This document shows positions 1 to 64,000 of a stretch of 64,000 nucleotides of DNA, piece by piece. The notes beneath the pieces were generated by a model. It ran no database searches. It was not told the origin of the DNA and saw only the letters and a program-made list of their open reading frames with translations. The DNA is taken from assembly GCA_038198935.1 (NCBI GenBank), contig JBBPZQ010000103.1, forward strand, positions 25,649-89,648, written 5' to 3'. Position 1 is the first letter of the stretch; each line of letters starts with the position of its first letter. The position numbers were made by a program, and so were the translations under genes. The stretch is from Anaerolineae bacterium (GTDB lineage Bacteria; Chloroflexota; Anaerolineae; JACRMK01).

Positions 1-197
1 AAGCACAAATTAGATGCGTTTGCCCGTTTGCTCGTTTGCTCACACACATTGACGACGCTCGGCAACTATGATACACTCTGCTCATCTTACGGAAGGAGGC
101 GCACAGTTCGATGGCAGCCAAATTGATGAACGTTAACGCAATGCTCGAACTGAGTGCGCCTGCCGCGCGGTAATCTTCCTCTAAGTTTAGATGCCTC

Positions 198-230
198 GCC
201 ACGGGTGCGCTCGCACCCGTGGCTTTTTTT
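198..230 (+). terminator. Rho-independent terminator (hairpin GCCACGGGTGCG/CGCACCCGTGGC followed by T7)
   Basis: Perfect 12-bp inverted repeat with 2-nt loop followed by TTTTTTT, seen directly. Confidence 0.7.
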
Positions 231-257
231 GCGCCTTGCGCCGTTCGCGTGCGCACT

Positions 258-288
258 GCCACGGGCAATATCGGCTCGTGGCTTTTTT
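258..288 (+). terminator. Second tandem terminator-like hairpin (GCCACGGG...CTCGTGGC + T6)
   Basis: Imperfect 8-bp stem with 9-nt loop followed by TTTTTT, 28 nt after the first terminator. Confidence 0.5.
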
Positions 289-424
289 GCACCACGTTGA
301 AAATTCCGAATGTTGGTCCGAATGTTGGATTGTATGCGCGCATGCTGCGGCGCACAGAAACCAAAGACCGCGCGGGTCGCGTAGATCCGCGCGGTCGCGC
401 CACGACTGAAGGAGTCACCACACC

Positions 425-1360
425 ATGAAGAACTACGTCCACTATCTCGACGTATTTGAGCGCGATGGCTTCGAGAAGCGCAAGAAGATGCGCCGCAAAC
501 CGAAGAGCAGTACGGGGCAGACGACCGAACATCTGGCCGCCTCAGCCGATCACACCGAACTCGTGCTGAAGATGACCTATCGCCCCGCGCGCTTCGAGGC
601 GGAATGGCTCACCGATTACCTGAGCGGCTTCTACGACGACATGCAGATCACGGATGTGCTGCGCAACGTGAAGGGCGGCAAAGAGGCGACGGTCTATTGC
701 TGCCGCGCGCATCCGAACACCGGTTGCGATTTAGTCGCCGCGAAAGTCTATCGCCCACAGAAGCTGCGCAACCTGCGCAACGACGCGCTCTATCGCGAAG
801 GGCGCGTCACGCTCGACGATGCGGGCAAAGGCATCGTGCGCGGGCGGCGTCCGAAGGTGGCGATGCAGAAGCACACTCACTTCGGACAAGAACTGCGCCA
901 TACCTCGTGGCTCGGTCACGAGTACGCGACGATGCAGTTGCTGCACGCGGCGGGCGTGAGCGTGCCCAGGCCGATTGCCAGCAGCGACAACGTGATCTTG
1001 ATGGAATATGTTGGCGACGAGACCGATGCCGCGCCGCCGCTGCACGCCGTCCGACTCGAACGCGGCGAGGCACGCGTGCTGTTCGAGCGACTGATGCGCG
1101 ACGTGGAGACGATACTGGTCAACAACCGCATACACGGCGACCTGTCGGCCTACAATGTGCTGTACTGGGAAGGTGCAGTGAAGATCATTGACTTTCCGCA
1201 AGCGGTTGATCCGTTTGTCAACCCGCGCGCGTTCGATCTACTCGTGCGTGACGTGACGCGCCTCTGCGAATATTTCGCGCGCTACGGCATTGACGTAAAC
1301 GGCGCGCGGCGCGCGCATGAGATGTGGGAGCGATGCTTTCCTGTAGAGGGCATTACATGA
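425..1360 (+). CDS. RIO-type serine/threonine protein kinase
   Basis: 311-aa ORF; RIO kinase motifs (VYRPQKLRNLRND, HGDLSAYNVLYWEG, IIDFPQAVD); AAGGAG RBS 6 nt upstream of the ATG. Confidence 0.8.
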   Translation: MKNYVHYLDVFERDGFEKRKKMRRKPKSSTGQTTEHLAASADHTELVLKMTYRPARFEAEWLTDYLSGFYDDMQITDVLRNVKGGKEATVYCCRAHPNTGCDLVAAKVYRPQKLRNLRNDALYREGRVTLDDAGKGIVRGRRPKVAMQKHTHFGQELRHTSWLGHEYATMQLLHAAGVSVPRPIASSDNVILMEYVGDETDAAPPLHAVRLERGEARVLFERLMRDVETILVNNRIHGDLSAYNVLYWEGAVKIIDFPQAVDPFVNPRAFDLLVRDVTRLCEYFARYGIDVNGARRAHEMWERCFPVEGIT

Positions 1361-1438
1361 CTAAACTGTTATTCTGAGCGAACTCCTGCGCTTCGCTATG
1401 GAGCCGCAGGCTTTGACGATTTCGGGAAGTAAGACGAC

Positions 1439-1804
1439 TCATGCAATCAACTTGCATCTCGTCGGCAGCGCGCGTTCATATTCAACGTCGGCGCAGTAGC
1501 GATCGAACGCGTGCGCCAGAATCTCCTGCAGGCGCCAGTCCGCATCGCGGCTGACGCGCTCGCGCAGGAAGCGCAATGCCTCACGCGACTGTGCCGCACA
1601 CATGCCGACGATGAACGTGGCGATCATGCGCGTCTGATGCACATCTAATGCGAACAATTGCTTCGCGAGGTGCAGACTCTCCGCGTGTGTATGGCTCGCC
1701 ACGATTTCGTCGGCGGCGCTGCGCAGATCGCCGAAGCCATCAGTGGTGCGCCGCGCGCGGCGACTGACGCGATCAGTCGCCACACGCGGTTGTGCGAAAG
1801 CCAT
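1439..1804 (-). CDS. hypothetical protein, possibly HEAT-like / DNA-alkylation-repair-like C-terminal fragment
   Basis: 121-aa ORF whose ATG overlaps the upstream VOC gene stop by 1 nt (TGATG coupling); weak resemblance only. Confidence 0.35.
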   Translation of the reverse strand: MAFAQPRVATDRVSRRARRTTDGFGDLRSAADEIVASHTHAESLHLAKQLFALDVHQTRMIATFIVGMCAAQSREALRFLRERVSRDADWRLQEILAHAFDRYCADVEYERALPTRCKLIA

Positions 1805-2163
1805 CAGCCTTGCGGGTTCATGTCCTTGTACACGCCAATGCGATTGCCCGATGGGTCGGCGAACATCGCAAACCAGCCGATGCCGGGAATCTCCGTCTTG
1901 GGTTCGAGCGTCTTGCCGCCGAGCGATTCGGCTTTCTTGAGGAACGATTCGATGTCGTCGGTGGCGACATAGATGACCACACCGCCACTGCTGTTCTCGG
2001 GCCCGGTGAAGCCGCCGCCAGGTCCGCCTTCCGCTCTAAAGGTGTAGTAGTTGAACTGCGGGGCATGGTCAATCTGCCAGCCGCACAATTCCTTGTAGAA
2101 CTCGCTCGCGGCTTTGGTGTCCTTTGCCGCAATCTCGACGTGCACGATCGGGTGAGTCTTCAT
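1804..2163 (-). CDS. VOC family protein (glyoxalase/bleomycin-resistance fold)
   Basis: 119 aa, HVEIAAKD...GWFAMFADPSGNRIGVY typical of the VOC superfamily. Confidence 0.85.
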   Translation of the reverse strand: MKTHPIVHVEIAAKDTKAASEFYKELCGWQIDHAPQFNYYTFRAEGGPGGGFTGPENSSGGVVIYVATDDIESFLKKAESLGGKTLEPKTEIPGIGWFAMFADPSGNRIGVYKDMNPQG

Positions 2164-2236
2164 CTGGAGCCTCCTGAATTGGGTTTGCGTTACGGCTTGT
2201 CACTGCACGTTGCAATGACTGTGTGTAACTGATGGG

Positions 2237-2617
2237 TTAAGATTTTTTCTGCGTCCGCGATTTCGCTTCTGTCCATGCTGCCTTGACGAGCCGCTTCAGC
2301 GCGGGACGGTGCGCTTCGGTCAGCGTTCTCACTTTGACATGCCTCATGCGCTTGCCTTCGCCTTCCAACAACTGTTCGGCATCGTCTAAGTAGCCGCCAT
2401 AGTCGAAGCCGAAGCGCACGTAGTCCTGTATCGGGCAAATGTAAACGATGCGGTTGCGCATGGATTCGCGGAACGAATACCCGAAGTGATTATGCCGCGC
2501 GACGAGGATTTCGTGCGCCTGCGGCATCGTGCACTTGACGAGCGCGCGCAGTGCGCGGCTGATCGTTCGGATGTCGTCTGGATAGCGCGCCAGAAATTCC
2601 TCGACAGCATCGCTCAT
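2237..2617 (-). CDS. DUF1801 domain protein (YdhG-like)
   Basis: 126 aa; DUF1801-like C-terminal region (RPALKRLVKAAWTEA). Confidence 0.7.
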   Translation of the reverse strand: MSDAVEEFLARYPDDIRTISRALRALVKCTMPQAHEILVARHNHFGYSFRESMRNRIVYICPIQDYVRFGFDYGGYLDDAEQLLEGEGKRMRHVKVRTLTEAHRPALKRLVKAAWTEAKSRTQKKS

Positions 2618-2618
2618 A

Positions 2619-3002
2619 TCACATCAACTTGCCGCGCTTGAATTTGTCCACGCCGCGCCGTGTCAACTGCGCCAACTCGCGGAACAGTTTTGGATCGGAC
2701 GCTTTGAAATTGAAACACGCTTTGCCTTGCATGTGCCGGCGCAGGTCGTCCGAGATGCCGTCGAGCAGTTCGGGAAAGACGTACACTGGGACCAAGTGAT
2801 AACTGACATAGTTCTTTTTGATCTGTACCGCGCCGAACATCAATTCCTTCTTCCACTGTTCGGCGTATGGCGTGCTCAGACAATAATTCTGCGGTGTGTC
2901 AGCGACGACGACGAGGCGCGGCTCGTGTTTTTGCAAGATCGCTTTCAGTTGCGCGAACACTGCCGAGAAGTCGGCTTGAGTTGTTTTCATCAAGGCAGCC
3001 AA
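2619..3002 (-). CDS. DUF1801 domain protein
   Basis: 127 aa; second DUF1801-like paralog directly upstream of the first. Start may be at MKTTQ (2990), overlapping the upstream VOC stop. Confidence 0.65.
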   Translation of the reverse strand: MAALMKTTQADFSAVFAQLKAILQKHEPRLVVVADTPQNYCLSTPYAEQWKKELMFGAVQIKKNYVSYHLVPVYVFPELLDGISDDLRRHMQGKACFNFKASDPKLFRELAQLTRRGVDKFKRGKLM

Positions 3003-3391
3003 TATTCCAGTTGGATATTGTCGGGGTCACGGAAGGCGACATACCAGTTTCCTGATGGCTTGAACTGTTCAACGCCGTTCGTCTCGACGCCTGCCGCTTG
3101 CAGCGTCGCGGTCAGTTCGTGCAGTGCCTCCATGCTCGGCGCACGAAACGAGATGTGATCAAGCCCGATACGGAACTCGCTGAAGCGGTCGGCGGCGATG
3201 GGCTTCGCCGACGGAATGAGGAAGAACCACATGTCGCTCAACATGAAATAGAATCCGCCGTGCGGCAGCATCTTCACGTCGAAGCCGAGCAGGTCGCCGT
3301 AGAACGCGCGCGAGCGTTCCAAATCGGAGATAGTGAGGATGATGTGGTCGAGTCCTATGGGTTGCATCTGTTTTAGTTCTCCCAATTGCAC
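2990..3391 (-). CDS. VOC family protein
   Basis: 133 aa; GLDHIILTISDLERSRAFY and GLDHISFRAP glyoxalase motifs. Confidence 0.8.
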   Translation of the reverse strand: MQLGELKQMQPIGLDHIILTISDLERSRAFYGDLLGFDVKMLPHGGFYFMLSDMWFFLIPSAKPIAADRFSEFRIGLDHISFRAPSMEALHELTATLQAAGVETNGVEQFKPSGNWYVAFRDPDNIQLEYWLP

Positions 3392-3421
3392 GACGATGAC
3401 TCTGCGGTTGTCAAGCAGCGA

Positions 3422-3805
3422 TCAAGCCTGATAAAGCTGGATGAGGTTGCCGCACGTGTCGTCAAATACGGCGATGGTCACGGGTCCCATTTGCGTTGGC
3501 TCCTGAGCGAACTTCACGCCCAGCGCCTTCATGCGCGCAAACTCACTTTGAATATCGTCAACGGCAAACGCGGTTAACGGTATGCCCTGCTCGAACAGAG
3601 CCTGTTGATAGGTCTTGGCGGCTGGGTTGACGTTTGGCTCCAACAGCAGCTCCGTGCCGTTGGGTTCGTCGGGCGAGACGACGGTCAGCCATTTGAACTC
3701 ACCGAGCGGGACGTCTTGTTTCTTCACGAATCCCAAGACCTCCATGTAAAACTTGAGCGCCTTGTCTTGGTCGTCCACGAAGACGCTATTCAGTCGAATT
3801 TTCAT
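3422..3805 (-). CDS. VOC family protein
   Basis: 127 aa; glyoxalase-like fold motifs. Confidence 0.8.
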   Translation of the reverse strand: MKIRLNSVFVDDQDKALKFYMEVLGFVKKQDVPLGEFKWLTVVSPDEPNGTELLLEPNVNPAAKTYQQALFEQGIPLTAFAVDDIQSEFARMKALGVKFAQEPTQMGPVTIAVFDDTCGNLIQLYQA

Positions 3806-3901
3806 TAAGGTCTTCCTCTTATGGTCTGCTGCAATCAGTGTAATAGCGCAGTGTCCCCGATGCTGTCGCTTGTTTTTACTGCACGATGTCAGCGCTCATT
3901 A

Positions 3902-4447
3902 TTATTTTCTGACAGGCTGGTACGTGAGGAGCACCACACCCGTGCGGGTCGTTTTGGAATCTACAAGTTTCATTCGCTTTAGATCGCTCCCATCCGTAAA
4001 GAGACGCTTGCCCTTACCCACAACGACAGGATGAATCATCAGCATCAATTCATCAAGCAGATCGTTTTGCAGCAGAGATCGAACAAGGGTGGGACTACCC
4101 TGGACTCCAATGTTCTTGCCGGGTTGCTGCTTGAGCTTGGCGATTTCCTCGGCGAGATTTCCCGTGATCAGTGTTGAGTTTTTCCACTCGACCTTTTTCA
4201 GAGTCGTTGAGACGATGTACTTGGGCACGTTGTTAATAAAGCTTGCATACGGTTCGTCAGTCGCGGTGGGCCAGTAGGATGCCCAATCCTGATAGGTCAC
4301 TCGCCCGAGCAGAGCGGCATCCAGTTCAGCGAGGGCTGTCCCCATGGCGGTCATCATGTCCTCGTCAAAGTTGTCGAATTGCCATTTGTCGGGCGATTCC
4401 GTAACGCCGTCCAGTGAGGTGAACAGTGCTGAAACGACTTGTCTCAT
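3902..4447 (-). CDS. dihydrofolate reductase family protein (RibD C-terminal domain, YwjB-like)
   Basis: 181 aa; FTSLDGV...GRVTYQDWASYWP...PKYIVSTTL...IHPVVVGKG motifs of the RibD_C/DHFR-like family. Confidence 0.8.
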   Translation of the reverse strand: MRQVVSALFTSLDGVTESPDKWQFDNFDEDMMTAMGTALAELDAALLGRVTYQDWASYWPTATDEPYASFINNVPKYIVSTTLKKVEWKNSTLITGNLAEEIAKLKQQPGKNIGVQGSPTLVRSLLQNDLLDELMLMIHPVVVGKGKRLFTDGSDLKRMKLVDSKTTRTGVVLLTYQPVRK

Positions 4448-4495
4448 TCCAATTACTCCTTTGCGTTACTCATTTATGTTGATTCATTCCATTGA

Positions 4496-4660
4496 TCATG
4501 TTGACTCCGGCATCGGCGCGTCGAGGAAGGCTATGATCATCGGCAGCAGCAGCTCGGCGCGCTGTACGAGCGTCACGTGCGAAGTGCCGGGCAGGATGGC
4601 GAGCTGTGAATGCGGCAGACCGACGGGCGAATCACCGAAGACGCCGCCGCCCAGCAGCCG
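4496..4660 (-). pseudogene. 3' remnant of an alpha/beta hydrolase gene
   Basis: Translated ...LLGGGVFGDSPVGLPHSQLAILPGTSHVTLVQRAELLLPMIIAFLDAPMPEST aligns to the C-terminus of the intact hydrolase at 7582..8394 (...LLGGGKRDGSWDGSG...LAVLPATTHYDII...FLDAPMPDEKGS). No N-terminal catalytic part is present. Confidence 0.55.
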
Positions 4661-4697
4661 AAATCGAGGCCGTTGACGTTGACGTACTTGCCGTGCG

Positions 4698-5282
4698 TCA
4701 TCTCGATGCCTCGTCTGAATTTTGAGGTGCCCCGTAGTAGAGCAAAACGTTGCCATTGTGAAACGTTTTGGTTCTGAGCAGTTTCAGATTCAGTTTGTCG
4801 TTCACGCCTTGAAACAACGGTGTGCCCTTGCCCAAGACGACGGGATTCACGATGATGCGAAATTCGTCAATCAAACCTGCGGGGATGAGGCTGGCCGCCA
4901 AGTTGGCGCTGCCGAAGATCGCCATGTCTTTGCCGGGCTGCTGCTTCAAGTTCGAGATTTCTACCTCCGCGTTCTTCGCCAGCCGTGAATGGCTCCAGTC
5001 TGCGCTGTCGAGTGTTCTGGAAAAGACGACCTTTGGCAGCTCGTTCATCTTCGCGGCGACGATGGGATCGCTCTCGATGGCGACTGGCGTGGGCCAGTAA
5101 CTCGCCATGAGTTGGTAGGTGAGTCTGCCGAATAGCAGGGTGTCCAGCTCGTCGAGCTGATGAATGGCGAACTTATTGAATTCGTCGTCAACGTTATGCC
5201 AACTGATGTCGTGGTTGGGTCCCTCGAAGAAACCGTCGAGCGTGACCAAATTGAACAAGATCACTTTTCTCATCACGGTCAC
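4698..5282 (-). CDS. dihydrofolate reductase family protein (RibD C-terminal domain)
   Basis: 194 aa paralog of 3902..4447 and 8536..9105 (LTYQLMASYWP, PKVVFSRTL, VNPVVLGKG). Confidence 0.8.
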   Translation of the reverse strand: MTVMRKVILFNLVTLDGFFEGPNHDISWHNVDDEFNKFAIHQLDELDTLLFGRLTYQLMASYWPTPVAIESDPIVAAKMNELPKVVFSRTLDSADWSHSRLAKNAEVEISNLKQQPGKDMAIFGSANLAASLIPAGLIDEFRIIVNPVVLGKGTPLFQGVNDKLNLKLLRTKTFHNGNVLLYYGAPQNSDEASR

Positions 5283-5286
5283 CGCT

Positions 5287-5721
5287 TCAGGCCTTCTTGG
5301 ATTTCTTGCGCGCCGATGTCGGCTTCGATTTCGCTCGTGCTGCGGATGTCTTGGGAGCGGTGGATTTGGCGCTGTTAAGCGTGGCAGCAGCGCGCACCAA
5401 CTCTTTCAACGCACTCTCGTCGAGGGCATCGCTTTCGTAGATGTCAACGGCGCGACTCGTCTTGGCGTCTAAACCAGCGTTGAACAACCCGTGCGGATCG
5501 GGCAGGGATGCGCCCTTGAAAAAGTTGAGCTTGACATGATCGGCGAACGCTCCAACCGCGACGACATTTCCGTTGTGCGACCACACGGGCGTGTCCCATT
5601 TCCATTCCTCGACGATCTGCTGGTCTGCTTCGCGGATCAGCTGGCGCAGCCGCGCGAGCCGCTTGCCGCGCCAATCGGCCAGTTCGTTAATGTGTTTGCT
5701 GATTTGCTCTGATACGTTCAT
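5287..5721 (-). CDS. DUF1801 domain protein with Lys/Ala-rich C-terminal tail
   Basis: 144 aa; YdhG-like N-terminal region plus basic tail. Confidence 0.65.
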   Translation of the reverse strand: MNVSEQISKHINELADWRGKRLARLRQLIREADQQIVEEWKWDTPVWSHNGNVVAVGAFADHVKLNFFKGASLPDPHGLFNAGLDAKTSRAVDIYESDALDESALKELVRAAATLNSAKSTAPKTSAARAKSKPTSARKKSKKA

Positions 5722-5749
5722 CGGCTAAAGAACTCCTTCGACTCACCTG

Positions 5750-5968
5750 CTACTGGTTGGCACGGAATGACAAGCCATGTGCCGCCAGCGCGCGGCGCAG
5801 TTGCTCCAGTGCATTGGGGCCAATGCCGTGCAACCGCCTGATGTCGTCTTCAGTGAACTTCGCCAGTTGAGCGAGTCGCCGAATGCCGGCGGCCGCGAGC
5901 GCCCGCTGCGCCGGCGCAGACAGCTTGGGTAGATTACTTTCGGCCTGATGTGCTTGTTGACGCTTCAT
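5750..5968 (-). CDS. small helix-hairpin-helix DNA-binding protein
   Basis: 72 aa; LHGIGPNALEQL HhH motif. Confidence 0.45.
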   Translation of the reverse strand: MKRQQAHQAESNLPKLSAPAQRALAAAGIRRLAQLAKFTEDDIRRLHGIGPNALEQLRRALAAHGLSFRANQ

Positions 5969-6021
5969 GACTTTTCCATTTGGAGTTGCGCCGCTGAATA
6001 TGTTTCACCACACAGACAGTT

Positions 6022-6282
6022 CTAGCCGCCGCTGAGCGCCATGCTGATGCGCACCGTATCGCCGCTGTGCAGCGGGTGAGACAGGTCGCTCGCGAGTTCC
6101 TGATTGACGAAAATCTTAATGTGCTCGCGAATGCGATCCTGCTCGTTGACGACGCGAAAGCGCATGCCGGGAAATTGGCGATCCAGATCGGCAAACAGCT
6201 CCACCAGCGTCGCGCCTTCGGCCTCGACCGTGCTGCGCTTGCCTGTGTACATGCGCAGCGGCGACGGCACATAGACTTTCAT
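6022..6282 (-). CDS. MoaD/ThiS-family ubiquitin-fold protein with C-terminal Gly-Gly
   Basis: Internal start MKVYV...; ends ...ISMALSGG*; start overlaps the stop of the upstream beta-propeller gene by 4 nt (ATGA). Confidence 0.7.
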   Translation of the reverse strand: MKVYVPSPLRMYTGKRSTVEAEGATLVELFADLDRQFPGMRFRVVNEQDRIREHIKIFVNQELASDLSHPLHSGDTVRISMALSGG

Positions 6283-7451
6283 GCGGGCTCGGCGACCTCG
6301 ACGGAATAGATTTCGGGAAGCGAATGAGCCACTTGCGCCCAACTCTCGCCTTCGTCAGCGCTAGCCCACACCTCGCCGCCCGTCGTGCCGAAATAGACGC
6401 CGACGGGATCGCGCGAATCGCAGCACATCGCTTGGCGCTTCAGACTGAACCACGCATCATGCGGCGGCAGCCCCTTGTCTTGGCGTTTCCAGCTTTTGCC
6501 CCCATCGCGCGTGATGTACGTCGCGGGTTTGCCATTCGGCGTGATGCGACCGAGTGGAAAGCCGCCGTCGAGCGGGAGCAACCAGACCGTGTCGGGGTCG
6601 CGCGGGTGCAGCACGATGGGGAACGAGTAGTCGCTGATGTCGTTTTCCTTCGGCAGGTTCTCGCCAACGCGCACCCATACACCCTCGGCGCGATCCATGC
6701 GATAGACACCGCAGTGACTTTGCTGGTACATGCGATCAGGATTGAGCGGGTGGATGCGCATGCAGTGCGGCTCCGCGCCGACTTCTGCATCCAGCGGCAC
6801 GCCGAGTTCCTGACAATCTACACCTTTATTCAATGGTTTCCAGTTCGCGCCCTGATCAGTGCTCTCGAATACGCCGCTGCCATTGGCCGAGAGACAGATA
6901 TACATGTGCTTCGGGTCGCGCGGATCAATCATGATTGAGTGCAAGGTCGAGCCGTCAGGCGGACCCTCTTGTGCGGGTCCGACCCATTGAGCGTTATTGG
7001 GGTGTTCGTTGAAGCCGGACACGGCTTGCCACGTCATACCAGCATCTTCGGAGCGGAACAGAGCGGGCGGCGACGTGCCAACATACCAAACCTGCGGCTC
7101 GCTCGGATGGCCGGGCGACAACCAGAAATTGTGATTCACAACTCGGCCCGTTTGTCCTTCGGGCGCTTTGGGGAATGCGGGCGGCTTCGTAGCTTCGGTC
7201 CACGTCTTGCCCATGTCCGTCGAACGAAAGATGGTGGGCCCCAAATGCCCCGTGCGAACCGTCATGACGATCGTTTGGCGGTCGCGCGGGTCCATCACCA
7301 TGTGATTCACGATGTTGCCGACGAACATGCCGTCGGACAGTTTCCACGTGCTGCGCGTTTCATCGCCATGAATGATGAACGCACCCTTGCGTGTGCCGAC
7401 CAGCAGCGAGAGTGCACCACGACCATTGCTCTTACCAGCGGTGTTTGACAT
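6279..7451 (-). CDS. BNR/Asp-box repeat beta-propeller protein (sialidase-like / glycosyl hydrolase BNR-repeat family)
   Basis: 390 aa; repeated S-x-D-x-G-x-T-W motifs (STDMGKTW, SEDAGMTW, STDQGANW, TRDGGKSW, SADEGESW). Confidence 0.7.
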   Translation of the reverse strand: MSNTAGKSNGRGALSLLVGTRKGAFIIHGDETRSTWKLSDGMFVGNIVNHMVMDPRDRQTIVMTVRTGHLGPTIFRSTDMGKTWTEATKPPAFPKAPEGQTGRVVNHNFWLSPGHPSEPQVWYVGTSPPALFRSEDAGMTWQAVSGFNEHPNNAQWVGPAQEGPPDGSTLHSIMIDPRDPKHMYICLSANGSGVFESTDQGANWKPLNKGVDCQELGVPLDAEVGAEPHCMRIHPLNPDRMYQQSHCGVYRMDRAEGVWVRVGENLPKENDISDYSFPIVLHPRDPDTVWLLPLDGGFPLGRITPNGKPATYITRDGGKSWKRQDKGLPPHDAWFSLKRQAMCCDSRDPVGVYFGTTGGEVWASADEGESWAQVAHSLPEIYSVEVAEPA

Positions 7452-7581
7452 TGTGTCTCCTCTTGTTTTGACTCGTGCACGCTTCGGAATCGCTCAGTTG
7501 TAAAGGCGTTACCGACTTCATCGGTGGGAGGTCTCCAGAGACCGATGTCGGGGTCAGAGACGCCTCCTACATTCTAATTGC

Positions 7582-8394
7582 TTAACTCCCTTTTTCATCG
7601 GGCATTGGCGCATCGAGGAACGACGTGACGACAGGCGCGAGCATTGGCGACATGATGATGTCGTAATGTGTCGTGGCCGGCAGGACGGCGAGCCGAGCAT
7701 TGGACATGCCCGATCCATCCCAGCTGCCGTCGCGTTTGCCGCCGCCCAGCAGCGCGAAGAACTCCGCAGCCTGAGCAGGGCTGATGCCGTCGGCATCGCC
7801 CATCACGATCAGCGTCGGCATCTTCAACAAAGCAACTGCCTCCGACCAGTCATAGTCCTGTGCGACGAGTTTGCCTGTCTTGCTCACCAGCGTCGTCCAA
7901 CCTTGCGGATCGGGTGCGACGCTCACATAGGCTTGGTGCATCGGCGACCCGACCCATGCCTGAGCCGACTCGGCATTGATCATTTTCATTGCCGCGCGCA
8001 TTTCGGAATACCAGGCATCGCTCTTGTGCGCGGTTGAGACGAGCGCCAGCTTGCGGATCACTTCGGGGTGTCGAATGGCGGTTTGCAGCGCGACACCGCC
8101 GCCGAGCGAGTAGCCCATCATGTCGGCTTTTTCAAAGCCAAGTTGCTGGATGAGCGCGGCGATGTCGTCCGCCATCTGCTCGAACGACATGGCGCGATTG
8201 AGCGCGCGCGTACGCCCATGCGCTTCCAACTCTATGGCGATGACCTGTCGGTTCTCGGCAAGCGCTGGCAGCACATCGGCGAACATCCCGATCACGCCCA
8301 TGCCGCCGTGCATCAGGATTAACGGCTTGCCCGTGCCGTAGGTCTCGTAATACATCTGCAGACCGTTCACACTTGCATAGTTGCCTTGTGTCAT
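7582..8394 (-). CDS. alpha/beta hydrolase
   Basis: 270 aa; HGGMG, GYSLGG nucleophile elbow, C-terminal His region. Confidence 0.85.
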   Translation of the reverse strand: MTQGNYASVNGLQMYYETYGTGKPLILMHGGMGVIGMFADVLPALAENRQVIAIELEAHGRTRALNRAMSFEQMADDIAALIQQLGFEKADMMGYSLGGGVALQTAIRHPEVIRKLALVSTAHKSDAWYSEMRAAMKMINAESAQAWVGSPMHQAYVSVAPDPQGWTTLVSKTGKLVAQDYDWSEAVALLKMPTLIVMGDADGISPAQAAEFFALLGGGKRDGSWDGSGMSNARLAVLPATTHYDIIMSPMLAPVVTSFLDAPMPDEKGS

Positions 8395-8535
8395 AATCTT
8401 TTCCCCAATATGACTCTCACGATCCAGGTCGTGTCCGGGTCAACGTTTTTGTCTTGAAACTGTACGCGTCGCATTTTACTTTCTGGCGGATGGCGACGTC
8501 GTTAAACTCCTTAAAGCTGCGCCATCGCAGATACG

Positions 8536-9105
8536 TCAGGCGATCGGCTTGTAGCATAGGAATACTTTCCCGTTCTTGAAGGTCCGCATCTTGCTTAGCT
8601 TGAGCGGCATCTTCTCTTGGACGCCATCGAACAGCGTCCTGCCACGCCCGATGACGACGGGATTCACTACGAGCTGGTATTCGTCAATCAACCCCGCCTG
8701 CGCCAACTGCGAGACGATGCTGCCGCTTCCCAAAATCGCCATAGCGGGTCCGGGCTCGTCCTTCAGCTTGCGTACTGCCGCCGCGAGGTTGCCCTTCACC
8801 AAGGTCGTATTGTTCCACGACGCTTTGTCCAGCGTTGTCGAGAACACGATCTTCGGCATCCGGTTCATACCTTCAGCTACGACAGGATCGTTCTGCAACG
8901 CAGCGGCTGTGGGCCAATAGCTGGCCATCAGCTCATACGTAATCCTGCCGAGCAATAACTGACCGCCGCCCTTTGCATTATCAGCGACGAACGCATCAAA
9001 CTCTGCATCCGCGTCCCCCGTGTGCGCCCAACTAAAGTCGTAGGGGTTCAGTGCGGCGAAGAATCCATCCAGGGTTACGTTGTTGAAGACGACCAATTTC
9101 CGCAT
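8536..9105 (-). CDS. dihydrofolate reductase family protein (RibD C-terminal domain)
   Basis: Start at MRKLVVFNNVTLDG; paralog of 3902 and 4698 genes. Confidence 0.8.
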   Translation of the reverse strand: MRKLVVFNNVTLDGFFAALNPYDFSWAHTGDADAEFDAFVADNAKGGGQLLLGRITYELMASYWPTAAALQNDPVVAEGMNRMPKIVFSTTLDKASWNNTTLVKGNLAAAVRKLKDEPGPAMAILGSGSIVSQLAQAGLIDEYQLVVNPVVIGRGRTLFDGVQEKMPLKLSKMRTFKNGKVFLCYKPIA

Positions 9106-9124
9106 CTTGCTTCTCCTTTGGCCA

Positions 9125-9673
9125 TCACTTGACCACACGGAACCACAAGTCTATTCGATCCGGTGACTCAATCACTCGAATTTGTTCCAGTTGCATGTGC
9201 TCGTTGGCGCCTTGCTCAAAAAAGCGCAGACCGTCGCCGAGCAGAATGGGCACGATACCGATCCGTATTTGATCAGCCAAGCCAACGCTGATGATCTGTC
9301 GGGCAGTATTCGCGCCGCCGATCACCATCACGTCTTTATCGTCGGCGGCTGTCTTCGCCTGTTCAATCGCGCTTTCGATTCCATCGGCGACGAATGTGAT
9401 CCTCAACTTGTCGTTTTGGCCTTTCGCCACTTTGTCTGGAACGTGATGCGTCAGCACGAAGATCGGTACTTGAAATTCGTAACCCGTGAAATCGCCTTGC
9501 GCCATGTCGTAGGCGCGCCTGCCCATCACGGCTGCACCGGTCGTCCGTATTTCTTCCTGAAGCATTTCGGTTTTTCGCAATGCGTCCAAATCAGGATAGA
9601 GTCGACTGATGTCGCCGTTGCGATCGGCGCTAAACCCGTCCAGTGACATGGTCGTGCCGACTATCACTTTGCT
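9125..9673 (-). CDS. dihydrofolate reductase family protein (RibD C-terminal-like)
   Basis: Start at MSKVIVGTTMSLDGF; ...VMVIGGANTARQ...IVPILLGDG motifs. Confidence 0.75.
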   Translation of the reverse strand, partial: SKVIVGTTMSLDGFSADRNGDISRLYPDLDALRKTEMLQEEIRTTGAAVMGRRAYDMAQGDFTGYEFQVPIFVLTHHVPDKVAKGQNDKLRITFVADGIESAIEQAKTAADDKDVMVIGGANTARQIISVGLADQIRIGIVPILLGDGLRFFEQGANEHMQLEQIRVIESPDRIDLWFRVVK

Positions 9674-9727
9674 CATTCGTTCTCCGCACGCTGATTCGTA
9701 ACCATCAAACACAACAACATGTGCACG

Positions 9728-10228
9728 TCAGGATCGGCTGGACTGCGCGGATTGCGAGGGTTGATCGTGCGCTCGCTGAAGCGCCGCGATGTCGAGCTTC
9801 TTCATTTTGAGCAATGCTTGCATCACGCTCTGCGCTTTGGTTGGATCCGGGTCGGACATCAATTCGCCGATCACCGTCGGGACGATTTGCCACGAGAGCC
9901 CGTACTTATCCTTCAGCCAGCCGCATTGGCTTTCTTCGCCACCCTCGGTGAGCTTGTCCCACAACTCGTCTACCTCTGCCTGTGTCTGGCAGTTGACCAT
10001 GAGCGAGATGGCTTCCGTGAATTTGAATTCGGGACCGCCATTGAGCGCCGTGAATTCTTGCCCTTCGAGTTGGAACAGCACCGTCAGAGCCATATCTGCC
10101 GGGCGCGGTGCGCCTTCGCCGTAGCGGCTCACGTTCAAGACTTTTGAATTCTTGAAGATGGAGACATAAAAATTCGCCGCCTCTTCGGCATTGTCGTCGA
10201 ACCACAAGCATGGGGTGATCTTTTGCAT
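9728..10228 (-). CDS. VOC family protein, PhnB-like
   Basis: 166 aa; MQKITPCLWFDDNAEEAANFY...SWQIVP typical of PhnB-like proteins. Confidence 0.8.
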   Translation of the reverse strand: MQKITPCLWFDDNAEEAANFYVSIFKNSKVLNVSRYGEGAPRPADMALTVLFQLEGQEFTALNGGPEFKFTEAISLMVNCQTQAEVDELWDKLTEGGEESQCGWLKDKYGLSWQIVPTVIGELMSDPDPTKAQSVMQALLKMKKLDIAALQRAHDQPSQSAQSSRS

Positions 10229-10291
10229 CGTTTGACTCCTTGTCCTCAGGTTAAGTTCAGTTCTTTACCACGTCCTGCAAGATGACTCACG

Positions 10292-10758
10292 CTACGAGGG
10301 ACTGGCGGGCTGGCCGCCCCACGTCTCAGGCGCGACATCAATCACCGATTGGCTAAACGTCCAGCGGTGACCGCCGAGGTCTTCGACGCTGTACTGACGT
10401 TCGCCGAAAGGGTAGGTCTCGGGTGGGCGGACGATGTGCGCGCCGCAACCTTTGACATGTTCGTAATGGCGATCCACATCGGCGACGCGCACCACATCAG
10501 TGAGTGTGTCACCTCGCCGCGTCGTGGCTGTAATGTATGTCCTGCACTCTGCGCGACCACGACGAGCGACGCAGCGCCCAAGACGAGTTGCGCGCGATGA
10601 TTCGCAATGCGCAGTCGCTCGCGGAAGCCAAACGTCTGGCAGAGCCAAGTGACGGCGCTATCCATGTCGCCATAGACCAGTTCAGGAATAATCGTGCCGG
10701 GCGGCATCGAGCGGTTGACGATCATACCAGACGGCTTGAATTGAGTGTCTGCAACCAT
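10292..10758 (-). pseudogene. VOC/glyoxalase family gene disrupted by a frameshift
   Basis: The N-terminal half (MVADTQFKPSGMIVNRSMPPGTIIPELVYGDMDSAVTWLCQTFGF...) and the C-terminal half (DTLTDVVRVADVDRHYEHVKGCGAHIVRPPETYPFGERQYSVEDLGGHRWTFSQ) are in two overlapping frames (10342..10758 and 10292..10648). Confidence 0.55.
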
Positions 10759-10761
10759 ACG

Positions 10762-11022
10762 CTATCCGCCGCTCAACGCGCCGATGATGTGAATCGTGTC
10801 GCTAGGTTGCGGCGGCGCACTGAGCGCATGTGCTTGCTCGGCGTTCACGAAAATTTTGATGTGCTCACGAATCTCGTCCTGCTCGTCAATGATGCGGAAG
10901 CGCACGCCGGGAAACTGCCGATCCAAGTCGCGCGTCAGTTCGTCCAGTGTCGCGCCGTGCGCCTCGACGGTGCGCTGGTTGTGGGTGTAGCCTCGCAAGT
11001 GCGTCGAGACATGCACCTTCAT
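10762..11022 (-). CDS. MoaD/ThiS-family ubiquitin-fold protein with C-terminal Gly-Gly (second copy)
   Basis: Start MKVHV...; ends ...IIGALSGG*; 4-nt ATGA overlap with the upstream BNR gene. Confidence 0.7.
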   Translation of the reverse strand: MKVHVSTHLRGYTHNQRTVEAHGATLDELTRDLDRQFPGVRFRIIDEQDEIREHIKIFVNAEQAHALSAPPQPSDTIHIIGALSGG

Positions 11023-12182
11023 CGCGCGTGCTCCATCACTTCGACGCCGAACACTTCGGGCAAATCTTTCACGAGCAGTTGCCACGTTTCGCCTTCGTCG
11101 TCGCTGCCCCACACTTCGCCGTTGGTCGTGCCGAAATAGACGCCGACGGGATCATGGCGATCCGTCGTCAACGCTTGACGCTTGACGTTGTACCACGCCT
11201 GCTGCTTTGCGAGACCCTTGTTCTGCTTCTTCCACGTCTTGCCCGCGTTGCGCGTGACGTATGCGGATGGTCTGCCGCTGACGTTGGTGCGGGGCCAGAC
11301 GAGCGTGCCGTCCATCGGGAAGACCCACGCCACATCCGAGTCGCGCGGATGCAGCGCAATGGGGAAGCCGACGTCGCCCACTTCCTTCGGCATGTTGTCG
11401 CCGATGCGCACCCATTTGCCTTCGGCGCGATCCATGCGATAGATGCCGCAGTGATTCTGCTGATAGAGCCGATCGGGGTCGAGCGGGTGCAGTTGCAGGC
11501 AGTGAGGGTCGTGACCGTATTCGGGGTCGGGAATCGGAATGAAGTCGGCGGCACAGCCCTTGTTGAGTGGCTTCCAGTCCTCGCCGCCGTCGCTGCTCTC
11601 GAACACGCCGGCGGTCGAGATGCCGAAGTAGATGTGGTCGGGATTGCGCGGATCAATTTGGATCGAGTGCAGCGTCGCGCCGCCGGGTGGCGCATCTTGC
11701 AACGAGCCAACCCACTTCGTGCGCATTGCATGCTCGTTGAAGCCGGGCATCCCTTCCCACGTCTCGCCACCATCCATCGAGCGAAACAAGCCGGGCGGCG
11801 ACGAGCCTGCGTACCACACGCCGGGCTGCAACGCGTGACCGGGTGACAGCCAGAAGACATGGTGCACCGACTCGCCTTTTTCTCCTTCGGCTGCTTTCGG
11901 GAAGGCGGGCGGCTTGCTCGCTTCCGTCCAGGTCTCGCCCATGTCGCTCGAGCGGAACACCGTCGGTCCCAGATGGCCCGTGCGCGCCGACATCAAGATC
12001 GTGCGATGGTCGCGCGGATCGGCGACCATGTGATACGCGATGCTGCCGAGCAGGAAGGGACCCGACAACTTCCAACTCTGCCGCGAGCGATTGCCGTGCA
12101 GCATGAAGCCGCCTTTGCGTGTGGCGACAAGCAGGGTGACTGGACCGTTTGCGGGCGCGGAAGCGCCATTTTGTTTGGGCAT
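11019..12182 (-). CDS. BNR/Asp-box repeat beta-propeller protein (second copy)
   Basis: 387 aa paralog of 6279..7451 (SSDMGETW, SMDGGETW, SSDGGEDW, TRNAGKTW, SDDEGETW). Confidence 0.7.
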   Translation of the reverse strand: MPKQNGASAPANGPVTLLVATRKGGFMLHGNRSRQSWKLSGPFLLGSIAYHMVADPRDHRTILMSARTGHLGPTVFRSSDMGETWTEASKPPAFPKAAEGEKGESVHHVFWLSPGHALQPGVWYAGSSPPGLFRSMDGGETWEGMPGFNEHAMRTKWVGSLQDAPPGGATLHSIQIDPRNPDHIYFGISTAGVFESSDGGEDWKPLNKGCAADFIPIPDPEYGHDPHCLQLHPLDPDRLYQQNHCGIYRMDRAEGKWVRIGDNMPKEVGDVGFPIALHPRDSDVAWVFPMDGTLVWPRTNVSGRPSAYVTRNAGKTWKKQNKGLAKQQAWYNVKRQALTTDRHDPVGVYFGTTNGEVWGSDDEGETWQLLVKDLPEVFGVEVMEHAR

Positions 12183-12276
12183 GTATTCACCGGTCAGAGT
12201 TTCATTCGGAGCAGCGCGCAGAATCTCTTTGGGGCTGCTGTCTTAGCGCGCCGCTCAGAATGTTTGTAACGGAGAC

Positions 12277-12663
12277 TTAGCGCTGCGGCGATTGCAAGAC
12301 ATCGAACGTGTTGCCGTACAAATCCTCGAACACAAAGTCGGTGCCCCAAGGATTTTGGCGCGGCTCGTTGTGGACTTTGACGCCGCGCGACTTCAATCGT
12401 TCGTAGTCCTCTTGAATATTGTCGGAGTCGAGCACCCACGTGCCTTGCTTGCCAATCAGCGAGCGCTGCTGCTCGTCCATCGTCATGCCGAGCACGATCT
12501 CCAACTCCTTCTGCTCGGCCGGCGCGACGGTCAGCCAGCGATAATTGGGCACCGTAGTCGCGTCGTCGGTGCGGACACTGAAGCCGAGTTTGTTGACGTA
12601 GAAGTCTTTGGCTTCGTCCTGATCGTTCACCCAGATCGTAACAACGGCTAGTTTGCGAATCAT
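12277..12663 (-). CDS. VOC family protein
   Basis: 128 aa glyoxalase-like. Confidence 0.8.
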   Translation of the reverse strand: MIRKLAVVTIWVNDQDEAKDFYVNKLGFSVRTDDATTVPNYRWLTVAPAEQKELEIVLGMTMDEQQRSLIGKQGTWVLDSDNIQEDYERLKSRGVKVHNEPRQNPWGTDFVFEDLYGNTFDVLQSPQR

Positions 12664-12687
12664 GGACTACTCCTGTAGAACATAATC

Positions 12688-13131
12688 TTAGGATTGCTGC
12701 TGTGACTGCGCTGCGGCACGGCGGCGCACTTCCTCGGGCGACACATCTTCGACGTGTGTGGCGAGCCACCACTGATTGCCGAACGCGTCTTTCACGCCGG
12801 CGCTGCGGTCGCCATAGAATTGATCTTCGGGCGCGCGCAGCGAGGTAGCGCCGGCTTTCAGCGCGCGGCGATACGCCTCATCCGAGTCATTGACATACAG
12901 GTGAATCATGGCGGGCATCTGGCTGGACGCGTCCGATGCCTCCGCCAGCATCACGACCGAATCGCCTATTTTCACCTCGGCATGTGCGATGCGTCCGTTT
13001 GGATCCGTCATGCGCACCGTCTCCTGCGCGTCGAATGCATCTTGTAAAAATTGCATCAACGCTGGCGCGCGCTGAACGACGAGGTATGGCGTCACGCTGT
13101 GATACCCGTCGGGGATTGGTTTGACAGCCAT
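12688..13131 (-). CDS. VOC family protein, PhnB-like
   Basis: Start at MAVKPIPDGYHSVTPYLVV; ...GNQWWLATH motif. Confidence 0.75.
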   Translation of the reverse strand: MAVKPIPDGYHSVTPYLVVQRAPALMQFLQDAFDAQETVRMTDPNGRIAHAEVKIGDSVVMLAEASDASSQMPAMIHLYVNDSDEAYRRALKAGATSLRAPEDQFYGDRSAGVKDAFGNQWWLATHVEDVSPEEVRRRAAAQSQQQS

Positions 13132-13157
13132 CGGTGTTTCTCCTTTGCGCTTGTGGC

Positions 13158-14558
13158 TCAAGCTAGCGAGAGTGAATTCAAGAAGTCGAGCACGATGCGA
13201 TTGAACTCGTCGGGTCGTTCCATGTTGGGCAGATGTGCGGTGCCGCGCATCACTCTCGTCTGCGCGTTGGGGATTTGCTCGCCCAGCACTTTGCATGTCT
13301 GGTCAGTCTCCGTTGGGTCAAGGTCACCATAGATGATGAACGTCGGCATCCGAATCTCGTTCAAGCGGTTCACCGCTGGCGGGTCGAGCTGCTTGGGCGT
13401 CCACTCGGTCGTGTCCTCGTCCTGCATCATCGTGCGCACCTTGTCGCGCATCGCGGCGGGTACACGCTCGCGCGGTTGCAGCGGTCCATCAACCCACACC
13501 TGCATCTGCAACTCAATATATTGCGCGCTGTCTTTGTCTTTCCAGGCTTGTTGGCCGCGCGCGAACGTTTCTTTTTCCCACTGTGCTTTCGCGTCGTCCC
13601 CCATCGGGGGCCAGTAGCCGCTCAGACCCGGGGCGACGGCGATGAACGCCGCTACCATCTCCGGATGTTCGAGCGCGAAATCAATCGTCAAGCCGCCGCC
13701 CATCGAGACGCCGCACAGATACGCGCGCTCCACCTCGAGATGGTTGAGCAGGGCGAACAGGTCGTCGCGCAGGCTGTAGGTGCCGGCCTCGGTTTTGGAT
13801 TTGCCGAAGCCGCGCATGTCCCAACGGATCACGCGATAACGTTCCGCGAACTCCGCAACCTGCTCGTCCCACATGCGATGGTCGGCAATGCCTGCATGCA
13901 GCAAGACGAGTGGATGTCCTTCGCCCTGCTCCTCGTAATACAAATTACAGCCGTCCACTTTGATGAAGCCTGATGACATCGCTATCCCTCCATGCTGTCG
14001 CAAGCTGCGCGCAATCTCGTCGCGTTTGTTGCTGACGGCAGCCGTGAGCGCAGTGCGGTTCTGGTAATCGCGCGCGTTCACGTCCGCGCCGTGCACGAGC
14101 AGCCACTCGACCAACGGTGGGTGATTGAAATACACAGCGCCATGCAGCGGCGGACTAATACCGTCGCCGCCGTTCACAGGCGCGCCGTGCGCGAACAGCA
14201 GCTCGGCAATGTCCAAACGACCGCTGATGGCGGCAAAATAGAGCGCGGGCAAGCCGTGTGCGCCGCTGGCTTTTGCGAGTGAGGCATCGCCTTGCAGCAT
14301 TGCCGCGACGCGCTCATGCTCGCCGAGCATTGCGGCGGTGCAGATGTCAAGCGGCGCGCCAGCATCCAGCAAGAGTTGCACAATCTCCCGCTGGCCCGTT
14401 TGTGCTGCCGCTTGAATCGGGGTCTCTATCCAACTGGCATTCGTCGTCGCTAACACGGGGTATTGCGCCAGTAGCGTCTTGACGCGCGCGAAGTCACCAT
14501 GACAGACGCCGACGAATTCATCAATGATGTTTTGGGGGATGGCTGTGCTCGAACTCAT
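13158..14558 (-). CDS. ankyrin-repeat domain fused to an alpha/beta hydrolase domain
   Basis: 466 aa; N-terminal ankyrin repeats (TPIQAAAQTGQREIVQLLLDAGAPLD...), C-terminal hydrolase (HPLVLLHAG, GVSMGGG). Confidence 0.75.
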   Translation of the reverse strand: MSSSTAIPQNIIDEFVGVCHGDFARVKTLLAQYPVLATTNASWIETPIQAAAQTGQREIVQLLLDAGAPLDICTAAMLGEHERVAAMLQGDASLAKASGAHGLPALYFAAISGRLDIAELLFAHGAPVNGGDGISPPLHGAVYFNHPPLVEWLLVHGADVNARDYQNRTALTAAVSNKRDEIARSLRQHGGIAMSSGFIKVDGCNLYYEEQGEGHPLVLLHAGIADHRMWDEQVAEFAERYRVIRWDMRGFGKSKTEAGTYSLRDDLFALLNHLEVERAYLCGVSMGGGLTIDFALEHPEMVAAFIAVAPGLSGYWPPMGDDAKAQWEKETFARGQQAWKDKDSAQYIELQMQVWVDGPLQPRERVPAAMRDKVRTMMQDEDTTEWTPKQLDPPAVNRLNEIRMPTFIIYGDLDPTETDQTCKVLGEQIPNAQTRVMRGTAHLPNMERPDEFNRIVLDFLNSLSLA

Positions 14559-14712
14559 CGTCGTCGCTCCAAAAAAAAATCACCACAGCGATGCAGTTGC
14601 TCGTAAACCTCCCGTGCTCTCTGCGCCTCTGCGGTGAACTAGACTAACCCCATTGTATCACAACGTGCCCTCGACCGTACAAATATTCAGTTGTCACTGC
14701 ACTCTCCCGCAT

Positions 14713-14810
14713 CCCAGACCCTCTGCCGATTTATCGCTCCGAGCGGAGCGATAAATCGGCAGAGAGGTGAACTCCTCCCCTACAACGCGGGGGAGGGCTG
14801 GGGTGGGGTC
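14713..14810. repeat. intergenic nested palindromic element of the GC-rich family
   Basis: Perfect 21-bp IR CTCTGCCGATTTATCGCTCCG/CGGAGCGATAAATCGGCAGAG, then CTCCTCCCC-N8-GGGGGAGGG, flanked by CCCAGACCC...GGGGTGGGGTC. Confidence 0.65.
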
Positions 14811-14815
14811 GAAAT

Positions 14816-15085
14816 TTATTCTGCCACGCCCAACCAGAAGTGATTGGGCAGAATCGAACGCGCTTGCTTCAACATTACTTGAGGTATGTGCGCTGCCGCG
14901 ACGCTCTTGCCGCTGTTCGCTTTCAGATTGATCGTCGGCTGCGCGTCGCCGACGGTGCGCGGGTTCGCATAGCACAGGTTCGGCGGCTCGCCGTACTTCT
15001 CTTGGTAACGCTTGGCGGCGCGCTCGATCTTTTCCTCCAACGGCCGTTTCGGATCATCGTCAAACCAAAGCATCCCGATCTTCAT
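14816..15085 (-). CDS. hypothetical protein
   Basis: ORF starting MKIGMLWFDDDPKRP; no recognisable family. Confidence 0.35.
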   Translation of the reverse strand: MKIGMLWFDDDPKRPLEEKIERAAKRYQEKYGEPPNLCYANPRTVGDAQPTINLKANSGKSVAAAHIPQVMLKQARSILPNHFWLGVAE

Positions 15086-15485
15086 AGTGAAAATCCTCCT
15101 GCCCCACAATTTTAAATTCACGGGCAGGGCGCGAGTAAGTTGCCATGGGGCTCGGCGGGTTGAGGTACGCGCCCTGAACAGGCTGCTGGTACTGCGTGCT
15201 TTGCACGTACTGCGGCGCAGCGTATGGCTGCGGTTGAATGACCATGATGCGCGGCGCTTCTTCGCGCGGCGCGGGTTCGGAGCGAGTGAGGGGCTGTGCG
15301 TAGCGCGTGGTCTCGCGCGAGCGCAATGTCAGCCACAGCACGACAGCCGTCATCGGCATGGAGGCGACGACGCCGATCACAGAGCCGACGATCACCGCCA
15401 TCGCTTGGTCGCTGAGTCGCTGACCAATCAGAACGGCGAGCGTGATGCTGAACGCCAACACGCCGAAGGCAATCAATCTGTTCAT
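15060..15485 (-). CDS. hypothetical membrane protein (2 predicted TM helices, Pro/Gln-rich C-terminus)
   Basis: 141-aa ORF with hydrophobic N-terminal segments. Confidence 0.4.
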   Translation of the reverse strand: MNRLIAFGVLAFSITLAVLIGQRLSDQAMAVIVGSVIGVVASMPMTAVVLWLTLRSRETTRYAQPLTRSEPAPREEAPRIMVIQPQPYAAPQYVQSTQYQQPVQGAYLNPPSPMATYSRPAREFKIVGQEDFHYEDRDALV

Positions 15486-15510
15486 GTGTCGCTCCTGTGG
15501 AGTACGCGAT

Positions 15511-15786
15511 TTAATCGCTTTGGGTTCCGACGATAGTAGTCACCTCTTTCCAGATTCGAGTTTTAGGTATGGTTAAAGTTAGAGGTTCTGGCAAAACATT
15601 GGGCAGTGCGATGCCCAGAGCAATGGCGACGGCGCGCAGCGCATCACAGTAGCCGTCGCGATAAGTTTGTAATTCAGAAAGATCATTGGCATTGGCGGCG
15701 AGTCGCACGAGCATCGTGCCGTTCGCCTCGTTCAGCGCGAGAAGCGTGTGCTGGATGTCTTCCTTAAACCACACGTCGAGGCTCAC
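15511..15786 (-). CDS. hypothetical small protein, translationally coupled to the FtsK-like gene
   Basis: 91 aa; start overlaps the upstream gene stop (ATGA). Confidence 0.4.
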   Translation of the reverse strand: MSLDVWFKEDIQHTLLALNEANGTMLVRLAANANDLSELQTYRDGYCDALRAVAIALGIALPNVLPEPLTLTIPKTRIWKEVTTIVGTQSD

Positions 15787-16826
15787 GCAGCCATCCTCTG
15801 CAATAGCGCCGACTGTGGCATGCGCATTGCACTCAGCAACTCGTGCGTATCATCGCGCGTAGCGAACGCGGATTGGAAGCGAATCGTCTGCCCCTCGGCG
15901 ACGAGCAGAAACTCGCCGTGTCCGCCCAACTTCTCTGCGCCTGTGCCGCCGATGCCTGAGGCGGTGCGCGCGTCTTCCGGGCTTGCGACTTTGCCGATGA
16001 GGCGCGTCGGGAAGTTGCTCTTCACGATGCCGCTCATCACTTTGCTGCTCGGTTTTTGCGTCGCCGCGATGACGTGAAAGCCGGCTTCGCGTCCGCGCTG
16101 CACCAGCCGCATCAACGGCTGCTCGATTTGCTTGCCGCCGGTTTGCAGCAAGTCTGCCAACTCGTCAATCGCGATCACCACGCGTGGACGGCTCACTTGC
16201 TCCGCGTCGCGCCGCTCCATGTGCGCCACCAATTTATTCAACACTTGAATCGCATCGTTCGTCTCGCGCACGGCGGGGTAGAGCAGGTGCGGCAATTCGC
16301 TCAGGTGTTCGAAGCCGCGCCCTTTGGGGTCAATCAACACCAAGCGCAATTCGCTGGAGCGATTGAAGCGCGCGAGCGAGAGCAACATGCTGCGCACGAG
16401 CGCGGTCTTGCCCGAACCTGTCGTGCCCGCGACCAGCACATGGGCGATGGATGGACTTGACAAGCGCAGCAGCAATGGATTGCCGTTCGCATCCAAGCCG
16501 AGCACGGCCGTGGTGGCGGGTGCATTGCCCAATTGCTTGCACAACTTTGCGAGCGCAACCGGCTCGCGGTCGTCGCGCGGCAACTCGATCTGTACCATGC
16601 CGCCCTCGCGCTGGATGCGCACGTTCGACGCGCCGAGCGCGAGCGCGATCTCCTCGGTCAACGCGGCGAGCTTGTTCAACTTGATGCTGGGCGACAGATT
16701 GAGATTGAAGCGCACGACGCTTGGCGTGACCGTGCCGCCCGCGACATGCGCGGGCAGCTTGTGCTGCGCCAAGACCATTTCAATCTGGTCGGCTTGCAAG
16801 TTGAGGCGAGTGGTTCGGTTGCTCAT
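15783..16826 (-). CDS. FtsK/SpoIIIE family ATPase (motor domain only)
   Basis: 347 aa; Walker A GTTGSGKT, Walker B VVIAIDELADL, FtsK-like layout without a membrane or gamma domain. Confidence 0.75.
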   Translation of the reverse strand: MSNRTTRLNLQADQIEMVLAQHKLPAHVAGGTVTPSVVRFNLNLSPSIKLNKLAALTEEIALALGASNVRIQREGGMVQIELPRDDREPVALAKLCKQLGNAPATTAVLGLDANGNPLLLRLSSPSIAHVLVAGTTGSGKTALVRSMLLSLARFNRSSELRLVLIDPKGRGFEHLSELPHLLYPAVRETNDAIQVLNKLVAHMERRDAEQVSRPRVVIAIDELADLLQTGGKQIEQPLMRLVQRGREAGFHVIAATQKPSSKVMSGIVKSNFPTRLIGKVASPEDARTASGIGGTGAEKLGGHGEFLLVAEGQTIRFQSAFATRDDTHELLSAMRMPQSALLQRMAA

Positions 16827-16901
16827 AGAACAATTGTGCTAAACGACTATAAGCCCGTTTGGGAATGGCTGTCAAGTAAGTTGGGATAAGTTTGGGAAAA
16901 A

Positions 16902-16930
16902 GTAGAGACGACCCGACGGGTCGTCTCTAC
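16902..16930 (-). terminator. lexA terminator hairpin (GTAGAGACGACCCG/CGGGTCGTCTCTAC)
   Basis: Perfect 14-bp inverted repeat 26 nt after the lexA stop, followed on the minus strand by CTTTTTCCC. Confidence 0.65.
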
Positions 16931-16955
16931 ACGAATTCTGAATTGCGAGGGAAAC

Positions 16956-17627
16956 TTACGCGGCGAGTTGGCGGATGACGACCAGCACCTTGCCTTGAAT
17001 CTCGACGTTGCCGGGGTGAGCGAAGATCGGCTGCATCGTCGGGTTGGCGGGCTGCAAGCGGATGCGGCCCTTCTCGCGATAGAATCGCTTCAAGGTCGTC
17101 TCGCCCTTGTCCTTCAGCCACACCGCAACCATATCGCCGTTGTGCACATCGGCTTCGCGCTTCATCACCACAATGTCGCCATCGTTGATGAGCGCGTCCA
17201 CCATCGAGTTGCCTTTGACGCGCAGCGCATACAAGCCTTCTTGCTCGCGCACGATGTCGCGCGTCAGCTCGACGCTCTCCTTCGGGATGTGCGAGAACGC
17301 ATCTTCGGCGACGGGCGCAGGCTTGCTCGCCACAATCGTGCCGACGAGCGGAATGCGGAAGCGATTGTCGCGCATCAGTGCGTCAAGCACTACAGGCGCA
17401 CGCGCGCCATCACGGCCCGCAATCTTCAAGCCGCGCGAGATCGTGCGGTCGCGTTCCAGCAAGCCTTCTTTTTCCAATTTGTCGAGATTGTAGTTGACGA
17501 CGGAGGTGGAACTGATGCCGACTTCTTTCCCGATCTCGCGAATAGTCGGTGGATAGCCTTGGCGATCCGAGAAGTCACGGATGAACCTCAGCATGTGATC
17601 TTGGCGGGGGGATAGCGCCATAGCCAT
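16956..17627 (-). CDS. lexA: LexA repressor
   Basis: 223 aa; HTH N-domain, Ala-Gly cleavage region, S24 peptidase motifs (GNSM, VVMKREADVHNGDMVAV, TLKRF). Confidence 0.9.
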   Translation of the reverse strand: MAMALSPRQDHMLRFIRDFSDRQGYPPTIREIGKEVGISSTSVVNYNLDKLEKEGLLERDRTISRGLKIAGRDGARAPVVLDALMRDNRFRIPLVGTIVASKPAPVAEDAFSHIPKESVELTRDIVREQEGLYALRVKGNSMVDALINDGDIVVMKREADVHNGDMVAVWLKDKGETTLKRFYREKGRIRLQPANPTMQPIFAHPGNVEIQGKVLVVIRQLAA

Positions 17628-17686
17628 TCTCCTCTAAATAAAGAGCCTGTGTTCAGAAACTCTGTTCTATAGAGCCCATTATAAGA

Positions 17687-17698
17687 GAACACTCGTTC
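17687..17698. promoter_or_regulatory. LexA (SOS) box GAACACTCGTTC
   Basis: Perfect GAAC-N4-GTTC palindrome about 60 bp upstream of the lexA start. A second imperfect box GAAACTCTGTTC lies at 17656..17667. Confidence 0.65.
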
Positions 17699-17884
17699 TA
17701 TGTCAAGCAGAATGTTTGTGCTAATGCGGCGGACGCTGCGTGTGCGTCGGGACAGCCTACAGATGCGGCTACGGTGATGCTAGGCGACAATTTGTGTGGT
17801 CGACCCGTTTGACACGGTTGCTACACTGAATGAGTAGATTGAGCCTTGTGCTGTCCGTTTCGGTTTGCCGCAAGGAGATGCGCA

Positions 17885-20275
17885 ATGAAAGAAAACGTCA
17901 TCAAGGTTGACGGACTGCTGACCGCAGGCTGTGCGCGCAACGTCGAGAACGCGCTGCTGAAAATTCCTGGCGTGCACCATGTGTCCGCCAACTACCTCAA
18001 TAGCACGGCGACCGTGCATTACGACGAGTCGCAAGTCTCGCTGCCCACATTGCAGTCTGCCGTGAAAGATTGCGGTTATGTCTGCGCGGGCGAGAGCCGC
18101 CCCGAGCACATGCAGCACGCTGCGCACGAGGCTCACTCGATGCACGCGCAAACTGAACACGCGATGCACACTGCGCCGTCCGCCGTCAGTCGTCCACCGT
18201 CCACCGCCCAAGACCACAGCGCACATGCGGCGATGAGCGCAATGGAAGATCACAGCGCGCACGGCGGCAGACCCGGCATGAGCGCCGCCGACATGGAACG
18301 CGACATGCGCAATCGCTTCCTTATCTCGCTCGTACTGACCGTGCCCGTGTTCCTGTTCTCGCATCTCGCGCGGCAGATTCTCGGCATCATGCTGCCGATG
18401 CCGTTCGGCATGGACGACAAGTTGTTCGGCTTTGTCCTGACCACGCCCGTCGTACTCTACGGCGGCTGGCCGTTTTTTGTCGGCGCGCGCAACGGCTTGC
18501 GGCAGGGCGTACTGAACATGAGCGTGCTCGTCACGCTCAGTGTGCTCACGGGTTATATCTTTTCGGTCGCCGCCACGTTCCTGTTCAACGGCGAAGTGTT
18601 CTACGAAGCGGCGGCGATGCTCGTCACGTTCGTGCTGTTCGGGCATTGGATGGAGATGCGCGCGCGTCGCACGACGGGTCAGGCGATTGAGAAGTTGCTG
18701 CAACTCGCGCCGCCGCACGCGACGGTCATTCGCGACGGCAACGAGATGGAAGTGCCGACGGAGCAGATCGTCGTCGGCGATGTGTTGCTCGTGCGGCCGG
18801 GTGAGAAGGTCGCGGTGGATGGCGCCGTCATTGAAGGCGAATCGTCGGTTGACGAAAGCATGATTACCGGCGAGAGCCTGCCCGTGCACAAGCAGAATGG
18901 CGATGCGGTTATCGGCGCGAGCCTCAACAAAACCGGTGCGTTCAAGTTTCGCGCAACCAAAGTCGGCACGGACACGACGCTCGCGCAAATCGTCAAACTC
19001 GTGCAAGCCGCGCAAAACTCCAAAGCGCCAGCGCAGCGATTGGCAGACCGCGCCGCGCATTATCTGGTGCTGGTCGCCGTCATCGCCGGCGTGAGCACGT
19101 TCCTGCTGTGGTATTTCGTGCTCGCGCCGCGCTTCATGCCGCCCGACGCCGACCGACTGGTGTTCGCGCTGACGTTCGCCATCACCGTCGTGGTCATCAC
19201 GTGCCCTGATGCACTCGGTCTCGCCACGCCGACCGCCATCATGGTTGGCACTGGACTGGGCGCGCGGCACGGAATTCTCTTCAAAGATGCCGCCGCGCTC
19301 GAAGGCGCCGCCAAGATTAACGCGGTCATCTTCGATAAGACCGGCACGTTGACCAAAGGCGAACCCGAAGTCGTGGATGTTGCCGTGCGTGATGGTATCA
19401 CGCAGGATGAACTGCTCGCGCTTGTCGCGTCTGCCGAGCAAAGCAGCGAGCATCCGCTGGCGCACGCCATCGTCAAAGCCGCTCACGCAAAAGGACTTGC
19501 GCTCTCAGACGTGCATCAGTTCGAGGCGGTGCCGGGACTCGGCTTGCAAGCGCACGTCGCCGAGCACGCGCTCTTGATTGGCAATCGCAAACTGCTCGAC
19601 GACCATCGCATCTCGCTCGACGGACTTGGTTCGCGGGCGGACGAGTTGGCGAGCGGCGGACGCACGGTCATTCACATTGCGCTGGATGGACGCGCGGCGG
19701 GACTCATCGCCGTCGCCGACGCGCCACGCGAGTCCGCCAAGCAAGCCATCGCGCAACTGAGCGCGCTCGGCATCGAGTCGGTGATGCTGACAGGCGACAA
19801 CCACGCGACGGCCGAACGCATCGCGCGCGACCTCGGCATCACGACCGTGTTTGCGGAAGTGTTGCCTGGCCAGAAGGCGGATAAGGTGAAGGAGATTCAG
19901 TCGCGCGGAAAGCATGTGGCGATGGTCGGCGACGGCATTAACGATGCGCCCGCGCTCGCGCAAGCCGACGTGGGCATCGCCATTGGTGCGGGCACCGACG
20001 TGGCGGTCGAGACCGCCGACGTGGTTTTGATGCGCTCCGACCCGCTCGACGTGGCGCGCGCGGTGCGGCTCGGACGCGAGACGGTGCGGAAGATGAAGCA
20101 GAACTTGGCGTGGGCAGTCGGCTACAACAGCGTGGCGATTCCGATTGCGGCAGGCTTGCTCTATCCGGCGTTCCACATTTACTTGCAGCCTGCGATTAGC
20201 GCGCTCTCGATGTCCGGCTCTTCGATTCTCGTCGCCGTCAACGCCGTGCTGCTCAAGAACGCGCGCATTGATTGA
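17885..20275 (+). CDS. heavy metal-translocating P-type ATPase (P1B type)
   Basis: [19 protein letters not shown] motifs; HMA-like N-terminal domain with a single Cys; His-rich stretch; membrane CPD (not CPC) motif; AAGGAG RBS before ATGAAAGAA. Confidence 0.9.
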
Positions 20276-20294
20276 GAGCGGTCGTGCGAAAAGC

Positions 20295-20331
20295 AAATCG
20301 GGCCACCTGACGGTGGCCCGATTTCTTTTTG
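20295..20331 (+). terminator. Rho-independent terminator after the P-type ATPase
   Basis: AAATCGGGCCACC-TGA-CGGTGGCCCGATTT hairpin followed by CTTTTTG. Confidence 0.8.
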
Positions 20332-20353
20332 TAAATGTTGAAGACTTGTAAGG

Positions 20354-21151
20354 CTACTGTACCCAGATGACGAACGTGACGACTTTTTCGCCGCCGCCGA
20401 AATCGCGTACGAAAGTCGCCTCGCGTGCACTGTTGCTGACGAGGGTGCCCCACTCACTGCGCTCGCTGACGTCAACGTTGGATGCGCCGCCTTTCATACT
20501 GAAGGCAGGCATGCCACTCAATGTGCTGAACGAGTCGAGGTGTGTGTAGATTGTCACCAACTCGTTGTAGTCGTGCGTATTGGGGTGCGTGCTCGTGGTG
20601 TCCGAATTACTCGTATTGTGATAGTAATCCATGCACGTGTTCTGTGACGACCCATCGGTGCTTTGATGATCGAGACCGAATGTGTGACCGATCTCCTGGC
20701 AGATCACGTGCTGCATCTCCTGCGTGTTATTGTATTGGTACGACGAGCTACCGAAGTAGTAGTCGTTGTTCTTCACCACACCCTGCGTGATGTGCTCGCC
20801 GCCCGTGATCCAGATTTGCGCCAAACCGAGCCAGCCGGTGTTGCCGTAGTCGGCGCTGCAGACCTCGTCTTGCCCGCTAGTTGGACGGCAACCCTTGGGT
20901 CGGGTCCCACCCGGGACGATCGTCGTATTGAGCACCGTGGAAGCTGTCCAATCGGATGATGCGGTGATAAGCATTCCATCCCACAGTCCTGAGACGTTAT
21001 CGCCGAGTTTGAGCGTAAACGGGTTGGCCGTGCGCGCCCAGTGGTATCCGCCCCACGAATTGGTTGCGCTGGCGTTCGATGGAAACGCAAACACGCCGAC
21101 GACTGCGATCACGACGACGGCATACAGAATTGAACGCATGTTGAACTTCAT
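20354..21151 (-). CDS. secreted metzincin-type zinc metalloprotease
   Basis: Start MKFNMRSILYAVVVIAVVGVFA (signal peptide) with AGGAGAG RBS; HEIGHTFGLDH = HExxHxxGxxH zinc motif. Confidence 0.7.
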   Translation of the reverse strand: MKFNMRSILYAVVVIAVVGVFAFPSNASATNSWGGYHWARTANPFTLKLGDNVSGLWDGMLITASSDWTASTVLNTTIVPGGTRPKGCRPTSGQDEVCSADYGNTGWLGLAQIWITGGEHITQGVVKNNDYYFGSSSYQYNNTQEMQHVICQEIGHTFGLDHQSTDGSSQNTCMDYYHNTSNSDTTSTHPNTHDYNELVTIYTHLDSFSTLSGMPAFSMKGGASNVDVSERSEWGTLVSNSAREATFVRDFGGGEKVVTFVIWVQ

Positions 21152-21256
21152 AGGTAGCACTCTCCTCTTGAGTAGTTGACCTGCAACGATCCTGACTGCG
21201 TGCTGAAAGTGGCGTGAGGTTATTTCGGCGCACCTCCTTTCGATTGTCGCCATCAA

Positions 21257-21361
21257 ACAAAAAGCGATGACCCGCGCGCAAACGCAAGTCACCGCTTCGT
21301 TCTTAGGCTTCCATCGCCGACGTACATGCAAATATTCTACATAGTTCAAAGCGTATTGCAA
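21257..21361 (-). promoter_or_regulatory. leader of the metalloprotease gene: promoter (TTGCAA-N16-TAGAAT), conserved box CATGTACGTCGGC, intrinsic terminator-like hairpin + U-run
   Basis: On the minus strand: -35 at 21356..21361, -10 at 21334..21339, box at 21316..21328, hairpin at 21264..21295 followed by TTTTTGT. Confidence 0.5.
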
Positions 21362-21432
21362 ATTTTCCGTTTAGGACTTGTGTACTATTGGACAATACAA
21401 AGCGGGCAACTCGTGAATTGCCCGCTCTTGTC

Positions 21433-23061
21433 CTATATACAACTGCTGAATTTGAACGAAACGATCCACGTGCTCCAGTTGAACGTGCCACTCGACTTTA
21501 GATACTCCGACGTGAACCAGAACGTGCAGTCGTCAACCGGATCAACGGTCATCGCGCTGTAGTCGCCCCAGCGGCTCAGGTTCGGCAGCTGTGAGCCGCC
21601 GCCCGGCTTTACGATCGTTTCTGCACCCATCGTGTTGAGCGCATCAGTCGCCGCGCGCCCCGTGTAGCGCAGTGACGGCAATACGCTGCTGGACGACGCG
21701 CTGTAGCCAAGTGCGATGTCGCCATTCTTGTCCATCGCGATACTGCCCATCCAGCGCGAGGTCGAATCGGGTGAGTACGTCCCTTGCTGATACACGACGG
21801 GCGTACCATTTGCCATCGTGTTGCCCGACGGATTGCGCAGTTCATACCAGCGCACACCCGTGACACTGCTGTGCTTGTTGCCGGAAATGGCAACAGAGTG
21901 ATTGACGACCAGCGATTCAACGCCGGCGCGATTGCGATAGGCGAGGCGATACATCAAGCGGTCGGCGAGCGAATCCAACTGCTGGCGCGTGTTGGGCTGC
22001 GGGATGCAGTTGCCGCCGCCACTGCACGCCGTATTGAACGCGGCGACGGGAATATTGGTGGGACCCGTGAGCGTGCTGTTCGCGCTGTTCGTCCAGTCCA
22101 CGTGGAACTTCCACAGGTTCAGCGAGTTGTTGGCGAAATTCATGAAGAAGTTCGGCGACCCGGTGGGCGGCGCCGTCGAGCCATCGAGATCGGACGGCAG
22201 CAGTCCGCCGTAAGCAGTGCTCAATTGGTAGCACTGCTGATTTGCCGAAGCGCCCGCGAGCATCGCGGTGCGATCAAACGCGCACACCTTCGAACCGGCG
22301 AATGTCTGCCCGTTGTTGAAGATGTTGTAAGAAATGTAGTAGCCGTCGGGCCACACGCCGAGCTTGGGATAGTCGTTGAACTGCGAGCCGTAGCTGAACG
22401 AGTAGCGGTTGTACGTGCCTGTTGCGTCGGAAGTCGTCGAAACAGCAACGCACTGCAAGTAGGGCAGTGTGGACACCGAGAACTGTGTCATGATCCAGCG
22501 CCCGGCAGCCTTGTCATATTGCACAATCGGGTCGCCGTCGTTGTTCGTCTCGCACGCGCCGCCAAAACCAGCCCACAGCGCATTGCCTGCCTTGGGGTAT
22601 CCAGCCAGTATCGCGCCCGTTGTCTTGTCGTAGACCGCAAACGCTGTGTTGACCCACTGCACGTACTGTGTCGCTCCGACTGCGCCGTTGGTGTCTGGCG
22701 GCGCGCAGTTGCAGGGATTGGAGGGCGTGTTACTCGTGTCGCCAATGCCGTCGAAGCTCAAAGCACCAGCCACGTTCACGACGGGCCCCGCTTGCGATTG
22801 CACCACCGGGTCATTCTCCGCATTCGACGCGCCATGCACGCCGAGAATGCGCAGCGGGCGTTCGGTTAAATTCCGCGCGCTCGGCGATGACGGCTGATTG
22901 CCGATTGGCCCCGACACATCGTGATGCACATTGGCGCTCACTTCGACTTGCGGCGCTTGCTCGTTCGGCTGCGCCAGCACGCTCTGTGCTGTCGAAGCGA
23001 TCACGACGAGCACGAGCGCCAATGCGAAAACTGCAAACCACTTCATGTTCTTGTAAGACAT
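21433..23061 (-). CDS. secreted hypothetical protein (Cys-containing, Asn/Thr/Ser-rich)
   Basis: 542 aa; signal peptide MKWFAVFALALVLVVIASTAQSVLA; AGGAGAG RBS; no recognisable family. Confidence 0.6.
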   Translation of the reverse strand: MSYKNMKWFAVFALALVLVVIASTAQSVLAQPNEQAPQVEVSANVHHDVSGPIGNQPSSPSARNLTERPLRILGVHGASNAENDPVVQSQAGPVVNVAGALSFDGIGDTSNTPSNPCNCAPPDTNGAVGATQYVQWVNTAFAVYDKTTGAILAGYPKAGNALWAGFGGACETNNDGDPIVQYDKAAGRWIMTQFSVSTLPYLQCVAVSTTSDATGTYNRYSFSYGSQFNDYPKLGVWPDGYYISYNIFNNGQTFAGSKVCAFDRTAMLAGASANQQCYQLSTAYGGLLPSDLDGSTAPPTGSPNFFMNFANNSLNLWKFHVDWTNSANSTLTGPTNIPVAAFNTACSGGGNCIPQPNTRQQLDSLADRLMYRLAYRNRAGVESLVVNHSVAISGNKHSSVTGVRWYELRNPSGNTMANGTPVVYQQGTYSPDSTSRWMGSIAMDKNGDIALGYSASSSSVLPSLRYTGRAATDALNTMGAETIVKPGGGSQLPNLSRWGDYSAMTVDPVDDCTFWFTSEYLKSSGTFNWSTWIVSFKFSSCI

Positions 23062-23206
23062 TCAACTCTCTCCTCTTGAACTGTCGGCAGTCATTCACCG
23101 CCGAAACTTACGTTGCCTTTGAACTCGCAACGCGCATGGGACAGCACGACGGGTGGTTCGTCGAAATACAATCAATTGGGAGTGGCGCCTCCTTACACTG
23201 GCGAGC

Positions 23207-23322
23207 AAATAAAAAGCGATGACCTGCGCTTGTGCGCAAGTCATCGCTCGCTTGTTAGGCTGACTTTGCCGACGTACATGAGATGTATTTTACAGGAGGT
23301 TAGCGCGCTATCCAAAAAGTGC
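23207..23322 (-). promoter_or_regulatory. leader of the secreted-protein gene: promoter (TTGGAT-N17-TAAAAT), conserved box CATGTACGTCGGC, strong hairpin + U-run
   Basis: -35 at 23310..23315, -10 at 23287..23292, box at 23268..23280, hairpin GCGATGACTTGCGC/GCGCAGGTCATCGC at 23216..23247 followed by TTTTTAT on the minus strand. Confidence 0.5.
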
Positions 23323-23499
23323 GATAGCATATATTGCCTATTGCCTACTGCTTATTTTCGGCTAACGTGTTCGCCTTGTACAAAGACGCGAAGCCGCACG
23401 TTTCTCAATCATTGTATCGTTGCGTACTTTGTGTTTGCTGTGAGCACGAATCAGTCACGGGCGACCACTACGGTCGCCCGTTGTTGCTCATCAATAAGA

Positions 23500-25737
23500 T
23501 TAGCTTCGCGGTCCGCGGTCGCCGCCGCCACGGAATGGCGGACGTCCGCCACGATCTCCGCCGCGGTCGCCACCACCACGATAGCCGCCACCGTCACGTC
23601 CACCGCCAGAGCGCCCGCCACTGCTCGGCTTGCGGTCGGCATCACGCGCTTGCTCCGCCGTCCAGCCCGCCAGTACTGCCTGGCGCGACAAACGCACCTT
23701 GCCGGCCGGATCAATGTCAATCACCATCACCGTCAACTCGTCGCCGAGCTTCACGATGTCCTCGACGCGGTTCACGCGATAGTCGGCTAACTGCGAGATG
23801 TGTACCATGCCGTCCAGCCCGGGCAGAATCTCCACGAACGCGCCAAAGTCGGCGACGCGCGTGACCTTGCCCGTGTAAATGTCGCCGATCTTCGCGTCTT
23901 CGGTCATGGCGCGAATCTTCGCCTCGGCGGCCGCAGCACCCGCGCCGTCGGGCGACGAGATGAACACCGAGCCGTCGTCCTCCACGTCAATCTTCACCTT
24001 GAACTCTTCGATCATCGCGCGAATCGTCTTGCCGCCAGGCCCGATGACCTTGCCGATCTTCTCCGGATCAATCTTGACGACGGTCACGCGCGGCGCGTAC
24101 TGACTCATCTCTGCGCGCGGCTGGTTGATCGCCGCCAGCATCTTGTCCATGATGAACATGCGGCCCTCGCGCGCCTGCGCCAATGCTTGCGTCATGATGT
24201 CGGCACGCAATCCTTTGATCTTCATGTCCATCTGCAACGCGGTGATGCCCTTCGCGGTGCCCGCGACCTTGAAGTCCATATCGCCGAGCGCGTCTTCCAT
24301 GCCCTGAATGTCGGACAGCACGGCGTACTTGCCGTCGTCGCGCGTGACGAGTCCCATGGCGATGCCAGCGACAGGCGCTTTGATCTTCACGCCCGCGTCC
24401 ATGAGCGCCAGCGTGCTCGAGCACACCGACCCCATCGAGGTCGAGCCGTTCGACGAGAGCACTTCGGACACGACGCGCACGGTGTACGGAAAGTCTTGCT
24501 CGTCAGGAATCACATTGCGCAGTGCAGTCTCCGCCAGCGCGCCGTGGCCGATCTCGCGGCGGCGCGGTCCCCGCATCGGATACGCTTCGCCCGTGCTGAA
24601 CGGCGGGAAGTTGTAATGATGGATGTAGCGTTTCGATTCTTCGGGGCGCAGTCCGTCCAAGGATTGCTCTTCGCCCACGGTGCCGAGTGTGGCGATGGAC
24701 AGCACTTGCGTCTGGCCGCGCGTGAACAAGCCCGAACCGTGCGCACGCGGCGAGAGGCCGACCTCAGAGCTGATGGGGCGAATCTCTGTCAGGCCGCGTC
24801 CATCAGGGCGAATGCCCTTGTCGAGGATCGCATTACGGACTTCGGTCTTCATCGCCGCGTCGAAACCCGCTTTGACTTCGGCCGGGTCCAGATCGGACAG
24901 CGACGCTTTCAGGTTGTCTTCAATGGTGTCGAGCGCGGACTCGCGCGCTTCTTTCGAGAGCGATTGCGAGAGCACATCGGTGATGCGCGTGCCGAGTTTC
25001 GCGACGACGGCGTCATGCGCGTCGCTCTTCGCGGCGGCGGGGTAGCTCATCTTCGGCTTGCCCATCTCTTTGGCCATCTGGTTCTGCAACACGATGACAT
25101 TTTGGATCGCCTGGTGTCCGCTGTTGAGCGCATTCAGCATCACATCTTCGGGCACTTCGTTCGCGCCCGCTTCGACCATCAGGATCGCTTCGCTCGTGCC
25201 CGCCAAACGCAGGTCGAGTTGCGACTTTTCCATCTGGTCGGCGGTCGGGTTCATCACAAAAGCGCCGTCAATCATGCCGACGCGCACCGCGCCGATGGGG
25301 CCATAGAACGGGATACTGCTGATCATCAATGCGGCGGACGCGCCGATAATGGCGGGGATGTCGAGATAGTTTTGTACGTCGTAAGAGATGGTCGTGGCGA
25401 CGACTTGCACGTCGTTGCGGAAATCTTTGGGGAAGAGGGGCCGCAGCGGGCGGTCTATCAGACGGGCGACCAGGATCGCGGCTTCGCTCGGTCGGCCCTC
25501 GCGGCGGAAGAATGAGCCGGGGATGCGGCCTGCCGCGTAGAGCCTCTCTTCAAATTCGACCGACAGCGGGAAGAAATCAATGTCGGGACGCGCGCTTTTG
25601 CTGGCAGTGGCTGTGACGAGCACGACCGTGTCGCCGATGCGCACCGTCACCGCGCCGCCGGCCAGCTGTGCCAGCTTGCCCGTCGAGATAACAACGTCTT
25701 GTTCGCCAAGTTTGGCGGTATAAACTTTTTCGTCCAT
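23500..25737 (-). CDS. pnp: polyribonucleotide nucleotidyltransferase (PNPase) with Arg/Gly-rich C-terminal tail
   Basis: 745 aa; two RNase PH domains, KH and S1 domains, plus about 50 aa of RGG-type tail. Confidence 0.95.
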
Positions 25738-25856
25738 GTGTGACTCCTGAGATAGTTGATTAGTTTGTTAGTTGGCTGATGCTTGAGTTGGCTAACCAAC
25801 GAACAAACCATCCAACCAACCAACGATTCTCCACAGAAGTCAGGGACTGGAAACTG

Positions 25857-25908
25857 GATCCAACCTTTGCTCTCTCCCTTGTGAAACGGGGGAGGGTGGG
25901 GGTTGGAT
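25857..25908. repeat. GC-rich palindromic element / stem-loop in the pnp 5' leader
   Basis: GATCCAACC-TTTG-CTCTCTCCC-ttgtgaaac-GGGGGAGGG-TGGG-GGTTGGAT. Confidence 0.55.
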
Positions 25909-25969
25909 GCACTCTCCAATTCCTGCCCTTCTGAGGATCAATTCATTGTGGGGTGAGCGCGCCTCCTTT

Positions 25970-26018
25970 GTCAAAACGACAAAACGAGCAGAGGAGTATG
26001 CCGCCTCTACTCGTTTTC
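25970..26018 (-). terminator. rpsO terminator / pnp leader hairpin
   Basis: AAAACGAG..CCTCTACTCGTTTT inverted repeat directly downstream of the rpsO stop, with T-runs on both sides. Confidence 0.55.
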
Positions 26019-26054
26019 AGTGTTCGGGATTGCAGTCGTGTCTGTCAAACCAGA

Positions 26055-26324
26055 TTACTTGCGCAAACCGAGCTTGGCGATGATCTCTTTGTAGCGGTTG
26101 GCGTCTTTCTTGCTCAGATATGTCAGATGCCGTCTGCGCTGCCCGACCAGTTTCAACAAGCCATGCCGTGAGCCATGATCGTGCTTATGTGACTTCAGGT
26201 GCTCGATCAACTGATTGATACGAGTCGTGAGCAGCGCGATCTGCACCTCTGGCGAACCGGTATCACTGGTGTGAATGTGGTATTGCTTGATAATATTTTC
26301 CTTGGCTTGACCTTTCAGAGCCAC
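26055..26324 (-). CDS. rpsO: 30S ribosomal protein S15
   Basis: 89 aa, canonical S15 sequence ([48 protein letters not shown]). Confidence 0.95.
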
Positions 26325-26403
26325 AAACTGCCTCCTTCTAGGATAGGAACAATCACCAAACCTTAAAATATTATAGCACAGCGGCCGATGAGCGACAAAC
26401 GAC

Positions 26404-26574
26404 GCGATTTGCGATTTGCCATTTCACTGTGGAGACATAACGCATAGAGCGCAGCGTGCCCGCCAACCGTATTCTGCTATTACGCCGATGAATCTTCCTC
26501 ATAGCCGACCCAATCGCAATTCGCAATGAGTTTTGCAATTCGCAATTCGCAACACGCTTGTTATAATCAATTTC
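26404..26574. repeat. short direct-repeat array (GCGATTT x2; GCAATTCGCAAT x3-4) in the rpsO-iscS divergent intergenic region, ending in TGTTATAAT
   Basis: cgcgatttgcgatttgcc at 26404..26421; caatcgcaattcgcaatgagttttgcaattcgcaattcgcaac at 26511..26553; extended -10 TGTTATAAT at 26559..26567, 7 nt before the iscS ATG. Confidence 0.5.
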
Positions 26575-27855
26575 ATGGCGACCCGACGTTTTATCTATCT
26601 CGATCACGCGGCGACAACGCCCGTACATCCCGACGTATTAGCCGCGATGACGCCATATTTTACGGAAGAATTCGGGAACCCCGGCGGCTTGTACTCGCTC
26701 AGTCAGCGCGCGAAGGATGCGGTCGAAACGGCGCGGCGCGACGTGGCTCGCGTGCTCGGCTGCTCGCCGTCGGAAATCATTTTTACCAGCGGTGGCTCGG
26801 AGAGCGACAACCTTGCGATTAGGGGCGTAGCGTTTGCGGCTCGGCCCATGTTCCGCCACGGTGCGCGTGTCCGTCGCGACAACCCAGCCATTCGCGGTGC
26901 AGCGTTTGAGGCAATTACTCGCTCCTCCGCGCAGAAAGGAAGGGCAGCGACGGGGGTTCGCGGTCATCTCATCACTTCGACCATCGAGCATCACGCCGTC
27001 GAGAGCACCTGCCATCAACTGCGCGATCATTTTGGCTTCGAGGTGACTGAGGTTGGCGTGGACGCTTATGGCCAGGTTGATCCTGACGACGTGCGGAAGT
27101 CAATCAGGCCAAACACCATCGCGATCTCGATCATGTATGCGAACAACGAGGTCGGCACCATTCAGCCGCTTGCGGAAATTGGCAGCATCGCGCGCGAGTA
27201 CGGCATTCCGTTCCATACCGACGCAGTGCAGGCAGCTGCGTACTTGCCCGTCAACGTCAACGCGCTTAATGTTGACTTGCTCTCGCTCGGCGCACATAAG
27301 TTTTATGGACCCAAAGGCGTCGGCGTGCTGTACGTGCGCAAAGGTACGCCGCTTATGCCGACGCAGACTGGCGGCGGACACGAGAGCAATCGGCGCGCGG
27401 GCACCGAGAACGTGCCGTACATCGTCGGCTTAGCGAAGGCGCTCGAACTGACGCAAGCCAATCGCGAGCAAAACGTCGCGCTGCTCAATCCACTGCGCAC
27501 ACGATTGATTGACGGCGTGACCAGCACGATCGAGCGCTCGCAGCTCACGGGTCACCCGACCGAGCGGTTGCCGCACAATGCGAGTTTCGTCATCGAAGGT
27601 GTCGAGGCGGGCCCCGTCTTGCTCGCGCTTGACATGGCTGGTATCGCCGCGTCGTCGGGCTCCGCCTGCACATCGGCGGCGATGGAGCCAAGCCACGTGC
27701 TCAAGGCGATAGGCGTGCCGCGCAAACACTCGCACGGCGCGCTGCGTATGACGCTTGGCCCAGAGAACAAGATGGACGAGATGGATGTGGTGTTGGAGAC
27801 GGTGGCGGATGTGGTGGCGCGGTTGCGGAAGATGACGACACGGAGTACAGGATAA
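26575..27855 (+). CDS. iscS: cysteine desulfurase (NifS/IscS family, class V aminotransferase)
   Basis: Start MATRRFIYLDHAATTP; PLP-lysine region SLGAHKFYGPKGVGVLY; active-site SSGSACTS. Carries an extra insertion of about 24-33 aa near residues 80-130. Confidence 0.9.
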   Translation: MATRRFIYLDHAATTPVHPDVLAAMTPYFTEEFGNPGGLYSLSQRAKDAVETARRDVARVLGCSPSEIIFTSGGSESDNLAIRGVAFAARPMFRHGARVRRDNPAIRGAAFEAITRSSAQKGRAATGVRGHLITSTIEHHAVESTCHQLRDHFGFEVTEVGVDAYGQVDPDDVRKSIRPNTIAISIMYANNEVGTIQPLAEIGSIAREYGIPFHTDAVQAAAYLPVNVNALNVDLLSLGAHKFYGPKGVGVLYVRKGTPLMPTQTGGGHESNRRAGTENVPYIVGLAKALELTQANREQNVALLNPLRTRLIDGVTSTIERSQLTGHPTERLPHNASFVIEGVEAGPVLLALDMAGIAASSGSACTSAAMEPSHVLKAIGVPRKHSHGALRMTLGPENKMDEMDVVLETVADVVARLRKMTTRSTG

Positions 27856-27925
27856 GTTCTGCTTGCTGCTCACGATGGCGGGGTGTATGCATAGTTGTAT
27901 TGACGTGAATCAGAAAGGTGGACAG

Positions 27926-30613
27926 ATGACTCAGGAATCCTCAAGAAAAATCGAAACAAGCAACCAAAGTGGCGGTATCAACATCAGCGGCGGCAATATC
28001 ATTAGTGTTGAAGGGGATTTTGTCGGGCGTGATCAGATCGTCAAGATTTCTGCTCCTGTTGCCATACACCAACTACCACCTGATTCGACTAACTTCATCG
28101 GTCGAGAAGAGGAAGTTAGCAAGGCACTCGCAATTCTGTCAACTAACATGGAAGCCCCTACAATTCTTATCTTCAACGGCAACGGGATGGGTGGGGTGGG
28201 TAAGACAGCGTTAGCTATACATATTGCTCATCAACTAATAGCGAGATACCCTGATAGTCAGCTGTTCGTGAATCTGCGTGGGGGAAGTGGTTCACCAATG
28301 AGTTCATCAGCGGCCATGGCCCATGTCATCAGATCATTTCACCCTGATGTGCGACTGCCTAACACTGTAGAGGATTTAACAGCGATCTATCGCAGTGTTT
28401 TGTACGGGCAGAGGATTCTGTTAATTCTCGATGACGCGGCAGATGCTGAGCAAGTGACCCCACTTCTCCCTAGTTCTTCATCGTGTGCGGTATTCATAAC
28501 CTCACGTAAACGCTTTGACCTGCCCGGCGTTCCCAGGGTTGATTTGGATGTGCTTTCGGCAGACGCTTCACGCGAGTTGCTGATGCGTTTGGACCCGCGC
28601 CTTCGTGATACCCCTGATATAGCTGCCCGAATTGCCTCTCTGTGTGGGCATTTGCCACTTGTCTTACGAATTGCCGGCTCTACCCTGAGAGCTAGGCCCC
28701 ATCTGATTCCAGCCGAATATGCCGGCGAATTGGCGGCAATAAGCCTCAGTTCACTTTCACAAGGGTCTGCTCACATCACCATCCAAGAGGTTTTCGACCT
28801 TAGTTACGGACAATTAAGCCCACAACTACAAGCAGCATGGGTTAAATTGGCTGTGTTCACATCTACGTTTGATCGCACGGCAGCGGCTGCTGTATGGAAC
28901 GTGGATGAAAGACAGACCAAGACGTGGCTAGACGAATTGGCGAACTCTAGCTTGATCAATCGGTACAATGAAACCCAACGTTATGCTCTACATCCCTTAT
29001 TGCTCGATTTCGCCTTGAGTTTCTCACCACAGTTTGATCTAACTGAAGCACATGAACGACACGCTCACTACTACCTCTCTGTAGCTCGCCAAGCTGGTAA
29101 ACTATACTTTGAGAGTGGAGAAGGGGTGCTGCGTGGTTTAGCTCTATATGACCAAGAGTGGCCGAACATTCAGTCAGCATTGACACGACTAGCTAAACAG
29201 GCCCCGGATAATTCCGTGGCTGCGCGGTTGTACTGCGATTACATTGACGCGAGTATTTATTACCTTGAACTTCGCCTGTCTCCAAAGGAACTAATCATGT
29301 GGTTGGAACGAGCAGTCGCCGCCGCTCGTTTATTAGGCGATAGACAGGCGGAAAGCAGCCACCTGAGCAACTTAGGCTTGAATTATTCAACACTAGGGGA
29401 AAGCCGTCAGGCCATAGAATATTACCAACAAGCGCTCACCATCGCGCGTGAAATAGGAGACAAACATGCCGAAAGTGTAGACCTAGTGAATCTTGGACAA
29501 GCGTATGCTACACTAGGTGAGATAAGGCATGGCATAGAGTTCTACACCGAAGCATTGCAAATAGCCAGAGAAATTGGAGATCGCCTCACAGAAAGCACAG
29601 TGCTGGATGGTTTGGGAGGGGCTTATTCTGCTCTAGGTGACTATCGGCGCGCCATTGAGTCCCATGAACAAGCATTACTAATTGCTCGTGCAATTGGAAA
29701 TAGACGAGGCGAAGGGAATATTCTCGGAAACCTAGGGGTTGCCTACGCCGCATTAGGCAATCTTCGCCACGCTATTGAGTTCTATGAACAGGCATTGATC
29801 ATTGCTCGCGAGATTGGTGATCGACGCAGCGAAAGTAACCAACTGGGCAGTTTAGGGAATGCTTATGCGGTCCTTGGTGAGGCTCACCACGCGATCGAAT
29901 ATTATGAACAAGCGTTACATATTGCGCGTGAATTGGGTGACCAAGTTAATCAAGGAGTCAATCTAGCAAATCTAGGAATAGCGTACACTCGTCTCGGGGA
30001 CATTCAACGCGCCTTTGAATTGTCTGAACAATCTCTGCTTATTGCACAGAGGACCGGCGACCGTCGAAGCGAAAGTAGCCGACTTGGTAATCTGGGAATG
30101 GCCTACGCATCACTAGGTGAAATACCCAATGCAATTCAATACTATGAGAAGGCGCTTGTCATCGCCCAGCAACTGGAGGATGCACGGTCTCTCGCTAACG
30201 TTTCGTTTGAGCTGGGCGTACTCTATGCCGAACATGATCGCTGGCACGACGGCCTCCGGTTGCTCGAACAGAGCCTTGCCATCCGTCGCCAATTCGACGA
30301 CCTCAACGCGCGCGCCGACACAATTTTTCAAATTGCTCGCACACACCACCTAATGAGTAATCTTGAAAATGCACGGGTACATTACCGCGATGCACTGCGC
30401 TTGTATCAACGGACCCATAACCAGCGCGGCATCGCCGCCTGCAAAAACGGTTTGGGCCGCCTGGCGATTCAGTTGGGCTTCAGTGCCGATGCGACACGGG
30501 AACTTGCTCAGGCGCACGAAATGTATGTTGAATTAGGAGACACGCAACGCGCCAGCGAGGTCGAAGAGGTTCTCCGGCTGGCTAATCACGCGAAGGAGAA
30601 ACAACCCGCATGA
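27926..30613 (+). CDS. STAND-family NTPase (NB-ARC-like P-loop) with C-terminal tetratricopeptide (TPR_12-type) repeat array
   Basis: AAAGGTGGA RBS; FIGREEE pre-Walker motif, Walker A GMGGVGKT, Walker B ILLILDD, about 10 TPR-like repeats (NLG.AY..LG....AIE.YEQAL.IAREIGDR). Local GC is visibly lower than the flanks. Confidence 0.8.
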   Translation: MTQESSRKIETSNQSGGINISGGNIISVEGDFVGRDQIVKISAPVAIHQLPPDSTNFIGREEEVSKALAILSTNMEAPTILIFNGNGMGGVGKTALAIHIAHQLIARYPDSQLFVNLRGGSGSPMSSSAAMAHVIRSFHPDVRLPNTVEDLTAIYRSVLYGQRILLILDDAADAEQVTPLLPSSSSCAVFITSRKRFDLPGVPRVDLDVLSADASRELLMRLDPRLRDTPDIAARIASLCGHLPLVLRIAGSTLRARPHLIPAEYAGELAAISLSSLSQGSAHITIQEVFDLSYGQLSPQLQAAWVKLAVFTSTFDRTAAAAVWNVDERQTKTWLDELANSSLINRYNETQRYALHPLLLDFALSFSPQFDLTEAHERHAHYYLSVARQAGKLYFESGEGVLRGLALYDQEWPNIQSALTRLAKQAPDNSVAARLYCDYIDASIYYLELRLSPKELIMWLERAVAAARLLGDRQAESSHLSNLGLNYSTLGESRQAIEYYQQALTIAREIGDKHAESVDLVNLGQAYATLGEIRHGIEFYTEALQIAREIGDRLTESTVLDGLGGAYSALGDYRRAIESHEQALLIARAIGNRRGEGNILGNLGVAYAALGNLRHAIEFYEQALIIAREIGDRRSESNQLGSLGNAYAVLGEAHHAIEYYEQALHIARELGDQVNQGVNLANLGIAYTRLGDIQRAFELSEQSLLIAQRTGDRRSESSRLGNLGMAYASLGEIPNAIQYYEKALVIAQQLEDARSLANVSFELGVLYAEHDRWHDGLRLLEQSLAIRRQFDDLNARADTIFQIARTHHLMSNLENARVHYRDALRLYQRTHNQRGIAACKNGLGRLAIQLGFSADATRELAQAHEMYVELGDTQRASEVEEVLRLANHAKEKQPA

Positions 30614-31881
30614 ACGAGGCAGACCGTCTTTGGGATGAACTGGACATCACCTACGCGCACTGGGGATTGAACGAGATTCCGTTTTCCGAAGTCCCGCCCT
30701 TGTTGCGCGAGTCGCAGTTGTCAGAGATTTTCACAGGCCGCACACAAGAATTGCGCGAGGTATTCAATCTGTTTCGCGGGCGCGAACGCAAACGCCTGTT
30801 TGTGTATGGCTGGGTCGGCATCGGCAAAACTGCCTTCATTCTTGAAGTGTTGAGCGTATTGCGCCGCCGAGCGAAAGATACATTAGCCGCGTACATCAGC
30901 CTGCCCCCAGAGACCGATTTGGCGACCGCGGCTCTGATCGCGCTCGCTCGCGAAATGGAAGACGACGAATGGGCGCAACACCAACTGAACCAGATGGGAT
31001 TGCGCCCGCGAACGCGCGCAGTCGAAAAAGAAACGACGGTGAAGGCTGGCTTAGCTGGCATGGGCGTCGAGACCAAAGAAGAAACCGTCCCGATTTCTCC
31101 GCCGCGTTTTCCTGCGCTGAGTTTTGAAGACCTATTGAAACGCGCGTTGCAGAAGTATCACCGCGTTGTCATTGCGATAGATGACCTCGACAAGCAAGAC
31201 CCGGCGCGCGTGCGCGAATTGCTGCGGAACGATCAGGGAATGCTCAAGGGCGGCGCTTGGTTCATGCTCACGGGGCATCCATCAGGCTTGACGCGCGATA
31301 TTGTAACGCGCGAACTGGGGTTGTTCGATCTCGCTATCGAGTTGAAGAAACTGGATCAACCCACAACCTATCGGATGCTGATCAACTACCTCAATAGCGC
31401 GCGTCCACACAATGCGCGGCGCGACCACGAAGATCCGCTTTCAGTCCGCCCCTTCACGCCTGAAACTGCGCGTATTCTTTGCGAACGGTCAGATGGGGTG
31501 CCACGTTGGCTCAATCGGCTGGGCAGTTATGTTTTGCTCAAGGCGGCTGAACTTCACGCCGACATCATCACTCCCGATGTGTTGCAGCACGGATTAGAGT
31601 ATGCCGATCAACAGTTGCGCGGACAAACAGGGCTGACGCTTGAAGATCGCTATGTGCTTGAGCTGGTGTTAGAGAAAGGCACTTTCTCAGATGACTCCGC
31701 AACACTGGATGATCTTGAACACCTCAAGGTTAAAGAGTTCAACGAGGTCATGCCGATCCTAGAGAAACTGGTGCAACTCGATCTGTTGCGTCGCGTGCCG
31801 ACCGAACGCGCAACGGAGTATGCGCCCACGCCGATGGTGTCAGGCAAGAGCGAATCGTCTTCTGAAATCGCGCATGACTAA
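30610..31881 (+). CDS. AAA+/STAND-like ATPase (AAA_16 / Orc1-Cdc6-like P-loop NTPase)
   Basis: 4-nt ATGA overlap with the upstream gene; FTGRTQEL motif, Walker A GWVGIGKT, Walker B VVIAIDDLD. Confidence 0.7.
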   Translation: MNEADRLWDELDITYAHWGLNEIPFSEVPPLLRESQLSEIFTGRTQELREVFNLFRGRERKRLFVYGWVGIGKTAFILEVLSVLRRRAKDTLAAYISLPPETDLATAALIALAREMEDDEWAQHQLNQMGLRPRTRAVEKETTVKAGLAGMGVETKEETVPISPPRFPALSFEDLLKRALQKYHRVVIAIDDLDKQDPARVRELLRNDQGMLKGGAWFMLTGHPSGLTRDIVTRELGLFDLAIELKKLDQPTTYRMLINYLNSARPHNARRDHEDPLSVRPFTPETARILCERSDGVPRWLNRLGSYVLLKAAELHADIITPDVLQHGLEYADQQLRGQTGLTLEDRYVLELVLEKGTFSDDSATLDDLEHLKVKEFNEVMPILEKLVQLDLLRRVPTERATEYAPTPMVSGKSESSSEIAHD

Positions 31882-31933
31882 CCATTTGCAACACACCACT
31901 TCGCGTCCCGAGCCTGTCGAAGGGCGCCCCCGT

Positions 31934-31985
31934 GTCGTCGTCGCCCTCAGCGGCAGAGTGGATAGTTCGAGCGTTGCCCACTGCT
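31934..31985 (+). pseudogene. degenerate duplicate of the mnmA 5' end (encodes RVVVALSGRVDSSSVA)
   Basis: About 52 bp at roughly 85% identity to mnmA codons 6-22 at 32348..32400 (KVVVALSGGVDSSTTA). Confidence 0.55.
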
Positions 31986-32031
31986 CGCCTAACAGGAGCA
32001 GGATCAAGTAGATTCCGATTGGAGGCTTATC

Positions 32032-32319
32032 GTGATGAATCCAACGATGACGACAACTAATATCCTGACATTAGAAGAAGTCGCCGAGTATCTGCGACTA
32101 CCAAAAGAGACCGTAGAGCGTCAGGCATTGCGCGGTCAAATTCCAGGACGGCGTATCGAAGATACTTGGCGTTTCCTCAAAACGGCGATTGACGAATGGT
32201 TGCGTAGCCACGACAGCCGCGCGATTTTGTTACAGCAAGCAGGCGCATTAGCAGACGATGAGTCTTTGCCGCAACTGGTCGAGACGATTTACGTAGGGCG
32301 CGGACATTGCGCGTCGTGA
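32032..32319 (+). CDS. helix-turn-helix DNA-binding protein, excisionase/HTH_17 family
   Basis: 95 aa; ILTLEEVAEYLRLPKETVERQALRGQIPGRRI...WRF matches excisionase-family DNA-binding domains. Confidence 0.6.
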   Translation: MMNPTMTTTNILTLEEVAEYLRLPKETVERQALRGQIPGRRIEDTWRFLKTAIDEWLRSHDSRAILLQQAGALADDESLPQLVETIYVGRGHCAS

Positions 32320-32329
32320 ACTGAATGGA

Positions 32330-33445
32330 TTGAAGATGAGCACGAAAGTCGTCGTCGCCCTCAGCGGCGGCGTGGACAGTTCGACAACCGCCGCGCTGCT
32401 CGTCGAGCGCGGTTATGATGTCGTCGGCGTGATGATGCGCCTGTGGGCGGGCGTGGGGCCCGACGGCGGCGAGTACAATCGCTGCTGCTCGCCCGAAGCC
32501 GTCGCCGACGCGCGCTCGGTGTGCGTGCGCCTCGGCATTCCGTTTCACTTACTGAACTTTGAAGCGCCGTTCAAGCAATACGTCGTGGATTTCTTTCTCG
32601 ACGGCTACACGCGCGGCGTCACGCCGAATCCGTGTGTCGAATGCAATCGGCACGTCAAGTTCGACGCGCTGCTCAAGCAGGCGCTCGCGCTCGGCGCGGA
32701 TTATCTGGCGACAGGTCACTACGCGCGTGTGCAAACACTTCAAGATGAAAGCGTTCAGTTGTTGAAGGGTGTTGATCCCCTGAAGGATCAATCGTATGCG
32801 CTCTGCATGTTGACGCAGGCGCAACTCTCGCGTTCGATGTTTCCGCTCGGCGAGTTCACGAAGCAGCAGGTGCGGCAGATGGCGCGCGAGCGCAACATCA
32901 TCGTCGCCGAGAAGAGCGAGAGTCAGGAATTGTGTTTCGTGCAGAAAGACTATCGCGAGTTTGTGCAAGAGCAGCGCCCAGACGCGTTCGTGTCGGGCCC
33001 CATTCTCGATTTGCACGGCAATGTTGTAGGCGAGCACGATGGCTTGCCCGCGTACACGATTGGCCAGCGTAAGGGCTTGCATATACATCCTGAGCCGCAT
33101 CGAACGATGGCGGCCGGCGAGCCGCTGTATGTGGTTGACGTGGACGCTGCTCGCAATGCGCTGGTCGTTGGGCGCAAGCACCAGGTGTGGCAAGAGCACA
33201 TGCTTGTCACGCACATTAACTGGATCAGCGGAGAAGCGCCGAGCGAGACGCTTGAAGTGAACGTGAAGATTCGCTACAAGAGTGAAGAAAAGTCCGCGCG
33301 CGTCGAGCCGTTGGCTGATGCGAGCGCGCGCGTGACATTCGCCCAGCCACAGCGTGCGATCACCCCCGGTCAAGCAGCCGTGTTCTATCGTGGCGACGCT
33401 TGTCTGGGCGGCGGCATCATCACGCGCATGGGAGCGAGCCAATGA
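32330..33445 (+). CDS. mnmA: tRNA 2-thiouridine(34) synthase MnmA
   Basis: 371 aa; PP-loop VVVALSGGVDSS, catalytic Cys motifs (NPCVECN, ELCF). Confidence 0.9.
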   Translation: MKMSTKVVVALSGGVDSSTTAALLVERGYDVVGVMMRLWAGVGPDGGEYNRCCSPEAVADARSVCVRLGIPFHLLNFEAPFKQYVVDFFLDGYTRGVTPNPCVECNRHVKFDALLKQALALGADYLATGHYARVQTLQDESVQLLKGVDPLKDQSYALCMLTQAQLSRSMFPLGEFTKQQVRQMARERNIIVAEKSESQELCFVQKDYREFVQEQRPDAFVSGPILDLHGNVVGEHDGLPAYTIGQRKGLHIHPEPHRTMAAGEPLYVVDVDAARNALVVGRKHQVWQEHMLVTHINWISGEAPSETLEVNVKIRYKSEEKSARVEPLADASARVTFAQPQRAITPGQAAVFYRGDACLGGGIITRMGASQ

Positions 33446-33699
33446 TGGTGCCGACCGTCGTGCCCGCCGTGCTGCTCGGCGTGGTGAGCAGCACGATGCT
33501 GGCTGCCGTCGTGCATCTCACGCGCGGCAACACTATTCGCGACCTGATCGTGATCTGGATTGCCGTCTCGCTTGGCTTTTGGCTCGCGGCTGTCGCAGCC
33601 GCTTGGCTGCACGCGCCACTGTTCACGATTGGCGAGTTGCAATTGATCGCAGGATTGGTCGGCGGGATGATTGCCGCGCTGATTGTCACACGCAAGTGA
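33442..33699 (+). CDS. small membrane protein (2-3 TM helices)
   Basis: ATGA overlap with the mnmA stop; hydrophobic 85-aa product. Confidence 0.45.
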   Translation: MMVPTVVPAVLLGVVSSTMLAAVVHLTRGNTIRDLIVIWIAVSLGFWLAAVAAAWLHAPLFTIGELQLIAGLVGGMIAALIVTRK

Positions 33700-33717
33700 G
33701 TGTGCTATAATTTTTTT

Positions 33718-34023
33718 ATGTCAGTACCTGAAATCATTGCAACCATTCGTGACATCTTCATCATCCTGTTGGCGTTGGCGGGCGTCGTCGTCGTCGGGTT
33801 GATGGTGTGGCTGATTTTTGAACTCAGAGGACTGATTCGCTTTTTGCGCGACGAGCTCAAACCGATTCTCGTCTCGGCGCAAGACACCGTGAGCACGGTG
33901 CGCGGCACGACGACCTTCGTCAGCAAGAACGTGCTGGAACCGGTCGTCAAAGTGTCGAGCTATGTCGCCGGCGTGCGCGCCATCTTCGACACGGTGCTGG
34001 GCCGCGGCAAGCAAAAGAGTTGA
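33718..34023 (+). CDS. DUF948-like membrane-anchored protein
   Basis: N-terminal TM helix followed by a helical region (LIRFLRDELKPILVSAQDTVSTV). Confidence 0.55.
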   Translation: MSVPEIIATIRDIFIILLALAGVVVVGLMVWLIFELRGLIRFLRDELKPILVSAQDTVSTVRGTTTFVSKNVLEPVVKVSSYVAGVRAIFDTVLGRGKQKS

Positions 34024-34051
34024 GAAATCTTGTTTTTGAAAGGAGTCTGAC

Positions 34052-34480
34052 ATGGCAGACAGAGACAGTGGCGGTTGGGAATTTTCCGCGGGGTTCTTCA
34101 TCGGCGGATTGGTGGGCGGTTTGCTCGGCGCAGTGGCAGCATTGCTGATGGCGCCGCAGGCCGGCGAAGACACGCGCGCAGTGCTGCGCGAGAAGGGCAT
34201 CGAGTTGAAAGAGCGCGCTGAGGACGTGACCTACGACGCGCGGCACAAGGCTGAAGAGACAGCGATGCAAGCGCGTATGCGCGCCGAAGAAGCCGCTGCG
34301 CAAGCGCGTGACCGCGCTTCGACGATGCGTGAGAGCGCGAAGCTGACGCTCGACGAGAAGGTGTCGCAAGTGAAGGACGCGATTGACACGGGCAAGCAAG
34401 CCGCCGACCGCAAGAAGGATGAGATGATGCAGAACCTCAATGCCGACAAGGGCAACAAGACGCCCGGCATGGAAAGCTGA
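34052..34480 (+). CDS. YtxH-domain protein (general stress-like, TM + coiled coil)
   Basis: FFIGGLVGGLLGAVAALLMAPQAGEDTR YtxH signature followed by a charged coiled-coil. Confidence 0.65.
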   Translation: MADRDSGGWEFSAGFFIGGLVGGLLGAVAALLMAPQAGEDTRAVLREKGIELKERAEDVTYDARHKAEETAMQARMRAEEAAAQARDRASTMRESAKLTLDEKVSQVKDAIDTGKQAADRKKDEMMQNLNADKGNKTPGMES

Positions 34481-34499
34481 GGCAGTCTCTCATCGAATG

Positions 34500-34531
34500 A
34501 AAATCCCGCTCACACGAGCGGGATTTTTTTA
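34500..34531 (+). terminator. Rho-independent terminator
   Basis: AAAATCCCGCTC-ACAC-GAGCGGGATTTTTTTAT. Confidence 0.85.
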
Positions 34532-34617
34532 TCAATCTATCTCAACCGCAGAGACGCAGAGAACGCAGAGAAAACAAGAATAACCTCTGCGCGCTCTGCG
34601 CCTTTGCGGTTATGTGT

Positions 34618-36192
34618 TTAGCCCATCTGCTTGATCGCCCTGAGTGCGCGCGGGATGCGCGGCAACAAGTCGCTCGCAATCACGCCAGCATCGCCGATGT
34701 CGTCGCGCGCAAGTTCGCCCGCGCTGCCGTGAAGGTAGCCGCCGACAATCGCCGCATCGCGTGGCGACAAACCTTGCGCCATCAATCCGACGAGGATGCC
34801 CGACAGCACGTCTCCACTGCCGGCCGTCGCGAGCGCGGGATTAGCAAACGGCAGCAGCGTCACTTGGCCGCTTGGCTCCGCGATCAACGTGAACGCACCT
34901 TTAAATAACACAATCTGATTCCACTGCTGCGAGTGTTCACGCGCACAAGTCTCTCGATTGTCGGTTATCGCCTTGCTGTCCAGCCCCGACAGCCGCGCGA
35001 ACTCGCCGACGTGCGGCGTGAGCACGCAGTTCGGCGGCAACGTGCGCCACCACTCGCGCTGTTCGCTCAAAATGTTCAGCGCGTCGGCGTCAATCACCGT
35101 GCGCGCGAAGGCAGGGGATTGTTCATGCGCATCGAGCAGGCGATAGATGAACTGCTGCGTGCCGCGCGCGCGCCCCAAGCCCGGCCCGATCAGCAGCGCA
35201 TCGTAATCCTTCAGTCCGTCCAGCAGTACACGCGTTGCATTGCTCGCAATCGCACCCGCGGCATCGGGCAGCGGCACGAACGTCGCTTCGTGCAGTGATG
35301 CCGCGACGATGTGCTGCACCTCGCTCGTCGTCGCCAACGTGACCAAGCCTGTGCCGACGCGCGCGGCTGCTGCCGCCGACAGATATGGCGCGCCCGTGTA
35401 GTAGCTCGACCCGGCGACGATCATCGCCTTGCCGAAGGTGCCCTTGTGTCCCGTGCGCGGGCGCGTGGGCAGCAGTTTGGCAATCTCAATTTGAGTGGCC
35501 AAGTTGAGCGCGATTGAATCGGCGAACTCAGGCGGGATACCAATGTCGGCAATCACCCACTCGCCGAGCGCATCCGCCGCAGGAAATTTGTAGAAGCCAA
35601 CTTTCGGAAATGCGAACGTGACCGTGAGATCGGCGGACACGGTCGCGGGATCGAGCGTGCCCGTGTCGGCGTTCAATCCGCTCGGCAGGTCAACGGCGAT
35701 GATGGAGGGTGGAGGGTGGGATTTGGGATTGGGGATTTGGGGATTGACGAGCACGAGGATTTCTTTGAGCGTTCCTTCAATCGGACGATTCGCGCCGGTG
35801 CCGAGCAGTGCATCCACGCTGATCGTGCTGCCATCGAGTGCGGCGCGCAGTTGCGAAAAGTTTTCGTCGCCCTCAGCGCGCAACGTCTTGATGCCCCGCG
35901 CTTGCGTCTGCGCGAAGTTGAAATCGCCTTCGGTTTTGCGCTTCCACAAGTAGAGCGTCACTTGCGCGCCCATGTCATGCAGATGGCGCGCGGCGACCAA
36001 GCCGTCGCCGCCGTTGTTGCCGGGTCCCACGAGCACGAGCATGTTCTGATCGCGTACACTCCAGCGCGCGACAATCGCATCGGCGACGGCGCGACCCGCC
36101 GCCTCCATCATCTGCGCGTAACTCACGCCCGCTACATCCGCGCGCTGTTCGAGCTGGCGCATCTGCTCGACCGTGACGATTTTCATGTGCAC
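34618..36192 (-). CDS. nnr: bifunctional NAD(P)H-hydrate repair enzyme Nnr (epimerase + ADP-dependent dehydratase)
   Basis: 524 aa; YjeF-N motifs (LVLVGPGNNGGDG) and dehydratase domain (GPGLG, GSGDVLSG). Carries a Pro-rich linker insertion. Confidence 0.9.
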   Translation of the reverse strand: MHMKIVTVEQMRQLEQRADVAGVSYAQMMEAAGRAVADAIVARWSVRDQNMLVLVGPGNNGGDGLVAARHLHDMGAQVTLYLWKRKTEGDFNFAQTQARGIKTLRAEGDENFSQLRAALDGSTISVDALLGTGANRPIEGTLKEILVLVNPQIPNPKSHPPPSIIAVDLPSGLNADTGTLDPATVSADLTVTFAFPKVGFYKFPAADALGEWVIADIGIPPEFADSIALNLATQIEIAKLLPTRPRTGHKGTFGKAMIVAGSSYYTGAPYLSAAAAARVGTGLVTLATTSEVQHIVAASLHEATFVPLPDAAGAIASNATRVLLDGLKDYDALLIGPGLGRARGTQQFIYRLLDAHEQSPAFARTVIDADALNILSEQREWWRTLPPNCVLTPHVGEFARLSGLDSKAITDNRETCAREHSQQWNQIVLFKGAFTLIAEPSGQVTLLPFANPALATAGSGDVLSGILVGLMAQGLSPRDAAIVGGYLHGSAGELARDDIGDAGVIASDLLPRIPRALRAIKQMG

Positions 36193-36222
36193 ATCTGATA
36201 GTCCAAAATTTTCGGAGGGTCG

Positions 36223-38010
36223 CTATTGCAGAAGATGTAATTGCTTACCTGTCGCGGATTCCCAGATCCGTGCGCTGCCATCATGGCTTGCCGTCGCTAC
36301 CGTCCTGCCATCTGGGCTCCAGGCTACCATGTTCACTGCGCCTTGATGCCCGCGCAAGACCGCGACGACTTGTCCGGAATTGGCGTCCCAAATTTGCGGT
36401 TCTTGGGCTGTCAGCACTCGGCTGGTTGCCACCCGTTGCCCGTTCGGGCTCCACGCCACATCGAAACTCTCTCCAGACGTTTTCAACGTCAACAGAATTT
36501 CACCCCTGGAGGGCTCCCAAACGCGCACCTCATTAATGGCAGCGGTGGCGATCCGCTTCCCCTCAGGACTCCAGACCGCATCAAAAACGCGATCGTTGTG
36601 CGGTAAGATGATAAGATTTTTCCCGCTGTTGGGATCCCACACCCGTGCCGTCTGATCGTCACTGGCTGTGAGCAGGCGCTGTCCGTCGGGACTCCAACTT
36701 ACCATGCGCACGCCTAACAAGTGCCCTGCAAGAACCGCCAAAGGCTTGCCCGTGTCGGCATCCCATACCCGTGCTGTCAGATCCAAACTTGCGGTGGCAA
36801 GGCGCTTCCCATCTGGGCTCCATGCCACCCGACTGACTAGAATTTGATGCCCCGTCAACGTTGAGAGCAGTTGGCCCGTCTGTGCGTCCCACACCCGCGC
36901 CCACACCCGCGCCCGCACATCCAAAGTCGCGGTCGCGAGGCGATCGCCTTTTGGGCTCCACGTGATCTGATTGACTTTCCCAAAGTCTGTCACTCCCAAC
37001 GTCAGCAGCAACTTGCCGCTGCCCACGTCCCATACACGCGAAACGTCGCTGGCGGTGGCGAGTTGTTTTCCATCGGGACTCCACTCCACGTTGAAAATCG
37101 CGGCCTTGCGAGTACCAAAAGTTTCGGAGAGAGTTCGTAGTCGCTTACCCGAGACGGAGTCCCACACATACGCCACGCCGTCGGAGTCCGCAGTTGCCAA
37201 CTGTGTGCCATCGGGACTCCATGCCACGCTGGTTACGCGTGGAAGGTTCGGCACGGCGCTTGCCGCGGGTGTTGGCGCAGCGGTGGTGCGGCTGATGGGC
37301 GTGAGGGTGGGCGCAACTGCCGCCGTCACAGTTAACAACATCTGATCATTCCACTTCCCGCCTGTCAATTCGCCTAAATCGGGAAAGCCGCTGTCCAGCA
37401 CTGCTCGTGTGGCTGGACTCGGCGCCGCAGGCGGCACGCCATCCGGCACGACGATCTGCTGCCCCGACACCGCCTCAACGGTCACGCCCGCAGCTGCTGC
37501 CTCCACGCTTCCCGTTTTGACGATTGTCCAGGTACGGTGCAAGCGCACATCGTAATTAACGAAGAACTCGGTGCCAGTGGCGGTGATCGTGACGCCACCA
37601 GGCGTTTGAAATTGTATGCGCTGTGCTGCGCGCGCTTGTGGCGTGATGGTGTTGAACACGCTGCCATTATTCAGCAGGAACTGAATGAGCAGCGGCGCGC
37701 TAGGGTCAACTCCTGCGTACTTCAGTTGCACCTCAGAATCATGGAAGATGTCCACCACGAGCAGGTCGGCAAACCTCAACAGTGCTTCGCCTTGAGGCTT
37801 CACATCAATCTTGTCACCTTGGCGCGCGACACGCGTAGAGCCGACGGGGATCGTTTCGCCTGCTGCGGATTGCGGCTGGAAAACGACTTCGGCCTTTTGC
37901 GTTTCCAGCGTCGCATCGGTTTCGGATGAAGATGGCCCCAATGGGCTAATCGGACCACATGCGAACAGCAATAGCAGCATCGCGAACAGTCGGCGATTAC
38001 GCGCGTGCAT
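36223..38010 (-). CDS. WD40-repeat lipoprotein with N-terminal non-WD domain
   Basis: Signal peptide with lipobox LLLFAC; at least 8 WD40 repeats (AWSPDG.QLATAS.D.TARVWD). Confidence 0.8.
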   Translation of the reverse strand: MHARNRRLFAMLLLLFACGPISPLGPSSSETDATLETQKAEVVFQPQSAAGETIPVGSTRVARQGDKIDVKPQGEALLRFADLLVVDIFHDSEVQLKYAGVDPSAPLLIQFLLNNGSVFNTITPQARAAQRIQFQTPGGVTITATGTEFFVNYDVRLHRTWTIVKTGSVEAAAAGVTVEAVSGQQIVVPDGVPPAAPSPATRAVLDSGFPDLGELTGGKWNDQMLLTVTAAVAPTLTPISRTTAAPTPAASAVPNLPRVTSVAWSPDGTQLATADSDGVAYVWDSVSGKRLRTLSETFGTRKAAIFNVEWSPDGKQLATASDVSRVWDVGSGKLLLTLGVTDFGKVNQITWSPKGDRLATATLDVRARVWARVWDAQTGQLLSTLTGHQILVSRVAWSPDGKRLATASLDLTARVWDADTGKPLAVLAGHLLGVRMVSWSPDGQRLLTASDDQTARVWDPNSGKNLIILPHNDRVFDAVWSPEGKRIATAAINEVRVWEPSRGEILLTLKTSGESFDVAWSPNGQRVATSRVLTAQEPQIWDANSGQVVAVLRGHQGAVNMVAWSPDGRTVATASHDGSARIWESATGKQLHLLQ

Positions 38011-40273
38011 CGGCTACCTCCCGTCGAGATGCTTCATCCGCCGACGCAAAAACATAAAAGCCCAGCCCGCCCAACGCGCCGATGCTGAGACCGCAGATCA
38101 ATGCCAACGCGAAATTGTTCGACCAAAGATCGCTGAACAACGCCGACAAGATGGCTGCGAGCGCGGTACCCATTGGGATGAACAACAATCGCTGCGTTCG
38201 CGCGCGCGCCAACGCGGCGCTCACACCCAAGCCAGCACCAAGCAGCGCACCAACGATTAGGTGTCCCGCGTTCAGCGGGGGAGCAGCTACGGCAACATAG
38301 AGCGCAAAGGCGATAGCGCTCAGGGGCGCGCAGACGAGTAGCATAGCCAACCATTTGCGTTTGGGTTGTGCTTGCCAACGCCACAAACACAGCCCCATAC
38401 CGAAACCGATCGCCGCGCCGATTGGGAACATGGTGAGAAACGCCAGTGCCACAACGCCGATCAGCAAATTCGGTAAGAGCGCAGCCGACTTGAAGTATGT
38501 GAGCAATGCGAAGCCGAGCGCAAAACCTAAGCCAACGCCTAAAGCGCCGCCGCCGGCTTGCTTCAAGAAGCGAAACTGCCTGTCTCTCTCATCGGCTAGC
38601 GCGTCCGATACCGCGCGCCTCTTTTCGATTTCACTTTCGCGCGCTTGTCTCTCTTCGTTCTGTTGCTGCTCGCGCTCGTGTGCTGCCTTGCTTGCGTCCA
38701 AGAAGGCTCGCGCCGAATCGTCCAGCGTGTCCTCGTGCTGTGCGCGCCACTGCATCGCGCCATCTAACTGGTACCCGTGATACAAGAAACTTTCGTTTTG
38801 ATCTGACTGCTCCCATTCTTGCGCGCGCTCGTTGAGGCGGCGCTTCACCCGCTCATCAGCGCGGCGGTCGTCGAGCCACGTTCGCAGCAAGTCCCATTCG
38901 CGGATGAGCGCTTCGTGTGCCACCTCGACCGTATCGGACTCCGCGATGACTAATCTCGCCTCCACCAGCATCGTTAGCACCGCATCCACACTTGGTTGAT
39001 CCGCACGGTGTGGAGACAATGAGCGGCGGGCGACCCGTCTCCGTGTATCGGGCGCGTCATCTCGCATCTCCGTCAAACTCACGAAGATGCCGCGCGCGAT
39101 GCGCTGCTGCTCGTCGCGCAATTGCAAATAGACAGCCGTAGCACTTTGTGCAATCGCGCCCCGCACGCCGCCTGCCTCGTGATAGCCTTGCAGCGTCAGT
39201 TGTCGCCCCCGCCGACGCTTCCACGTTTCGAGCAGCGCGTGAGAGAGCAAGGGCAGAGCACCAGGCTCATGGCCCACATCGGTGAGCAGCAAGTCCACCA
39301 AGCCTGCCTCAAACTGCCAGTTGCCCTCTCGCGCAGGTTGCTCGATGGCGCGGCGCAGTTCGTCGGGCTGCATTGCGTTGAGGTTGTACTGGTGCTGCGG
39401 CAGCACGCGGAAGAAGTCGGGGAAGACCGCGCACTGCTCGTAGAAGTCGGCGCGAACGGTGAGCACGACGCGCACTGGCCCCGCCGTGTCGTCCGCGACG
39501 GCATGGAGCAAGTTGTCCACGAACGCCTTGCGCTCGATGGGCTCTTTGCACGCGGTGAACACTTCCTCGAACTGGTCCACGACGAGCAGCAGTCGCTCGC
39601 CGCCATCCTGCTTGAGCGCGCGCGACGCGGCTAGGTCGAGGCTGCGCGCGTCGTGCGCGAGGTCGTCTATCAGCGTCGCCTGCGCGGTGACGGATTCGGA
39701 CGCGCGCGTGAGTGATGCCGCGAGTTCTTTCAGTGGATGCTCGGTCGGTTTGATGAGGTGCAGTTGCCAGCGTGGGCTGCCGTCGGGCATGACGAAGTGC
39801 TGCGGCTTGTCGGGATGCATAGCGGCGACGAGACCTGCGCGCACTACCGACGATTTGCCGCTGCCCGACGCGCCGACGACGGCGAGCAAGCGCTGCTCGC
39901 GCACATGGGCGACCAATTTGGCGGTGACCGCTTCGCGGCCGAAGAACAGCGGCGCATCCGCCACGTCGAAGTAGAGTAAGCCTTTGAACGGCGGCTCGCC
40001 GGGCGCGGGTTCGTCGGATTCAGCAGCGGCTGGCGCAGCCCGCTCACCAAAAATGACAGTCGCGCCCTCTCCAACGTTATAGATGTCGCGGATCACCTTG
40101 TCACGCCCGACAACATCTCCGCCGGCACGAACATGGCCGCTGCTGACGTTCACACCACCCGATTGGCTGGTGGTGGACCCACCCGCGGCGGAATTCGTCG
40201 GGGTATCTGCGCTGGGTTCATCGTTTGCGTTCGCACTCACGAGCTTTCTCCTGTCGAGCATCGTATGCCTCAC
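37997..40273 (-). CDS. STAND-type P-loop NTPase with N-terminal Gly-rich motif, coiled-coil and C-terminal multi-pass transmembrane domain
   Basis: FFGREAV pre-Walker motif, Walker A GASGSGKSS, Walker B LLLVVDQFEE, Glu/Arg-rich coiled coil, about 6 hydrophobic helices at the C-terminus; overlaps the WD40 gene by 14 nt. Confidence 0.7.
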   Translation of the reverse strand: MRHTMLDRRKLVSANANDEPSADTPTNSAAGGSTTSQSGGVNVSSGHVRAGGDVVGRDKVIRDIYNVGEGATVIFGERAAPAAAESDEPAPGEPPFKGLLYFDVADAPLFFGREAVTAKLVAHVREQRLLAVVGASGSGKSSVVRAGLVAAMHPDKPQHFVMPDGSPRWQLHLIKPTEHPLKELAASLTRASESVTAQATLIDDLAHDARSLDLAASRALKQDGGERLLLVVDQFEEVFTACKEPIERKAFVDNLLHAVADDTAGPVRVVLTVRADFYEQCAVFPDFFRVLPQHQYNLNAMQPDELRRAIEQPAREGNWQFEAGLVDLLLTDVGHEPGALPLLSHALLETWKRRRGRQLTLQGYHEAGGVRGAIAQSATAVYLQLRDEQQRIARGIFVSLTEMRDDAPDTRRRVARRSLSPHRADQPSVDAVLTMLVEARLVIAESDTVEVAHEALIREWDLLRTWLDDRRADERVKRRLNERAQEWEQSDQNESFLYHGYQLDGAMQWRAQHEDTLDDSARAFLDASKAAHEREQQQNEERQARESEIEKRRAVSDALADERDRQFRFLKQAGGGALGVGLGFALGFALLTYFKSAALLPNLLIGVVALAFLTMFPIGAAIGFGMGLCLWRWQAQPKRKWLAMLLVCAPLSAIAFALYVAVAAPPLNAGHLIVGALLGAGLGVSAALARARTQRLLFIPMGTALAAILSALFSDLWSNNFALALICGLSIGALGGLGFYVFASADEASRREVADARA

Positions 40274-40396
40274 CGGTCAACAGTCGTTGCGCGCTATGAT
40301 ACTGCTTTCCAAACGTGGCTGCAACCAAAACGCGCACCCTTGCTGCTCAGGTGCGCTTGTTCCTTGAAGACGTACTGAAGAATGTGAGACTCAATG

Positions 40397-40868
40397 CTAA
40401 TCCGGCACTACCTCCCACATTGGAAGCAATTGCTCCAGCGATTCCTTCTGCTCGTCGGGCAACGTCACGAACAGCCCTTTCGCTTCAACAGCGACTGAAT
40501 CATCCGCGAGGCGAATCTCGCCGCTGCCGCTCATGCCGTGCCGACTCAGTTTGTCCACGCGACCGATCACGGTGAGCGGCTGGCCAATCGGCACGGGTTT
40601 CAAGAAGCGCAGTTCGAGTTTCGCCGTCATCATCCACTGTTCGCGGCCCGCCGTCATCGAAGCGCGGCCAATCGTCTCATCGAGCAGTGCCGTCGCGATG
40701 CCGCCGTGCAGCACGCCGGGATACCCTTGATGCTGTTCCTCTGGCGTGAAGCGCACGACCACGCTGCCGTCGTCTTGCTCGTAGAAAAAAGTCTTGAGTC
40801 CGATCGGATTGTGCATCCCGCAGATGAAACACATCTGCGAGTTGGGTTGTTTGCGAGTGATGTCCATG
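40397..40868 (-). CDS. PaaI-family hotdog-fold thioesterase
   Basis: Start MDITRK; FICGMHNPIGL...GVLHGGIATALLDETIG motifs. Confidence 0.75.
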
Positions 40869-40886
40869 TGAAAGTGAAACGAAAAA

Positions 40887-40962
40887 GAAATCACCAAGAT
40901 ACCAAGACACAAAGAAGTGTTCGGAATCTTTGTGTCTTGGTGTCTTGGTGTCTTGGTGATTT
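40887..40962. repeat. intergenic hairpin with tandem-repeated arms (ACCAAGA / TGTCTTGG x3)
   Basis: aaatcaccaagataccaagacacaaag...ctttgtgtcttggtgtcttggtgtcttggtgattt. Confidence 0.7.
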
Positions 40963-41767
40963 AATAGATTTGTTTCTGCTTCTTGCGCCGCTTCTCTTTT
41001 TTGCTGACGGGCTGCGATGGCGTCTCGTCGGCAGGCTCATCATCGCTCGATACAGCGTCGGCTTGCGGCGTGATCGCATCAGCCAGCGCGCGATACATCG
41101 CGCTCGACAGTGCGGGCGTCGTGTGTCGCTGCAAGTAGGACTTCAAACCATTGAGCGGCATGATGTGCTCTGCCTGCTCAGGCACTTGCAATTCGACCTC
41201 CGGTTTCGTGAACACGATCAAGGGCTTCACGGGCGCGTCCGCACCTTCGCCGTTCGGCTTCAACCATTTTTGCAACCGAGCGATTTGGGATTGCGCTTCG
41301 GCCGTCGGGTTGCCCAAGCCGCCGTGCCGCCAATCGTGCCACACGCGGCTGAGCGAGAACGGCTGTCGCCACTGCTTGCCGTCGAAACTGACAAGTCCCG
41401 TTTCGTCTTTTATCACGATCACGTGCAGACCCGTCGGTGTGAGCAAGACGTGTTCCGCAGGTGTGTAGTAGTTGATCAGACGATAGCGCTTGTCCAATCC
41501 CTTCAACACCTTCTCCAGTCGCTGATCGTCGCGCGGCTCGATCTGCCAACGCTCTGCCAGCCGTCCGCCGATGGTCGCCACAATCGTGCCGACGATCAGC
41601 GACACGTAGGAGAGCGCGATGTACTCTGGCGCCGTCAGCGTTGGATTGGCCAAGCCGCCGAGCGCGATGAACAAACCCGGCAGCATGATCGCCAGCCCGC
41701 CGAGGCTCGCGTACTTTGCGAACTTAGTTTTGCGATCAATTTGTGATTGGTTGGTGTAAGTGATCAT
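40961..41767 (-). CDS. NERD-domain protein with N-terminal TM helices
   Basis: 268 aa; NERD-like core (RYRLINYYTPAEHVLLTPTGLHVIVIKDETG) and KKEKRRKK tail. Confidence 0.6.
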   Translation of the reverse strand: MITYTNQSQIDRKTKFAKYASLGGLAIMLPGLFIALGGLANPTLTAPEYIALSYVSLIVGTIVATIGGRLAERWQIEPRDDQRLEKVLKGLDKRYRLINYYTPAEHVLLTPTGLHVIVIKDETGLVSFDGKQWRQPFSLSRVWHDWRHGGLGNPTAEAQSQIARLQKWLKPNGEGADAPVKPLIVFTKPEVELQVPEQAEHIMPLNGLKSYLQRHTTPALSSAMYRALADAITPQADAVSSDDEPADETPSQPVSKKEKRRKKQKQIY

Positions 41768-41771
41768 AATC

Positions 41772-41825
41772 TAATGCGTGATGCGTCATGCGTAACAAGG
41801 AATTACGCATCACGCATGACGCATT
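41772..41825. repeat. palindrome built from ATGCGT/ACGCAT hexamer repeats (3 per arm) overlapping the fabF stop
   Basis: taATGCGTgATGCGTcATGCGTaacaaggaattACGCATcACGCATgACGCATta. Confidence 0.7.
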
Positions 41826-43086
41826 ACTCCTTGTATCTCCCCATCACCAGACACGCATTCTGCCCGCCGAGTCCAAACGAATTTGAAAGCGTGTAATTGA
41901 CTTCCGCTTTGCGCGCAACGTTAGGCACGTAGTCGAGGTCACACTGCGGGTCGGGCGTCTCGTAGTTGATCGTCGGATGAATGACTTGCGTGTGCAGCGT
42001 CATCACGCACGAGAGCGCCTCAATCGCGCCCGTCGCGCCAAACGAGTGGCCGCACATGGATTTGGTCGAGCTGATCGGAATGGCGTATGCCTTCTCGCCG
42101 AACAGCGTCTTGATCGCGAGCGTTTCGATCGCATCGCCGAGCGGCGTGCTGCTGCCGTGCGCGTTGATGTAGCCGATCTGCTCCGGCGCGACGCCTGCAT
42201 CTTGAATCGCCCAACGCATCGCGCGGATCGCACCGTCGCCGACGGGATCGGGCGCGGCGACATCGTAGGCGTCGGTTGATGCGCCATAGCCGAGCACCTC
42301 GCAATAGATTTTCGCGCCGCGCTGCTGGGCATGCTCCAATTCTTCGAGCATCAGCACGCCGCAGCCCTCGCTGAACACAAAACCGTCGCGGTTCTTATCG
42401 AACGGACGGCTGGCACGTTCCGGTTCGTCGTTGCGCATAGACAGCCCGCGCATCGCGGTGAAGCCGACGACACATTCCGGAATAATCAAGGCTTCCGCAC
42501 CGCCCGCAAACATGATCTCGGCGCGGCCCAATTGGATCGCTTCCATCGCTTCGCCAATGGCTTGCGTGCCGGCCGCGCACGCCGTTACGACGGTGTTATT
42601 GAAACCCTTCGCGCCATAGTGCAGGCTCACGTGATGCGACGGCATGTTTGCGAGCGACTCCGGCAGTGAGAACGGGCTGACGCGCTTCCAGCCTTTCTCG
42701 CGCATCGTCTGCACGCCGAGCAGTGCCATGTCGAAGCCGCCAATCGCGCTGCCCATCAGCGCGCCGACGCGCTCGGCTTCGCTCGCGATGTCGTTCAGTC
42801 CCGCATCGTCCATCGCTTCTTTCGCGGCGGCGATGGCGAACTGCGAACAGCGCGCCATCCGACGCGCTTCCTTAAAGTTCATGTACTGGGCCGGATCAAA
42901 GCCTTTCACCTCGCCCGCGATCTGCGTCGGATACTCGGAGGCATCGAATGCGGTAATCTTCTTGATGCCCGACACGCCAGCGACTAGCTTATCCCAATGC
43001 TCTTTTGCTTTCAATGCCAGCGGCGTGATTGCACCCACACCCGTCACGACGACGCGCCGCAACTGCCGTGAACCATTGCTGCTCAT
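41824..43086 (-). CDS. fabF: beta-ketoacyl-ACP synthase II
   Basis: RRVVVTGVGAITPLA..., active-site Cys region TACAAG, His motifs; GGAGAC RBS. Confidence 0.9.
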   Translation of the reverse strand: MSSNGSRQLRRVVVTGVGAITPLALKAKEHWDKLVAGVSGIKKITAFDASEYPTQIAGEVKGFDPAQYMNFKEARRMARCSQFAIAAAKEAMDDAGLNDIASEAERVGALMGSAIGGFDMALLGVQTMREKGWKRVSPFSLPESLANMPSHHVSLHYGAKGFNNTVVTACAAGTQAIGEAMEAIQLGRAEIMFAGGAEALIIPECVVGFTAMRGLSMRNDEPERASRPFDKNRDGFVFSEGCGVLMLEELEHAQQRGAKIYCEVLGYGASTDAYDVAAPDPVGDGAIRAMRWAIQDAGVAPEQIGYINAHGSSTPLGDAIETLAIKTLFGEKAYAIPISSTKSMCGHSFGATGAIEALSCVMTLHTQVIHPTINYETPDPQCDLDYVPNVARKAEVNYTLSNSFGLGGQNACLVMGRYKE

Positions 43087-43107
43087 GAATACGTCTCCAG
43101 TGAACAA

Positions 43108-43162
43108 GTCCTGAGTGCTGAGTCCTGAGCAAACGTGACTTGGCACTCAGCACTCAGGACTG
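43108..43162. repeat. palindrome with AGTCCTGAG/GTGCTGAG repeat arms between plsX and fabF
   Basis: agtcctgagtgctgagtcctgagc...cactcagcactcaggact. Confidence 0.65.
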
Positions 43163-44149
43163 AATCGCTCTGATCGCGCCGACCACATCGCTCTCGACTG
43201 CGCGCATCGCCGTGCGAATCATGTTCTTGATCGCGCGCGCGTCGCTGCGACCATGACCGATAATCACAACACCGTCCACGCCCAAAAGTGGCGCACCGCC
43301 GACTTCCGACGGGTCGAGCCGCTGGCGAATGCGATCGAAGGCCGAGCGCGAGAGCAGCCCGCCAATTTTAGTCAGCGTACTCGCCATCAACTCTTGGCGG
43401 ATCGTGCTGCTCATCATGCTCGCCACACCTTCAGCCGTCTTGAGCATGATGTTGCCGACGAAGCCATCGCACACGACCACATCCGCGCCGTGCTTCAGCA
43501 CATCTTTCGGCTCGATGTTGCCGACGAAGTTGAGCGTGCTCAGCGTCTTGAGCAGTGCGTGTGCTTCCTGCACGAGTTGGTCGCCCTTCGTGTCCTCTTC
43601 GCCGTTCGCCAGCAGTGCAACGCGCGGCGACTTCACGCCAAGCACGCGCTCGGCATACAGGCTGCCCATTTGCGCGAATTGCACCAAGTATTCAGGCTTG
43701 CAATCCGTGTTCGCACCGACGTCGAGCACGATAACGGGCGTGTCATCTTGCGGCAGTGCTGCGACGAGACCCGGCCGCTCGATACCTTTGATGCGCCCGA
43801 CGCGTCCGCTGCCGATGAGCGCGCCCGCCATGACCGCGCCCGTGTTGCCTGCCGACGCAAAGCCGTCGGCTTGCTTATCGCGCAGCAATTTCAAACCGAC
43901 GTTGATCGTTGCGTCCTTCTTGTCGCGGATCGCATTCGCGGGGTGCTCCTGCATCTCGATCACTTGTGTCGCGTTCACAACGTCAATGGACAGACCGTCC
44001 GTCTTGTGCTTCGCCAATTCCGTTTTGAGCAGTTGTTCGGGCCCGGCGAGGACGATGTCGACGCCGAACTCGCGCGCCGCTTCCACCGCGCCCGCGACAT
44101 CGTTCACAGGTCGGCTGTCGCTGCCCATTGCGTCAAGGACGATTTTCAT
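43154..44149 (-). CDS. plsX: phosphate acyltransferase PlsX
   Basis: 331 aa; MKIVLDAMGSD..., canonical PlsX. Confidence 0.9.
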   Translation of the reverse strand: MKIVLDAMGSDSRPVNDVAGAVEAAREFGVDIVLAGPEQLLKTELAKHKTDGLSIDVVNATQVIEMQEHPANAIRDKKDATINVGLKLLRDKQADGFASAGNTGAVMAGALIGSGRVGRIKGIERPGLVAALPQDDTPVIVLDVGANTDCKPEYLVQFAQMGSLYAERVLGVKSPRVALLANGEEDTKGDQLVQEAHALLKTLSTLNFVGNIEPKDVLKHGADVVVCDGFVGNIMLKTAEGVASMMSSTIRQELMASTLTKIGGLLSRSAFDRIRQRLDPSEVGGAPLLGVDGVVIIGHGRSDARAIKNMIRTAMRAVESDVVGAIRAIQS

Positions 44150-44154
44150 GTGGA

Positions 44155-45222
44155 TTACAACACACCGACTTGGCTGTGATCGCCGAGCATCAGGCGCAAG
44201 ACCTTGGGCTGCGGCGGCGTCTGATAGATTTCGACGAAGCGGCCGATGAGCGAATCGGAGATGCGGTCGCGCACGTTCTGTATCTGGCTGCGCTCCATCA
44301 CGATGCTGTTCTCGATCTCGGCACAGTAGAGCAGGCAGTCGTGGTCAATGGCAGTGAACGGGCCCACGAACGAGTTTTCGATGCGTGTATTCGCGCCGAT
44401 GATGGCGGGACCGCGCACGAGGCTGTTCACAATCTGCACGCCCTTTTCGATGATCGCGCGCCCGATCACCTTCGATCTCGCATCCACGCAGCCATCAATC
44501 TTCGGCTCGATCGTTTCGAGAATCAAGCGATTGGCGTCGAGCATGTCGTCGCTCTTGCCCGTGTCAATCCAATGGCTCTTGAGCAAGTGCGCGCGCACGT
44601 TCAGTCCGCGATCCACCAGATACTGGATCGCGTCGGTGATCTCCAATTCGCCACGTGCCGACGGTCGGATGGAGTTCACTGCCTCGAACACGTTGTGATC
44701 GAACATGTAGATGCCGATCACGGCGAACGGCGAGATGAACTGTTTCGGCTTCTCGACCAACTTCACCACGCGGTCGCTGCCATTCAGCACCGCCACGCCG
44801 AGCGAACTGGGATCGCTCATCTCTTTCAAGATGATCTGCGCGTTCATCGCGCCGTCGTGGAACGCATTGACCTGCGGCACGATGCCGTCACGGATGAAGT
44901 TGTCGCCGAGGAACAGTACGAAGCGGTCGTCCTGCAAAAAATCGCGCGCGATCTTTATGCCGTGCGCGATACCGAGCGGCGCGTCCTGCGGGATGTATGT
45001 GACTTTCGCATTGAACTTCGCGCCATCGCCGACGGCAGCCTTGATCTGATTGGCGGTGTCGCCGACGACGATGCCAATCTCGTCAATGCCCGCCTCGACC
45101 AAGTCTTCAATTGCATAAAACAAGACGGGCTTATTCGCCACCGGCACCAATTGCTTCGCGCCGGTATAAGTGAACGGCCGCAAGCGCGTGCCCTTGCCGC
45201 CGGAGAGTATGAGTCCCTTCAT
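44155..45222 (-). CDS. glucose-1-phosphate thymidylyl/nucleotidyltransferase, long form with C-terminal left-handed beta-helix
   Basis: Start MKGLILSGGKGTRLRPFTYTGAKQL with GGGAG RBS; the larger ORF N-terminal extension is judged spurious. Confidence 0.8.
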   Translation of the reverse strand: MKGLILSGGKGTRLRPFTYTGAKQLVPVANKPVLFYAIEDLVEAGIDEIGIVVGDTANQIKAAVGDGAKFNAKVTYIPQDAPLGIAHGIKIARDFLQDDRFVLFLGDNFIRDGIVPQVNAFHDGAMNAQIILKEMSDPSSLGVAVLNGSDRVVKLVEKPKQFISPFAVIGIYMFDHNVFEAVNSIRPSARGELEITDAIQYLVDRGLNVRAHLLKSHWIDTGKSDDMLDANRLILETIEPKIDGCVDARSKVIGRAIIEKGVQIVNSLVRGPAIIGANTRIENSFVGPFTAIDHDCLLYCAEIENSIVMERSQIQNVRDRISDSLIGRFVEIYQTPPQPKVLRLMLGDHSQVGVL

Positions 45223-45241
45223 CCTGCGCTCCCTATCGCAT

Positions 45242-45270
45242 GTAGAGACGTTGCACTGCAACGTCTCTAC
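45242..45270. terminator. hairpin GTAGAGACGTTGCA/TGCAACGTCTCTAC overlapping the BY-kinase stop
   Basis: Perfect 14-bp inverted repeat. Shares its 9-nt ends GTAGAGACG...CGTCTCTAC with the lexA terminator at 16902..16930. Confidence 0.55.
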
Positions 45271-45947
45271 GATTCGTTCCCATAATATTTGTGCAAACTG
45301 TTGTCGAACTTCACGTTGTTGAGCACCGCGCCGATCAGCGGCGCGTTCACTTTTTTCAAGAGTGCGTGCGCCTTCTGCATGTGCTCGCGCTTCGTGCCAC
45401 CCGCGTTGACGACCAATAGCACGCCATCCACTTTGGAAGCCAGCACGGCTGCGTCGGTCACGGCGAGGATCGGCGGCGCGTCGAAGATCACCATGTCCGC
45501 GCGCGACTTCAGCATCGCGATCACATCCTCCATGCGCTTCGAGCCGATCATCTCCGACGGATTCGGCGGCAGCGGACCCGCCGTGAGCAATTGCAATCCG
45601 TCTTGCGGCGTCGCTTGCAAGGGCGGATTGTTCCAGTCCGCATCGGGAATCATCAGGCTGGTCAAGCCGCGCTCGTTGCGCAGACCGAACGCGAGATGCT
45701 GCGACGGTTTGCGCAGATCGCAATCCACCAGAATCACTTTTTTGCCCGCCTGCGCCATGGTGACGGCGAGGTTGGCGAGCGTGGTGGACTTGCCTTCTTC
45801 GGGACTGGCGGACGTGACGACGAGCGTTTGCAGTTTCTTGTCGAACGAGGAGAATTCGATGTTGGTGCGCAGCGTGCGATACGCTTCGCTAATCGGCGAG
45901 CGCGGATTGCTCAGTGTGATGAGTGCGCTCGGACGGTGGTTCAGCAT
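45267..45947 (-). CDS. CpsD/CapB-family tyrosine-protein kinase (BY-kinase) for polysaccharide export
   Basis: Walker A SASPEEGKSTT, Walker B VILVDCDLR, ILAVTDA motif. Confidence 0.8.
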   Translation of the reverse strand: MLNHRPSALITLSNPRSPISEAYRTLRTNIEFSSFDKKLQTLVVTSASPEEGKSTTLANLAVTMAQAGKKVILVDCDLRKPSQHLAFGLRNERGLTSLMIPDADWNNPPLQATPQDGLQLLTAGPLPPNPSEMIGSKRMEDVIAMLKSRADMVIFDAPPILAVTDAAVLASKVDGVLLVVNAGGTKREHMQKAHALLKKVNAPLIGAVLNNVKFDNSLHKYYGNES

Positions 45948-45965
45948 GAACTGACTCCAAACAAT

Positions 45966-46036
45966 AGTCCTGAGTGCTGAGTGCGGAGTCCTGAGTATAC
46001 AATTCACCCAGCACTCAGCACTCCGCACTCAGGACT
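45966..46036. repeat. palindrome with AGTCCTGAG/GTGCTGAG/GTGCGGAG repeat arms (paralog of 43108..43162)
   Basis: agtcctgagtgctgagtgcggagtcctgag...cagcactcagcactccgcactcaggact. Confidence 0.65.
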
Positions 46037-46039
46037 GAT

Positions 46040-46756
46040 TTACGCTCGTTTCCAAAACGCCAGCCGCGCGCGCGGCGCGTTGGCAGTCTGTGCTTCACGC
46101 GCCGTGATGGTGGGAATCGAGCCGATGACGGGCAAGCCTGTGTAGCGTTCCACGTCCTCGCTGGAACGCACGACATCCGACTCCAGCCATTCGAGCGCGA
46201 ACACGACGACGACGCCGAGCAGTGCGCCGAGCACGCCGCCCGCCAGCATATTGATGCTCGTCTTCGGCGAGAACACTTCGGGTGCGCTGGCGTTGTCAAT
46301 GATGGTCGTGAGGATGCGGTCGCGCTGATCAATTTCCAGATTCTCGAGCTGCCGCTGCTGCACGAATAATTCTGCAAACGTCTGCGCGACACGCTGCGCC
46401 GTTGCGCCGTCGCGATGTTTGGCGTCCACCTGAATCGTGAGGTCTGCTTCGTCCGACGTGAAATTCACCATGCCCAGCACGGCTTCGGATCGCATATCCA
46501 ATTGAAGTTTAGTGTTGACCTTCTGCGCCATCGTGAGCGAACTGAGTTTCTTCGTGTAACTGCGCAGGATGTTCTTGATGGTGAGCGTCTGACCGTAGTC
46601 GGGGCGTGCGGGCTCATTGTTCAGCGTGATGATGGAGCGGTAGATGGTCGGCTGCGTCTTGCTGAAGACGTAGGCACTGGCGACGGCGATCACGGCGACG
46701 AGCGCGATGATCCACCAGCGTTTGCGCAAAATTTTTAGATAGTCCCGCAAGTCCAT
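46040..46756 (-). CDS. Wzz/chain-length-determinant (polysaccharide copolymerase) domain protein
   Basis: MDLRDYLKILRKRWWIIALVAV N-terminal TM helix, C-terminal TM helix and GLP motif. Confidence 0.7.
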   Translation of the reverse strand: MDLRDYLKILRKRWWIIALVAVIAVASAYVFSKTQPTIYRSIITLNNEPARPDYGQTLTIKNILRSYTKKLSSLTMAQKVNTKLQLDMRSEAVLGMVNFTSDEADLTIQVDAKHRDGATAQRVAQTFAELFVQQRQLENLEIDQRDRILTTIIDNASAPEVFSPKTSINMLAGGVLGALLGVVVVFALEWLESDVVRSSEDVERYTGLPVIGSIPTITAREAQTANAPRARLAFWKRA

Positions 46757-46878
46757 GAGCGTACTCCTCGCAAAACTTCGCGGATTGTAACATGAGAGGA
46801 AGCAATCACGAAAAGCGAATCACAATGCGCGATACGTAATGCGTGATGCGCAATGGTTACGAATTACGAATTGACGGA

Positions 46879-47571
46879 TCACCGCCGCAGCCAACTCCGA
46901 CTCTGCCGAGGAATCTCGCCGAGTACGGGCATGCCGAGTTGCTCGACATCGCGGGTGCCGCGCACGGAATCGTCCAGGTAGTCAATCAGAAACGCGAGCG
47001 CGACACCCGCGATGGCTGCGAGCGCGATGCGAATCGGCAGGTCCAGCCGCCCACGCAGGTCGGTGGTGGATTCGCTGATGGTAGGCCCGTCAATGATTTG
47101 AATCGAAGCGCGATAGGTGTTCAGTTGCGCGAAGTATTTCGCGTTGTCTTCCCTCAGTGCCTTCGCCGCGCAGTTCGCAACCTTCGTCAGCTGCTCGCGG
47201 TCTTGGCTGCTGATGCTGAGCGTCAGGATGCGATGCTGCTTCTGCGTATTCGCCGCGCCTTGAATGCCGCCGACTGGCACGCCCGCGCACGTGCTGACGC
47301 CTTGCGCGAATAGACCCGACTTCACCACTTCGGAAAAATCGTCGGTGATGTATTCGGACACGAGCCAGTCGTAGTAGGCGGGATCATAATAGATCGTGTT
47401 GGTGACCGGCACGCTCTCGCGCGCCAGTCCAATGGTGAAGCGCATCGTCGCCGTGTACGTCGTCGTCGGCTTCGGCGTGAGCAAGTACGATGCAGCGAAC
47501 ACGACGGCGACCAGCACGGCGATAATCCACCAGCGGCGGCGCACGACGTTCCAGTAGGCTCGAAGTTCCAT
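46879..47571 (-). CDS. Wzz/chain-length-determinant domain protein (second copy)
   Basis: MELRAYWNVVRRRWWIIAVLVAV...; same layout as 46040..46756. Confidence 0.65.
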   Translation of the reverse strand: MELRAYWNVVRRRWWIIAVLVAVVFAASYLLTPKPTTTYTATMRFTIGLARESVPVTNTIYYDPAYYDWLVSEYITDDFSEVVKSGLFAQGVSTCAGVPVGGIQGAANTQKQHRILTLSISSQDREQLTKVANCAAKALREDNAKYFAQLNTYRASIQIIDGPTISESTTDLRGRLDLPIRIALAAIAGVALAFLIDYLDDSVRGTRDVEQLGMPVLGEIPRQSRSWLRR

Positions 47572-47584
47572 GCAGACTCCAGCA

Positions 47585-47654
47585 GTCAGTAGCCAGTAGT
47601 CGGTAGTCAGACGAATCCATCTGGCTACTGGCGACTGGCGACTGGCGACTCTAC
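47585..47654. repeat. palindrome with GTAGYC / CTGGCGA repeat arms
   Basis: agtcagtagccagtagtcggtagtcag...ctggctactggcgactggcgactggcgact. Confidence 0.6.
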
Positions 47655-48731
47655 AAAATTCGTGAACTGTTCGCGAAACCGCTCGCGGCTGAACTGCTGT
47701 GCGTGCGCTTGGATCGCGGTCGCGTCAAAATGCAATTTTTCAAAACGGCGCACTGCATCCACGAGCGACTTCGCGCTGGGTTCGTGGAAAAAAATGCCGG
47801 TCACCCCTTTTGCCACCGTGTCGAGCGCGCCACCCGTGCCGAACGCGATCACAGGCCGGCCCGCCGCCATCGCCTCGACGGGCGCGATGCCGAAGTCGTC
47901 TTCGCCCGGGAAGATGAACGCGCGGCAGCGGTAGCGATAGCGGTCGCACTGAGCGTCGTCGAGCCGTCCGAGAAATTTGATGTGGGGCTTCGCCAGCGCT
48001 TGCAGCCGCGCGCGATCACGCCCATCGCCGATGACGACGAGCGGCAGTCCAAGCATGTTGAACGCCTCGACGACGAGATCAATGCGCTTGTATGGCAGCA
48101 GCCGCGAGACAACCAGATAAAATTTTTCAGGCGGCGCGTCATTCGCGTGGAAGCGCTCGGTGTTCACCGGCGGATAGATGACCTGCGAGTCGCAGCGATA
48201 AAATCGTTGAATGCGCTGTTGGATCGCGTGCGAGATGGCGGCGAAGCGCGTCACGCGCTGTGCCGCCTTGTACTCGACGCGCTTCAGCAGCGGCAGCAGC
48301 GGCGGCACGGCAATGCGCGCGATCCCGCCCGCGCCTTCGCCTTGCACGTAGTTGGCGAAATTCCAGACGAAGCGCGTCGGCGTGAGGCAGTAGCACAGGT
48401 GGCGCGCGTCGTGCCGCACGCGCACGTTGAGGCAGAACGCGCTCTTGTTGCTGATGACCAGATCGTATTCAGAGAGGTCGAGCGAGCGGAACGCAAACGG
48501 ATAGGCGAGCAGAAACCATTGGTGGTGCGTCTTGCTGAGGCGAATGCGATCTAGCGGCGAAGTGCGGATGTCCCATTGCTGATACTGCGGCGGCATCCTT
48601 TCGCGCCAATAGATCGAAGTGTAGATCGGCGCGTGGGGAAACAGCGCGTGCAATTCCTCCAGCACATTTTCCGCGCCGCCAACTTGATTGAGCCAATCGT
48701 GCACGAGCGCCACGCGCGGTTTCGTGATCAT
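47625..48731 (-). CDS. glycosyltransferase family 4
   Basis: Start MITKPRVALVHDW; GT4 C-terminal E..E motif region. Confidence 0.8.
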   Translation of the reverse strand: MITKPRVALVHDWLNQVGGAENVLEELHALFPHAPIYTSIYWRERMPPQYQQWDIRTSPLDRIRLSKTHHQWFLLAYPFAFRSLDLSEYDLVISNKSAFCLNVRVRHDARHLCYCLTPTRFVWNFANYVQGEGAGGIARIAVPPLLPLLKRVEYKAAQRVTRFAAISHAIQQRIQRFYRCDSQVIYPPVNTERFHANDAPPEKFYLVVSRLLPYKRIDLVVEAFNMLGLPLVVIGDGRDRARLQALAKPHIKFLGRLDDAQCDRYRYRCRAFIFPGEDDFGIAPVEAMAAGRPVIAFGTGGALDTVAKGVTGIFFHEPSAKSLVDAVRRFEKLHFDATAIQAHAQQFSRERFREQFTNFVESPVASRQ

Positions 48732-48790
48732 GCACGGCGAGTATAACGCAGGTTCGAGAAAATAGGGAAACAGGAAAATGCGATGGCGGA

Positions 48791-48895
48791 CAGGTGTCAA
48801 GTGTCACATGTCACGTCTGTGATCATTCACACATGACACATGACACATGGCACGTGACACTTGGCGCTTCCCGCTCCACACCTGTCACTTGTCTC
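48791..48895. repeat. palindrome with GTGTCA/TGACAC repeat arms upstream of the glycosyltransferase / downstream of arcC
   Basis: caggtgtcaagtgtcacatgtcacgtctgtgat...acatgacacatgacacatggcacgtgacacttg...cacctgtcacttgtc. Confidence 0.6.
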
Positions 48896-49829
48896 CTATG
48901 ATTCTTGTGCCCGTCTCGCCGCGCAGGGCGCGCGCGATGTTCTCGGGGTTCGTGATGATGGCTTCCTGTCCGCCGTTCACGATGAAGCGCACGCAGGCCT
49001 CGATCTTCGGACCCATGCTGCCCGCGGGGAACTGTCCTGCGGCGAGGAACCGCTGCGCATCGGCAACGCTGAGTTGCGCGAGCGGCTGCGGATTAGGGTT
49101 TTTGTAATTGAGCATGACCTGCTCGACGGCGGTGGAGATCAGGAACAGGTCGGCGTGAATCGAACTGGCAAGCAATGACGATGCGTAATCTTTATCAATC
49201 ACCGCTTCGACGCCGTGCAGCAGCCCATGCTCGTCGCGCACGACGGGGATGCCGCCGCCACCGACCGCGATCACGATGAAGCCGTCGCCAATCAATCGCT
49301 TGATCACGTCCACTTCGACAATCGCTTGCGGCTGTGGCGACGGCACGACACGCCGCCAGCCGCGCCCCGCGTCCTCGACCATCGCCCAGCCGCGCGTCTG
49401 CATGTGCTCGCGCGCCTTCGCGTCGTCGTAGAACGAGCCGATCGGCTTGCTCGGTTTTTGAAACGCCGGGTCGTCACGATCCACCAGCACCTGCGTGACG
49501 ACGGTCGCCGCCTGTCGCGCGATGCCTCGCTGCTGAAACTCGTTCTGCAAGCATTGCTGGATCATGTAGCCGAGCGCGCCCTGTGTGTCCGCGCCGCACG
49601 AATCGAGCGGGACGGTGTGCAGCACGTGCACCGACAAATCCGAGCGCAGCAAGATGAAGCCAACTTGGGGCCCGTTGCCGTGCGTCACGACGAGGTTCCA
49701 ACCGTCCTGCACCATCGCCGCGAGGTGCTTCGCGGTCTCGCGCGTGGCCGCGAACTGGTCGGGCACGCTCTGATGATGCGGATCGCTGATGAGGCTATTG
49801 CCGCCAATGGCGACGACGGCGGTGGGCAA
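48885..49829 (-). CDS. arcC: carbamate kinase
   Basis: 314 aa; VVAIGGN, THGNGPQVG motifs. Apparent TTG start. Confidence 0.85.
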   Translation of the reverse strand: MPTAVVAIGGNSLISDPHHQSVPDQFAATRETAKHLAAMVQDGWNLVVTHGNGPQVGFILLRSDLSVHVLHTVPLDSCGADTQGALGYMIQQCLQNEFQQRGIARQAATVVTQVLVDRDDPAFQKPSKPIGSFYDDAKAREHMQTRGWAMVEDAGRGWRRVVPSPQPQAIVEVDVIKRLIGDGFIVIAVGGGGIPVVRDEHGLLHGVEAVIDKDYASSLLASSIHADLFLISTAVEQVMLNYKNPNPQPLAQLSVADAQRFLAAGQFPAGSMGPKIEACVRFIVNGGQEAIITNPENIARALRGETGTRIIGDK

Positions 49830-49941
49830 TTGACATCTCCATCATCGGATGTTATATTGTGTTCGAGCGGTCTCGTAAGTCCTGGTGTCACTGGCTCCAC
49901 ATTTGGGAGTCCCACTCCGTCCAAACGGTCTTCAGTGATCG

Positions 49942-50581
49942 TCACTGGTCACGGTGGTCATCGGTGCCTAGGGTGAGCCGCTTTTTCTTTTTGGTGCTCA
50001 AATCGTCGAAGTGGATGATCTTCGAGCGGATGATGTTGTAGTACTCGCTGTGATGATGACGATAGTGCTGCATCACAGCCCAAGCCACGAAGTCGGGCGC
50101 GATCATCTCAGGCATTGTCTGTGAGTCGGTCTGATGCAGACGGACGATGTTGCCAGCAACGCCCGCAATCGCCTCGCGTAACCCCAGCCTCCAAGTCCGC
50201 TTGTTGTCTCTTGTTGGTGTGACGTTTGTCAATAAACAGGTCTATGCGAATGTGTCGCCTCACTGCTTGAAGCGCACAACCCTCAATCAATTCTTGGTAA
50301 AGTCTTTCGTAATCCTCAAGCGCATTTCCTCTATTACGCCAGATTGCAACATCAATCGAGATAACCGGATCGTCAGCAAGCGCATTCAGAACCTTTCGCA
50401 ATGTGCGCGGCGGTGAAACGGACGCTTTCAACTCGGAACGCGCTTTCAATTTCAGGACACGCCTCAAGCGTCGCATCGCCAATTCTAGATGGCGGCGATT
50501 CGTCGTGACGACCGAGACGACGGCGACGAAGTGGTCGTCGCTAGTTGCGTACAAGGACTCGTCAACGAAGGCTGCAATCAC
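49942..50581 (-). pseudogene. DUF3800-family gene disrupted by a frameshift
   Basis: The N-terminal part (MIAAFVDESLYAT..., GTG start at 50581) is in the 50108..50581 frame; a plausible C-terminal continuation is in the 49942..50232 frame. Confidence 0.45.
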
Positions 50582-50639
50582 TAGAGCATCCGTGCTGCAA
50601 TGTCATATGGACGACGCAGTGTCTTAAGAGAGCACTCAC

Positions 50640-50686
50640 TGGATTGCCGCTAATGGCGACGAAGGCGGTGGGCAATAGACACCCAC
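50640..50686 (-). pseudogene. degenerate duplicate of the arcC 5' end (encodes LPTAFVAISGNP)
   Basis: About 45 bp with 41 identities to 49793..49838 (LPTAVVAIGGNS). Confidence 0.55.
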
Positions 50687-50694
50687 CTGGTTTT

Positions 50695-53361
50695 TCAAAG
50701 CAATGCTGGTTGTGCAATCACCACCACATCGGCAAATTCGGTTGCTTGCAGTGCTTCGTATTCTGCTTGCTTGACCTTGATGTACTTCCATTCCGTGCCC
50801 GTCAGCCGCGTGGCGTTCTCCGCCCAGAGCGTGGCCGCGCGGTCTTTGTTTGCCACGTCCACATCCTCACGCCCTTTGGTCTCTATCAGGTAATTCGTAC
50901 CCTGTTCGGCCACAGCCACGAAGTCAGGCTCATAGTAGCGCAAGTTGTTGTTGGCGTCGGTGTATTCGATGGCGAAGCCAAATTGCTCAGGCAGCTTGGC
51001 GAAGGCCGCAACGTCGGGCGCGTTGTGCAGGAACTTGGCGAATGATTTTTCAAACTCGTTGCCACACGGCACGAGGTTGAACACGCACTTGCGCGAGTCG
51101 AACGTCGGGCGTGAATACGGAAACGGCGGCGTCACCGATAGTTTCCGACCCGCATCCAAGAGTTGCGGTTGCAGTTCTTGCACGACGAGCGGACGCAGCA
51201 CACGCACAAACTCTCGCACCGTGACGAACTGAACCACTTCGGAACTGATGGCTTTGATGAGCGCGGGGTCGTCCAAGTTGACGCGCTCACCAAAGGCGTA
51301 CACCTCCAAGAACTCGCGGACTTTCGGCACGAGCGCGGCGAACTGCGACGGCAGTTTTACATCTTGTGCGATGCGCTTGGCGTAGTAGGAGATGACCTCT
51401 TGCGAAGTTTGTACGTCGGGCAGTTTGTAGTCGCGCTCGACAATCTTTTGCAGCGTGATGAAGTCGTAGCCTTCATAGTGGAACTGCTGAATATCCGCCT
51501 GCTCGGACTTGCGCGGCAGCTTGGGTGCGCGTATCGCGGACACGTCTAGCGCGACAATCTCGTCGGCTAAGGTGCGCTTGCGCGTCAGTATCGGGCTGAG
51601 GACGGGCAGCGCGATGTCTTTGTCTAGCTTGTCTGGGTCGGGCGCGATGGTGACGATGGTGAGTTTGTCTTTGCCGACTTCAAATGTGTCTAATTTGATG
51701 TCCTCGTCTTTTTCGAGTTGCTCGACAAACTCGATGAATGCCTTATTGCCGATGACGTCCACGCGCTCGGTGTAGGCTGTAGCGAAGCCGCGAAACATGA
51801 GCCGCAAGCCGCGCCCGATGGTTTGTTCGGGCAAGATGTTGGCCTTCGATGAGTAAGGTCGCAAACCCACCACCACTGTTACGTTCTGCACGTCCCAGCC
51901 TTCGCGCAGCATCAACACGCTGACAATCGCATTGATGGGACTGTGCAGGTCGTCCACTTCGCGGGCGACGGTGCGCGCTTTGTCGAGGTCGCGCTTCGAC
52001 ACTTCGCCTTTGCGGTCGGTGTGGATGACGAGCAATTGGTCGCCGCCGAACTCGGATGGGTACTTGGTGCGCAGGTAGTCGCCCACGTCCTCGGCTTCGT
52101 CGGTGGTGTTCATCATCACGAACAACAGCGGCTTGCGCTTGAGTTGTGCGAGTTGTTCGCGGTATTCGCGCCAGCGTTCCACGCCTGCCGTGAGGTATGC
52201 CTTGTATTTGGTGCTCGTAACAGACGAAGGAGTTTCACGGATGCCCGTCGTGATGCCTTTCGTTGGACGCTTGACGATGCCATCAATAATGGCTTGCTTG
52301 AGCGGGTAATCGTAAATCGTCCAGGTGAACAGGCTGCCCATGCTGTAACGCGGCGTGGCGGAGAAGTCGAGTTGGGCAGCGACCCCCACCCCAACCCTCC
52401 CCCGTTCGCCAACTGCGCGAACAGGGGAGGGAGTTTGCTCCCCTTCCCCTGTCCGTGCTTTTTCGGACGGGGGAAGGGGTAGGGGGATGGGGGTCAGGCT
52501 CGCGTGCAACTGGCGGATACTCTTGTTCCATTCGCTTTCTTCGTCGTGGGTGTGGTGCGCCTCGTCGTTGACGACCAACAATCGCCCGCCGCGTTTGATG
52601 ATGCGCGTATCGAAGTCCGCAATCTCCATTGGTTGTGCGGGCGGCTTCGCGCCAAGCACCGCCGTCATGATGTCGGGTTCGTCGCCGTCGCCGTTGTCTC
52701 GTTCGTAAAATTGTTGGATGTTGGTCAGGTATAACGCGCCGAGCGAGTGTGCGCGTTCGCCATCGCCGCGCATGTAGCAATCGAAGTCCCAGTGGATTTT
52801 CAGTTCGGGCGGGATGAGCGGGTCAACCTTGAAGATTCTGCCGCTGGCAAAATCGGCCTTCAATCGCTCGAAGACAATCACGTTGGGAGCGATGACGAGA
52901 AACGTCGTGGCGTAATCGTCGGCATTTTCCAACACGGCATTGAAGTATTGCCACACGATCGCCAGCGACATGATTTTCGTTTTGCCGCTGCCCGTCGCCA
53001 TCTTGATGCAGTAGCGCGCGAACTCGTCGTATTGCAAGAGCCGCAAGTCTTTGTTCGAGCCTGCGTATTGCTCGACCAAATCCTTGTGACGGCGCACGCG
53101 CGCGACTTCGTACAGATAAATCAGCGTCTCGATGGCGAACTTCTGCGAGTCGTGATAGGTGAAGGCGCGGCCATTGGGCAGGCGATGGTCGGTCTTGAAC
53201 CAATGATTGAGCAGGGCGCGTGTCGTCGCGGTGACGCCTTTGTACTTGTCAGCGCGCCAGGCGTCAACGGCTTTGCGGATGGCGGGCACGCACGGCGCGG
53301 TCTTGAGGCGTGGCTCCAGTAGCGAGAGTTGGCTATCAGGTTTGCGAGCGCGGCGGGGCAT
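50695..53361 (-). CDS. res: Type III restriction enzyme Res subunit (helicase-like)
   Basis: 888 aa; helicase motif I TGSGKT, motif II VVNDEAHH, Type III Res C-terminal region. Contains an in-frame GC-rich palindromic insert. Confidence 0.85.
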   Translation of the reverse strand: MPRRARKPDSQLSLLEPRLKTAPCVPAIRKAVDAWRADKYKGVTATTRALLNHWFKTDHRLPNGRAFTYHDSQKFAIETLIYLYEVARVRRHKDLVEQYAGSNKDLRLLQYDEFARYCIKMATGSGKTKIMSLAIVWQYFNAVLENADDYATTFLVIAPNVIVFERLKADFASGRIFKVDPLIPPELKIHWDFDCYMRGDGERAHSLGALYLTNIQQFYERDNGDGDEPDIMTAVLGAKPPAQPMEIADFDTRIIKRGGRLLVVNDEAHHTHDEESEWNKSIRQLHASLTPIPLPLPPSEKARTGEGEQTPSPVRAVGERGRVGVGVAAQLDFSATPRYSMGSLFTWTIYDYPLKQAIIDGIVKRPTKGITTGIRETPSSVTSTKYKAYLTAGVERWREYREQLAQLKRKPLLFVMMNTTDEAEDVGDYLRTKYPSEFGGDQLLVIHTDRKGEVSKRDLDKARTVAREVDDLHSPINAIVSVLMLREGWDVQNVTVVVGLRPYSSKANILPEQTIGRGLRLMFRGFATAYTERVDVIGNKAFIEFVEQLEKDEDIKLDTFEVGKDKLTIVTIAPDPDKLDKDIALPVLSPILTRKRTLADEIVALDVSAIRAPKLPRKSEQADIQQFHYEGYDFITLQKIVERDYKLPDVQTSQEVISYYAKRIAQDVKLPSQFAALVPKVREFLEVYAFGERVNLDDPALIKAISSEVVQFVTVREFVRVLRPLVVQELQPQLLDAGRKLSVTPPFPYSRPTFDSRKCVFNLVPCGNEFEKSFAKFLHNAPDVAAFAKLPEQFGFAIEYTDANNNLRYYEPDFVAVAEQGTNYLIETKGREDVDVANKDRAATLWAENATRLTGTEWKYIKVKQAEYEALQATEFADVVVIAQPALL
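52381..52495. repeat. GC-rich nested palindromic element inserted in-frame in res
   Basis: gacccccaccccaaccctcccccg...ggggtagggggatgggggtc outer arms plus two inner hairpins; encodes ...PLPLPPSEKARTGEGEQTPSPVRAVGERGRVGVGV.... Confidence 0.7.
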
Positions 53362-53433
53362 AAAATTTTCTTACCTTGTTATTGACATACCCAAACGATG
53401 TGACTATACTGTGCCTGCAAACAAAAGTATTGC

Positions 53434-53715
53434 AGCCAGTCGCTTGTAGGTGAACGCCGGCTCCAAAGTCCCAGCACTGCTCAGTGCAGGGATGCCGTGC
53501 GCTGGGTAAACCAGCCTAGCCTACAGGGGGCTGGCGGCGATAGATGCGCCACCGACCACCGAAACCCGTACCGAGTGTATGGTGAACCTTCCGTCGGAAG
53601 GAGTTAGGGGGCAGGGCGTGTCCACTGTGTTGGAATAGCCAGTCGGCTGTAGGTGAAAGTCGGCTTCATGCCGTGCGCTCGACATCCGAGCCTAGCCTAC
53701 AGAGGGCTGGCTTTT
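53434..53715 (+). repeat. two tandem structured repeat units (GCCAGTCGSYTGTAGGTGAA...GCCTAGCCTACAGRGGGCTGG), the second ending in hairpin + TTTTTC
   Basis: Unit 1 about 53434..53545, unit 2 about 53640..53715; long-range CTGTAGG/CCTACAG and GCCAG/CTGGC pairing. Confidence 0.5.
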
Positions 53716-54479
53716 TCTATGTCAAACGGATTGTCGCGGCTATACCAGTTCTTCGGATACATGGCGCTGTCATAGCGGTCCACCAGTAAACTTACTTTGT
53801 CCTCGACGTAGCGATAGTAACGCATCTCCCTCCTCACAAAAGCGCGATAGACTGCCCAGTTCATGTAATCAATCACTTGCAGACACGGCTCGCCTACCGC
53901 ATTCTGAGGTAAGACGACAATCTCTGTTTCCACCTTGGTCTCCCAACGGGTTTCAAAATTGGCGACGCCGCGTTGAATCGCTTGCTCCAATTGGGCTTGA
54001 CGCTTGCGCGAGCCACGTTGGGCAAAGTAGATCAGATTGCGCGCATAGCGATGCAAGACATTCTCGAAAAGCAAACTGATCAAGTAATCATAGAACGTGC
54101 TTTCATTAGCATGAAACGAATTGCGAAAAACGCGCTCAACTTTGCGCGCAACGACGAACTGGGCTTTGAAATCCTGCGCGCGCAACATTTTGAACACGGC
54201 CTGGCGAACTTCGGGCGTATCATCCTTCGCATGAAACGCTGCGTATGTTTTGCCGATGGAAGGAATATCTCGCAAATACTCGTCGGCGGCAAGCTCGGCG
54301 TGCAATTCCGCCAGCGCGCGGCGAATCGGGCTCGCGTCGCTCGTCTCGATGAATCCCAAAATCAATATAGGCGAGCAGCCCTCCTGCCCGACAATCAGGT
54401 TGCCGTGGCGGTCGTAGAACGTCGGGTCGCCTGACTCGTCCACAAAATACCAACACGACCCCTCTGCCGCTTCCTTCAT
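53697..54479 (-). CDS. DUF3800-family protein
   Basis: 260 aa; N-terminal [12 protein letters not shown] motif typical of DUF3800; start overlaps the mod stop by 4 nt. Confidence 0.6.
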
Positions 54480-56584
54480 TCGTCCACCTTCACCCGCACC
54501 GTCTTCGTCGTGTCGTTCCCCAGAATGTCAATCACCTTGACGACAATCGTGTACTCGCCCGCCGCGTCGTAGCTGTGCGTCGTCGTCTTCTGCAAGTCGC
54601 GGTCTTTGCGCGTGCGATAGGTCTGCCATTCGTTGTGGAACGTGTCGCCCTTGTTGTCCCAATCCACCGCCCAATAGTCAATCCACTGCGACCAATGCTT
54701 GATGGCGCGCTGCACGTCGGCGGGCACGTCGTCGGGCGGGGTGACGAAATCGGTTAGGGTGAGAGTGACCGTGCGCGTAGAGACGGCTCGCCGAGCCGTC
54801 TCTACCTTCACATCCACCGCGAGCGCGGCGAGTTCAAAAAATTTGATGTCGCCTTGCTCGACGGCCTTCTTCTCCAACACTTCGCGCGGGATACGCACGA
54901 AGCGCACGGTGAGGTTGGCGAGCGCGGCTTGCTGCTTGGCGACTTCGTTCAATTCGAAGGCGAAGTCCCAACCGAGCACGTCCACGCCATTCGTCGTGGG
55001 CGCATCCGCGCCGGTGCCGACCGCGCGCTTGAACTCGGTGACGATATTGGTCACGTCGCCGACCGCGATGGGCGCGTCCACCACGCCGACATGCACCATG
55101 CGCCCCGCCTTCAAACCGTGCAGCCATGTGTAGCCCGTGATGGGGCGCGCGTTGTACAGTTTGAGAATGAAGTCGGTGTAAGCGCGATGCACGGCGTGGA
55201 GCTCTCCCTCACCCCTAACCCCTCTCCCGCTGGGCGAGGGGGACGCACTGCTCCCTTCTCCCTGCGGGAGAAGGGCTGGGGATGAGGGAGAGCTGCCGAA
55301 TTCATCCTTTACCCACAACTGCCGCTCGTACTTGCCCAAGTTTTGCACGACGAACGGGCGCACGTTGTCAATCGAGAGCAGACGCTTGCGCGTGGTGTGG
55401 ATGGCGAAGCGCCCCAGGTCGCAGGTAATCCAACGGCGGTTCAACTTCTCCGCGACGGCGGCGGTCGTGCCGCTGCCGCAGAAGCAATCGAGCACGAGGT
55501 CGCCTTCGTTCGATGACGCTTTGAGGATGCGTTCGAGTAAGGCTTCGGGTTTTTGTGTGGGGTAATCCACTCGTTCTAAAGCAGTCGGTGACAAAATGGG
55601 AATATCCATCCAAAGAGTGGACGCCGAAACTCCAGGTCTCTCGTCGAGATAGTATTTGATATAAGGTTGTCCTGGGCCGCTGAAATACAGTTTTCCAGTC
55701 TTATACATTTCTTCCATTTTGTCTCTTGTATAAGCCCAATAACGACCTTCTGGCGGGTAAACGCCATGAAACTCATATCGCGTATCGCCACCAGGTTTTG
55801 CAGCGGTGGGAGTTACAAGTCTGTATCGCCTGCCTTGCTCATCAATCTTGTTATACTGTTGTGCAATCTGCTGGTCGCTAAATGGAACGTACTGAGTTCG
55901 CCACTGAAAGTTTTGTGATTTCACGTAGAAAAAAATAGTGTCGTGCACCACATCATAGTGACGAGCGCCCTGTTTAGTATCGCCGTGTGCAGTAGTTCTT
56001 TTCCAAACGACCTCGTTCACAAAATTCTGTAAGCCAAACACCTCATCCATTACAGCCTTTGCATAGTGTGACACATGGTAATCTAAATGCACATAGATAC
56101 TCCCATCCTCCGTCAGCAACTCGCGCAACAACACGACCGTCTCGTAAAACCATTGCAAGTACGAATCGAGCCCGCGGCCCCACGTATCGCGGTAGGCTTT
56201 CATCTCGATGACGCTTGGCTCTTTGGTGAAGGATTCGATGTCGTCGGACTCTCCCTCACCCCCGTCCCCTCTCCCGCTGGGCGAGGGGGGCACGGTCGCC
56301 GTGAACGAAAAGTCCGCGCCGACGTTGAACGGCGGGTCAATGTAAATCAAGTTCACCTTGCCCGCGAACTCGTCGAGCAGCGACGGCAGCACATATTTCT
56401 TGTCGCCCCAAATCAAGCGGTTGCGCCATTCGGAATCGCGTCCCGCGCTGAACATATCGAGCGCGCGCTGGCGTTGCTGCGCGGACTCGTTCACCGTCTC
56501 GACAGTCTGAAACGGCAGCGCCACGCGCAACGGGGCGACGCGCTTGCCGTCTTTGTATTTGCCATCCCACATCAGTTCGGTCAT
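54476..56584 (-). CDS. mod: Type III restriction-modification methyltransferase Mod subunit (N6-adenine)
   Basis: 702 aa; IYIDPPF motif [13 protein letters not shown] motif I, Type III target-recognition domain between them. Carries two in-frame GC-rich inserts. Confidence 0.85.
55199..55295. repeat. GC-rich nested palindromic element inserted in-frame in mod
   Basis: gagctctccctcacccc...ggggatgagggagagctg outer arms; inner CCCTTCTCCC-TGC-GGGAGAAGGG hairpin. Confidence 0.7.
56248..56290. repeat. half copy of the GC-rich element in mod
   Basis: actctccctcacccccgtcccctctcccgctgggcgagggggg: left outer arm and first inner hairpin only. Confidence 0.55.
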
Positions 56585-56666
56585 GGTGTGCCTCGTGTCA
56601 AAGACCTCACAGGCTTGCCCTGAGCACAGCGAAGGGTCTGAAGACCTGTGAGGTCTAGTGCCCTTC

Positions 56667-56852
<186 letters not shown>

Positions 56853-57098
56853 TCACGCAGCCATCTGCTCCAAGCGCACCGCAGGCCTGTCGGCATGCGT
56901 CGGTAAGCGCAGTGCGTTGGCGGGCAGCGTTACGACGGCAACCGTGTTGCCGAGCATGTCAAAGAATTCGACACTGTAGCCTGTCTCGCGTGCAGCGACA
57001 TTGTGACGCTCGACCACCGTTCCGACATCGCCAACGCGCAAGTGGTATTCGGGGACATCAAGCACGAGCACGACATCACTATAGAATTGAAAGTCCAA
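56853..57098 (-). CDS. small DUF4926-like protein
   Basis: 81 aa (MDFQFYSDVVLVLDVPEYHLRVGDVGTVVE...); lies exactly between the arcB stop and the arcB 3' fragment. Confidence 0.5.
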   Translation of the reverse strand: MDFQFYSDVVLVLDVPEYHLRVGDVGTVVERHNVAARETGYSVEFFDMLGNTVAVVTLPANALRLPTHADRPAVRLEQMAA

Positions 57099-57099
57099 T

Positions 57100-58071
57100 T
57101 TACTTCTTTGCCTTGCGCCTCACTGCCTTCTTCTCACTCGCCAACTTCACGCCCCCCAGCAGCCACGCGAGGATCGCTTTCTGCGCGTGCAGGCGGTTCT
57201 CGGCTTGGTCGAACACAATCGAGTTGGGCGAGTCGGCCACCGCGTCGGTGATCTCTTCGCCGCGATGGGCGGGCAGGCAGTGCATGATGAGCGCGCGTGA
57301 CGGCGCACTCTGCATCAGCGTCGCATTCAATTGATAATCTTTGAACGCCTTGCGTCGCACCTCGTTCTCCGCTTCTTGGCCCATACTCGTCCACACGTCG
57401 GTATAGACGACATCGGCATTGCGCAGCGCGTCGTGCGGGTCGGTTGTCCAGCGCACACGCGCGCCGCTGTCTTCGGAAAATTCCATCGCGCGCGCCATCA
57501 CCTCTTTGCTCGGCTTGTATGCTTCGGGTGTCGCGACGGTGATGTGCAGTCCGACTTTGCTCGCGCCGAACAGCAAGCCGTTCGCCATGTTGTAGCCATC
57601 GCCGATGAACACGAGTTGTTTGTCGCGCACATCTTTGCCGAGCTGCTCGCGGATGGTGAGCAGGTCTGCCATTACCTGACACGGATGATCGTAATCGCTT
57701 AAGCCATTGATGACCGGCACGCTCGCGTACTGCGCCATCGTTTCCAGATCGCGGTGTCGGAACACGCGCGCCATGATGCCCTGCGTGTAGCGGCTGAGCA
57801 CGCGCGCAATGTCGGGCACAGACTCGCGCTTGCCCATGCCGATCTCCGCGTCGGACAAATACAGTCCGCGCCCGCCGAGCTGATCCATGCCGACCTCGAA
57901 CGAGACGCGCGTGCGCAGCGACGGCTTCTGAAAATACAGCGCGAGCGTTTGTCCCGCGAGAATCGGTTTGTTACCGGCGCGCTTCCATTCGCGCTTCAAC
58001 TTTTCCGCGAGCTGCAGCAGGCCTTCGATTTCAGCAGGTGTGAGATCGGCGAGCGTGAGCAAGTGACGCAT
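57100..58071 (-). CDS. arcB: ornithine carbamoyltransferase
   Basis: Start MRHLLTLADL with AAGGAG RBS; STRTR, HCLP, DVVYTDVWTSMG motifs. Confidence 0.9.
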   Translation of the reverse strand: MRHLLTLADLTPAEIEGLLQLAEKLKREWKRAGNKPILAGQTLALYFQKPSLRTRVSFEVGMDQLGGRGLYLSDAEIGMGKRESVPDIARVLSRYTQGIMARVFRHRDLETMAQYASVPVINGLSDYDHPCQVMADLLTIREQLGKDVRDKQLVFIGDGYNMANGLLFGASKVGLHITVATPEAYKPSKEVMARAMEFSEDSGARVRWTTDPHDALRNADVVYTDVWTSMGQEAENEVRRKAFKDYQLNATLMQSAPSRALIMHCLPAHRGEEITDAVADSPNSIVFDQAENRLHAQKAILAWLLGGVKLASEKKAVRRKAKK

Positions 58072-58150
58072 AGGACTCCTTCGGAGAGACGGCGGACGAC
58101 GGACGGCAGACGGCTGATGTCTTGCCTCCATCGTCCGCCGTCTGCCGTCG

Positions 58151-59584
58151 TCAGTAGGCACCATCCGCGAGCAGCACGCTCGGAACGGTGCGCAGCATGA
58201 TTTTCAGATCGAGCGCGAGCGACCAGTTCTCGATGTAGAACAAGTCGAGCATGACCATCTCGTCGAACGTGAGCAGCGAGCGCCCGCTCACTTGCCACAA
58301 GCCGCTCATGCCCGGCGCGACTTCGAGCCGCTTCTTGTGCCACTCTTCGTATTGCGCGACTTCGCGCGGCAAGGGCGGACGCGGACCGACCAAACTCATT
58401 TCGCCGCGCAGCACGTTGAGCACCTGCGGCAGTTCGTCGAGCGAGGTGCGGCGGAAGAAGCGGCCCATGCGCGTCAGGCGCGGATCGTTTTTGATCTTGA
58501 ACAGGGGCCCCGTCGCTTCGTTCATCTCCAACAATTTTTCCACTTCCTCGTCCGCGCCCTCGCGCATCGAGCGGAACTTGAAGCAGGTGAACAGTTTACC
58601 GCCGCGTCCCACGCGTGTCTGTCGGAACAGAATGGGACCGGGCGAATCGAGTTTAAGCGCGACGGCAAACGGCAAAAATATCAGGGGCCCAAAAATCGCC
58701 AACACGATCACGCTGAGCACGATATCAATCGCGCGCTTGAGCGCGTAGTTCCAACCGCTGATGCTCACGTCGCGCACGCTGATCAGCGGGATGCCGTTGA
58801 TGTCGTCCACCGCGACGCGGCTGAGCGACATTTCGTACAGGTCGGGCACGATCTTCACGCGCGCGCCGTGCCGCTCGCATTCGTCCAGCATCGCCAAGAC
58901 TTGTTGATGGTGATCGGCCGGCAAGGCGATCACCACTTCGTCGGGCTGATGCGCGTGCAGCACCTCGCGCAAGTGCCGCGTGTCGCCGAGCGCGGGGAAG
59001 CGGCCGATGTTCACTTGCTGCGTCGGGTCGTCGTCGAGGAAGCCGATCACGCGATAGCCGAGTTCGGGCCGCGCGACGATGCTGCGCATCAACGTGCGAC
59101 TGCGCTCGCCCGCGCCGATGATCAGCAGCCGATCAACGGCGATGCCGCGCTTGCGCAAGCGCGCCAGCACGACGCCGAGCACGAGGCGGAACAGCGCGAG
59201 CGTAGCCACGATGAACGCGAGCGCGAACGCGAACATCAAGCGCGAGTACGAATACGGACGCAGATAGAAGAACACGACGATCATTGCCGCGACGCCGACC
59301 AGCGTGCCGTTGAAGATGGTCACGGTGCGGTCGAGCCACGATGCGCCGCGCTGCGAGGTATAGACGCCTTCGACCTTGTAAATGACGAGCAGCGTCGCGG
59401 TGAGGAAAACGGCGATGGGCACGTACTCGCCAAACGGGACGAAGTTGAATTCGTCCACAGGGCGAACCCACTCGCCGATGTAGCGCGCCCAGTACGCCAG
59501 CGCGAAGCCGACGTTAATCAGCAGCGCGTCAGCAATGACGAGCGCGAGCGATTGGTAGCGGTGGAGTCGTGCGAGCATGGTCAT
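58151..59584 (-). CDS. exopolysaccharide polyprenyl-phosphate glycosyl-1-phosphate transferase (WbaP/EpsB-type bacterial sugar transferase)
   Basis: 477 aa; 4-5 N-terminal TM helices, C-terminal sugar-transferase domain (KRAIDIVLS...PGP(I/L)F.Q.RVG..G..F...KFR(S/T)M). Confidence 0.85.
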   Translation of the reverse strand: MTMLARLHRYQSLALVIADALLINVGFALAYWARYIGEWVRPVDEFNFVPFGEYVPIAVFLTATLLVIYKVEGVYTSQRGASWLDRTVTIFNGTLVGVAAMIVVFFYLRPYSYSRLMFAFALAFIVATLALFRLVLGVVLARLRKRGIAVDRLLIIGAGERSRTLMRSIVARPELGYRVIGFLDDDPTQQVNIGRFPALGDTRHLREVLHAHQPDEVVIALPADHHQQVLAMLDECERHGARVKIVPDLYEMSLSRVAVDDINGIPLISVRDVSISGWNYALKRAIDIVLSVIVLAIFGPLIFLPFAVALKLDSPGPILFRQTRVGRGGKLFTCFKFRSMREGADEEVEKLLEMNEATGPLFKIKNDPRLTRMGRFFRRTSLDELPQVLNVLRGEMSLVGPRPPLPREVAQYEEWHKKRLEVAPGMSGLWQVSGRSLLTFDEMVMLDLFYIENWSLALDLKIMLRTVPSVLLADGAY

Positions 59585-59660
59585 GTGCGAGGACGAGAAC
59601 GGGCAGACGGCTGGCCGAGTGCAAGCGCGAGCTGATGCCGACCCGTCACTCGCGTACCGT

Positions 59661-60791
59661 TCACGTCAACACCTCGGAGTACACCTGCGCCGTCTGCCGC
59701 GCGGCTTCGTGCCAACTGAACTTGGCGGCTTGGCGTAGGCTGCGCTCGCGCATCTGCGTTCGCAGCGCAGTATCGTGCAGCGCATGTTCAATCGCCTCAC
59801 TCAACGCGAGCGTGTCGTCGGGCGCGATAGTGAGCGCGGCGTCGCCCGCCACTTCGGGTAGCGACGAGACGTTGGAGGTGATGGCGGGCGTGCCACATGC
59901 CATTGCTTCGAGCACGGGCAAGCCGAAGCCCTCGTACAGCGACGGGAACACGAACAGGTCGGCGGCGTTGTACCACAACGCCAATTCTGCTTGCGGCACG
60001 TAGCCCGTGAAGATCACGTCGCTCTGAGCGCCGCTTTGCTCGACGGCCGCAAACACGTCGTCGTAGCCCCAACCCTTCGCGCCGGCAATCACCAGTTTGG
60101 GTTTGTCGCTGCCGTTGCGCCTCAATGCAGCGTACGCGCGCACGAGTTGCGCGACGTTCTTGCGCGGCTCCAATGTGCCGAGATACAAAATGAAATGTGA
60201 CGGCAGCCCTTTCGCCGCGCGGAACTGCTCGACCTGCGCGCGGCTGATCGGATGGAACTCGTCGTCCACGCCACAATAAATGACGCGCACAAGCTCGGCG
60301 GGCACGCCGCAAAATTTCAGCACGTCGTCTTTGCTGCTCTGCGAGATGACCACGATGCGCGCGGCATGTTGCGCGGAGTAGCGGGTGATGAGACGCAAGT
60401 AGTGGCGTTGAAAACGCGGAAAGCGTTCGGGCATGCGCACGAAGCTCATGTCGTAAATCGTGAGCACGACGGGGCAGCGCGCGACGACGGGCCGCGCGAA
60501 TGCGAGCGCGTGCAGCAGGTCGAGTTTGTCCGTGAATGTGCTAATGGGCAGCACGCTCTGCTCCCACACAATGCGCCCAAAAGGGGTGCGCGTGGGGAGG
60601 TGCGTGAAGTGCAGGTGCATTGCGGGATGCGGCGCACGCATCGCGCGCTCGTTCAGGTACACGTCGTAGCGATGCTTTGGCGCGACCTGCGGCAGATTGA
60701 GGAGCAGACGATGGATGTAGTGATGAATGCCCGCGCCGCGATACGAGGCGGAGAGGTTGAGCAACTGCGCGTTCAGTCCGATGCGGCTCAT
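59661..60791 (-). CDS. glycosyltransferase family 4
   Basis: 376 aa GT4 fold (EGFGLPVLEAMACGTPAI). Confidence 0.8.
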   Translation of the reverse strand: MSRIGLNAQLLNLSASYRGAGIHHYIHRLLLNLPQVAPKHRYDVYLNERAMRAPHPAMHLHFTHLPTRTPFGRIVWEQSVLPISTFTDKLDLLHALAFARPVVARCPVVLTIYDMSFVRMPERFPRFQRHYLRLITRYSAQHAARIVVISQSSKDDVLKFCGVPAELVRVIYCGVDDEFHPISRAQVEQFRAAKGLPSHFILYLGTLEPRKNVAQLVRAYAALRRNGSDKPKLVIAGAKGWGYDDVFAAVEQSGAQSDVIFTGYVPQAELALWYNAADLFVFPSLYEGFGLPVLEAMACGTPAITSNVSSLPEVAGDAALTIAPDDTLALSEAIEHALHDTALRTQMRERSLRQAAKFSWHEAARQTAQVYSEVLT

Positions 60792-60888
60792 AGTGTGCTG
60801 CGGCGATTATACCATTCTTACGTGCGCAGCGGCGAAGCCATCGCGGCACGTCACAGTCTCGCTAGAGCGCCTCGCGCTTGCTTCGCCC

Positions 60889-62058
60889 CTACACCATTTG
60901 TTGATATACGCCGACCGTTTGTTCCGCGATACTTGCTTGCGTGAAATTTTGTAAGACACGCGTGCGCCCACGCTCCGCCAATGCGCAGCGCAATGATTCG
61001 TCGCGCATGAGTTGCACGAGACATGCTTGCAAGCCGCTGACATCATCTTCGTGGAAGATCAGCCCGGCATCGCCGATGGTGTTTGGAATCTCGCCCGTGT
61101 CCGAGCCGATCACCGGCACGCCGCACGCCATCGCTTCGATCAGCACGCGCCCGAACTGCTCGACCCAGTTGTGCGCGCGGCGCGAGGGAAGCACGAACAC
61201 GTCGAGCGCGCGATAGAAGTCCGGCATCTGCGTTGACGCGATCTGCGTCTCAAAGTGCACACGCTCGGCAATGGTGAGTTCGTGCGCGAGTCGCTGCAAG
61301 TGTGCCAGTGCGGGTCCTGAACCCGCGAGTCGCAATTGCCAATCTGCGTCGCCGAGTTGCGCAACGGCGCGCAGCAGTGTGTCAATGCCTTTCTCGCGCG
61401 TGAAGCGGCCCGCATAGCCGACGGTAAAAGAACCCCCACCCCAACCCTCCCCCGTCGAAGTGTGCGACCGGGAAGGGGGTCTGGCCTCCGCCCCTGCGAA
61501 GCGGGGGAGGTTGGGTGGGGGTTGAAAAATTTCCGGATCAACGCCGAACTGCGGGATGACGCGCACCACGCCGCGATAGCCTTTCGCGCGCAAGACGTTC
61601 ACCGCATCGGCGTTGCCCGCGATAGCGTGCGCGCAATGATGGAACGTGAAGCGTTGAAAGTAACTGAACGGGAACGGATAACGCCGCCGCAAATTCTGCC
61701 ACGTAAAGAACAGCGGACGCGCTCCGACCTGAAGGGCATGACGCACCGCATGGAACGTCACCAAATCCCACGGCTCTTCGTCCACATGCACGATGTCGGG
61801 TCGCAGTTCGCGCAAGATGCGCGCCAACTCTGGATAGAAATGAATGTGAAAGTGGCCATTGAAGCGCATCGGCGAGACGAGCAGCCGATAGCCGCGCGTG
61901 TATTTTTTTTCGAGCGTGCGCGTGCCGCTGGGGTCTTTCCATGCGGGCGGCACGACGACGGTGAGCGCAACGCCGCGCGCCGCGATCTCTTCCAGCTTGC
62001 GCTGATACGCGCCGACGACGCACGCTTTGGAGAGCAGCAAGACTTTCATAGACGCCAT
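60889..62058 (-). CDS. glycosyltransferase family 4 (with in-frame GC-rich insert)
   Basis: Start MASMKVLLLS; EQFGRVLIEAMACGVPVIGSD; insert encodes PSRSHTSTGEGWGGGS. Confidence 0.8.
   Translation of the reverse strand: MASMKVLLLSKACVVGAYQRKLEEIAARGVALTVVVPPAWKDPSGTRTLEKKYTRGYRLLVSPMRFNGHFHIHFYPELARILRELRPDIVHVDEEPWDLVTFHAVRHALQVGARPLFFTWQNLRRRYPFPFSYFQRFTFHHCAHAIAGNADAVNVLRAKGYRGVVRVIPQFGVDPEIFQPPPNLPRFAGAEARPPSRSHTSTGEGWGGGSFTVGYAGRFTREKGIDTLLRAVAQLGDADWQLRLAGSGPALAHLQRLAHELTIAERVHFETQIASTQMPDFYRALDVFVLPSRRAHNWVEQFGRVLIEAMACGVPVIGSDTGEIPNTIGDAGLIFHEDDVSGLQACLVQLMRDESLRCALAERGRTRVLQNFTQASIAEQTVGVYQQMV
61431..61524. repeat. GC-rich nested palindromic element inserted in-frame in the glycosyltransferase
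   Basis: aacccccaccccaaccctcccccg...cgggggaggttgggtgggggttg; left arm nearly identical to the res copy at 52381. Confidence 0.7.
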
Positions 62059-62083
62059 ATAGGGGTGAGTCGCCGACTCGCCC

Positions 62084-63166
62084 CTACGACAATACCTGAC
62101 AATAGACTTGCGCCGTCTCTCTCGCGCACTGTGCCCACGAGAACTTAGCCGCCTGCGCCAATCCTTTCGCGCGATGCTCTTGGCGCAGCCCTTCATCTAT
62201 CAGGCTGGCGATGATTGCGCCCGCCATTCGATTCACATCGTCGGGCTGGATGAGAAAGCCGGCATCGCCGACGATCTCCGGCAGCGAACTGCTGTCGCCC
62301 GCGACGACGGGCGTGCCGCACGCCATCGCTTCGAGCACCGGCAGACCGAAGCCTTCATAGTAGGAGGGCCAAGCAAAACAACTGGCGAGCGAATAGAGCG
62401 CCGGCTTGTCGTCGTCGCTCACCTCGCCGATGAAGCGCACGTGCTCGGTGAGTTGCAAGTCTTTGATGAGCGGCTGCACGTCAGGGAACAACGCCGAGTG
62501 ACTCAACCGTAGGCGGCCCGCGAGCACGAGCGAGTAGTCTGCGCCGAGACCGCGCGCCACTTTCTCAAATGCGCGAATCAGGTTCGGCACGTTTTTGCGC
62601 TGATCGAACCCGCCGAGATACAGGACGAACTGCTCGGGCAATTTGTATTTTGCACGCACGCGCTCCAGTGTGACGGCATCCGTGATCGGCTGATAGCGTT
62701 CGTCGGCAGCCAGATAGATCACGCGCACCTTGCGCTCGTCCACGCCAAGCAGTCGGATGATGTCGCGCTTGGATGCATCGGAGTCGGCGATGATCGCACG
62801 TGCGCGGCGTGCGGCAAGTGCGACCAAGCGAGTATATGCGCGCACCTTGAGTGAGCCGCGATAGGCGGGCAGCAGCATCGGAATCAAGTCGTGAATGGTG
62901 ACGACGGTCGGCACGCGCGTGCCGACCGCCGATCCGAAGTACGGCACGTGCGCGAGGTCGGCGCTCGCGGCGCGTGCGGCACGCGGAAAACCGATCTGCT
63001 CAAAACGCAGCTTATCAACGTTGTCGTCCGACGGCGGCTCGATCAACTGAGTTTCGATAGCGTATTCGGGTTTGCGAAATTCTTCGAGCAAGTGACTGAG
63101 ATACTGCCCGCTGCCCGTGTCGGGGCGATGGAGATACGAGGCATTAATCGCAACGCGGATTGGCAT
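62084..63166 (-). CDS. glycosyltransferase family 4
   Basis: 360 aa; EGFGLPVLEAMACGTPVVAGD. Confidence 0.8.
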   Translation of the reverse strand: MPIRVAINASYLHRPDTGSGQYLSHLLEEFRKPEYAIETQLIEPPSDDNVDKLRFEQIGFPRAARAASADLAHVPYFGSAVGTRVPTVVTIHDLIPMLLPAYRGSLKVRAYTRLVALAARRARAIIADSDASKRDIIRLLGVDERKVRVIYLAADERYQPITDAVTLERVRAKYKLPEQFVLYLGGFDQRKNVPNLIRAFEKVARGLGADYSLVLAGRLRLSHSALFPDVQPLIKDLQLTEHVRFIGEVSDDDKPALYSLASCFAWPSYYEGFGLPVLEAMACGTPVVAGDSSSLPEIVGDAGFLIQPDDVNRMAGAIIASLIDEGLRQEHRAKGLAQAAKFSWAQCARETAQVYCQVLS

Positions 63167-63213
63167 GGTGAAGGAGTGAAGAGGTGAAGGGTGAGTGATT
63201 CAAGGGTACCCGC

Positions 63214-64000
63214 TCACCCTCTCAGCTGTTGCGCCCACTGTTCGGGCAGCGCATCGGTGACGAACGTGCCCGCGCCGCTCTCGCAGCCTGCGCGATATTT
63301 CAGTTTCTCTTTGCTGCGGTTGAGCGGATAGAACTCGATATGGAAGTGCGCGTCCGGGTCGCCGCCGACGGGCGCTTGGTGCAGCACCATCATGTACGGC
63401 AGCGACATAGCGAACAGCGCATCGTAGCGCACGAGCACATCCTTGAGAATACGTGCGAGCGACCAGCGATCCGTCTCGTCGAAATCGAGCAGCGACTCGC
63501 GATGCGGAATCATCGCGACATGCACTTCATATGGAAAGCGTGCGAAGAATGGCACATATGCCACGCACGTTTCGTCTTGCGCGATGACGCGCCGCCCGTC
63601 GTCACGCTCTTGCTGCACGATGTCGCACAGCAAGCAGCTGCCCGTCTCGGCGCGGTGCGCGCGCGCCGCTTCGAGTTCGCGCGCGGGAATCGGCGGCACG
63701 AATGGGAACGCATAAATCTGGCCGTGCGGATGGTGGATCGTCGTGCCGACGACGTTGCCCTTGTTCTCAAAAATGAAAACGTATTTGACGAATGGCAGTT
63801 CAGCGAGCGACTTGTAGCGATCCGTCCAAACCAAAATCAATTTGTAGATGTGCGTGATCGGTTGATCGGTCAGCGTGCCTTCGTGCTGCGGCGTATAGAC
63901 GACGACTTCACACACGCCCTGCGCCGCTCGCACGGGTTCGAGTTCCGTTGCCTCGACATCGGGTGACGGTGGATTGCGCCGCAGCGCGGGAAAACGATTC
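63214..64000 (-). CDS. galT: galactose-1-phosphate uridylyltransferase (partial, 5' end beyond the window)
   Basis: HPHGQIYAF HxHxQ motif; the reading frame continues past position 64000. Confidence 0.7.
   Translation of the reverse strand, partial: NRFPALRRNPPSPDVEATELEPVRAAQGVCEVVVYTPQHEGTLTDQPITHIYKLILVWTDRYKSLAELPFVKYVFIFENKGNVVGTTIHHPHGQIYAFPFVPPIPARELEAARAHRAETGSCLLCDIVQQERDDGRRVIAQDETCVAYVPFFARFPYEVHVAMIPHRESLLDFDETDRWSLARILKDVLVRYDALFAMSLPYMMVLHQAPVGGDPDAHFHIEFYPLNRSKEKLKYRAGCESGAGTFVTDALPEQWAQQLRG

What the first reader, a model, noticed from the sequence alone, without database searches (positions are those of the whole stretch)
36223..40273. Split STAND-NTPase / WD40 system with a membrane-embedded NTPase and an extracytoplasmic WD40 lipoprotein
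- First gene: N-terminal Gly-rich motif + STAND P-loop NTPase + coiled-coil + about 6 C-terminal transmembrane helices.
- Second gene: overlaps it by 14 nt and encodes a lipobox-containing, exported protein with an N-terminal non-WD domain and at least 8 WD40 repeats.
- In known bacterial STAND proteins (NACHT/NB-ARC-WD40) the repeats are fused and cytoplasmic. Here they are split across the membrane. This suggests an unusual trans-membrane sensor / NTP-switch pair.
Basis: partly seen in the sequence, partly recalled or inferred. Interest (0 to 1): 0.55.

Follow-up and report, generated by a model that had tools for sequence, protein, structure and literature searches.

The report
Membrane-anchored STAND NTPase with exported sensor partner
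Two overlapping genes encode an NLR-like switch ATPase anchored in the membrane by six helices and an exported FecR-like/WD40 protein. The pair belongs to a small, apparently undescribed family that seems built to sense something outside the cell and signal inward.

Summary
Gene A (37997-40273, minus strand) is an nSTAND1 STAND NTPase (Pfam E 5e-127) with a Gly-rich N-terminal motif and a confident six-helix C-terminal membrane domain. Gene B (36223-38010) overlaps A by 14 nt. It has a lipobox-type signal, a FecR-like domain, a Pro/Thr linker and 8 WD40 repeats.

Among A's closest relatives (Chloroflexi), 83 of 106 are single-pass membrane proteins with WD40 or FGE-sulfatase domains outside the cell. 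An extracytoplasmic sensor is therefore the norm in this clade, not the exception.

What is special here:
- The 6TM domain defines a small family: 61 representatives among 1.84 billion proteins, and all 42 long members carry nSTAND1. Some have TIR, CHAT, trypsin or EAD7 N-termini.
- In 10 of 10 loci examined, an exported FecR-like protein is encoded immediately downstream.
- The constant partner element is the FecR-like domain. WD40 is one of several interchangeable C-terminal modules.

Most likely this is a split trans-membrane sensor for an NLR-like NTP switch, probably a conflict or defence type system. I found no description of it in the searchable literature or in PADLOC. Interaction, ligand and output are inferred. 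I rate it a new variant of a known kind.

The parts
37997..40273 (-). Gene A: nSTAND1 STAND NTPase with a C-terminal 6TM domain. It is 758 aa from the GTG at 40273. A public gene call uses the ATG at 40261, giving 754 aa.
40043..40165 (-). N-terminal Gly-rich motif QSGGVNVSSGHVRAGGDVVGRDKVIRDIYNVGEGATVIFGE (aa 37-77). No Pfam family matches it. The motif is shared with the NB-ARC-TPR protein encoded at 27863-30613.
38792..39991 (-). nSTAND1 NTPase module (aa 95-494). Walker A is at 39848-39874, Walker B at 39563-39589 and the EVAHEALIREW motif at 38894-38926.
38558..38791 (-). Charged helical (coiled-coil-like) linker between the NTPase and the membrane domain (aa 495-572).
   Evidence: composition; helix continuing into TM1. 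No coiled-coil predictor was run.
38042..38557 (-). Six-helix Gly-rich membrane domain (aa 573-744). Helices span aa 562-596, 603-632, 637-663, 669-688, 692-713 and 721-742. The basic loops WRWQAQPKRK and ARARTQR are predicted to be cytoplasmic.
38017..38022 (-). GGGAGG Shine-Dalgarno for gene B, lying inside the 3' end of gene A. This suggests translational coupling, together with the 14-nt overlap at 37997-38010.
36223..38010 (-). Gene B: exported FecR-like/WD40 protein (595 aa).
37957..38010 (-). Signal peptide with lipobox LFAC (Cys18).
37333..37920 (-). FecR-like domain plus a conserved C-terminal extension (aa 31-226). The Pfam FecR match covers aa 67-169 (37504-37812).
37240..37332 (-). 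Pro/Thr/Ala-rich linker (aa 227-257).
36226..37239 (-). Eight WD40 repeats forming a beta-propeller (aa 258-595). The region is 46% identical over 339 aa to the post-TM WD40 region of the fused relative P0020.

Best explanation
The pair is a split, trans-membrane version of an NLR-like (STAND) receptor. The proposed mechanism has four steps.

1. Protein B is exported and tethered to the outer face of the cytoplasmic membrane, here by a lipid anchor and in orthologs by a TM helix.
2. B's variable C-terminal module, here an 8-bladed WD40 propeller, binds an extracytoplasmic ligand.
3. B's constant FecR-like domain relays that event to the dedicated six-helix membrane domain of protein A. In anti-sigma regulators such as PupR and FecR, this domain is a periplasmic protein-protein signalling module.
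4. The cytoplasmic nSTAND1 NTPase then undergoes the NTP-dependent oligomerisation typical of STAND proteins and activates its N-terminal output.

In other family members the output is a TIR, CHAT, trypsin or EAD7 module. In this protein it is only a short Gly-rich motif, which is shared with another STAND protein of the same genome.

Shown: the domain identities, the six-helix domain, the inside/outside topology indicators, strict co-occurrence of the 6TM domain with the FecR-like partner, variability of the partner's C-terminal module, and modular exchange of the NTPase core.

Inferred: physical contact between the 6TM domain and the FecR-like domain, the outside-in direction of signalling, the nature of the ligand, and the output.
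For: - nSTAND1 matches at E 5e-127 with intact Walker A and B motifs.
- The 6TM domain is modelled at pLDDT 88.5 and pTM 0.84 with six helices. Its basic loops after TM2 and TM4 fit an N-in/C-in topology.
- The 6TM family has 61 representatives among 1.84e9 proteins, always C-terminal. All 42 long members carry nSTAND1. TIR_2 occurs in 14, EAD7 in 4, CHAT in 3 and trypsin in 1.
- An exported FecR-like gene lies downstream in 10 of 10 loci, often overlapping. Among the top-120 NTPase homologs, none but P0001 carries the 6TM domain and none carries the FecR-like domain.
- FecR assignment rests on three lines. Pfam FecR hits 8 of 9 partners, best E 3.8e-8. The top PDB sequence hit is the anti-sigma factor 4m0n. 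The top four Foldseek hits are 4m0h, 4m0n and the PupR signalling domain 6ovk, at probability 0.97-1.0.
- Every partner has an export or anchor signal.
- The single-pass relatives place WD40 or FGE domains outside. B's WD40 is 46% identical to one such ectodomain.
- The NTPase core is 56.6% identical (median) to single-pass relatives but 32.9% to other 6TM members, whereas the TM domain is 35-43% identical to the 6TM family. This indicates a transferable 6TM plus FecR-like sensor cassette.
Against: - There is no direct evidence of interaction; AlphaFold-Multimer was not available.
- The extracytoplasmic loops of the 6TM domain are short and poorly conserved. The conserved motifs lie inside the helices, so the contact surface is unclear.
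- The FecR-like model was poor (pLDDT 58), and the window protein's own Pfam score (21.5 bits) is below the gathering cut-off of 24.
- Protein A lacks a recognised effector domain.
- The locus sits among housekeeping genes (plsX, fabF, nnr), with no defence island directly around the pair.
- PADLOC gave no meaningful hits.
- No signal-peptide or TM predictor was run. Topology rests on hydropathy, a pattern match and the positive-inside rule.
Confidence: 0.55

Rival explanations
1. The six-helix Gly-rich membrane domain is itself the effector. On NTPase oligomerisation, the GxxxG-rich helices of several protomers assemble into a membrane-disrupting pore. The exported FecR-like/WD40 protein would be its sensor or inhibitor.
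For: - The helices are unusually Gly-rich, with repeated small-xxx-small motifs.
- The window protein has no recognisable enzymatic effector.
- The 6TM fold matches nothing in the PDB, so no transporter or enzyme role is suggested.
- TM effectors are known in STAND defence proteins (own knowledge).
Against: - At least 22 of the 42 long family members already carry an N-terminal effector or adaptor: TIR in 14, EAD7 in 4, CHAT in 3 and trypsin in 1. That leaves the C-terminal 6TM domain in the sensor position.
- The 6TM domain strictly co-occurs with an exported partner, which fits a relay role better than a pore.
Confidence: 0.15
2. This is a non-conflict envelope-signalling or regulatory module. 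The pair would monitor a cell-envelope or environmental cue, such as cell wall, S-layer or polysaccharide status, and regulate physiology, as STAND regulators like MalT and AfsR do.
For: - The locus is embedded among housekeeping genes and has no mobile-element signature.
- The closest NTPase relatives include members with BTAD/SARP, HTH, histidine-kinase, PAS and GAF domains.
- FecR domains classically act in nutrient and envelope signalling.
- One partner's C-terminal region looked TIM-barrel/glycoside-hydrolase-like by eye (not scanned against Pfam).
Against: - The 6TM family's N-terminal domains (TIR, CHAT, trypsin, EAD7) are hallmarks of conflict or cell-death systems.
- Family neighbourhoods are of the same kind: TCAD2, a TIR gene, CHAT and caspase genes, and a Tc-toxin plus ParE.
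- The partner's C-terminal module is variable, as is typical of diversifying sensors.
Confidence: 0.15
3. Signalling runs inside-out. Cytoplasmic NTP binding or hydrolysis by the STAND domain drives conformational change through the 6TM domain to control the exported FecR-like/WD40 protein, as FtsEX controls EnvC.
For: - The architecture (cytoplasmic NTPase, polytopic membrane domain, tethered extracytoplasmic partner) formally resembles mechanotransmission systems (own knowledge).
- One partner's C-terminal region looked enzyme-like (TIM-barrel/glycoside-hydrolase-like) by eye in L008.
Against: - STAND NTPases are known as ligand-gated oligomerising switches, not mechanotransducers.
- N-terminal TIR, CHAT and trypsin domains imply a cytoplasmic output.
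- Most partner modules (WD40, possible Ig-like, Pro/Thr-rich) are binding modules, not enzymes.
Confidence: 0.08
4. The two genes are functionally unrelated neighbours whose ORFs happen to overlap.
For: Only adjacency in this window; short overlaps are common in compact genomes.
Against: - The same pairing is present in 10 of 10 independent loci, at 27-60% protein identity.
- The 6TM and FecR-like domains co-occur exclusively.
Confidence: 0.02

Closest known systems
nSTAND1 STAND NTPases of prokaryotic conflict systems (Pfam PF20703; Kaur et al. 2020, PMC7159879; Kaur et al. 2021, PMC8195603)
   Same: The NTPase core is a full-length, high-scoring nSTAND1. Family members carry the typical N-terminal effectors and adaptors (TIR, CHAT, trypsin, EAD7).
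   Different: The C-terminal sensor position holds a dedicated six-helix membrane domain instead of repeats, and the sensor is supplied in trans by an exported FecR-like protein. Neither paper mentions FecR (0 occurrences).
Single-pass nSTAND1-TM-WD40 and nSTAND1-TM-FGE-sulfatase proteins of Chloroflexi (closest sequence relatives, e.g. P0005, P0010, P0020, P0004)
   Same: NTPase cores are 50-62% identical. Some share the same Gly-rich N-terminal motif. The logic is the same: NTPase inside, WD40 outside. The WD40 domains are up to 46% identical.
   Different: They are one polypeptide with one TM helix and have no FecR-like domain. The window pair has six helices and a separate exported partner.
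FecR/PupR-type anti-sigma regulators of cell-surface signalling (PDB 6ovk, 4m0n)
   Same: They contain an extracytoplasmic FecR-fold domain used as a signal-relay module next to the membrane.
   Different: Protein B has no cytoplasmic anti-sigma domain. No adjacent ECF sigma factor or TonB-dependent transducer was seen. B's partner is a STAND NTPase, and the FecR-like domain is followed by WD40.
Cytoplasmic NACHT/NB-ARC-WD40 NLR-like proteins (Apaf-1-like bacterial STANDs; Avs and bNACHT defence proteins)
   Same: They follow the tripartite logic of output, STAND NTPase and repeat sensor.
   Different: In those proteins the sensor is fused and cytoplasmic. Here it is exported and encoded separately. 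PADLOC gave no match.
DGR-diversified STAND/CLec targets with predicted periplasmic sensor domains (Dore et al. 2024, PMC10907252)
   Same: They set a precedent for STAND proteins predicted to place a sensor domain outside the cytoplasm.
   Different: Those are fused proteins with C-type-lectin sensors and a DGR. No DGR, 6TM domain or FecR-like partner is involved there.

Membership tests
nSTAND1 STAND NTPase (PF20703) | Full-length match to the family HMM above the gathering score | tested here: met
   425 bits against a cut-off of 27.1, covering profile positions 1-378 of 379
nSTAND1 STAND NTPase (PF20703) | Intact Walker A (GxxGxGKS) and Walker B (hhhhDQFEE) motifs | tested here: met
   GASGSGKSS at aa 134-142 and LLVVDQFEE at aa 229-237
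nSTAND1 STAND NTPase (PF20703) | NTP-dependent oligomerisation switch | not testable with these tools
   Requires biochemistry
6TM-nSTAND1 / FecR-like partner pair (family delineated here) | C-terminal six-helix domain with the motifs QAxGGAxGxGLGYG, FPxGxxxGxxIGLxLWxWR, GALLGAGLGxGAG and AGLxLGGLxGLGFY | tested here: met
6TM-nSTAND1 / FecR-like partner pair (family delineated here) | Immediately downstream gene encodes an exported FecR-like protein | tested here: met
   Window B, plus 9 other loci
Fused cytoplasmic NACHT/NB-ARC-WD40 NLR-like proteins | Repeat sensor in the same polypeptide as the NTPase | tested here: not met
   The WD40 repeats are in a separate ORF
Fused cytoplasmic NACHT/NB-ARC-WD40 NLR-like proteins | Sensor located in the cytoplasm | tested here: not met
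   B has an N-terminal signal with a lipobox pattern. This is a prediction from a pattern match only.
FecR-type anti-sigma factor | FecR domain (PF04773) | tested here: inconclusive
   Window B scores 21.5 bits, below the gathering score of 24. Pfam FecR hits 8 of 9 orthologous partners at E <= 0.05, best 3.8e-8. The top Foldseek hits are FecR and PupR domains.
FecR-type anti-sigma factor | N-terminal cytoplasmic anti-sigma domain followed by a TM helix | tested here: not met
   Only an 18-aa signal peptide precedes the FecR-like domain
FecR-type anti-sigma factor | Adjacent ECF sigma factor gene | tested here: not met
   The neighbours are a 4HBT thioesterase, a NERD protein, fabF, plsX and nnr
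Bacterial lipoprotein | Lipobox [LVI][ASTVI][GAS]C, after a basic n-region and a hydrophobic h-region, with Cys at position 15-35 | tested here: met
   LFAMLLLLFAC with Cys18 and 3 Arg in the first 7 residues (pattern recalled from memory; no SignalP/LipoP run)
WD40 beta-propeller | Seven or eight tandem WD40 repeats | tested here: met
   Pfam WD40 at E 3.6e-57; 8 repeat cores
Catalogued anti-phage defence systems (PADLOC 2.0: Avs, bNACHT and others) | Significant full-length match to a system protein model | tested here: not met
   Only short P-loop matches to mad8 and mad3
NLR-associated amyloid signalling (BASS) pairs | Short N-terminal motif on the NLR, repeated at the C-terminus of an adjacent effector protein | tested here: not met
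   The only second copy in the window is at the N-terminus of another STAND protein (27956-28045), not on an adjacent effector

The most novel reading that the evidence does not exclude
The six-helix domain plus the exported FecR-like protein would be a previously undescribed, transferable surface-receptor cassette that turns cytoplasmic NLR-like STAND switches into trans-membrane pattern-recognition receptors. An exchangeable extracellular binding module (WD40 or others) would be coupled through the membrane to TIR, caspase-like or protease death effectors. That would be a bacterial counterpart of Toll-like-receptor logic, built on an NLR chassis. The same FecR-like partner next to a caspase-HEAT-polytopic-TM protein (L003) hints that the cassette serves more than one kind of cytoplasmic module.
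Probability: 0.35. Interest if true: 0.75.

Novelty: new variant of a known kind. Interest (0 to 1): 0.6.

Why it matters
Characterised bacterial STAND/NLR-like immune sensors (Avs, bNACHT) detect ligands in the cytoplasm. This locus matters in three ways.

- A whole Chloroflexi clade of nSTAND1 proteins appears to place its sensor domains outside the cell.
- A small sub-family has split the sensor into a dedicated membrane relay domain plus an exported FecR-like adaptor with swappable binding modules.
- If the relay works as proposed, NLR-like switches can monitor the cell surface for phage adsorption, neighbours or envelope damage. That would be a modular design principle and a new role for the FecR fold outside sigma/anti-sigma signalling.

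The idea is directly testable, because TIR-bearing family members offer a simple NADase read-out.

Tried and rejected
- A word-indexed homolog search with the TM-domain alignment returned only a fragment from the same organism. Gly/Ala/Leu-rich words probably swamp the candidate list. The exhaustive HMMER search was needed instead.
- A word-indexed search with the FecR-like alignment found only 3 proteins.
- Scans of GTDB genome contigs with the TM and FecR patterns found nothing. A 15-sequence alignment was too divergent to derive patterns.
- Metagenome scans gave 0 loci and then 1 locus, L006. Taxonomic range is therefore poorly known; only a 'Chloroflexi bacterium' MAG and Herpetosiphonaceae are named.
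- The TM region of the L003 caspase-HEAT protein is not detectably homologous to the 6TM family: hhalign probability 1.4% and a biased 8-bit HMM score.
- The 6TM model has no PDB fold match (best E 0.13). The afdb50 library was unavailable.
The 3-sequence alignment gave a poor model.
- The promoter and terminator scan was uninformative.
- Rejected: a BASS-type amyloid pair with an adjacent effector.
- Rejected: membership of a PADLOC-catalogued defence system.
- Rejected: a classical FecR anti-sigma factor, because there is no anti-sigma domain and no ECF sigma factor.
- Literature searches for FecR together with STAND, NACHT or TIR found nothing relevant.

Full report
**1. What is there**

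Two minus-strand ORFs occupy the stated coordinates. Gene A runs 37997-40273 (758 aa from a GTG). A public gene call for the same contig starts at the ATG four codons downstream and gives 754 aa. Gene B runs 36223-38010 (595 aa). B's ATG lies 14 nt before A's stop and is preceded by GGGAGG with a 6-nt spacer, which suggests translational coupling.

Gene A matches Pfam nSTAND1 (PF20703) end to end at E 5e-127 over aa 95-494. Its Walker A and Walker B motifs are intact. No Pfam family covers its first ~95 residues, which hold a Gly-rich motif, QSGGVNVSSGHVRAGGDVVGRDK...GATVIFGE. A charged helical linker (aa 495-572) leads to six hydrophobic segments at aa 573-744.

Gene B starts with MHARNRRLFAMLLLLFAC, which fits a lipobox pattern. 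A ~200-aa beta-rich domain follows, then a Pro/Thr/Ala linker and exactly eight WD40 repeats. Only the coiled coil rests on composition plus a predicted helix rather than a dedicated predictor.

**2. The closest relatives overturn the premise**

A has more than 7,000 homologs. The named ones among the top hits are from Chloroflexi (Anaerolineae, Caldilineaceae, Thermoflexales). The conserved EVAHEALIREW motif could be located in 106 of the top 120. Of these 106:
- 83 have exactly one strongly hydrophobic segment 80-120 aa after the motif, followed by a 200-750 aa C-terminal region annotated as WD40, FGE-sulfatase or other domains.
- 19 have none; many are PAS, GAF or histidine-kinase fusions or fragments.
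- Only P0001 shares a polytopic C-terminus.

The single TM helices show a strong positive-inside bias. The 15 residues on the N-side hold 5.14 K+R on average, against 2.22 on the C-side. The N-side count is higher in 79 of 83 proteins (Wilcoxon p 8.5e-15). The NTPase is therefore cytoplasmic and the WD40 or FGE domain is outside. In this clade an extracytoplasmic sensor is the rule.

**3. The six-helix domain defines a small family**

A profile of the C-terminal domains of A and P0001 was searched exhaustively against 1.84 billion representative proteins. It found 61 proteins (46 at E <= 1e-10), and the match was at the C-terminus in every full-length protein.

All 42 long members carry nSTAND1. 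Their N-termini include TIR_2 (14), EAD7 (4), CHAT (3) and trypsin (1), the effector and adaptor repertoire of prokaryotic conflict systems (PMC7159879, PMC8195603).

The alignment shows conserved Gly-rich intramembrane motifs and basic loops after helices 2 and 4. This fits an N-in, six-TM, C-in topology. AlphaFold2 with 15 sequences gives six helices at pLDDT 88.5 and pTM 0.84. Foldseek finds no solved structure resembling it (best E 0.13).

Named sources are a "Chloroflexi bacterium" MAG (96-97% identical fragments of both genes) and a Herpetosiphonaceae MAG. The rest are unnamed metagenome contigs. Scans of GTDB representative genomes found none.

**4. The partner is conserved, but through its FecR-like domain rather than WD40**

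In every nSTAND1-6TM locus I could retrieve, the next gene encodes an exported protein with the same N-terminal domain as B. That next gene overlaps the NTPase gene or lies within 40 nt of it.

| Locus | NTPase protein |
|---|---|
| window | gene A |
| L001 | P0001 |
| L004 | P0125 |
| L005 | P0126 |
| L006 | – |
| L007 | P0128 |
| L008 | P0163 |
| L009 | P0132 |
| L010 | P0159 |
| L011 | P0183, the weakest family hit |

An HMM of this domain scores the L010 and L011 partners at E 5.5e-56 and 4.1e-38. None of the other top-120 NTPase homologs contains this domain or the 6TM domain. Co-occurrence is thus 10 of 10 against 0 of 119.

The domain is FecR-like on three lines of evidence:
- Pfam FecR hits 8 of 9 partners, best E 3.8e-8. 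Window B itself scores 21.5 bits, just under the gathering score.
- NCBIfam gives weak hits to the Leptospira FecR-domain lipoproteins Lsa33 and LipL45.
- The best PDB sequence hit is the anti-sigma factor 4m0n. Even a poor AF2 model (pLDDT 58) retrieves 4m0h, 4m0n and the PupR cell-surface signalling domain 6ovk as its top four Foldseek hits, at probability 0.97-1.0.

What follows the FecR-like domain varies between loci:
- WD40 in the window and in L005.
- A C-terminal region that looks TIM-barrel/glycoside-hydrolase-like by eye in L008 (not scanned).
- What looks like an Ig-like or Thr/Pro-rich region in L009.
- What looks like an SH3-like segment plus a Pro-rich tail in L006.
- Other beta-rich modules in L001, L010 and L011.

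The export signal also varies. The lipobox pattern is present in window B, L004 and L005. L001, L003, L007 and L009 have long uncleaved anchors. The invariant feature is an FecR-like domain placed at the outer face of the membrane.

**5. Modularity**

A's NTPase core is 56.6% identical (median) to the single-pass relatives but only 32.9% to other 6TM-family members (P0001: 59.9%). Its membrane domain is 35-43% identical to the 6TM family.

B's WD40 propeller is 46% identical over 339 aa to the post-TM ectodomain of the fused relative P0020, and only 27% to the WD40 of the L005 partner.

The window pair therefore looks like a mosaic of three parts:
- a local Chloroflexi NTPase with its N-terminal motif;
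- the 6TM plus FecR-like cassette;
- a WD40 sensor of the type used by fused neighbours.

A FecR-like homolog (P0123) also follows, with a 4-nt overlap, a caspase-HEAT protein with a polytopic C-terminus (L003). That membrane region is not detectably homologous to the 6TM family.

**6. Output**

A has no recognised effector. Its N-terminal motif recurs at the N-terminus of an unrelated STAND protein in the same window, the NB-ARC-TPR protein at 27863-30613 (tblastn E 2.9e-6; SGGINISGGNIISVEGDFVGRDQIV). It also occurs in 17 of 119 top homologs but in none of 29 other 6TM members.

The motif behaves like a shared adaptor or assembly motif. Its composition (G, V, N-rich and beta-prone) recalls NLR-associated amyloid signalling motifs (bioRxiv 10.1101/2020.01.06.895854). 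The defining paired copy on an adjacent effector is absent, so I do not assign it to that class.

**7. Mechanism and rivals**

The most likely model (confidence ~0.55) is outside-in signalling:
1. The exported partner binds a ligand through its variable module.
2. The FecR-like domain relays the event to the 6TM domain.
3. The STAND NTPase oligomerises.
4. The N-terminal output is activated.

The interaction, the direction, the ligand and the output are all inferred.

Rivals, with confidence:
- The Gly-rich 6TM domain is itself a pore-forming effector (0.15).
- The pair is a non-conflict envelope or regulatory sensor (0.15). This is supported by the housekeeping neighbourhood and by the BTAD, HTH and kinase relatives.
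- Signalling is inside-out mechanotransmission (0.08).
- The genes are unrelated neighbours (0.02), which the neighbourhood conservation effectively refutes.

**8. Comparison with known systems and novelty**

A is a member of nSTAND1. The pair is not any of the following:
- a fused cytoplasmic NLR-like protein;
- a FecR anti-sigma system, because it has no anti-sigma domain and no ECF sigma factor;
- a PADLOC-catalogued defence system.

The two papers that define nSTAND1 and related conflict systems never mention FecR. Searches combining FecR with STAND, NACHT or TIR found nothing relevant. One paper notes predicted periplasmic sensor domains in some DGR-targeted STAND proteins (PMC10907252), so the general idea has a precedent.

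I classify this as a new variant of a known kind. It is of real but moderate interest (0.6), limited by the absence of any direct evidence for interaction or function.

Noticed in passing
window 27863-30613 (+) and 30610-31881 (+): A second, unrelated STAND pair: an NB-ARC plus TPR protein (916 aa), followed by an overlapping AAA_16/ATPase_2 protein (423 aa). It lies in a low-GC patch (0.49 vs ~0.59). The NB-ARC protein's N-terminus (aa ~32-61) carries the same SGG(V/I)N(V/I)S...GD(V/F)VGRD motif as the nSTAND1 protein.
   Followed up: partly
window 50695-53361 (-) and 54476-56584 (-): A ResIII helicase plus restriction-endonuclease-domain protein, and an N6/N4 DNA methylase. Together they look like a type III-like restriction-modification system.
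   Followed up: no
window 40961-41767 (-) and 40397-40912 (-): A NERD-domain protein and a 4HBT thioesterase lie directly upstream of the nSTAND1 gene, between it and fabF/plsX. These neighbours are not present in the other family loci, so they are probably not part of the system.
   Followed up: partly
window 37990-38001 (B aa 4-7, NRRLFA): B's signal peptide contains a twin-arginine followed by L-F-A, loosely resembling a Tat motif (S/T-R-R-x-F-L-K). Tat export of a pre-folded WD40 propeller would be plausible. No Tat predictor was available, and the motif is not consistent among orthologs.
   Followed up: no
window ~36880-36920 (B aa ~364-376): WD40 blade 3 contains a small internal duplication (RARVWARVWDAQ). 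A similar stutter (AKVWDAQIWDAQ) occurs in the fused relative P0010.
   Followed up: no
L003 660-3850: A caspase (Peptidase_C14)-HEAT protein with a polytopic Gly-rich C-terminal membrane region is followed, with a 4-nt overlap, by a TM-anchored FecR-like protein (P0123) of the same family as B. The FecR-like partner may therefore serve more than one kind of cytoplasmic module. Homology of the membrane domain was not detectable.
   Followed up: partly
L004 225-659; L008 3172-4995; L009 1-4936; L011 1-4913 and 9131-9439: Neighbours of other family members are conflict-type genes: a TCAD2 protein, a separate 607-aa TIR protein, CHAT and caspase proteins, a 3050-aa Tc/ABC-toxin-like protein and a ParE toxin.
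   Followed up: no
window 40261-40273: The start of gene A is ambiguous. The longest ORF starts at the GTG at 40273, whereas the public gene call starts at the ATG at 40261 (754 aa). No clear Shine-Dalgarno precedes either.
   Followed up: partly

Follow-up and report, generated by a model that had tools for sequence, protein, structure and literature searches.

Heptamer repeats of the STRR type occur in cyanobacteria, the units in Nostoc being GGGGAYT and TTTTGAA. These arrays and the TAACTGA repeats of Beggiatoaceae (PMC4679880, PMC4692102, bioRxiv 10.1101/2022.06.06.494920) share with the hairpins described here, which lie in a 64-kb stretch of a Chloroflexota genome (the window, that is, the whole stretch of DNA analysed), a 7-nt period, an intergenic location near start or stop codons and a recurrence across phyla. 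They are mostly direct arrays, unlike the inverted pairs of the window, and inverted sets among them are rare: one TAACTGA set in a Beggiatoaceae genome, and “only a few paired repeats” for Nostoc GGGGAYT. An array of GGGATTT/GGGGATT units is also present in the window, at 35703-35746. The excess of heptamers has been attributed to polymerase slippage, an explanation that is itself cited in passages of PMC4679880 and PMC4692102. In Xanthomonas, GGGAATC heptamers form 70-75 pairs, with one array per strand in convergent orientation; their length varies between related species, their type (single or paired) is usually kept, and most are transcribed (Rehm et al. 2015, PMC4692102). The convergent orientation means that the G-rich arm comes first, as in the window, and heptamer SSRs are likewise strongly over-represented in intergenic regions, but Xanthomonas has one dominant G-rich unit, studied as a G-quadruplex former, whereas the window has many units, most of them unable to form G4.

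Paired tandem repeats were also catalogued in Geobacter metallireducens, where class 1 (GTTGCTYN x4), class 2 (TCTCCGTS[Y] x3) and class 3 (MTYCTGA x5) have 16-48 copies per class, are shown only in supplementary figures and, in the passages describing them, are read as putative IHF/HU binding sites (Aklujkar et al. 2009, PMC2700814). As those passages present them, they resemble the window repeats in having several unit classes per genome, 3-5 tandem units per site, a mostly intergenic location and opposite-strand pairs at variable distance, drawn there as fold-backs, and class 3 is one base off GTCCTGA, a rotation of the window's AGTCCTG. Geobacter belongs to a different phylum, and the same passages mention neither stop-codon adjacency nor arm polarity. 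A REP family consists of copies of one conserved sequence, 20-40 nt long and tagged with GTAG/CGTC, often accompanied by a RAYT transposase (PMC3733652, PMC3116915); mRNA stabilisation or transcription termination has been hypothesised for REPs, as it can be for the window hairpins, and REPINs are inverted pairs, but the window hairpins have neither conserved sequence nor tag, and their arms are internally periodic. The cip-cel operon of Clostridium cellulolyticum has intercistronic stem-loops whose function in selective RNA processing and stabilisation was experimentally demonstrated (PMC4423207). Like the window hairpins, these are stable stem-loops at cistron 3' ends within operons, gained and lost in evolution, but their stems have no tandem units, and their RNA function is experimental where, for the window hairpins, we infer one.

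Paired tandem arrays at gene boundaries

The window holds nine hairpins and a direct-repeat remnant, as follows (for the first six, the arm units are read on the plus strand, and dG and z refer to the sense-strand RNA):

40887-40962, minus strand: hairpin, 5' arm CACCAAGA x3, 3' arm TCTTGGTG x4, complementarity 93-96%; dG -37.2 kcal/mol, z -8.1
41772-41826, minus strand: hairpin, 5' arm ATGCGTS x2.9, 3' arm SACGCAT x2.9, complementarity 92%; dG -33.7 kcal/mol, z -7.5
43107-43161, minus strand: hairpin, 5' arm AGTSCTG x3.3, 3' arm its complement x2.7, 17/17 core paired; dG -35.9 kcal/mol, z -6.4
45966-46036, minus strand: hairpin, 5' arm AGTSCTG x4.4, 3' arm its complement x4.6, complementarity 87%; dG -50.8 kcal/mol, z -8.7
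47574-47650, minus strand: hairpin, read on the plus strand as 5' arm CAGTAGT x4.4 and 3' arm CTGGCGA x4.3, complementarity 77-79%, the weakest; dG -34.0 kcal/mol, z -3.0
48791-48895, minus strand: compound hairpin, 5' arm GTGTCAY (compound), 3' arm ACACATG x4.6, arm heptamers GTGTCAY and RTGACAC; dG -49.8 kcal/mol, z -4.6
34544-34611, minus strand: further hairpin, CGCAGAGA x3 and its complement; dG -46.3, z -8.1
58087-58143, minus strand: further hairpin, AGACGGC x4 and its complement; dG -48.7, z -7.1
25757-25825, minus strand: further hairpin, GTTG/GTTA-type arms (4- or 8-nt units); dG -27.7, z -5.8
46823-46872, minus strand: direct-repeat remnant in the Wzz2>Wzz gap, ATGCGYG units and TTACGAA x2

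Each window hairpin consists of two facing 7- or 8-base tandem-repeat arrays at the upstream stop codon. For the first six, TRF measured a repeat period of 7 or 8, with each arm holding 2.7-4.6 copies, and the sense-strand RNAs folded at -34 to -51 kcal/mol, with z from -3.0 to -8.7; spacers between paired arms in the window are 7-25 nt. Against 200 dinucleotide-preserving shuffles of the whole window, there were 17 period-7 arrays where 0.67 were expected, 7 period-8 arrays where 0.93 were expected, and five inverted tandem-array pairs (strict TRF criterion) where the shuffles gave none. An independent Logan assembly was 100% identical across 10 kb, so the hairpins are not an assembly artefact. 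The original prediction of six large hairpins, structured intergenic repeats of one architecture at gene boundaries, was borne out, all six being present, although the repeat period, given there as 6 or 9, is 7 nt, or 8 nt in hairpin 40887-40962. The hairpins had also been said to overlap stops or to sit just upstream of starts, and in these six the upstream stop codon lies inside or at most 7 nt off, while all nine contain a stop codon or sit a few nt away from one.

Hairpin 40887-40962 separates the NERD-domain gene, which stops with TAA at 40961-40963, from the 4HBT thioesterase gene, whose start is at 40867; on the sense strand, TTTCTTTTTCGTTTC comes after the hairpin. The entire fabF>NERD gap is occupied by hairpin 41772-41826, whose first 3 nt are the fabF stop TAA and whose final paired base is followed 4 nt later by the NERD start codon; its G.G and C.C mismatches arise because two variant units are ordered swapped, not as mirror images. 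In the plsX>fabF gap, hairpin 43107-43161 has the plsX stop TGA (43154-43156) within its first sense unit and is followed by GGAG, a ribosome-binding site, and by the start of fabF at 43086; in the Wzz>CpsD-like kinase gap, hairpin 45966-46036 begins 3 nt after the Wzz stop TAA (46040-46042) and precedes a GGAG and the kinase start (45947). That these last two are paralogous, as had been proposed, is supported by the AGTSCTG unit common to both; their loops are unrelated. At the glycosyltransferase>Wzz2 gap, the sense 5' arm of hairpin 47574-47650, (AGTCGCC)x3 + AGTAGCC, codes the final 9 codons of the glycosyltransferase and its TAG stop (47625-47627), and the GGAG site of Wzz2 adjoins the 3' arm. 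Hairpin 48791-48895 is preceded by the carbamate kinase gene, whose stop (48885-48887) lies within the outer stem. Downstream of the hairpin come a stretch rich in T and a promoter-like TGCGTTATACTCGCC, which is kept in relatives and lies directly ahead of the glycosyltransferase start (48731). As for the further hairpins, 34544-34611 lies in a convergent gap, with a canonical terminator adjoining, and starts 6 nt past the YjeF_N/Carb_kinase stop codon; 58087-58143 separates the ornithine carbamoyltransferase gene from the sugar transferase gene, which stops at 58151-58153; and 25757-25825 lies in the rpsO>pnp leader, immediately upstream of the pnp start, and is in part common to L086.

Within the 64-kb window, AGTSCTG and ATGCGTG are each found at 2 sites, and the nine hairpins comprise at least seven unrelated unit types. 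The ATGCGY repeats predicted at 46825-46860 as relatives of the hairpins are indeed there, with ATGCGTGATGCG common to 41772 and 46839, but they are direct repeats only, without an inverted partner or an RNA fold (z -0.5). In the relative L084, the orthologous gap holds a perfect hairpin of 22 bp, with which the remnant has CACGCATTACGT in common.

Recurrence, polarity and turnover

The hairpins had been thought to be genus-specific and of no described class. The same paired-array architecture was found in other Chloroflexota, in Deltaproteobacteria and Nitrospirae MAGs, and in metagenome and phage contigs, and paired repeats of this kind are among those catalogued, as far as the descriptions cited go, in Geobacter metallireducens (PMC2700814) and Xanthomonas (PMC4692102). 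The window hairpins belong to a fast-evolving repeat class that phages and other bacterial phyla have as well, and not to a genus-specific REP-like family. The AGTSCTG unit was present in at least 120 metagenome contigs with a GC content of 32-72%, and one phage genome of 41 kb has AGTSCTG arrays at no fewer than 25 sites, with hairpins following nearly every structural gene (~15 at gene ends). Among AGTSCTG hairpins from metagenomes, the incoming gene had its stop codon at -7 to +9 nt relative to the first unit in 31/36 cases, and the period was 7 in 65/76 array pairs. The CGCAGAGA unit of hairpin 34544 was found too in L087, L137 and the viral L237, and in L025 one hairpin arm is formed by AACTGAT (the TAACTGA unit).

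Inverted pairs account for about 40% of AGTSCTG arrays, and these pairs are almost always of one polarity (51:1). The 5' arm has more G than C in 39:2 pairs of AGTSCTG type and 29:6 pairs of other units, a 5'-G-rich polarity replicated in viral loci (33:3 and 15:2). In the window, it holds for 4/5 strict pairs, the exception being 40892, and by hand count for the units of 34544 and 58087 (AGACGGC) as well. The window pairs have the tandem arms, the opposite-strand arrays of the same unit and the leading G-rich array of convergent hepta/octanucleotide pairs. Generic terminator-like hairpins in the same DNA do not have this G-first polarity (31 vs 30), which speaks against the very improbable view that the hairpins are ordinary intrinsic (Rho-independent) terminators. 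That view could draw on the strong stems right after stop codons, the T-rich tails at 40887 and 48791 and the T runs after some L006 hairpins; such tails are present at only 2/6 hairpins, however, and the other four have no U tract and belong to operon-like arrays in which the following start codon is a few nt away. A terminator scan gave no enrichment (24 sites vs 17.8 +/- 5 expected) and did not call the long tandem-armed stems; its sole match there was a short sub-stem nested within 41772-41826.

Relatives share synteny over the gene cluster. At these boundaries the genes of L083 (~80% nucleotide identity) overlap or are 5-7 nt apart, with no hairpin of this kind, while L084 has, at matching boundaries, larger hairpins with different units: the one at plsX>fabF is 171 nt long and made of CAGTGAA/TTCACTG, and the one at fabF>NERD is of TTATCTCCC type. 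L087 has a 466-nt CGCAGAG/CGCGAAT structure. A lack of conservation in position had been named as evidence against a structured repeat class, and it was partly found, L083 being the nearest relative with data. Two orthologous pairs, L108/L200 (82% identity) and L133/L145 (78%), have kept the hairpin type at the matching boundary, while the number of units, their variants and the loop have changed. The NERD/4HBT boundary, site of hairpin 40887 in the window, has canonical terminator-like hairpins in L084 and L002, and both T-tailed hairpins, 40887 and 48791, are at positions where relatives have terminator-like hairpins or where conserved promoter-like boxes follow.

Proposed slippage, neutrality and a possible RNA role

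With belief and doubt in balance, we favour reading the hairpins as slippage-driven convergent hepta/octanucleotide microsatellite pairs that would be transcribed as generic stem-loops. On this reading they form an unnamed, fast-turnover class of intergenic palindromes and are not copies of one sequence family. Replication slippage would add and remove whole units in each arm, and the arms would stay complementary because one unit type builds both and any register pairs, with arm-to-arm copying, now and then, perhaps helping to keep them so. Unequal unit numbers between arms (52/84 pairs) and an unoptimised unit order are read as the signature of slippage: mismatches per unit were 1.30 in the observed order vs 1.27 in permuted orders, and in 0/78 pairs did the observed order beat 95% of permutations. 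Sites would emerge, and older ones decay, within ~20% nucleotide divergence, and hairpins would survive only in gaps that separate a stop codon from the following ribosome-binding site, or at transcription-unit 3' ends, the first unit often providing the upstream stop codon.

Transcribed with the operon, the arrays would yield stems of ~20-30 bp with regularly spaced mismatches. These would be generic stable stem-loops, serving as 3'-exonuclease barriers and possibly as RNase III-type processing sites, and those with a U-rich tail (40887, 48791) may act as terminators. They may also uncouple adjacent cistrons that are translationally coupled in relatives without hairpins; single hairpins would be dispensable. 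The cip-cel stem-loops are a plausible model for such a role once the hairpins are transcribed, by analogy with operon stem-loops that set transcript ratios (PMC4423207). Counting against an RNA role, terminating ribosomes would partly melt hairpins that begin 0-7 nt past the stop. Pure in-situ slippage, moreover, does not explain the many AGTSCTG sites of one phage, the spread of one unit across genomes of such different GC content, or the 5'-G-rich polarity. Nor does our reading account for a polarity that is fixed on both strands or for identical units recurring in different phyla and in phages.

Arm pairing is not optimised, and together with the hairpin-less closest relative this fits neutrality equally well. 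It is possible, if doubtful, that hypermutable heptamer arrays and their inverted copies stem from a replication or repair quirk and pile up where harmless; that they have no selected function as RNA or DNA, any effect on expression being incidental, is a similarly tentative proposition. Such a by-product would fit the abutting or overlapping genes of L083, the unit types that vary between relatives at one boundary, the unequal arm lengths and unoptimised stems, the decayed remnant at 46823-46872 and the single arrays, which have no orientation bias relative to genes. It would also fit the sense strand's lack of a folding advantage: the two strands, sense and antisense, give folds of about equal stability, and therefore G.U pairs show no trace of RNA-level selection. 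Set against it are the frequency and near-uniform polarity of the inverted AGTSCTG pairs, the gene-end hairpins of a tightly packed phage genome, which would be costly if useless, and the T-tailed hairpins that occupy the positions of relatives' terminator-like hairpins.

Less likely readings: DNA-level binding, mobile elements and other families

The recurrence of AGTSCTG, CGCAGAGA and CAGTGAA across distant genomes, and a regular 7-nt periodicity that suits cooperative binding, could point to DNA-level binding of nucleoid-associated or regulatory proteins (IHF/HU or another heptamer-reading factor), and the same architecture is annotated, in the Geobacter metallireducens passages, as “global regulator binding sites” (PMC2700814). 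We consider this improbable: with at least seven unrelated unit types in one genome no single sequence-specific reader fits, the arrays are at gene 3' ends and not at promoters, and the Geobacter proposal is itself only putative.

Copying by a dedicated enzyme, as of REP/REPIN- or MITE-like miniature mobile elements, is likewise unlikely. One unit type reaches high copy in the phage genome, nearby window sites have unit types in common, the polarity is fixed, and genuine GTAG-type REP hairpins are present in the same window, but every copy has its own loop and its own number of units, and conserved termini, tag and target-site duplication are missing. No transposase was matched among 20 window proteins scanned against Pfam, and no target-site duplication flanks the window gaps compared with the empty gaps of L083, as a MITE would require. 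The suggested REP/BIME-type family did not hold up, since the unit types vary by site and no element sequence is conserved. An identity as REP, BIME or REPIN was rejected: no conserved 20-40-nt palindrome is common to the nine hairpins, and an unpaired GTAG/CGTC tag is missing from both ends of all six. Integron attC sites were rejected too, as neither R'' (RYYYAAC) nor R' (GTTRRRY) core sites were found at the nine hairpins on either strand, and the genes, which are not cassettes, are syntenic ones for housekeeping and EPS. At gathering score, Rfam 15 gave no match at the hairpins and a single one in the window, DUF3800-III at 49864-49984. The separate, genuine GTAG-type family of the window, GTAGAGACG-N11-CGTCTCTAC, is located at 16902, 45242 and 54777.

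Tandem-armed hairpins at the gene boundaries of the cluster

The original prediction had placed at least six large palindromes at gene boundaries of the cluster, and all six that it listed were found at their positions, with arms that Tandem Repeats Finder (TRF) resolved into 2.7–4.6 copies each of a 7-nt unit, or of an 8-nt unit in the first hairpin only. Three further members were found beyond these six.

Tandem-armed hairpins of the window and their arm units (tabulated start in parentheses where it differs)
40887–40962 (40892): 5′ unit CACCAAGA, 3′ unit TCTTGGTG
41772–41826 (41774): 5′ unit ATGCGTS, 3′ unit its complement
43107–43161: 5′ unit AGTSCTG, 3′ unit its complement
45966–46036: 5′ unit AGTSCTG, 3′ unit its complement
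47574–47650 (47580): 5′ unit CAGTAGT, 3′ unit CTGGCGA
48791–48895: 5′ unit GTGTCAY, 3′ unit ACACATG
34544–34611: further member, unit CGCAGAGA
58087–58143: further member, unit AGACGGC
25757–25825: further member

The sense-strand RNA of the six hairpins is predicted to fold at −34 to −51 kcal/mol (z −3.0 to −8.7), a strength matched by none of 200 shuffles, and the weakest is 47574–47650, with a z of −3.0 and an arm complementarity of 77–79%. The related ATGCGY repeats that had also been predicted are present at 46823–46872, but as direct repeats only, with no fold (z −0.5). Inverted pairs of tandem arrays, strictly defined, numbered five in the window and none in 200 dinucleotide-preserving shuffles, and against the same shuffles there were 17 period-7 arrays (0.67 expected) and 7 period-8 arrays (0.93 expected). 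A second, independent assembly is identical (100% over 10 kb), which rules out an assembly artefact; the hairpins are thus confirmed, and are far from chance.

The cluster genes all lie on the minus strand and are transcribed in the order carbamate kinase, GT4 glycosyltransferase, Wzz-like protein (Wzz2), Wzz, CpsD-like P-loop kinase, sugar-nucleotidyltransferase, PlsX, FabF, NERD-domain protein and 4HBT thioesterase. As had been proposed, the hairpins overlap stop codons or sit just before starts, each spanning the distance from a stop codon to the ribosome-binding site or start codon that follows. In the fabF–NERD hairpin the first three bases are the stop TAA of fabF, the plsX TGA lies within the first unit of the plsX–fabF hairpin, and an array arm, (AGTCGCC)x3 plus AGTAGCC (47625–47654), encodes the last nine codons of the GT4 glycosyltransferase (ESPVASRQ) together with its TAG stop, so that the C-terminus of this enzyme is repeat-derived; it differs from that of its orthologues. 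The remaining hairpins begin 0–7 nt past the stop codon. T-rich tails follow the hairpins at 40887 and 48791 only, and two promoter-like boxes are conserved in the corresponding gaps of three relatives (L083, L084 and L087): TGCGTTATACTCGCC, 5–8 nt upstream of the glycosyltransferase start (48732–48790), whose mRNA is possibly leaderless, and CATGYTACAAT, upstream of Wzz in the Wzz2–Wzz gap (46757–46822). Tails and boxes together point to several transcription units in the cluster, with some hairpins at the ends of units and others internal. An nSTAND1/AAA_16 NTPase, together with a WD40-repeat protein, adjoins the cluster (36223–40273).

Turnover in relatives and class identity

FabF shares 80% identity with that of a Chloroflexi MAG from groundwater and 59% with those of Thermoflexales and Anaerolineales, and syntenic loci were reached through homologues of the NERD protein. 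The nearest relative with data, L083 (about 80% nucleotide identity), has ten genes in identical order, with gaps of 5–7 nt or gene overlap, and none of its orthologous gaps holds a tandem-armed hairpin. The locus L084 (NERD 67% identical) carries a 171-nt CAGTGAA/TTCACTG hairpin between plsX and fabF, a TTATCTCCC hairpin between fabF and the NERD gene, a GATGAGT array between Wzz and the kinase, and, between Wzz2 and Wzz, a perfect hairpin that has CACGCATTACGT in common with the remnant at 46823–46872 of the window. In L087 (NERD 57% identical), CGCAGAG and CGCGAAT arrays make up a structure of 466 nt, and the hairpins of L002 (FabF 80% identical) are simple and different. Comparison of orthologous gaps, which had been suggested as a check, therefore gave a divided answer: hairpins recur at the same boundaries in L084, but they are absent from L083 and built of other units in L084 and L087. 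Judged from these comparisons, single elements appear to be dispensable and to come and go within a nucleotide divergence of about 20%, and the boundaries of the cluster appear to gain such hairpins repeatedly.

In two orthologous pairs of metagenome loci (82% and 78% identity), the hairpin type was kept at the same gene boundary while unit number, unit variants and loop varied. The two arms differed in unit number in 52 of 84 indel-free pairs. Selection on pairing would be expected to keep the unit variants of the two arms in mirror order, and none of 78 informative pairs showed this: mismatches per unit were 1.30 in the actual order versus 1.27 when permuted, and in no pair was the actual order better than 95% of permutations. 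The arms are thus complementary at the level of unit type, without mirrored sequence, which explains why the stems tolerate indels and is what whole-unit slippage within each arm would be expected to produce.

Several known classes were considered. Rfam gave no match at the hairpins at the gathering threshold; integron attC sites were rejected, as the R″/R′ cores are missing and the genes concerned are housekeeping genes in syntenic order; and a scan for canonical terminators found no enrichment and left the long stems uncalled. MITEs were discarded for want of a defining feature. The REP/BIME-like reading of the original prediction fared likewise, so that of its interpretation the structured gene-boundary repeats stand and REP/BIME membership does not. 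Nor is the family undescribed, though the original prediction had not recognised it, since pairs of this kind are already known from Geobacter and Xanthomonas, though poorly characterised.

Among long simple sequence repeats, heptanucleotides are described as showing the greatest excess in many bacteria, and polymerase slippage over a 7-nt contact was proposed to cause it (as cited in PMC4679880 and PMC4692102). The excess has been noted in cyanobacteria (STRR-type, GGGGAYT repeats), in a survey of such repeats from 2007 (as cited in the same two papers), and in reports on Geobacter (2009, PMC2700814), Xanthomonas (2015, PMC4692102) and Beggiatoaceae (2015). In Geobacter metallireducens, repeats with tandem units of seven, eight or nine nucleotides fall into three classes, occur in pairs on opposite strands and were read as putative IHF/HU binding sites (PMC2700814); the class 3 unit as given there, MTYCTGA, is one base off a rotation of the AGTCCTG of the window. 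In Xanthomonas, GGGAATC arrays form 70–75 convergent pairs, and repeat length differs among species (PMC4692102). Our literature search found no paper with literal AGTGCTG or AGTCCTG repeat strings. The assignment of the hairpins to convergent pairs of hepta- or octanucleotide arrays is well supported.

The window also holds a heptamer array inside a gene, TGGAGGG followed by GGGATTT/GGGGATT (35703–35746), apparently in the inter-domain linker of a YjeF_N/Carb_kinase ORF whose L084 orthologue has GGTTGGA x8 at its start; GGGGAYT is a unit reported in Nostoc (PMC4692102).

Spread, polarity and possible origin

The hairpins had been thought genus-specific, a view that did not survive wider searches. 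A TRF-based pair detector applied to 80 named genome loci found the paired-array architecture in other Chloroflexota (L004, L006 with 5 in 12 kb, and L012), in MAGs of Deltaproteobacteria (including L025, with 5 pairs in 21 kb, one arm being of TAACTGA units) and in Syntrophaceae and Nitrospirae MAGs, and in none of the roughly 40 Firmicutes loci of the same set (a hand tally from titles). An exact search with AGTSCTGAGTSCTGAGT matched at least 120 metagenome contigs; among the matches listed, contig GC was 32–72% (median 61%), and the 126 sites comprised 51 hairpins with the AGT array first, one in reverse and one of mixed order, the rest being single arrays. Of 36 cases among the same matches in which a gene runs into the hairpin, 31 have the stop codon of that gene at −7 to +9 nt relative to the first unit. 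The search also matched 81 viral stretches. The 41-kb siphovirus-like contig IMGVR_UViG_3300005578_000008 (loci L238, L247, L257, L266 and L287; GC 0.58), which encodes capsid protein E and tail genes, has at least 25 AGTSCTG arrays and about 15 hairpins, several with loops of just 0–10 nt, directly past the stop codons of most genes of its structural module. A BLAST search of plasmids with the 45966 hairpin gave no match, possibly through low-complexity masking.

Among pairs, it is a general rule on both strands that the 5′ arm has more G than C (G-first).

Polarity of array pairs (G-first : reverse)
Genome and metagenome loci: AGTSCTG-type 39:2; other units 29:6
Viral loci: AGTSCTG-type 33:3; other units 15:2

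The convergent Xanthomonas GGGAATC pairs are all G-first as well (PMC4692102). An account in which canonical terminators have the opposite polarity was dismissed, since ordinary terminator-like hairpins, taken from the same DNA, were unbiased (31 versus 30), and one based on stop codons in the 5′ arm held for AGTSCTG (38:2) and failed for other units (15:13). Selection of one strand at the RNA level through G·U pairs found no backing in minimum free energies, which showed no consistent difference between sense and antisense. Simple Rho avoidance is countered by the single arrays, which lack orientation bias relative to genes (about 15 C-rich versus 13 G-rich on the sense strand, by hand tally). 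It is only a conjecture that G/T-rich arrays self-pair by wobble pairs and prime fold-back synthesis, giving the polarity.

Slippage as the origin and upkeep of the arrays has support from the data on unit number and register, but leaves the shared units and the polarity unexplained. From position, stability and analogy (PMC4423207), a role in RNA is plausible, and the hairpins might act as exonuclease barriers, processing sites or, where a U tail is present, terminators; this role is weakened by the dispensability of the elements, their unoptimised stems and the lack of strand asymmetry. The main rival reading is a neutral or selfish origin. We consider it improbable that one conserved process writes and renews the same few heptamer palindromes (including AGTSCTG, CGCAGAGA and CAGTGAA), G-first and beside stops, in several phyla and phages. 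Such a process might rest on an enzyme specific for hairpins or heptamers or, alternatively, on a polymerase or primase property in which a 7-nt step goes together with priming by fold-back on the G/T-rich strand. Were it true, the hairpins would represent a novel, self-propagating kind of element at gene boundaries and offer a handle on the heptanucleotide excess of many bacterial genomes, repeatedly reported without explanation. To that record are added here the paired, hairpin-forming version in Chloroflexota and phages, with many unit types, the identical units in very different genomes, the strict pair polarity and the stop-codon adjacency; the spread across phyla and phages, together with the last two, is moderately interesting and testable. 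The elements enlarge intergenic regions and lengthen or shorten C-termini, and may mislead gene callers and terminator predictors.

Other structured elements in the window

A GTAG-type, REP-like hairpin, GTAGAGACG-N11-CGTCTCTAC, whose outer stem is conserved and whose inner stem varies, occurs three times (16902–16930, 45242–45270 and 54777–54805); in the 45242 copy the GTAG encloses the TAG at which the kinase gene stops, and the orthologous gap of L083 reads GTAGACGCCCCaccGGGGCGTCTCTAC. This family is truly of the GTAG type and separate from the tandem-armed hairpins, GTAG-tagged REPs being known from Chloroflexi (PMC3733652).

The leader between rpsO (26055–26324) and pnp (23500–25737) contains a long hairpin, GCAGGAATTGGAGAGTGCATCCAACC..GGTTGGATCCAGTTTCCAGTCCCTG (25841–25925), whose sequence is conserved in both L086 and L087, with an additional CCCTC/GGGAG-rich apical insertion in the window copy; its position is reminiscent of the RNase III-processed autoregulatory pnp leader of E. 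coli. An Rfam DUF3800-III RNA match (49864–49984, plus strand; 55.8 bits, gathering score 43.8) lies downstream of a near-consensus promoter-like TTGACA-17-TATATT (49830–49858). Downstream, at 50695–56584, a ResIII helicase/endonuclease and an N6_N4 DNA methylase form a type III restriction-modification-like pair. Long CCCTC/GGGAG-rich hairpins of another type lie at 55200–55294 and 61435–61521, the former within a 702-aa ORF, in a C-terminal part that lacks any domain, the DNA methylase domain being limited to residues 77–396. This ORF has probably been over-called, and its hairpin is probably intergenic; similar CTCC..GGAG hairpins are present in L002 and L086.

Follow-up and report, generated by a model that had tools for sequence, protein, structure and literature searches.

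The window, i.e., the whole stretch of 64,000 nucleotides analysed here, contains an island of ~7 kb flanked by argF and argB, in which mod, DUF3800-A, res, and a frameshifted DUF3800-B are arranged in this order on the minus strand. The mod gene (54476-56584, minus strand) encodes a Type III-like N6/N4 DNA methyltransferase of 702 aa (PF01555, 1.6e-44; PADLOC MTase_III, 2.4e-110) with two low-complexity insertions, both in frame, and its orthologues in surveyed loci L010, L020, and L082-L150 showed 51-88% identity. The res gene (50695-53361, minus strand) encodes a Type III-like restriction subunit of 888 aa, an SF2 helicase with a C-terminal endonuclease domain (ResIII and RE_endonuc; PF04851, 1.7e-13; PF19778, 8.2e-6), which generated a hit on PADLOC REase_III (3.2e-26) and matched the NCBIfam BPTD_3080 family in part. 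With high confidence, the island combines a Type III-like mod-res operon with two unrelated cargo cassettes of one kind, each pairing an RNase H2-like DUF3800 protein with a convergent structured RNA of ~85-120 nt.

DUF3800-A (53697-54479, minus strand) encodes a nuclease-like protein of 260 aa with an RNase H2/HII-like fold. As the first-pass annotation had stated, this DUF3800 protein with its flagged motif is encoded between mod and res and overlaps the mod stop, the TGA of mod and the ATG of DUF3800-A sharing ATGA at 54476-54479. The product matched PF12686 (29.4 bits, cut-off 21) and PADLOC DUF3800_VII, the retron-VII effector model (3e-24), and its best fold matches were RNase HII/H2/H3, not RuvC or PIWI. 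Residues D14-E15 and D204 never vary, and Q201 hardly does; copies of DUF3800-A occur in many phyla at 50-79% identity. The copy in the window is nearer to copies without R-M neighbours (74% to L002, 72% to L003) than to the R-M-embedded copies in L010 (70%) and L020 (67%). The cassette forms a sharply bounded unit of ~0.95 kb, from start codon to -35 box, in very short spacers. The gap between DUF3800-A and res is 335 nt and no promoter for res was found, so transcription of res has to pass a promoter that opposes it as well as two structured units; as a side effect, res output relative to mod output is probably reduced here.

The two structured units lie antisense behind DUF3800-A. Unit 1 (53632-53717, plus strand) covers the last seven codons of the gene and folds into a three-way junction of a P1-P2 stem and two hairpins, with a U-run at its end; a terminator-like site at 53692-53710 is followed by CTTTTTCTAT. 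Its score with covariance model R1 was 91.9 bits on the antisense strand vs 12.8 bits on the sense strand. Unit 2 (53429-53541, plus strand) is a tandem duplicate with an added 28-nt hairpin in the P4 loop and without the U-tail, and scored 61.5 bits (E 2.9e-16) with R1, which was built without it. The two units correspond to direct repeats D1/D2, and both were recovered in the MFE fold of 53418-53725 (z -5.3). A sigma-70-like promoter (53382-53410, plus strand; TTGACA-17-TATACT, 11/12 match), convergent with DUF3800-A, reads into unit 2 and then unit 1. Promoters and terminators here and below are predictions from matches to consensus.

Of 80 genome loci, 79 have the ~85-nt RNA motif behind DUF3800-A, as do four metagenome loci, antisense every time. 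It is present as a single copy per locus across the survey, against two tandem units in the window, and no orphan copy was found in the 1.7 Mb searched. As no family in Rfam 15 matches it, the RNA appears to be a further class of DUF3800 RNA, set apart by comparison with Rfam 15 families only. In an alignment of 77 sequences, covariation was strong: 94.3% of cells were paired and both sides had changed in 17 of 26 pairs; none of 500 shuffles reached the observed pairing, and slid controls gave 30-51%. The strand is indicated by G-U cells (229 antisense vs 28 sense), including a U12-G81 pair present in 68 of the 77 sequences, which would be C-A if read in the sense direction. An antisense promoter matching at least 10/12 positions was present in 48/81 loci vs 5/81 on the control strand, at a fixed distance from the RNA in most loci. 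The P3 loop contains UAA in many members.

DUF3800-B (49942-50581, minus strand) is a small DUF3800 paralogue, 26% identical to DUF3800-A, which is split by a 1-nt frameshift at GGGG (50182-50185) into two ORFs, 50108-50581 (N-terminal half; PF12686, 21.1 bits) and 49942-50232. The repaired product of 212 aa, with an APDFVAWAV motif in its C-terminal half, aligned gap-free across the junction with 11 intact homologues (172-206 aa, mostly 195-206); the frameshift may be biological or an assembly error. Convergent with this gene and overlapping its 3′ end is a DUF3800-III RNA (Rfam RF02962; 49864-49984, plus strand; 55.8 bits vs a gathering score of 43.8, E 4e-11) followed by a U-run, the sole Rfam family at or above gathering score in the window. 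Its sigma-70-like promoter (49830-49858, plus strand; TTGACA-17-TATATT with a TG extension, 11/12) abuts the argB start codon. Relatives of DUF3800-B in L152 and L153 show the same RNA arrangement with an equivalent promoter upstream of the RNA; in L152 the RNA adjoins the coding sequence without overlap, so not every such RNA is antisense to part of the coding region. Both RNAs of the window, neither of which was in the first-pass annotation, start nearly at their own closing stem and end in a U-run complementary to the C-terminal Lys codons of DUF3800. The only two promoter matches at 11/12 on the plus strand of 49700-54600 lie one ahead of each RNA.

Between res and the DUF3800-B cassette lies an orphan copy of the argB 5′ end (50643-50681). 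This direct repeat of 39 nt matches 49797-49835 at 92% identity and encodes LPTAFVAISGN where the N-terminus of argB reads LPTAVVAIGGN. DUF3800-B is thus located between this duplicate and the real argB, parted from res, and represents an independent insertion; as judged from these junctions, DUF3800-B and its DUF3800-III RNA are shown to have entered at the argB 5′ end with a 39-nt flanking duplication. The second, frameshifted DUF3800 gene previously noted after res is therefore present and split at GGGG, but does not belong to the R-M operon. The neighbouring DUF4926 cassette has a duplication too, of 143 nt from the argF 3′ end.

The spacer between mod and res was compared in 52 full-length orthologous operons, window included. 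The spacer was empty in 34/52, mod abutting res, in agreement with the earlier statement that mod-res is the canonical order. Five spacers (one of them in the window) contained DUF3800-A, and the other 13 contained an IS200 transposase, ORF6N, NYN, a protease, GC-rich repeats, or unexamined sequence. The mod-res spacer is thereby shown to be a hot spot that related operons fill with other cargo. In six further loci of this R-M lineage (L010, L020, L087, L090, L132, and L141), DUF3800-A likewise separates mod from res; its start overlaps the mod stop as ATGA or GTGA in the window, L010, L087, L090, and L141, and is adjacent to it in L020. The arrangement shows, on the evidence of sequence, exact entry of DUF3800-A and its RNA into a spacer of ~10 nt, where the ATGA of the cassette supplies mod with its stop. 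The DUF3800-A and Res trees (neighbour-joining, without bootstrap support) were incongruent. In the Res tree, the operons with DUF3800-A all fell into one subclade, which also holds spacer-empty L082 and L083; divergence was similar for DUF3800-A (63-70%) and Res (66-76%).

Of the DUF3800-A copies, ~15-20% reside in unrelated DNA-modification defence operons. The unrelated systems in which methyltransferase and helicase/nuclease genes enclose or adjoin the gene comprise other Type III-like ones (L056, L060, L064, L066), those with an Eco57I-like methyltransferase (L012, L023, L032, L036, the first two with a PLD-SNF2 helicase partner), and one with DUF6079 and a methyltransferase (L022). Upstream neighbours (n=73) included N6_N4_Mtase five times and Eco57I three times, and downstream neighbours (n=74) ResIII five times and OLD/AAA_15 three times; distal ORFs of the same loci gave no comparable signal, the listed families of 81 such ORFs including a single N6_Mtase. 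The neighbourhood survey, set beforehand as the refuting test, therefore fails to refute an association of DUF3800 with R-M genes. As the neighbours of the remaining ~80% of copies are housekeeping or unannotated genes, residence in defence islands is only partial.

Since each DUF3800 gene has its own antisense RNA with promoter and terminator, each cassette is an autonomous module. Our favoured explanation, in which the DUF3800 genes are self-contained nuclease and antisense RNA cassettes carried as cargo in or beside R-M genes and most likely have an RNA-restrained function resembling toxin-antitoxin or abortive-infection systems, is held as a whole, function included, at slightly under even confidence. 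The mechanism is proposed a shade more cautiously still. DUF3800 would be a toxic nuclease effector restrained by its cognate RNA, both through cis-antisense pairing with the 3′ end of the mRNA and, judging from conserved loops and junctions, by protein binding. If the labile RNA were lost, as upon phage-induced transcription shut-off, the nuclease would be freed, with abortive infection or post-segregational addiction as the outcome. Nesting in modification-dependent defence operons would then provide co-expression, through translational coupling to mod, and co-transfer, rather than reflect an obligatory subunit role. Occasional DUF3800 genes are inactive with the RNA kept (DUF3800-B in the window, frameshifted L040, truncated L062), which is consistent with toxicity. 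The literature searched held no function for DUF3800 proteins with an RNA partner, and no experiment demonstrating their toxicity, RNA binding, or defence.

Alternatively, the cassettes may be purely selfish, a homing- or transposase-like DNA nuclease copying them into spacers, with the RNA serving mobility or self-regulation and without host benefit. The patchy distribution, the sharp bounds of the unit, the incongruent phylogeny, the spread over many phyla, and the duplication of a target gene end around DUF3800-B, as also around the nearby DUF4926 cassette, would fit such elements. However, terminal inverted repeats, conserved ends, and short target-site duplications are all missing, each locus has one copy without orphan RNA copies elsewhere, and phages, plasmids, and viral contigs have virtually none, while the flanking repeats are long and imperfect (88-92% identity), more like homeologous recombination than transposition. 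We consider this reading unlikely.

Functional coupling of DUF3800-A to Type III R-M, as a PrrC-like abortive-infection nuclease held by Mod/Res and set free upon inhibition of the R-M by phage, or as a regulator or accessory nuclease of restriction, is more doubtful still. In its favour, the gene starts over or right against the mod stop in each of the six embedded loci compared, several unrelated systems also have the module between their methyltransferase and nuclease/helicase genes, and the Res-like divergence of DUF3800-A within one Res subclade makes long retention possible. Against this, most orthologous spacers are empty, including L082 and L083 of that same subclade, or hold unrelated cargo, the majority of DUF3800-A genes have no R-M neighbour, the copy in the window is nearer to non-R-M copies, and a regulatory RNA comes with the module. 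The repeated association with R-M noted in the first-pass annotation thus extends to six other loci of the lineage and to unrelated systems, but the third functional component of R-M that had been suggested from it is not supported, given the empty and otherwise filled spacers, the housekeeping or unannotated neighbours of ~80% of copies, the incongruent trees, the RNA that each gene brings along, and the position of DUF3800-B outside the operon.

An RNA-guided nuclease like Argonaute, TnpB, or IscB, with the structured RNA as guide or scaffold, is very improbable: a dedicated RNA over the gene 3′ end recalls omega and reRNAs, and other DUF3800 proteins associate with Cas12a2/a3 (PMC10910872, PMC13594972), but this RNA lies antisense, the predicted transcript begins just a few nt before P1 and stops at the U-tail after it, with no room for a variable guide segment, and the fold is RNase HII/H2/H3-like. 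That the element behind DUF3800-A merely forms a 3′ UTR structure or terminator on the sense strand, as part of the DUF3800 mRNA, can hardly be entertained, as its long stem right after the stop codon and the U-rich sequence that follows in the sense direction in some loci are outweighed by the G-U asymmetry, the conserved antisense promoter, the U-run after the stem in the antisense direction only, and the covariance model scores.

The RNA-restrained nuclease cassette favoured here fits neither the type I nor the type III toxin-antitoxin class. Type I toxins are small peptides, and in type III the antitoxin RNA is repeated in tandem ahead of the toxin gene. As in bsrG/SR4 (type I), a convergent cis-antisense small RNA lies over the 3′ end of the putative toxin mRNA, though the product here would be an RNase H-like enzyme of 260 aa where type I has a small membrane peptide. 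As in ToxIN (type III), the RNA is structured and probably binds a nuclease, and the two tandem units of the window recall repeated ToxI-type antitoxins, whereas the RNA is normally single-copy, downstream, and antisense. PrrC/EcoprrI, an abortive-infection anticodon nuclease gene embedded in a Type I R-M operon, likewise has a nuclease gene nested among and co-transcribed with R-M genes, but here an RNase H fold is combined with Type III, embedding is facultative within the R-M lineage, and the site also takes other cargo.

Weinberg et al. (2017) described 11 RNA motifs, DUF3800-I to -XI, associated with DUF3800 genes, several of them in Rfam (RF02962, RF02968, RF02969, and others) (PMC5737381). 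These also place a structured RNA beside a DUF3800 gene, often followed by an intrinsic terminator, in several phyla; DUF3800-B partners a bona fide DUF3800-III RNA, and the UAA loops noted there are often matched by the P3 loop of the new motif. The fixed convergent antisense layout with its own promoter, seen here in two classes, is absent from the main text of that paper.

Retron type VII combines a reverse transcriptase (RT) with an RNase H2-like DUF3800 effector (Mestre et al. 2020, PMC7736814). DUF3800-A resembles this effector in its PADLOC match, RNase H2-like fold, N-terminal D-E motif, and structured nucleic-acid partner. The logic proposed here is also alike, the retron effector being held by an RT-msDNA complex, although no RT gene was found within the island, nor as a recurrent neighbour of the 80 DUF3800-A orthologues, the RNA is only ~85 nt, and DUF3800-A has a QxxD motif that retron-linked proteins lack. 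DUF3800 RNase H-fold accessory genes also occur at Cas12a2, Cas12a3, and VI-F loci (PMC10910872, PMC12669027, PMC13594972). There too, a DUF3800 nuclease has been recruited beside a nucleic-acid-targeting defence system, but with TPR domains and CRISPR effectors, in contrast to the bare DUF3800 with a private antisense RNA in the present island.

The Type III R-M genes lie on the minus strand in an island between argF (57100-58164) and argB (48885-49829) that comprises mod, DUF3800-A, res, DUF3800-B and a DUF4926 gene. The mod product (54476-56584, minus strand, 702 aa) generated hits on PF01555 (1.6e-44) and PADLOC MTase_III (2.4e-110), and the res product (50695-53361, minus strand, 888 aa) on ResIII and RE_endonuc in Pfam and REase_III in PADLOC (3.2e-26). 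As Mod and Res are encoded in one operon with mod first, the locus was classified as a Type III R-M system based on PADLOC and Pfam. In such systems, Mod is an N6/N4 methyltransferase and Res joins an SF2 helicase to a PD-(D/E)xK-type endonuclease, and ATP-dependent cleavage needs two inversely oriented unmethylated sites. DUF3800-A (53697-54479, minus strand, 260 aa) is located between mod and res; the mod TGA and the DUF3800-A ATG overlap as ATGA, and the spacer between DUF3800-A and res is 335 nt. The frameshifted DUF3800-B (49942-50581, minus strand) is located past res. The first-pass annotation had described these genes correctly in every point, including the ATGA overlap and the frameshift.

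GC-rich palindromic repeats are present in frame in mod (55195-55294 and 56242-56292) and res (52440-52479), where they encode low-complexity loops, including PLPLPPSEKARTGEGEQTPSPV… and two others (13 and 31 letters). The loops are absent from most orthologues, and in the orthologous locus L010 two of the three positions have an insertion. Matches to microRNA families at 55201-55293, 52393-52483 and 45961-46042 were far below gathering scores and correspond to GC-rich palindromic repeats rather than microRNAs; the last of these is a near-perfect hairpin of ~80 nt between ParA/MinD-like and Wzz-like genes, perhaps a further palindromic repeat or else a terminator. The C-terminus of Mod (54476-54590, residues ~654-701) showed weak PKD/Ig-like matches (PF18911, 5e-5, below the gathering score), a feature not usually seen in Type III methyltransferases yet conserved in orthologues. 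The GC content of the island (49500-56500) is 0.51-0.57 versus ~0.60-0.63 in the flanks, and this low GC between argF and argB is consistent with horizontally acquired DNA.

The spacer behind DUF3800-A contains two imperfect direct repeats. An element of ~75-85 nt is conserved behind DUF3800-A orthologues in 80 genome loci from Chloroflexota, Patescibacteria, Bacillota, Acidobacteriota, Planctomycetota, Gammaproteobacteria-labelled MAGs and others, and it starts at the final DUF3800-A codons (E-K-A-S-P-L-stop) in all loci but one divergent locus (L054). The 77 sequences aligned as antisense strands (A2) gave a fold in which a long P1-P2 stem closes a three-way junction with two hairpins. In this alignment 94.3% of cells are paired and both sides changed in 17 of 26 pairs; none of 500 shuffles reached the observed values, and slid controls gave 30-51% pairing. 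The motifs GAAAG, CUAG and CAUG are unpaired and nearly invariant across phyla. G-U cells numbered 229 in the antisense orientation versus 28 in the sense orientation, and one U-G pair, found in 68/77 sequences, corresponds to C-A if the sense strand is read. A promoter (TTGACA-N17-TATAAT) directed from outside toward the element scored at least 10/12 in 48/81 loci versus 5/81 for the control strand, at the same distance in most scoring loci, where the -10 box ends 60-80 nt past the stop codon. The U-run after P1 is the complement of conserved Glu/Lys codons. A sense-strand RNA or 3′ UTR was rejected on the basis of the G-U asymmetry, the antisense promoter, the direction of the U-tail and covariance-model scores.

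Within 49700-54600 of the window, only two plus-strand promoter matches reached 11/12; one (53382-53410) precedes the RNA behind DUF3800-A and the other (49830-49858) precedes the RNA associated with DUF3800-B (see below). A terminator-like site is located at 53692-53710. The covariance model built from the alignment (R1) matched the first of two tandem copies in the window (unit 1, 53632-53717) with 91.9 bits and the second (unit 2, 53429-53541), which was left out of model building, with 61.5 bits (E about 3e-16); the minimum-free-energy fold also recovered both units (z -5.3). As unit 2 lacks a U-tail, the window probably produces a dimeric transcript of ~300 nt. The model also matched each of the four metagenomic loci with DUF3800-A (70-85 bits), and it gave exactly one match per locus in 79 of the 80 genome loci, the window alone having two units. 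R1 detected no orphan RNA copies, and none was present at empty mod-res junctions, as a footprint of loss, in 603 kb. Rfam 15 generated no match in the DUF3800-A/res spacer (53330-53760) at E ≤ 10, nor across 57 kb from 13 orthologous loci at E ≤ 0.1. Set apart from Rfam 15 families by this search, the RNA behind DUF3800-A apparently represents an undescribed class.

DUF3800-B is accompanied by a known RNA. DUF3800-III (RF02962) at 49864-49984 on the plus strand scored 55.8 bits against a gathering score of 43.8, and is the sole Rfam match above gathering score within the 64-kb window. RNA and gene are convergent and overlap at the 3′ end of the gene, and two loci with DUF3800-B homologues (L152 and L153) also match RF02962, with the same promoter-RNA-U-tail order convergent with the gene. 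The island thus carries two autonomous cassettes, each consisting of a DUF3800 gene and an antisense RNA. The DUF3800-B cassette is enclosed by a 39-nt direct repeat (49797-49835 and 50643-50681, 92% identical) that encodes the N-terminus of argB (LPTAVVAIGGN versus LPTAFVAISGN). Judging from this repeat of the argB end on both sides, the cassette was inserted at the 5′ end of argB, outside the R-M operon, and DUF3800-B is a separate insertion. Its homologues occur mostly in non-defence contexts, one adjoining a TGT/DUF87/DUF6884 cluster. A comparable second small cassette was observed at the other end of the island, where the DUF4926 gene (56853-57098, minus strand, 81 aa; PF16277, 7e-18) is flanked on one side by the true 3′ end of argF (57129-57271) and on the other by an orphan copy (56696-56838) that is 88% identical to this end. 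The duplicated host-gene ends suggest homeologous recombination of incoming DNA carrying a fragment of the neighbour gene.

DUF3800 is an RNase H2-like domain known as the effector of type VII retrons (PMC7736814) and as an accessory of Cas12a2, Cas12a3 and VI-F systems (PMC10910872, PMC12669027, PMC13594972), and DUF3800 genes are accompanied by eleven structured RNA motifs whose function is not known (PMC5737381). The DUF3800-A product belongs to PF12686 (29.4 bits, cut-off 21), a family with an RNase H-like fold, and hit DUF3800_VII in PADLOC (3e-24). It contains an N-terminal D-E motif (FVDESGD, with D14-E15 invariant) and a C-terminal QxxD motif (LQVID, with Q201 near-invariant and D204 invariant), and its subfamily has more than 1200 protein homologues in many phyla. 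The N-terminal fragment of DUF3800-B is borderline in PF12686 (21.1 bits, cut-off 21), and the protein generated no match in NCBIfam or PADLOC; it retains FVDES and has APDF, with A replacing Q, as in retron-linked members. The two halves of the gene meet at a GGGG run (50182-50185), and the repaired product of 212 aa aligned without gaps with 11 intact homologues (172-206 aa, mostly 195-206). Second DUF3800 genes were observed in two loci with DUF3800-A, a 24%-identical paralogue 7.5 kb away (L004:1885-2649) and a DUF3800-A-like gene ~0.9 kb downstream that ends at the contig edge (L075:11672-12175). A TATAAT-like box is located ~6-12 nt before the DUF3800-A start in nine stand-alone loci (L013, L015, L016, L018, L053, L067, L068, L071 and L075), which suggests that the mRNA there is leaderless or has a very short leader.

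The first-pass annotation had suggested that DUF3800 is a third functional component of the R-M system, with enrichment of its genes near R-M or defence loci as a check. Neighbours of this kind were found: N6_N4_Mtase (5/73) and Eco57I (3/73) upstream, and ResIII (5/74) and OLD/AAA_15 (3/74) downstream, against one N6_Mtase, among the families listed, in 81 control ORFs 6-9 kb off in the same loci. Only two of the 80 genome loci (L010 and L020) belong to the R-M lineage of the window. In other loci, the cassette is located within Type III-like systems (L056, L060, L064 and L066), Eco57I-like methyltransferase systems (L012, L023, L032 and L036, the first two with a PLD-SNF2 helicase partner) or a DUF6079 and methyltransferase system (L022). 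Other neighbours are housekeeping or unannotated genes, e.g. SHMT-GCV_T, UvrA, GlyRS and ComEC. The association of DUF3800-A with R-M-type defence genes is therefore real but facultative, at ~15-20% of copies.

The mod-res junction was also compared across orthologous operons. A metagenome scan with Res yielded 70 orthologous loci, and 52 operons with a full-length Res match, consisting of metagenome loci, L010, L020 and the window, were classified. In 34/52, mod abuts res and the spacer is empty. DUF3800-A occupies the spacer in 5/52 (the window, L010, L020, L087 and L090), as well as in two partial contigs (L132 and L141), and in L010 the cassette is followed by DUF2442. The remaining 13/52 have other content, including a few short gaps. 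Spacer cargo included an IS200-type Y1 transposase (also in the partial contig L146), ORF6N (L116, L119 and L120), an NYN nuclease (L131), an SDH-type protease (L094), two genes of unknown kind (250-391 aa and 168-190 aa; L122 and partial L147) and GC-rich palindromic repeats (L089, L091, L092 and partial L148). At filled sites, the cassette starts within a few nt of the mod C-terminus, which is conserved (…VKV), and supplies the mod stop through an ATGA or GTGA of its own; it ends with the -35 box directly ahead of the res ribosome-binding site. In neighbour-joining trees without bootstrap, the DUF-carrying operons formed one subclade of Res that also holds two empty operons, and R-M-embedded copies of DUF3800-A were dispersed among non-embedded ones. 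This dispersal indicates repeated gain or cassette exchange, as far as such trees can tell. The mod-res spacer of this Type III lineage is thus a cargo hot spot, reported here for the first time. The third-component claim is only partly supported: R-M-type neighbours do recur, but residence is facultative and most orthologous operons lack the cassette. When R-M systems and defence islands are annotated, small cargo of a defence or selfish type should be expected to land repeatedly in these few nt.

Regarding function, we tentatively consider that the RNA restrains a toxic nuclease, an idea with somewhat less than even chances. DUF3800 would be the nuclease held by the RNA. The conserved loops and junctions GAAAG, CUAG and CAUG are not needed by pure antisense regulators, which argues that a protein recognises them, DUF3800 being the simplest candidate; through the convergent overlap, the mRNA could also be controlled in a type I manner. 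RNA was retained beside inactivated genes in DUF3800-B and in two further loci (L040 and L062), and this, the parallel with type VII retrons and the partial residence in defence operons would fit an abortive-infection or addiction module. It is possible that the cassette is instead a purely selfish mobile element, but it lacks transposon hallmarks, having neither inverted repeats at its ends nor conservation of the sequence upstream, and collections of phages, plasmids and viruses contain essentially none of it; a phage or plasmid origin was rejected, as phages gave no match, plasmids a single weak one and IMG/VR three distant relatives (30-35%). An RNA-guided role for DUF3800 is unlikely, as the transcript, as predicted, lacks a variable segment. 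For the host operon, no sigma-70-like res promoter was found downstream of the cassette, so transcription of res would have to pass the convergent promoter and two structured units, and such read-through probably lowers res relative to mod.

The association of DUF3800 with eleven unrelated RNA partners has been unexplained since 2017, and the domain later emerged as a retron effector and CRISPR accessory (PMC5737381, PMC7736814, PMC10910872). The papers searched on what the DUF3800 RNAs do gave only the original description, Rfam papers and bioinformatics benchmark papers naming the motifs, and no mechanism. While DUF3800 was known as a defence-linked domain of RNase H fold whose genes have RNA partners, the strand, promoter and terminator anatomy common to two RNA classes is new here, as apparently is the class found with this large, highly conserved subfamily. 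The locus and its 80-odd relatives provide a testable anatomy, a promoter- and terminator-bearing antisense RNA with P1 and the U-tail over the final codons, and the added class is strongly covarying and has a ready covariance model. If an RNA-restrained nuclease is correct, it would be a new toxin-antitoxin or abortive-infection architecture. A broader and more doubtful proposal is that stand-alone DUF3800 genes and class-specific antisense RNAs (at least 12 classes) form a widespread two-part immune or addiction system, an RNA-held nuclease nested in defence operons. If so, preferred nests would be Type III R-M and Eco57I-like methyltransferase systems, some with a PLD-SNF2 helicase, and the nuclease could form a second line, triggered by shutdown of those systems or of host transcription. 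It would then be a retron-type effector in which a transcribed RNA replaces the RT-made msDNA.

Among known systems, a type VII retron, as the DUF3800_VII match had suggested, was rejected because the island has no reverse transcriptase; among the 25 families with most members listed for the neighbours of the 80 orthologues, no RVT family appeared. Retron ncRNAs are also far longer than the ~85-nt RNA behind DUF3800-A, and msDNA needs the RT that is absent here. The resemblance to type I toxin-antitoxin systems is by architecture only, namely a convergent promoter and an RNA that covers the final ~20 nt of the coding region, whereas type I toxins are small hydrophobic peptides under ~60 aa and DUF3800-A is a soluble protein of 260 aa that is RNase H-like. 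In type III (ToxIN-like) systems, a tandem-repeat RNA is located upstream of the endoribonuclease that processes it, unlike the DUF3800-A RNA, which is downstream, antisense and single copy in 79/80 loci. The ToxIN RNA binds and inhibits its toxin, and a similar interaction with DUF3800-A may be suggested only by the invariant unpaired GAAAG, CUAG and CAUG motifs.
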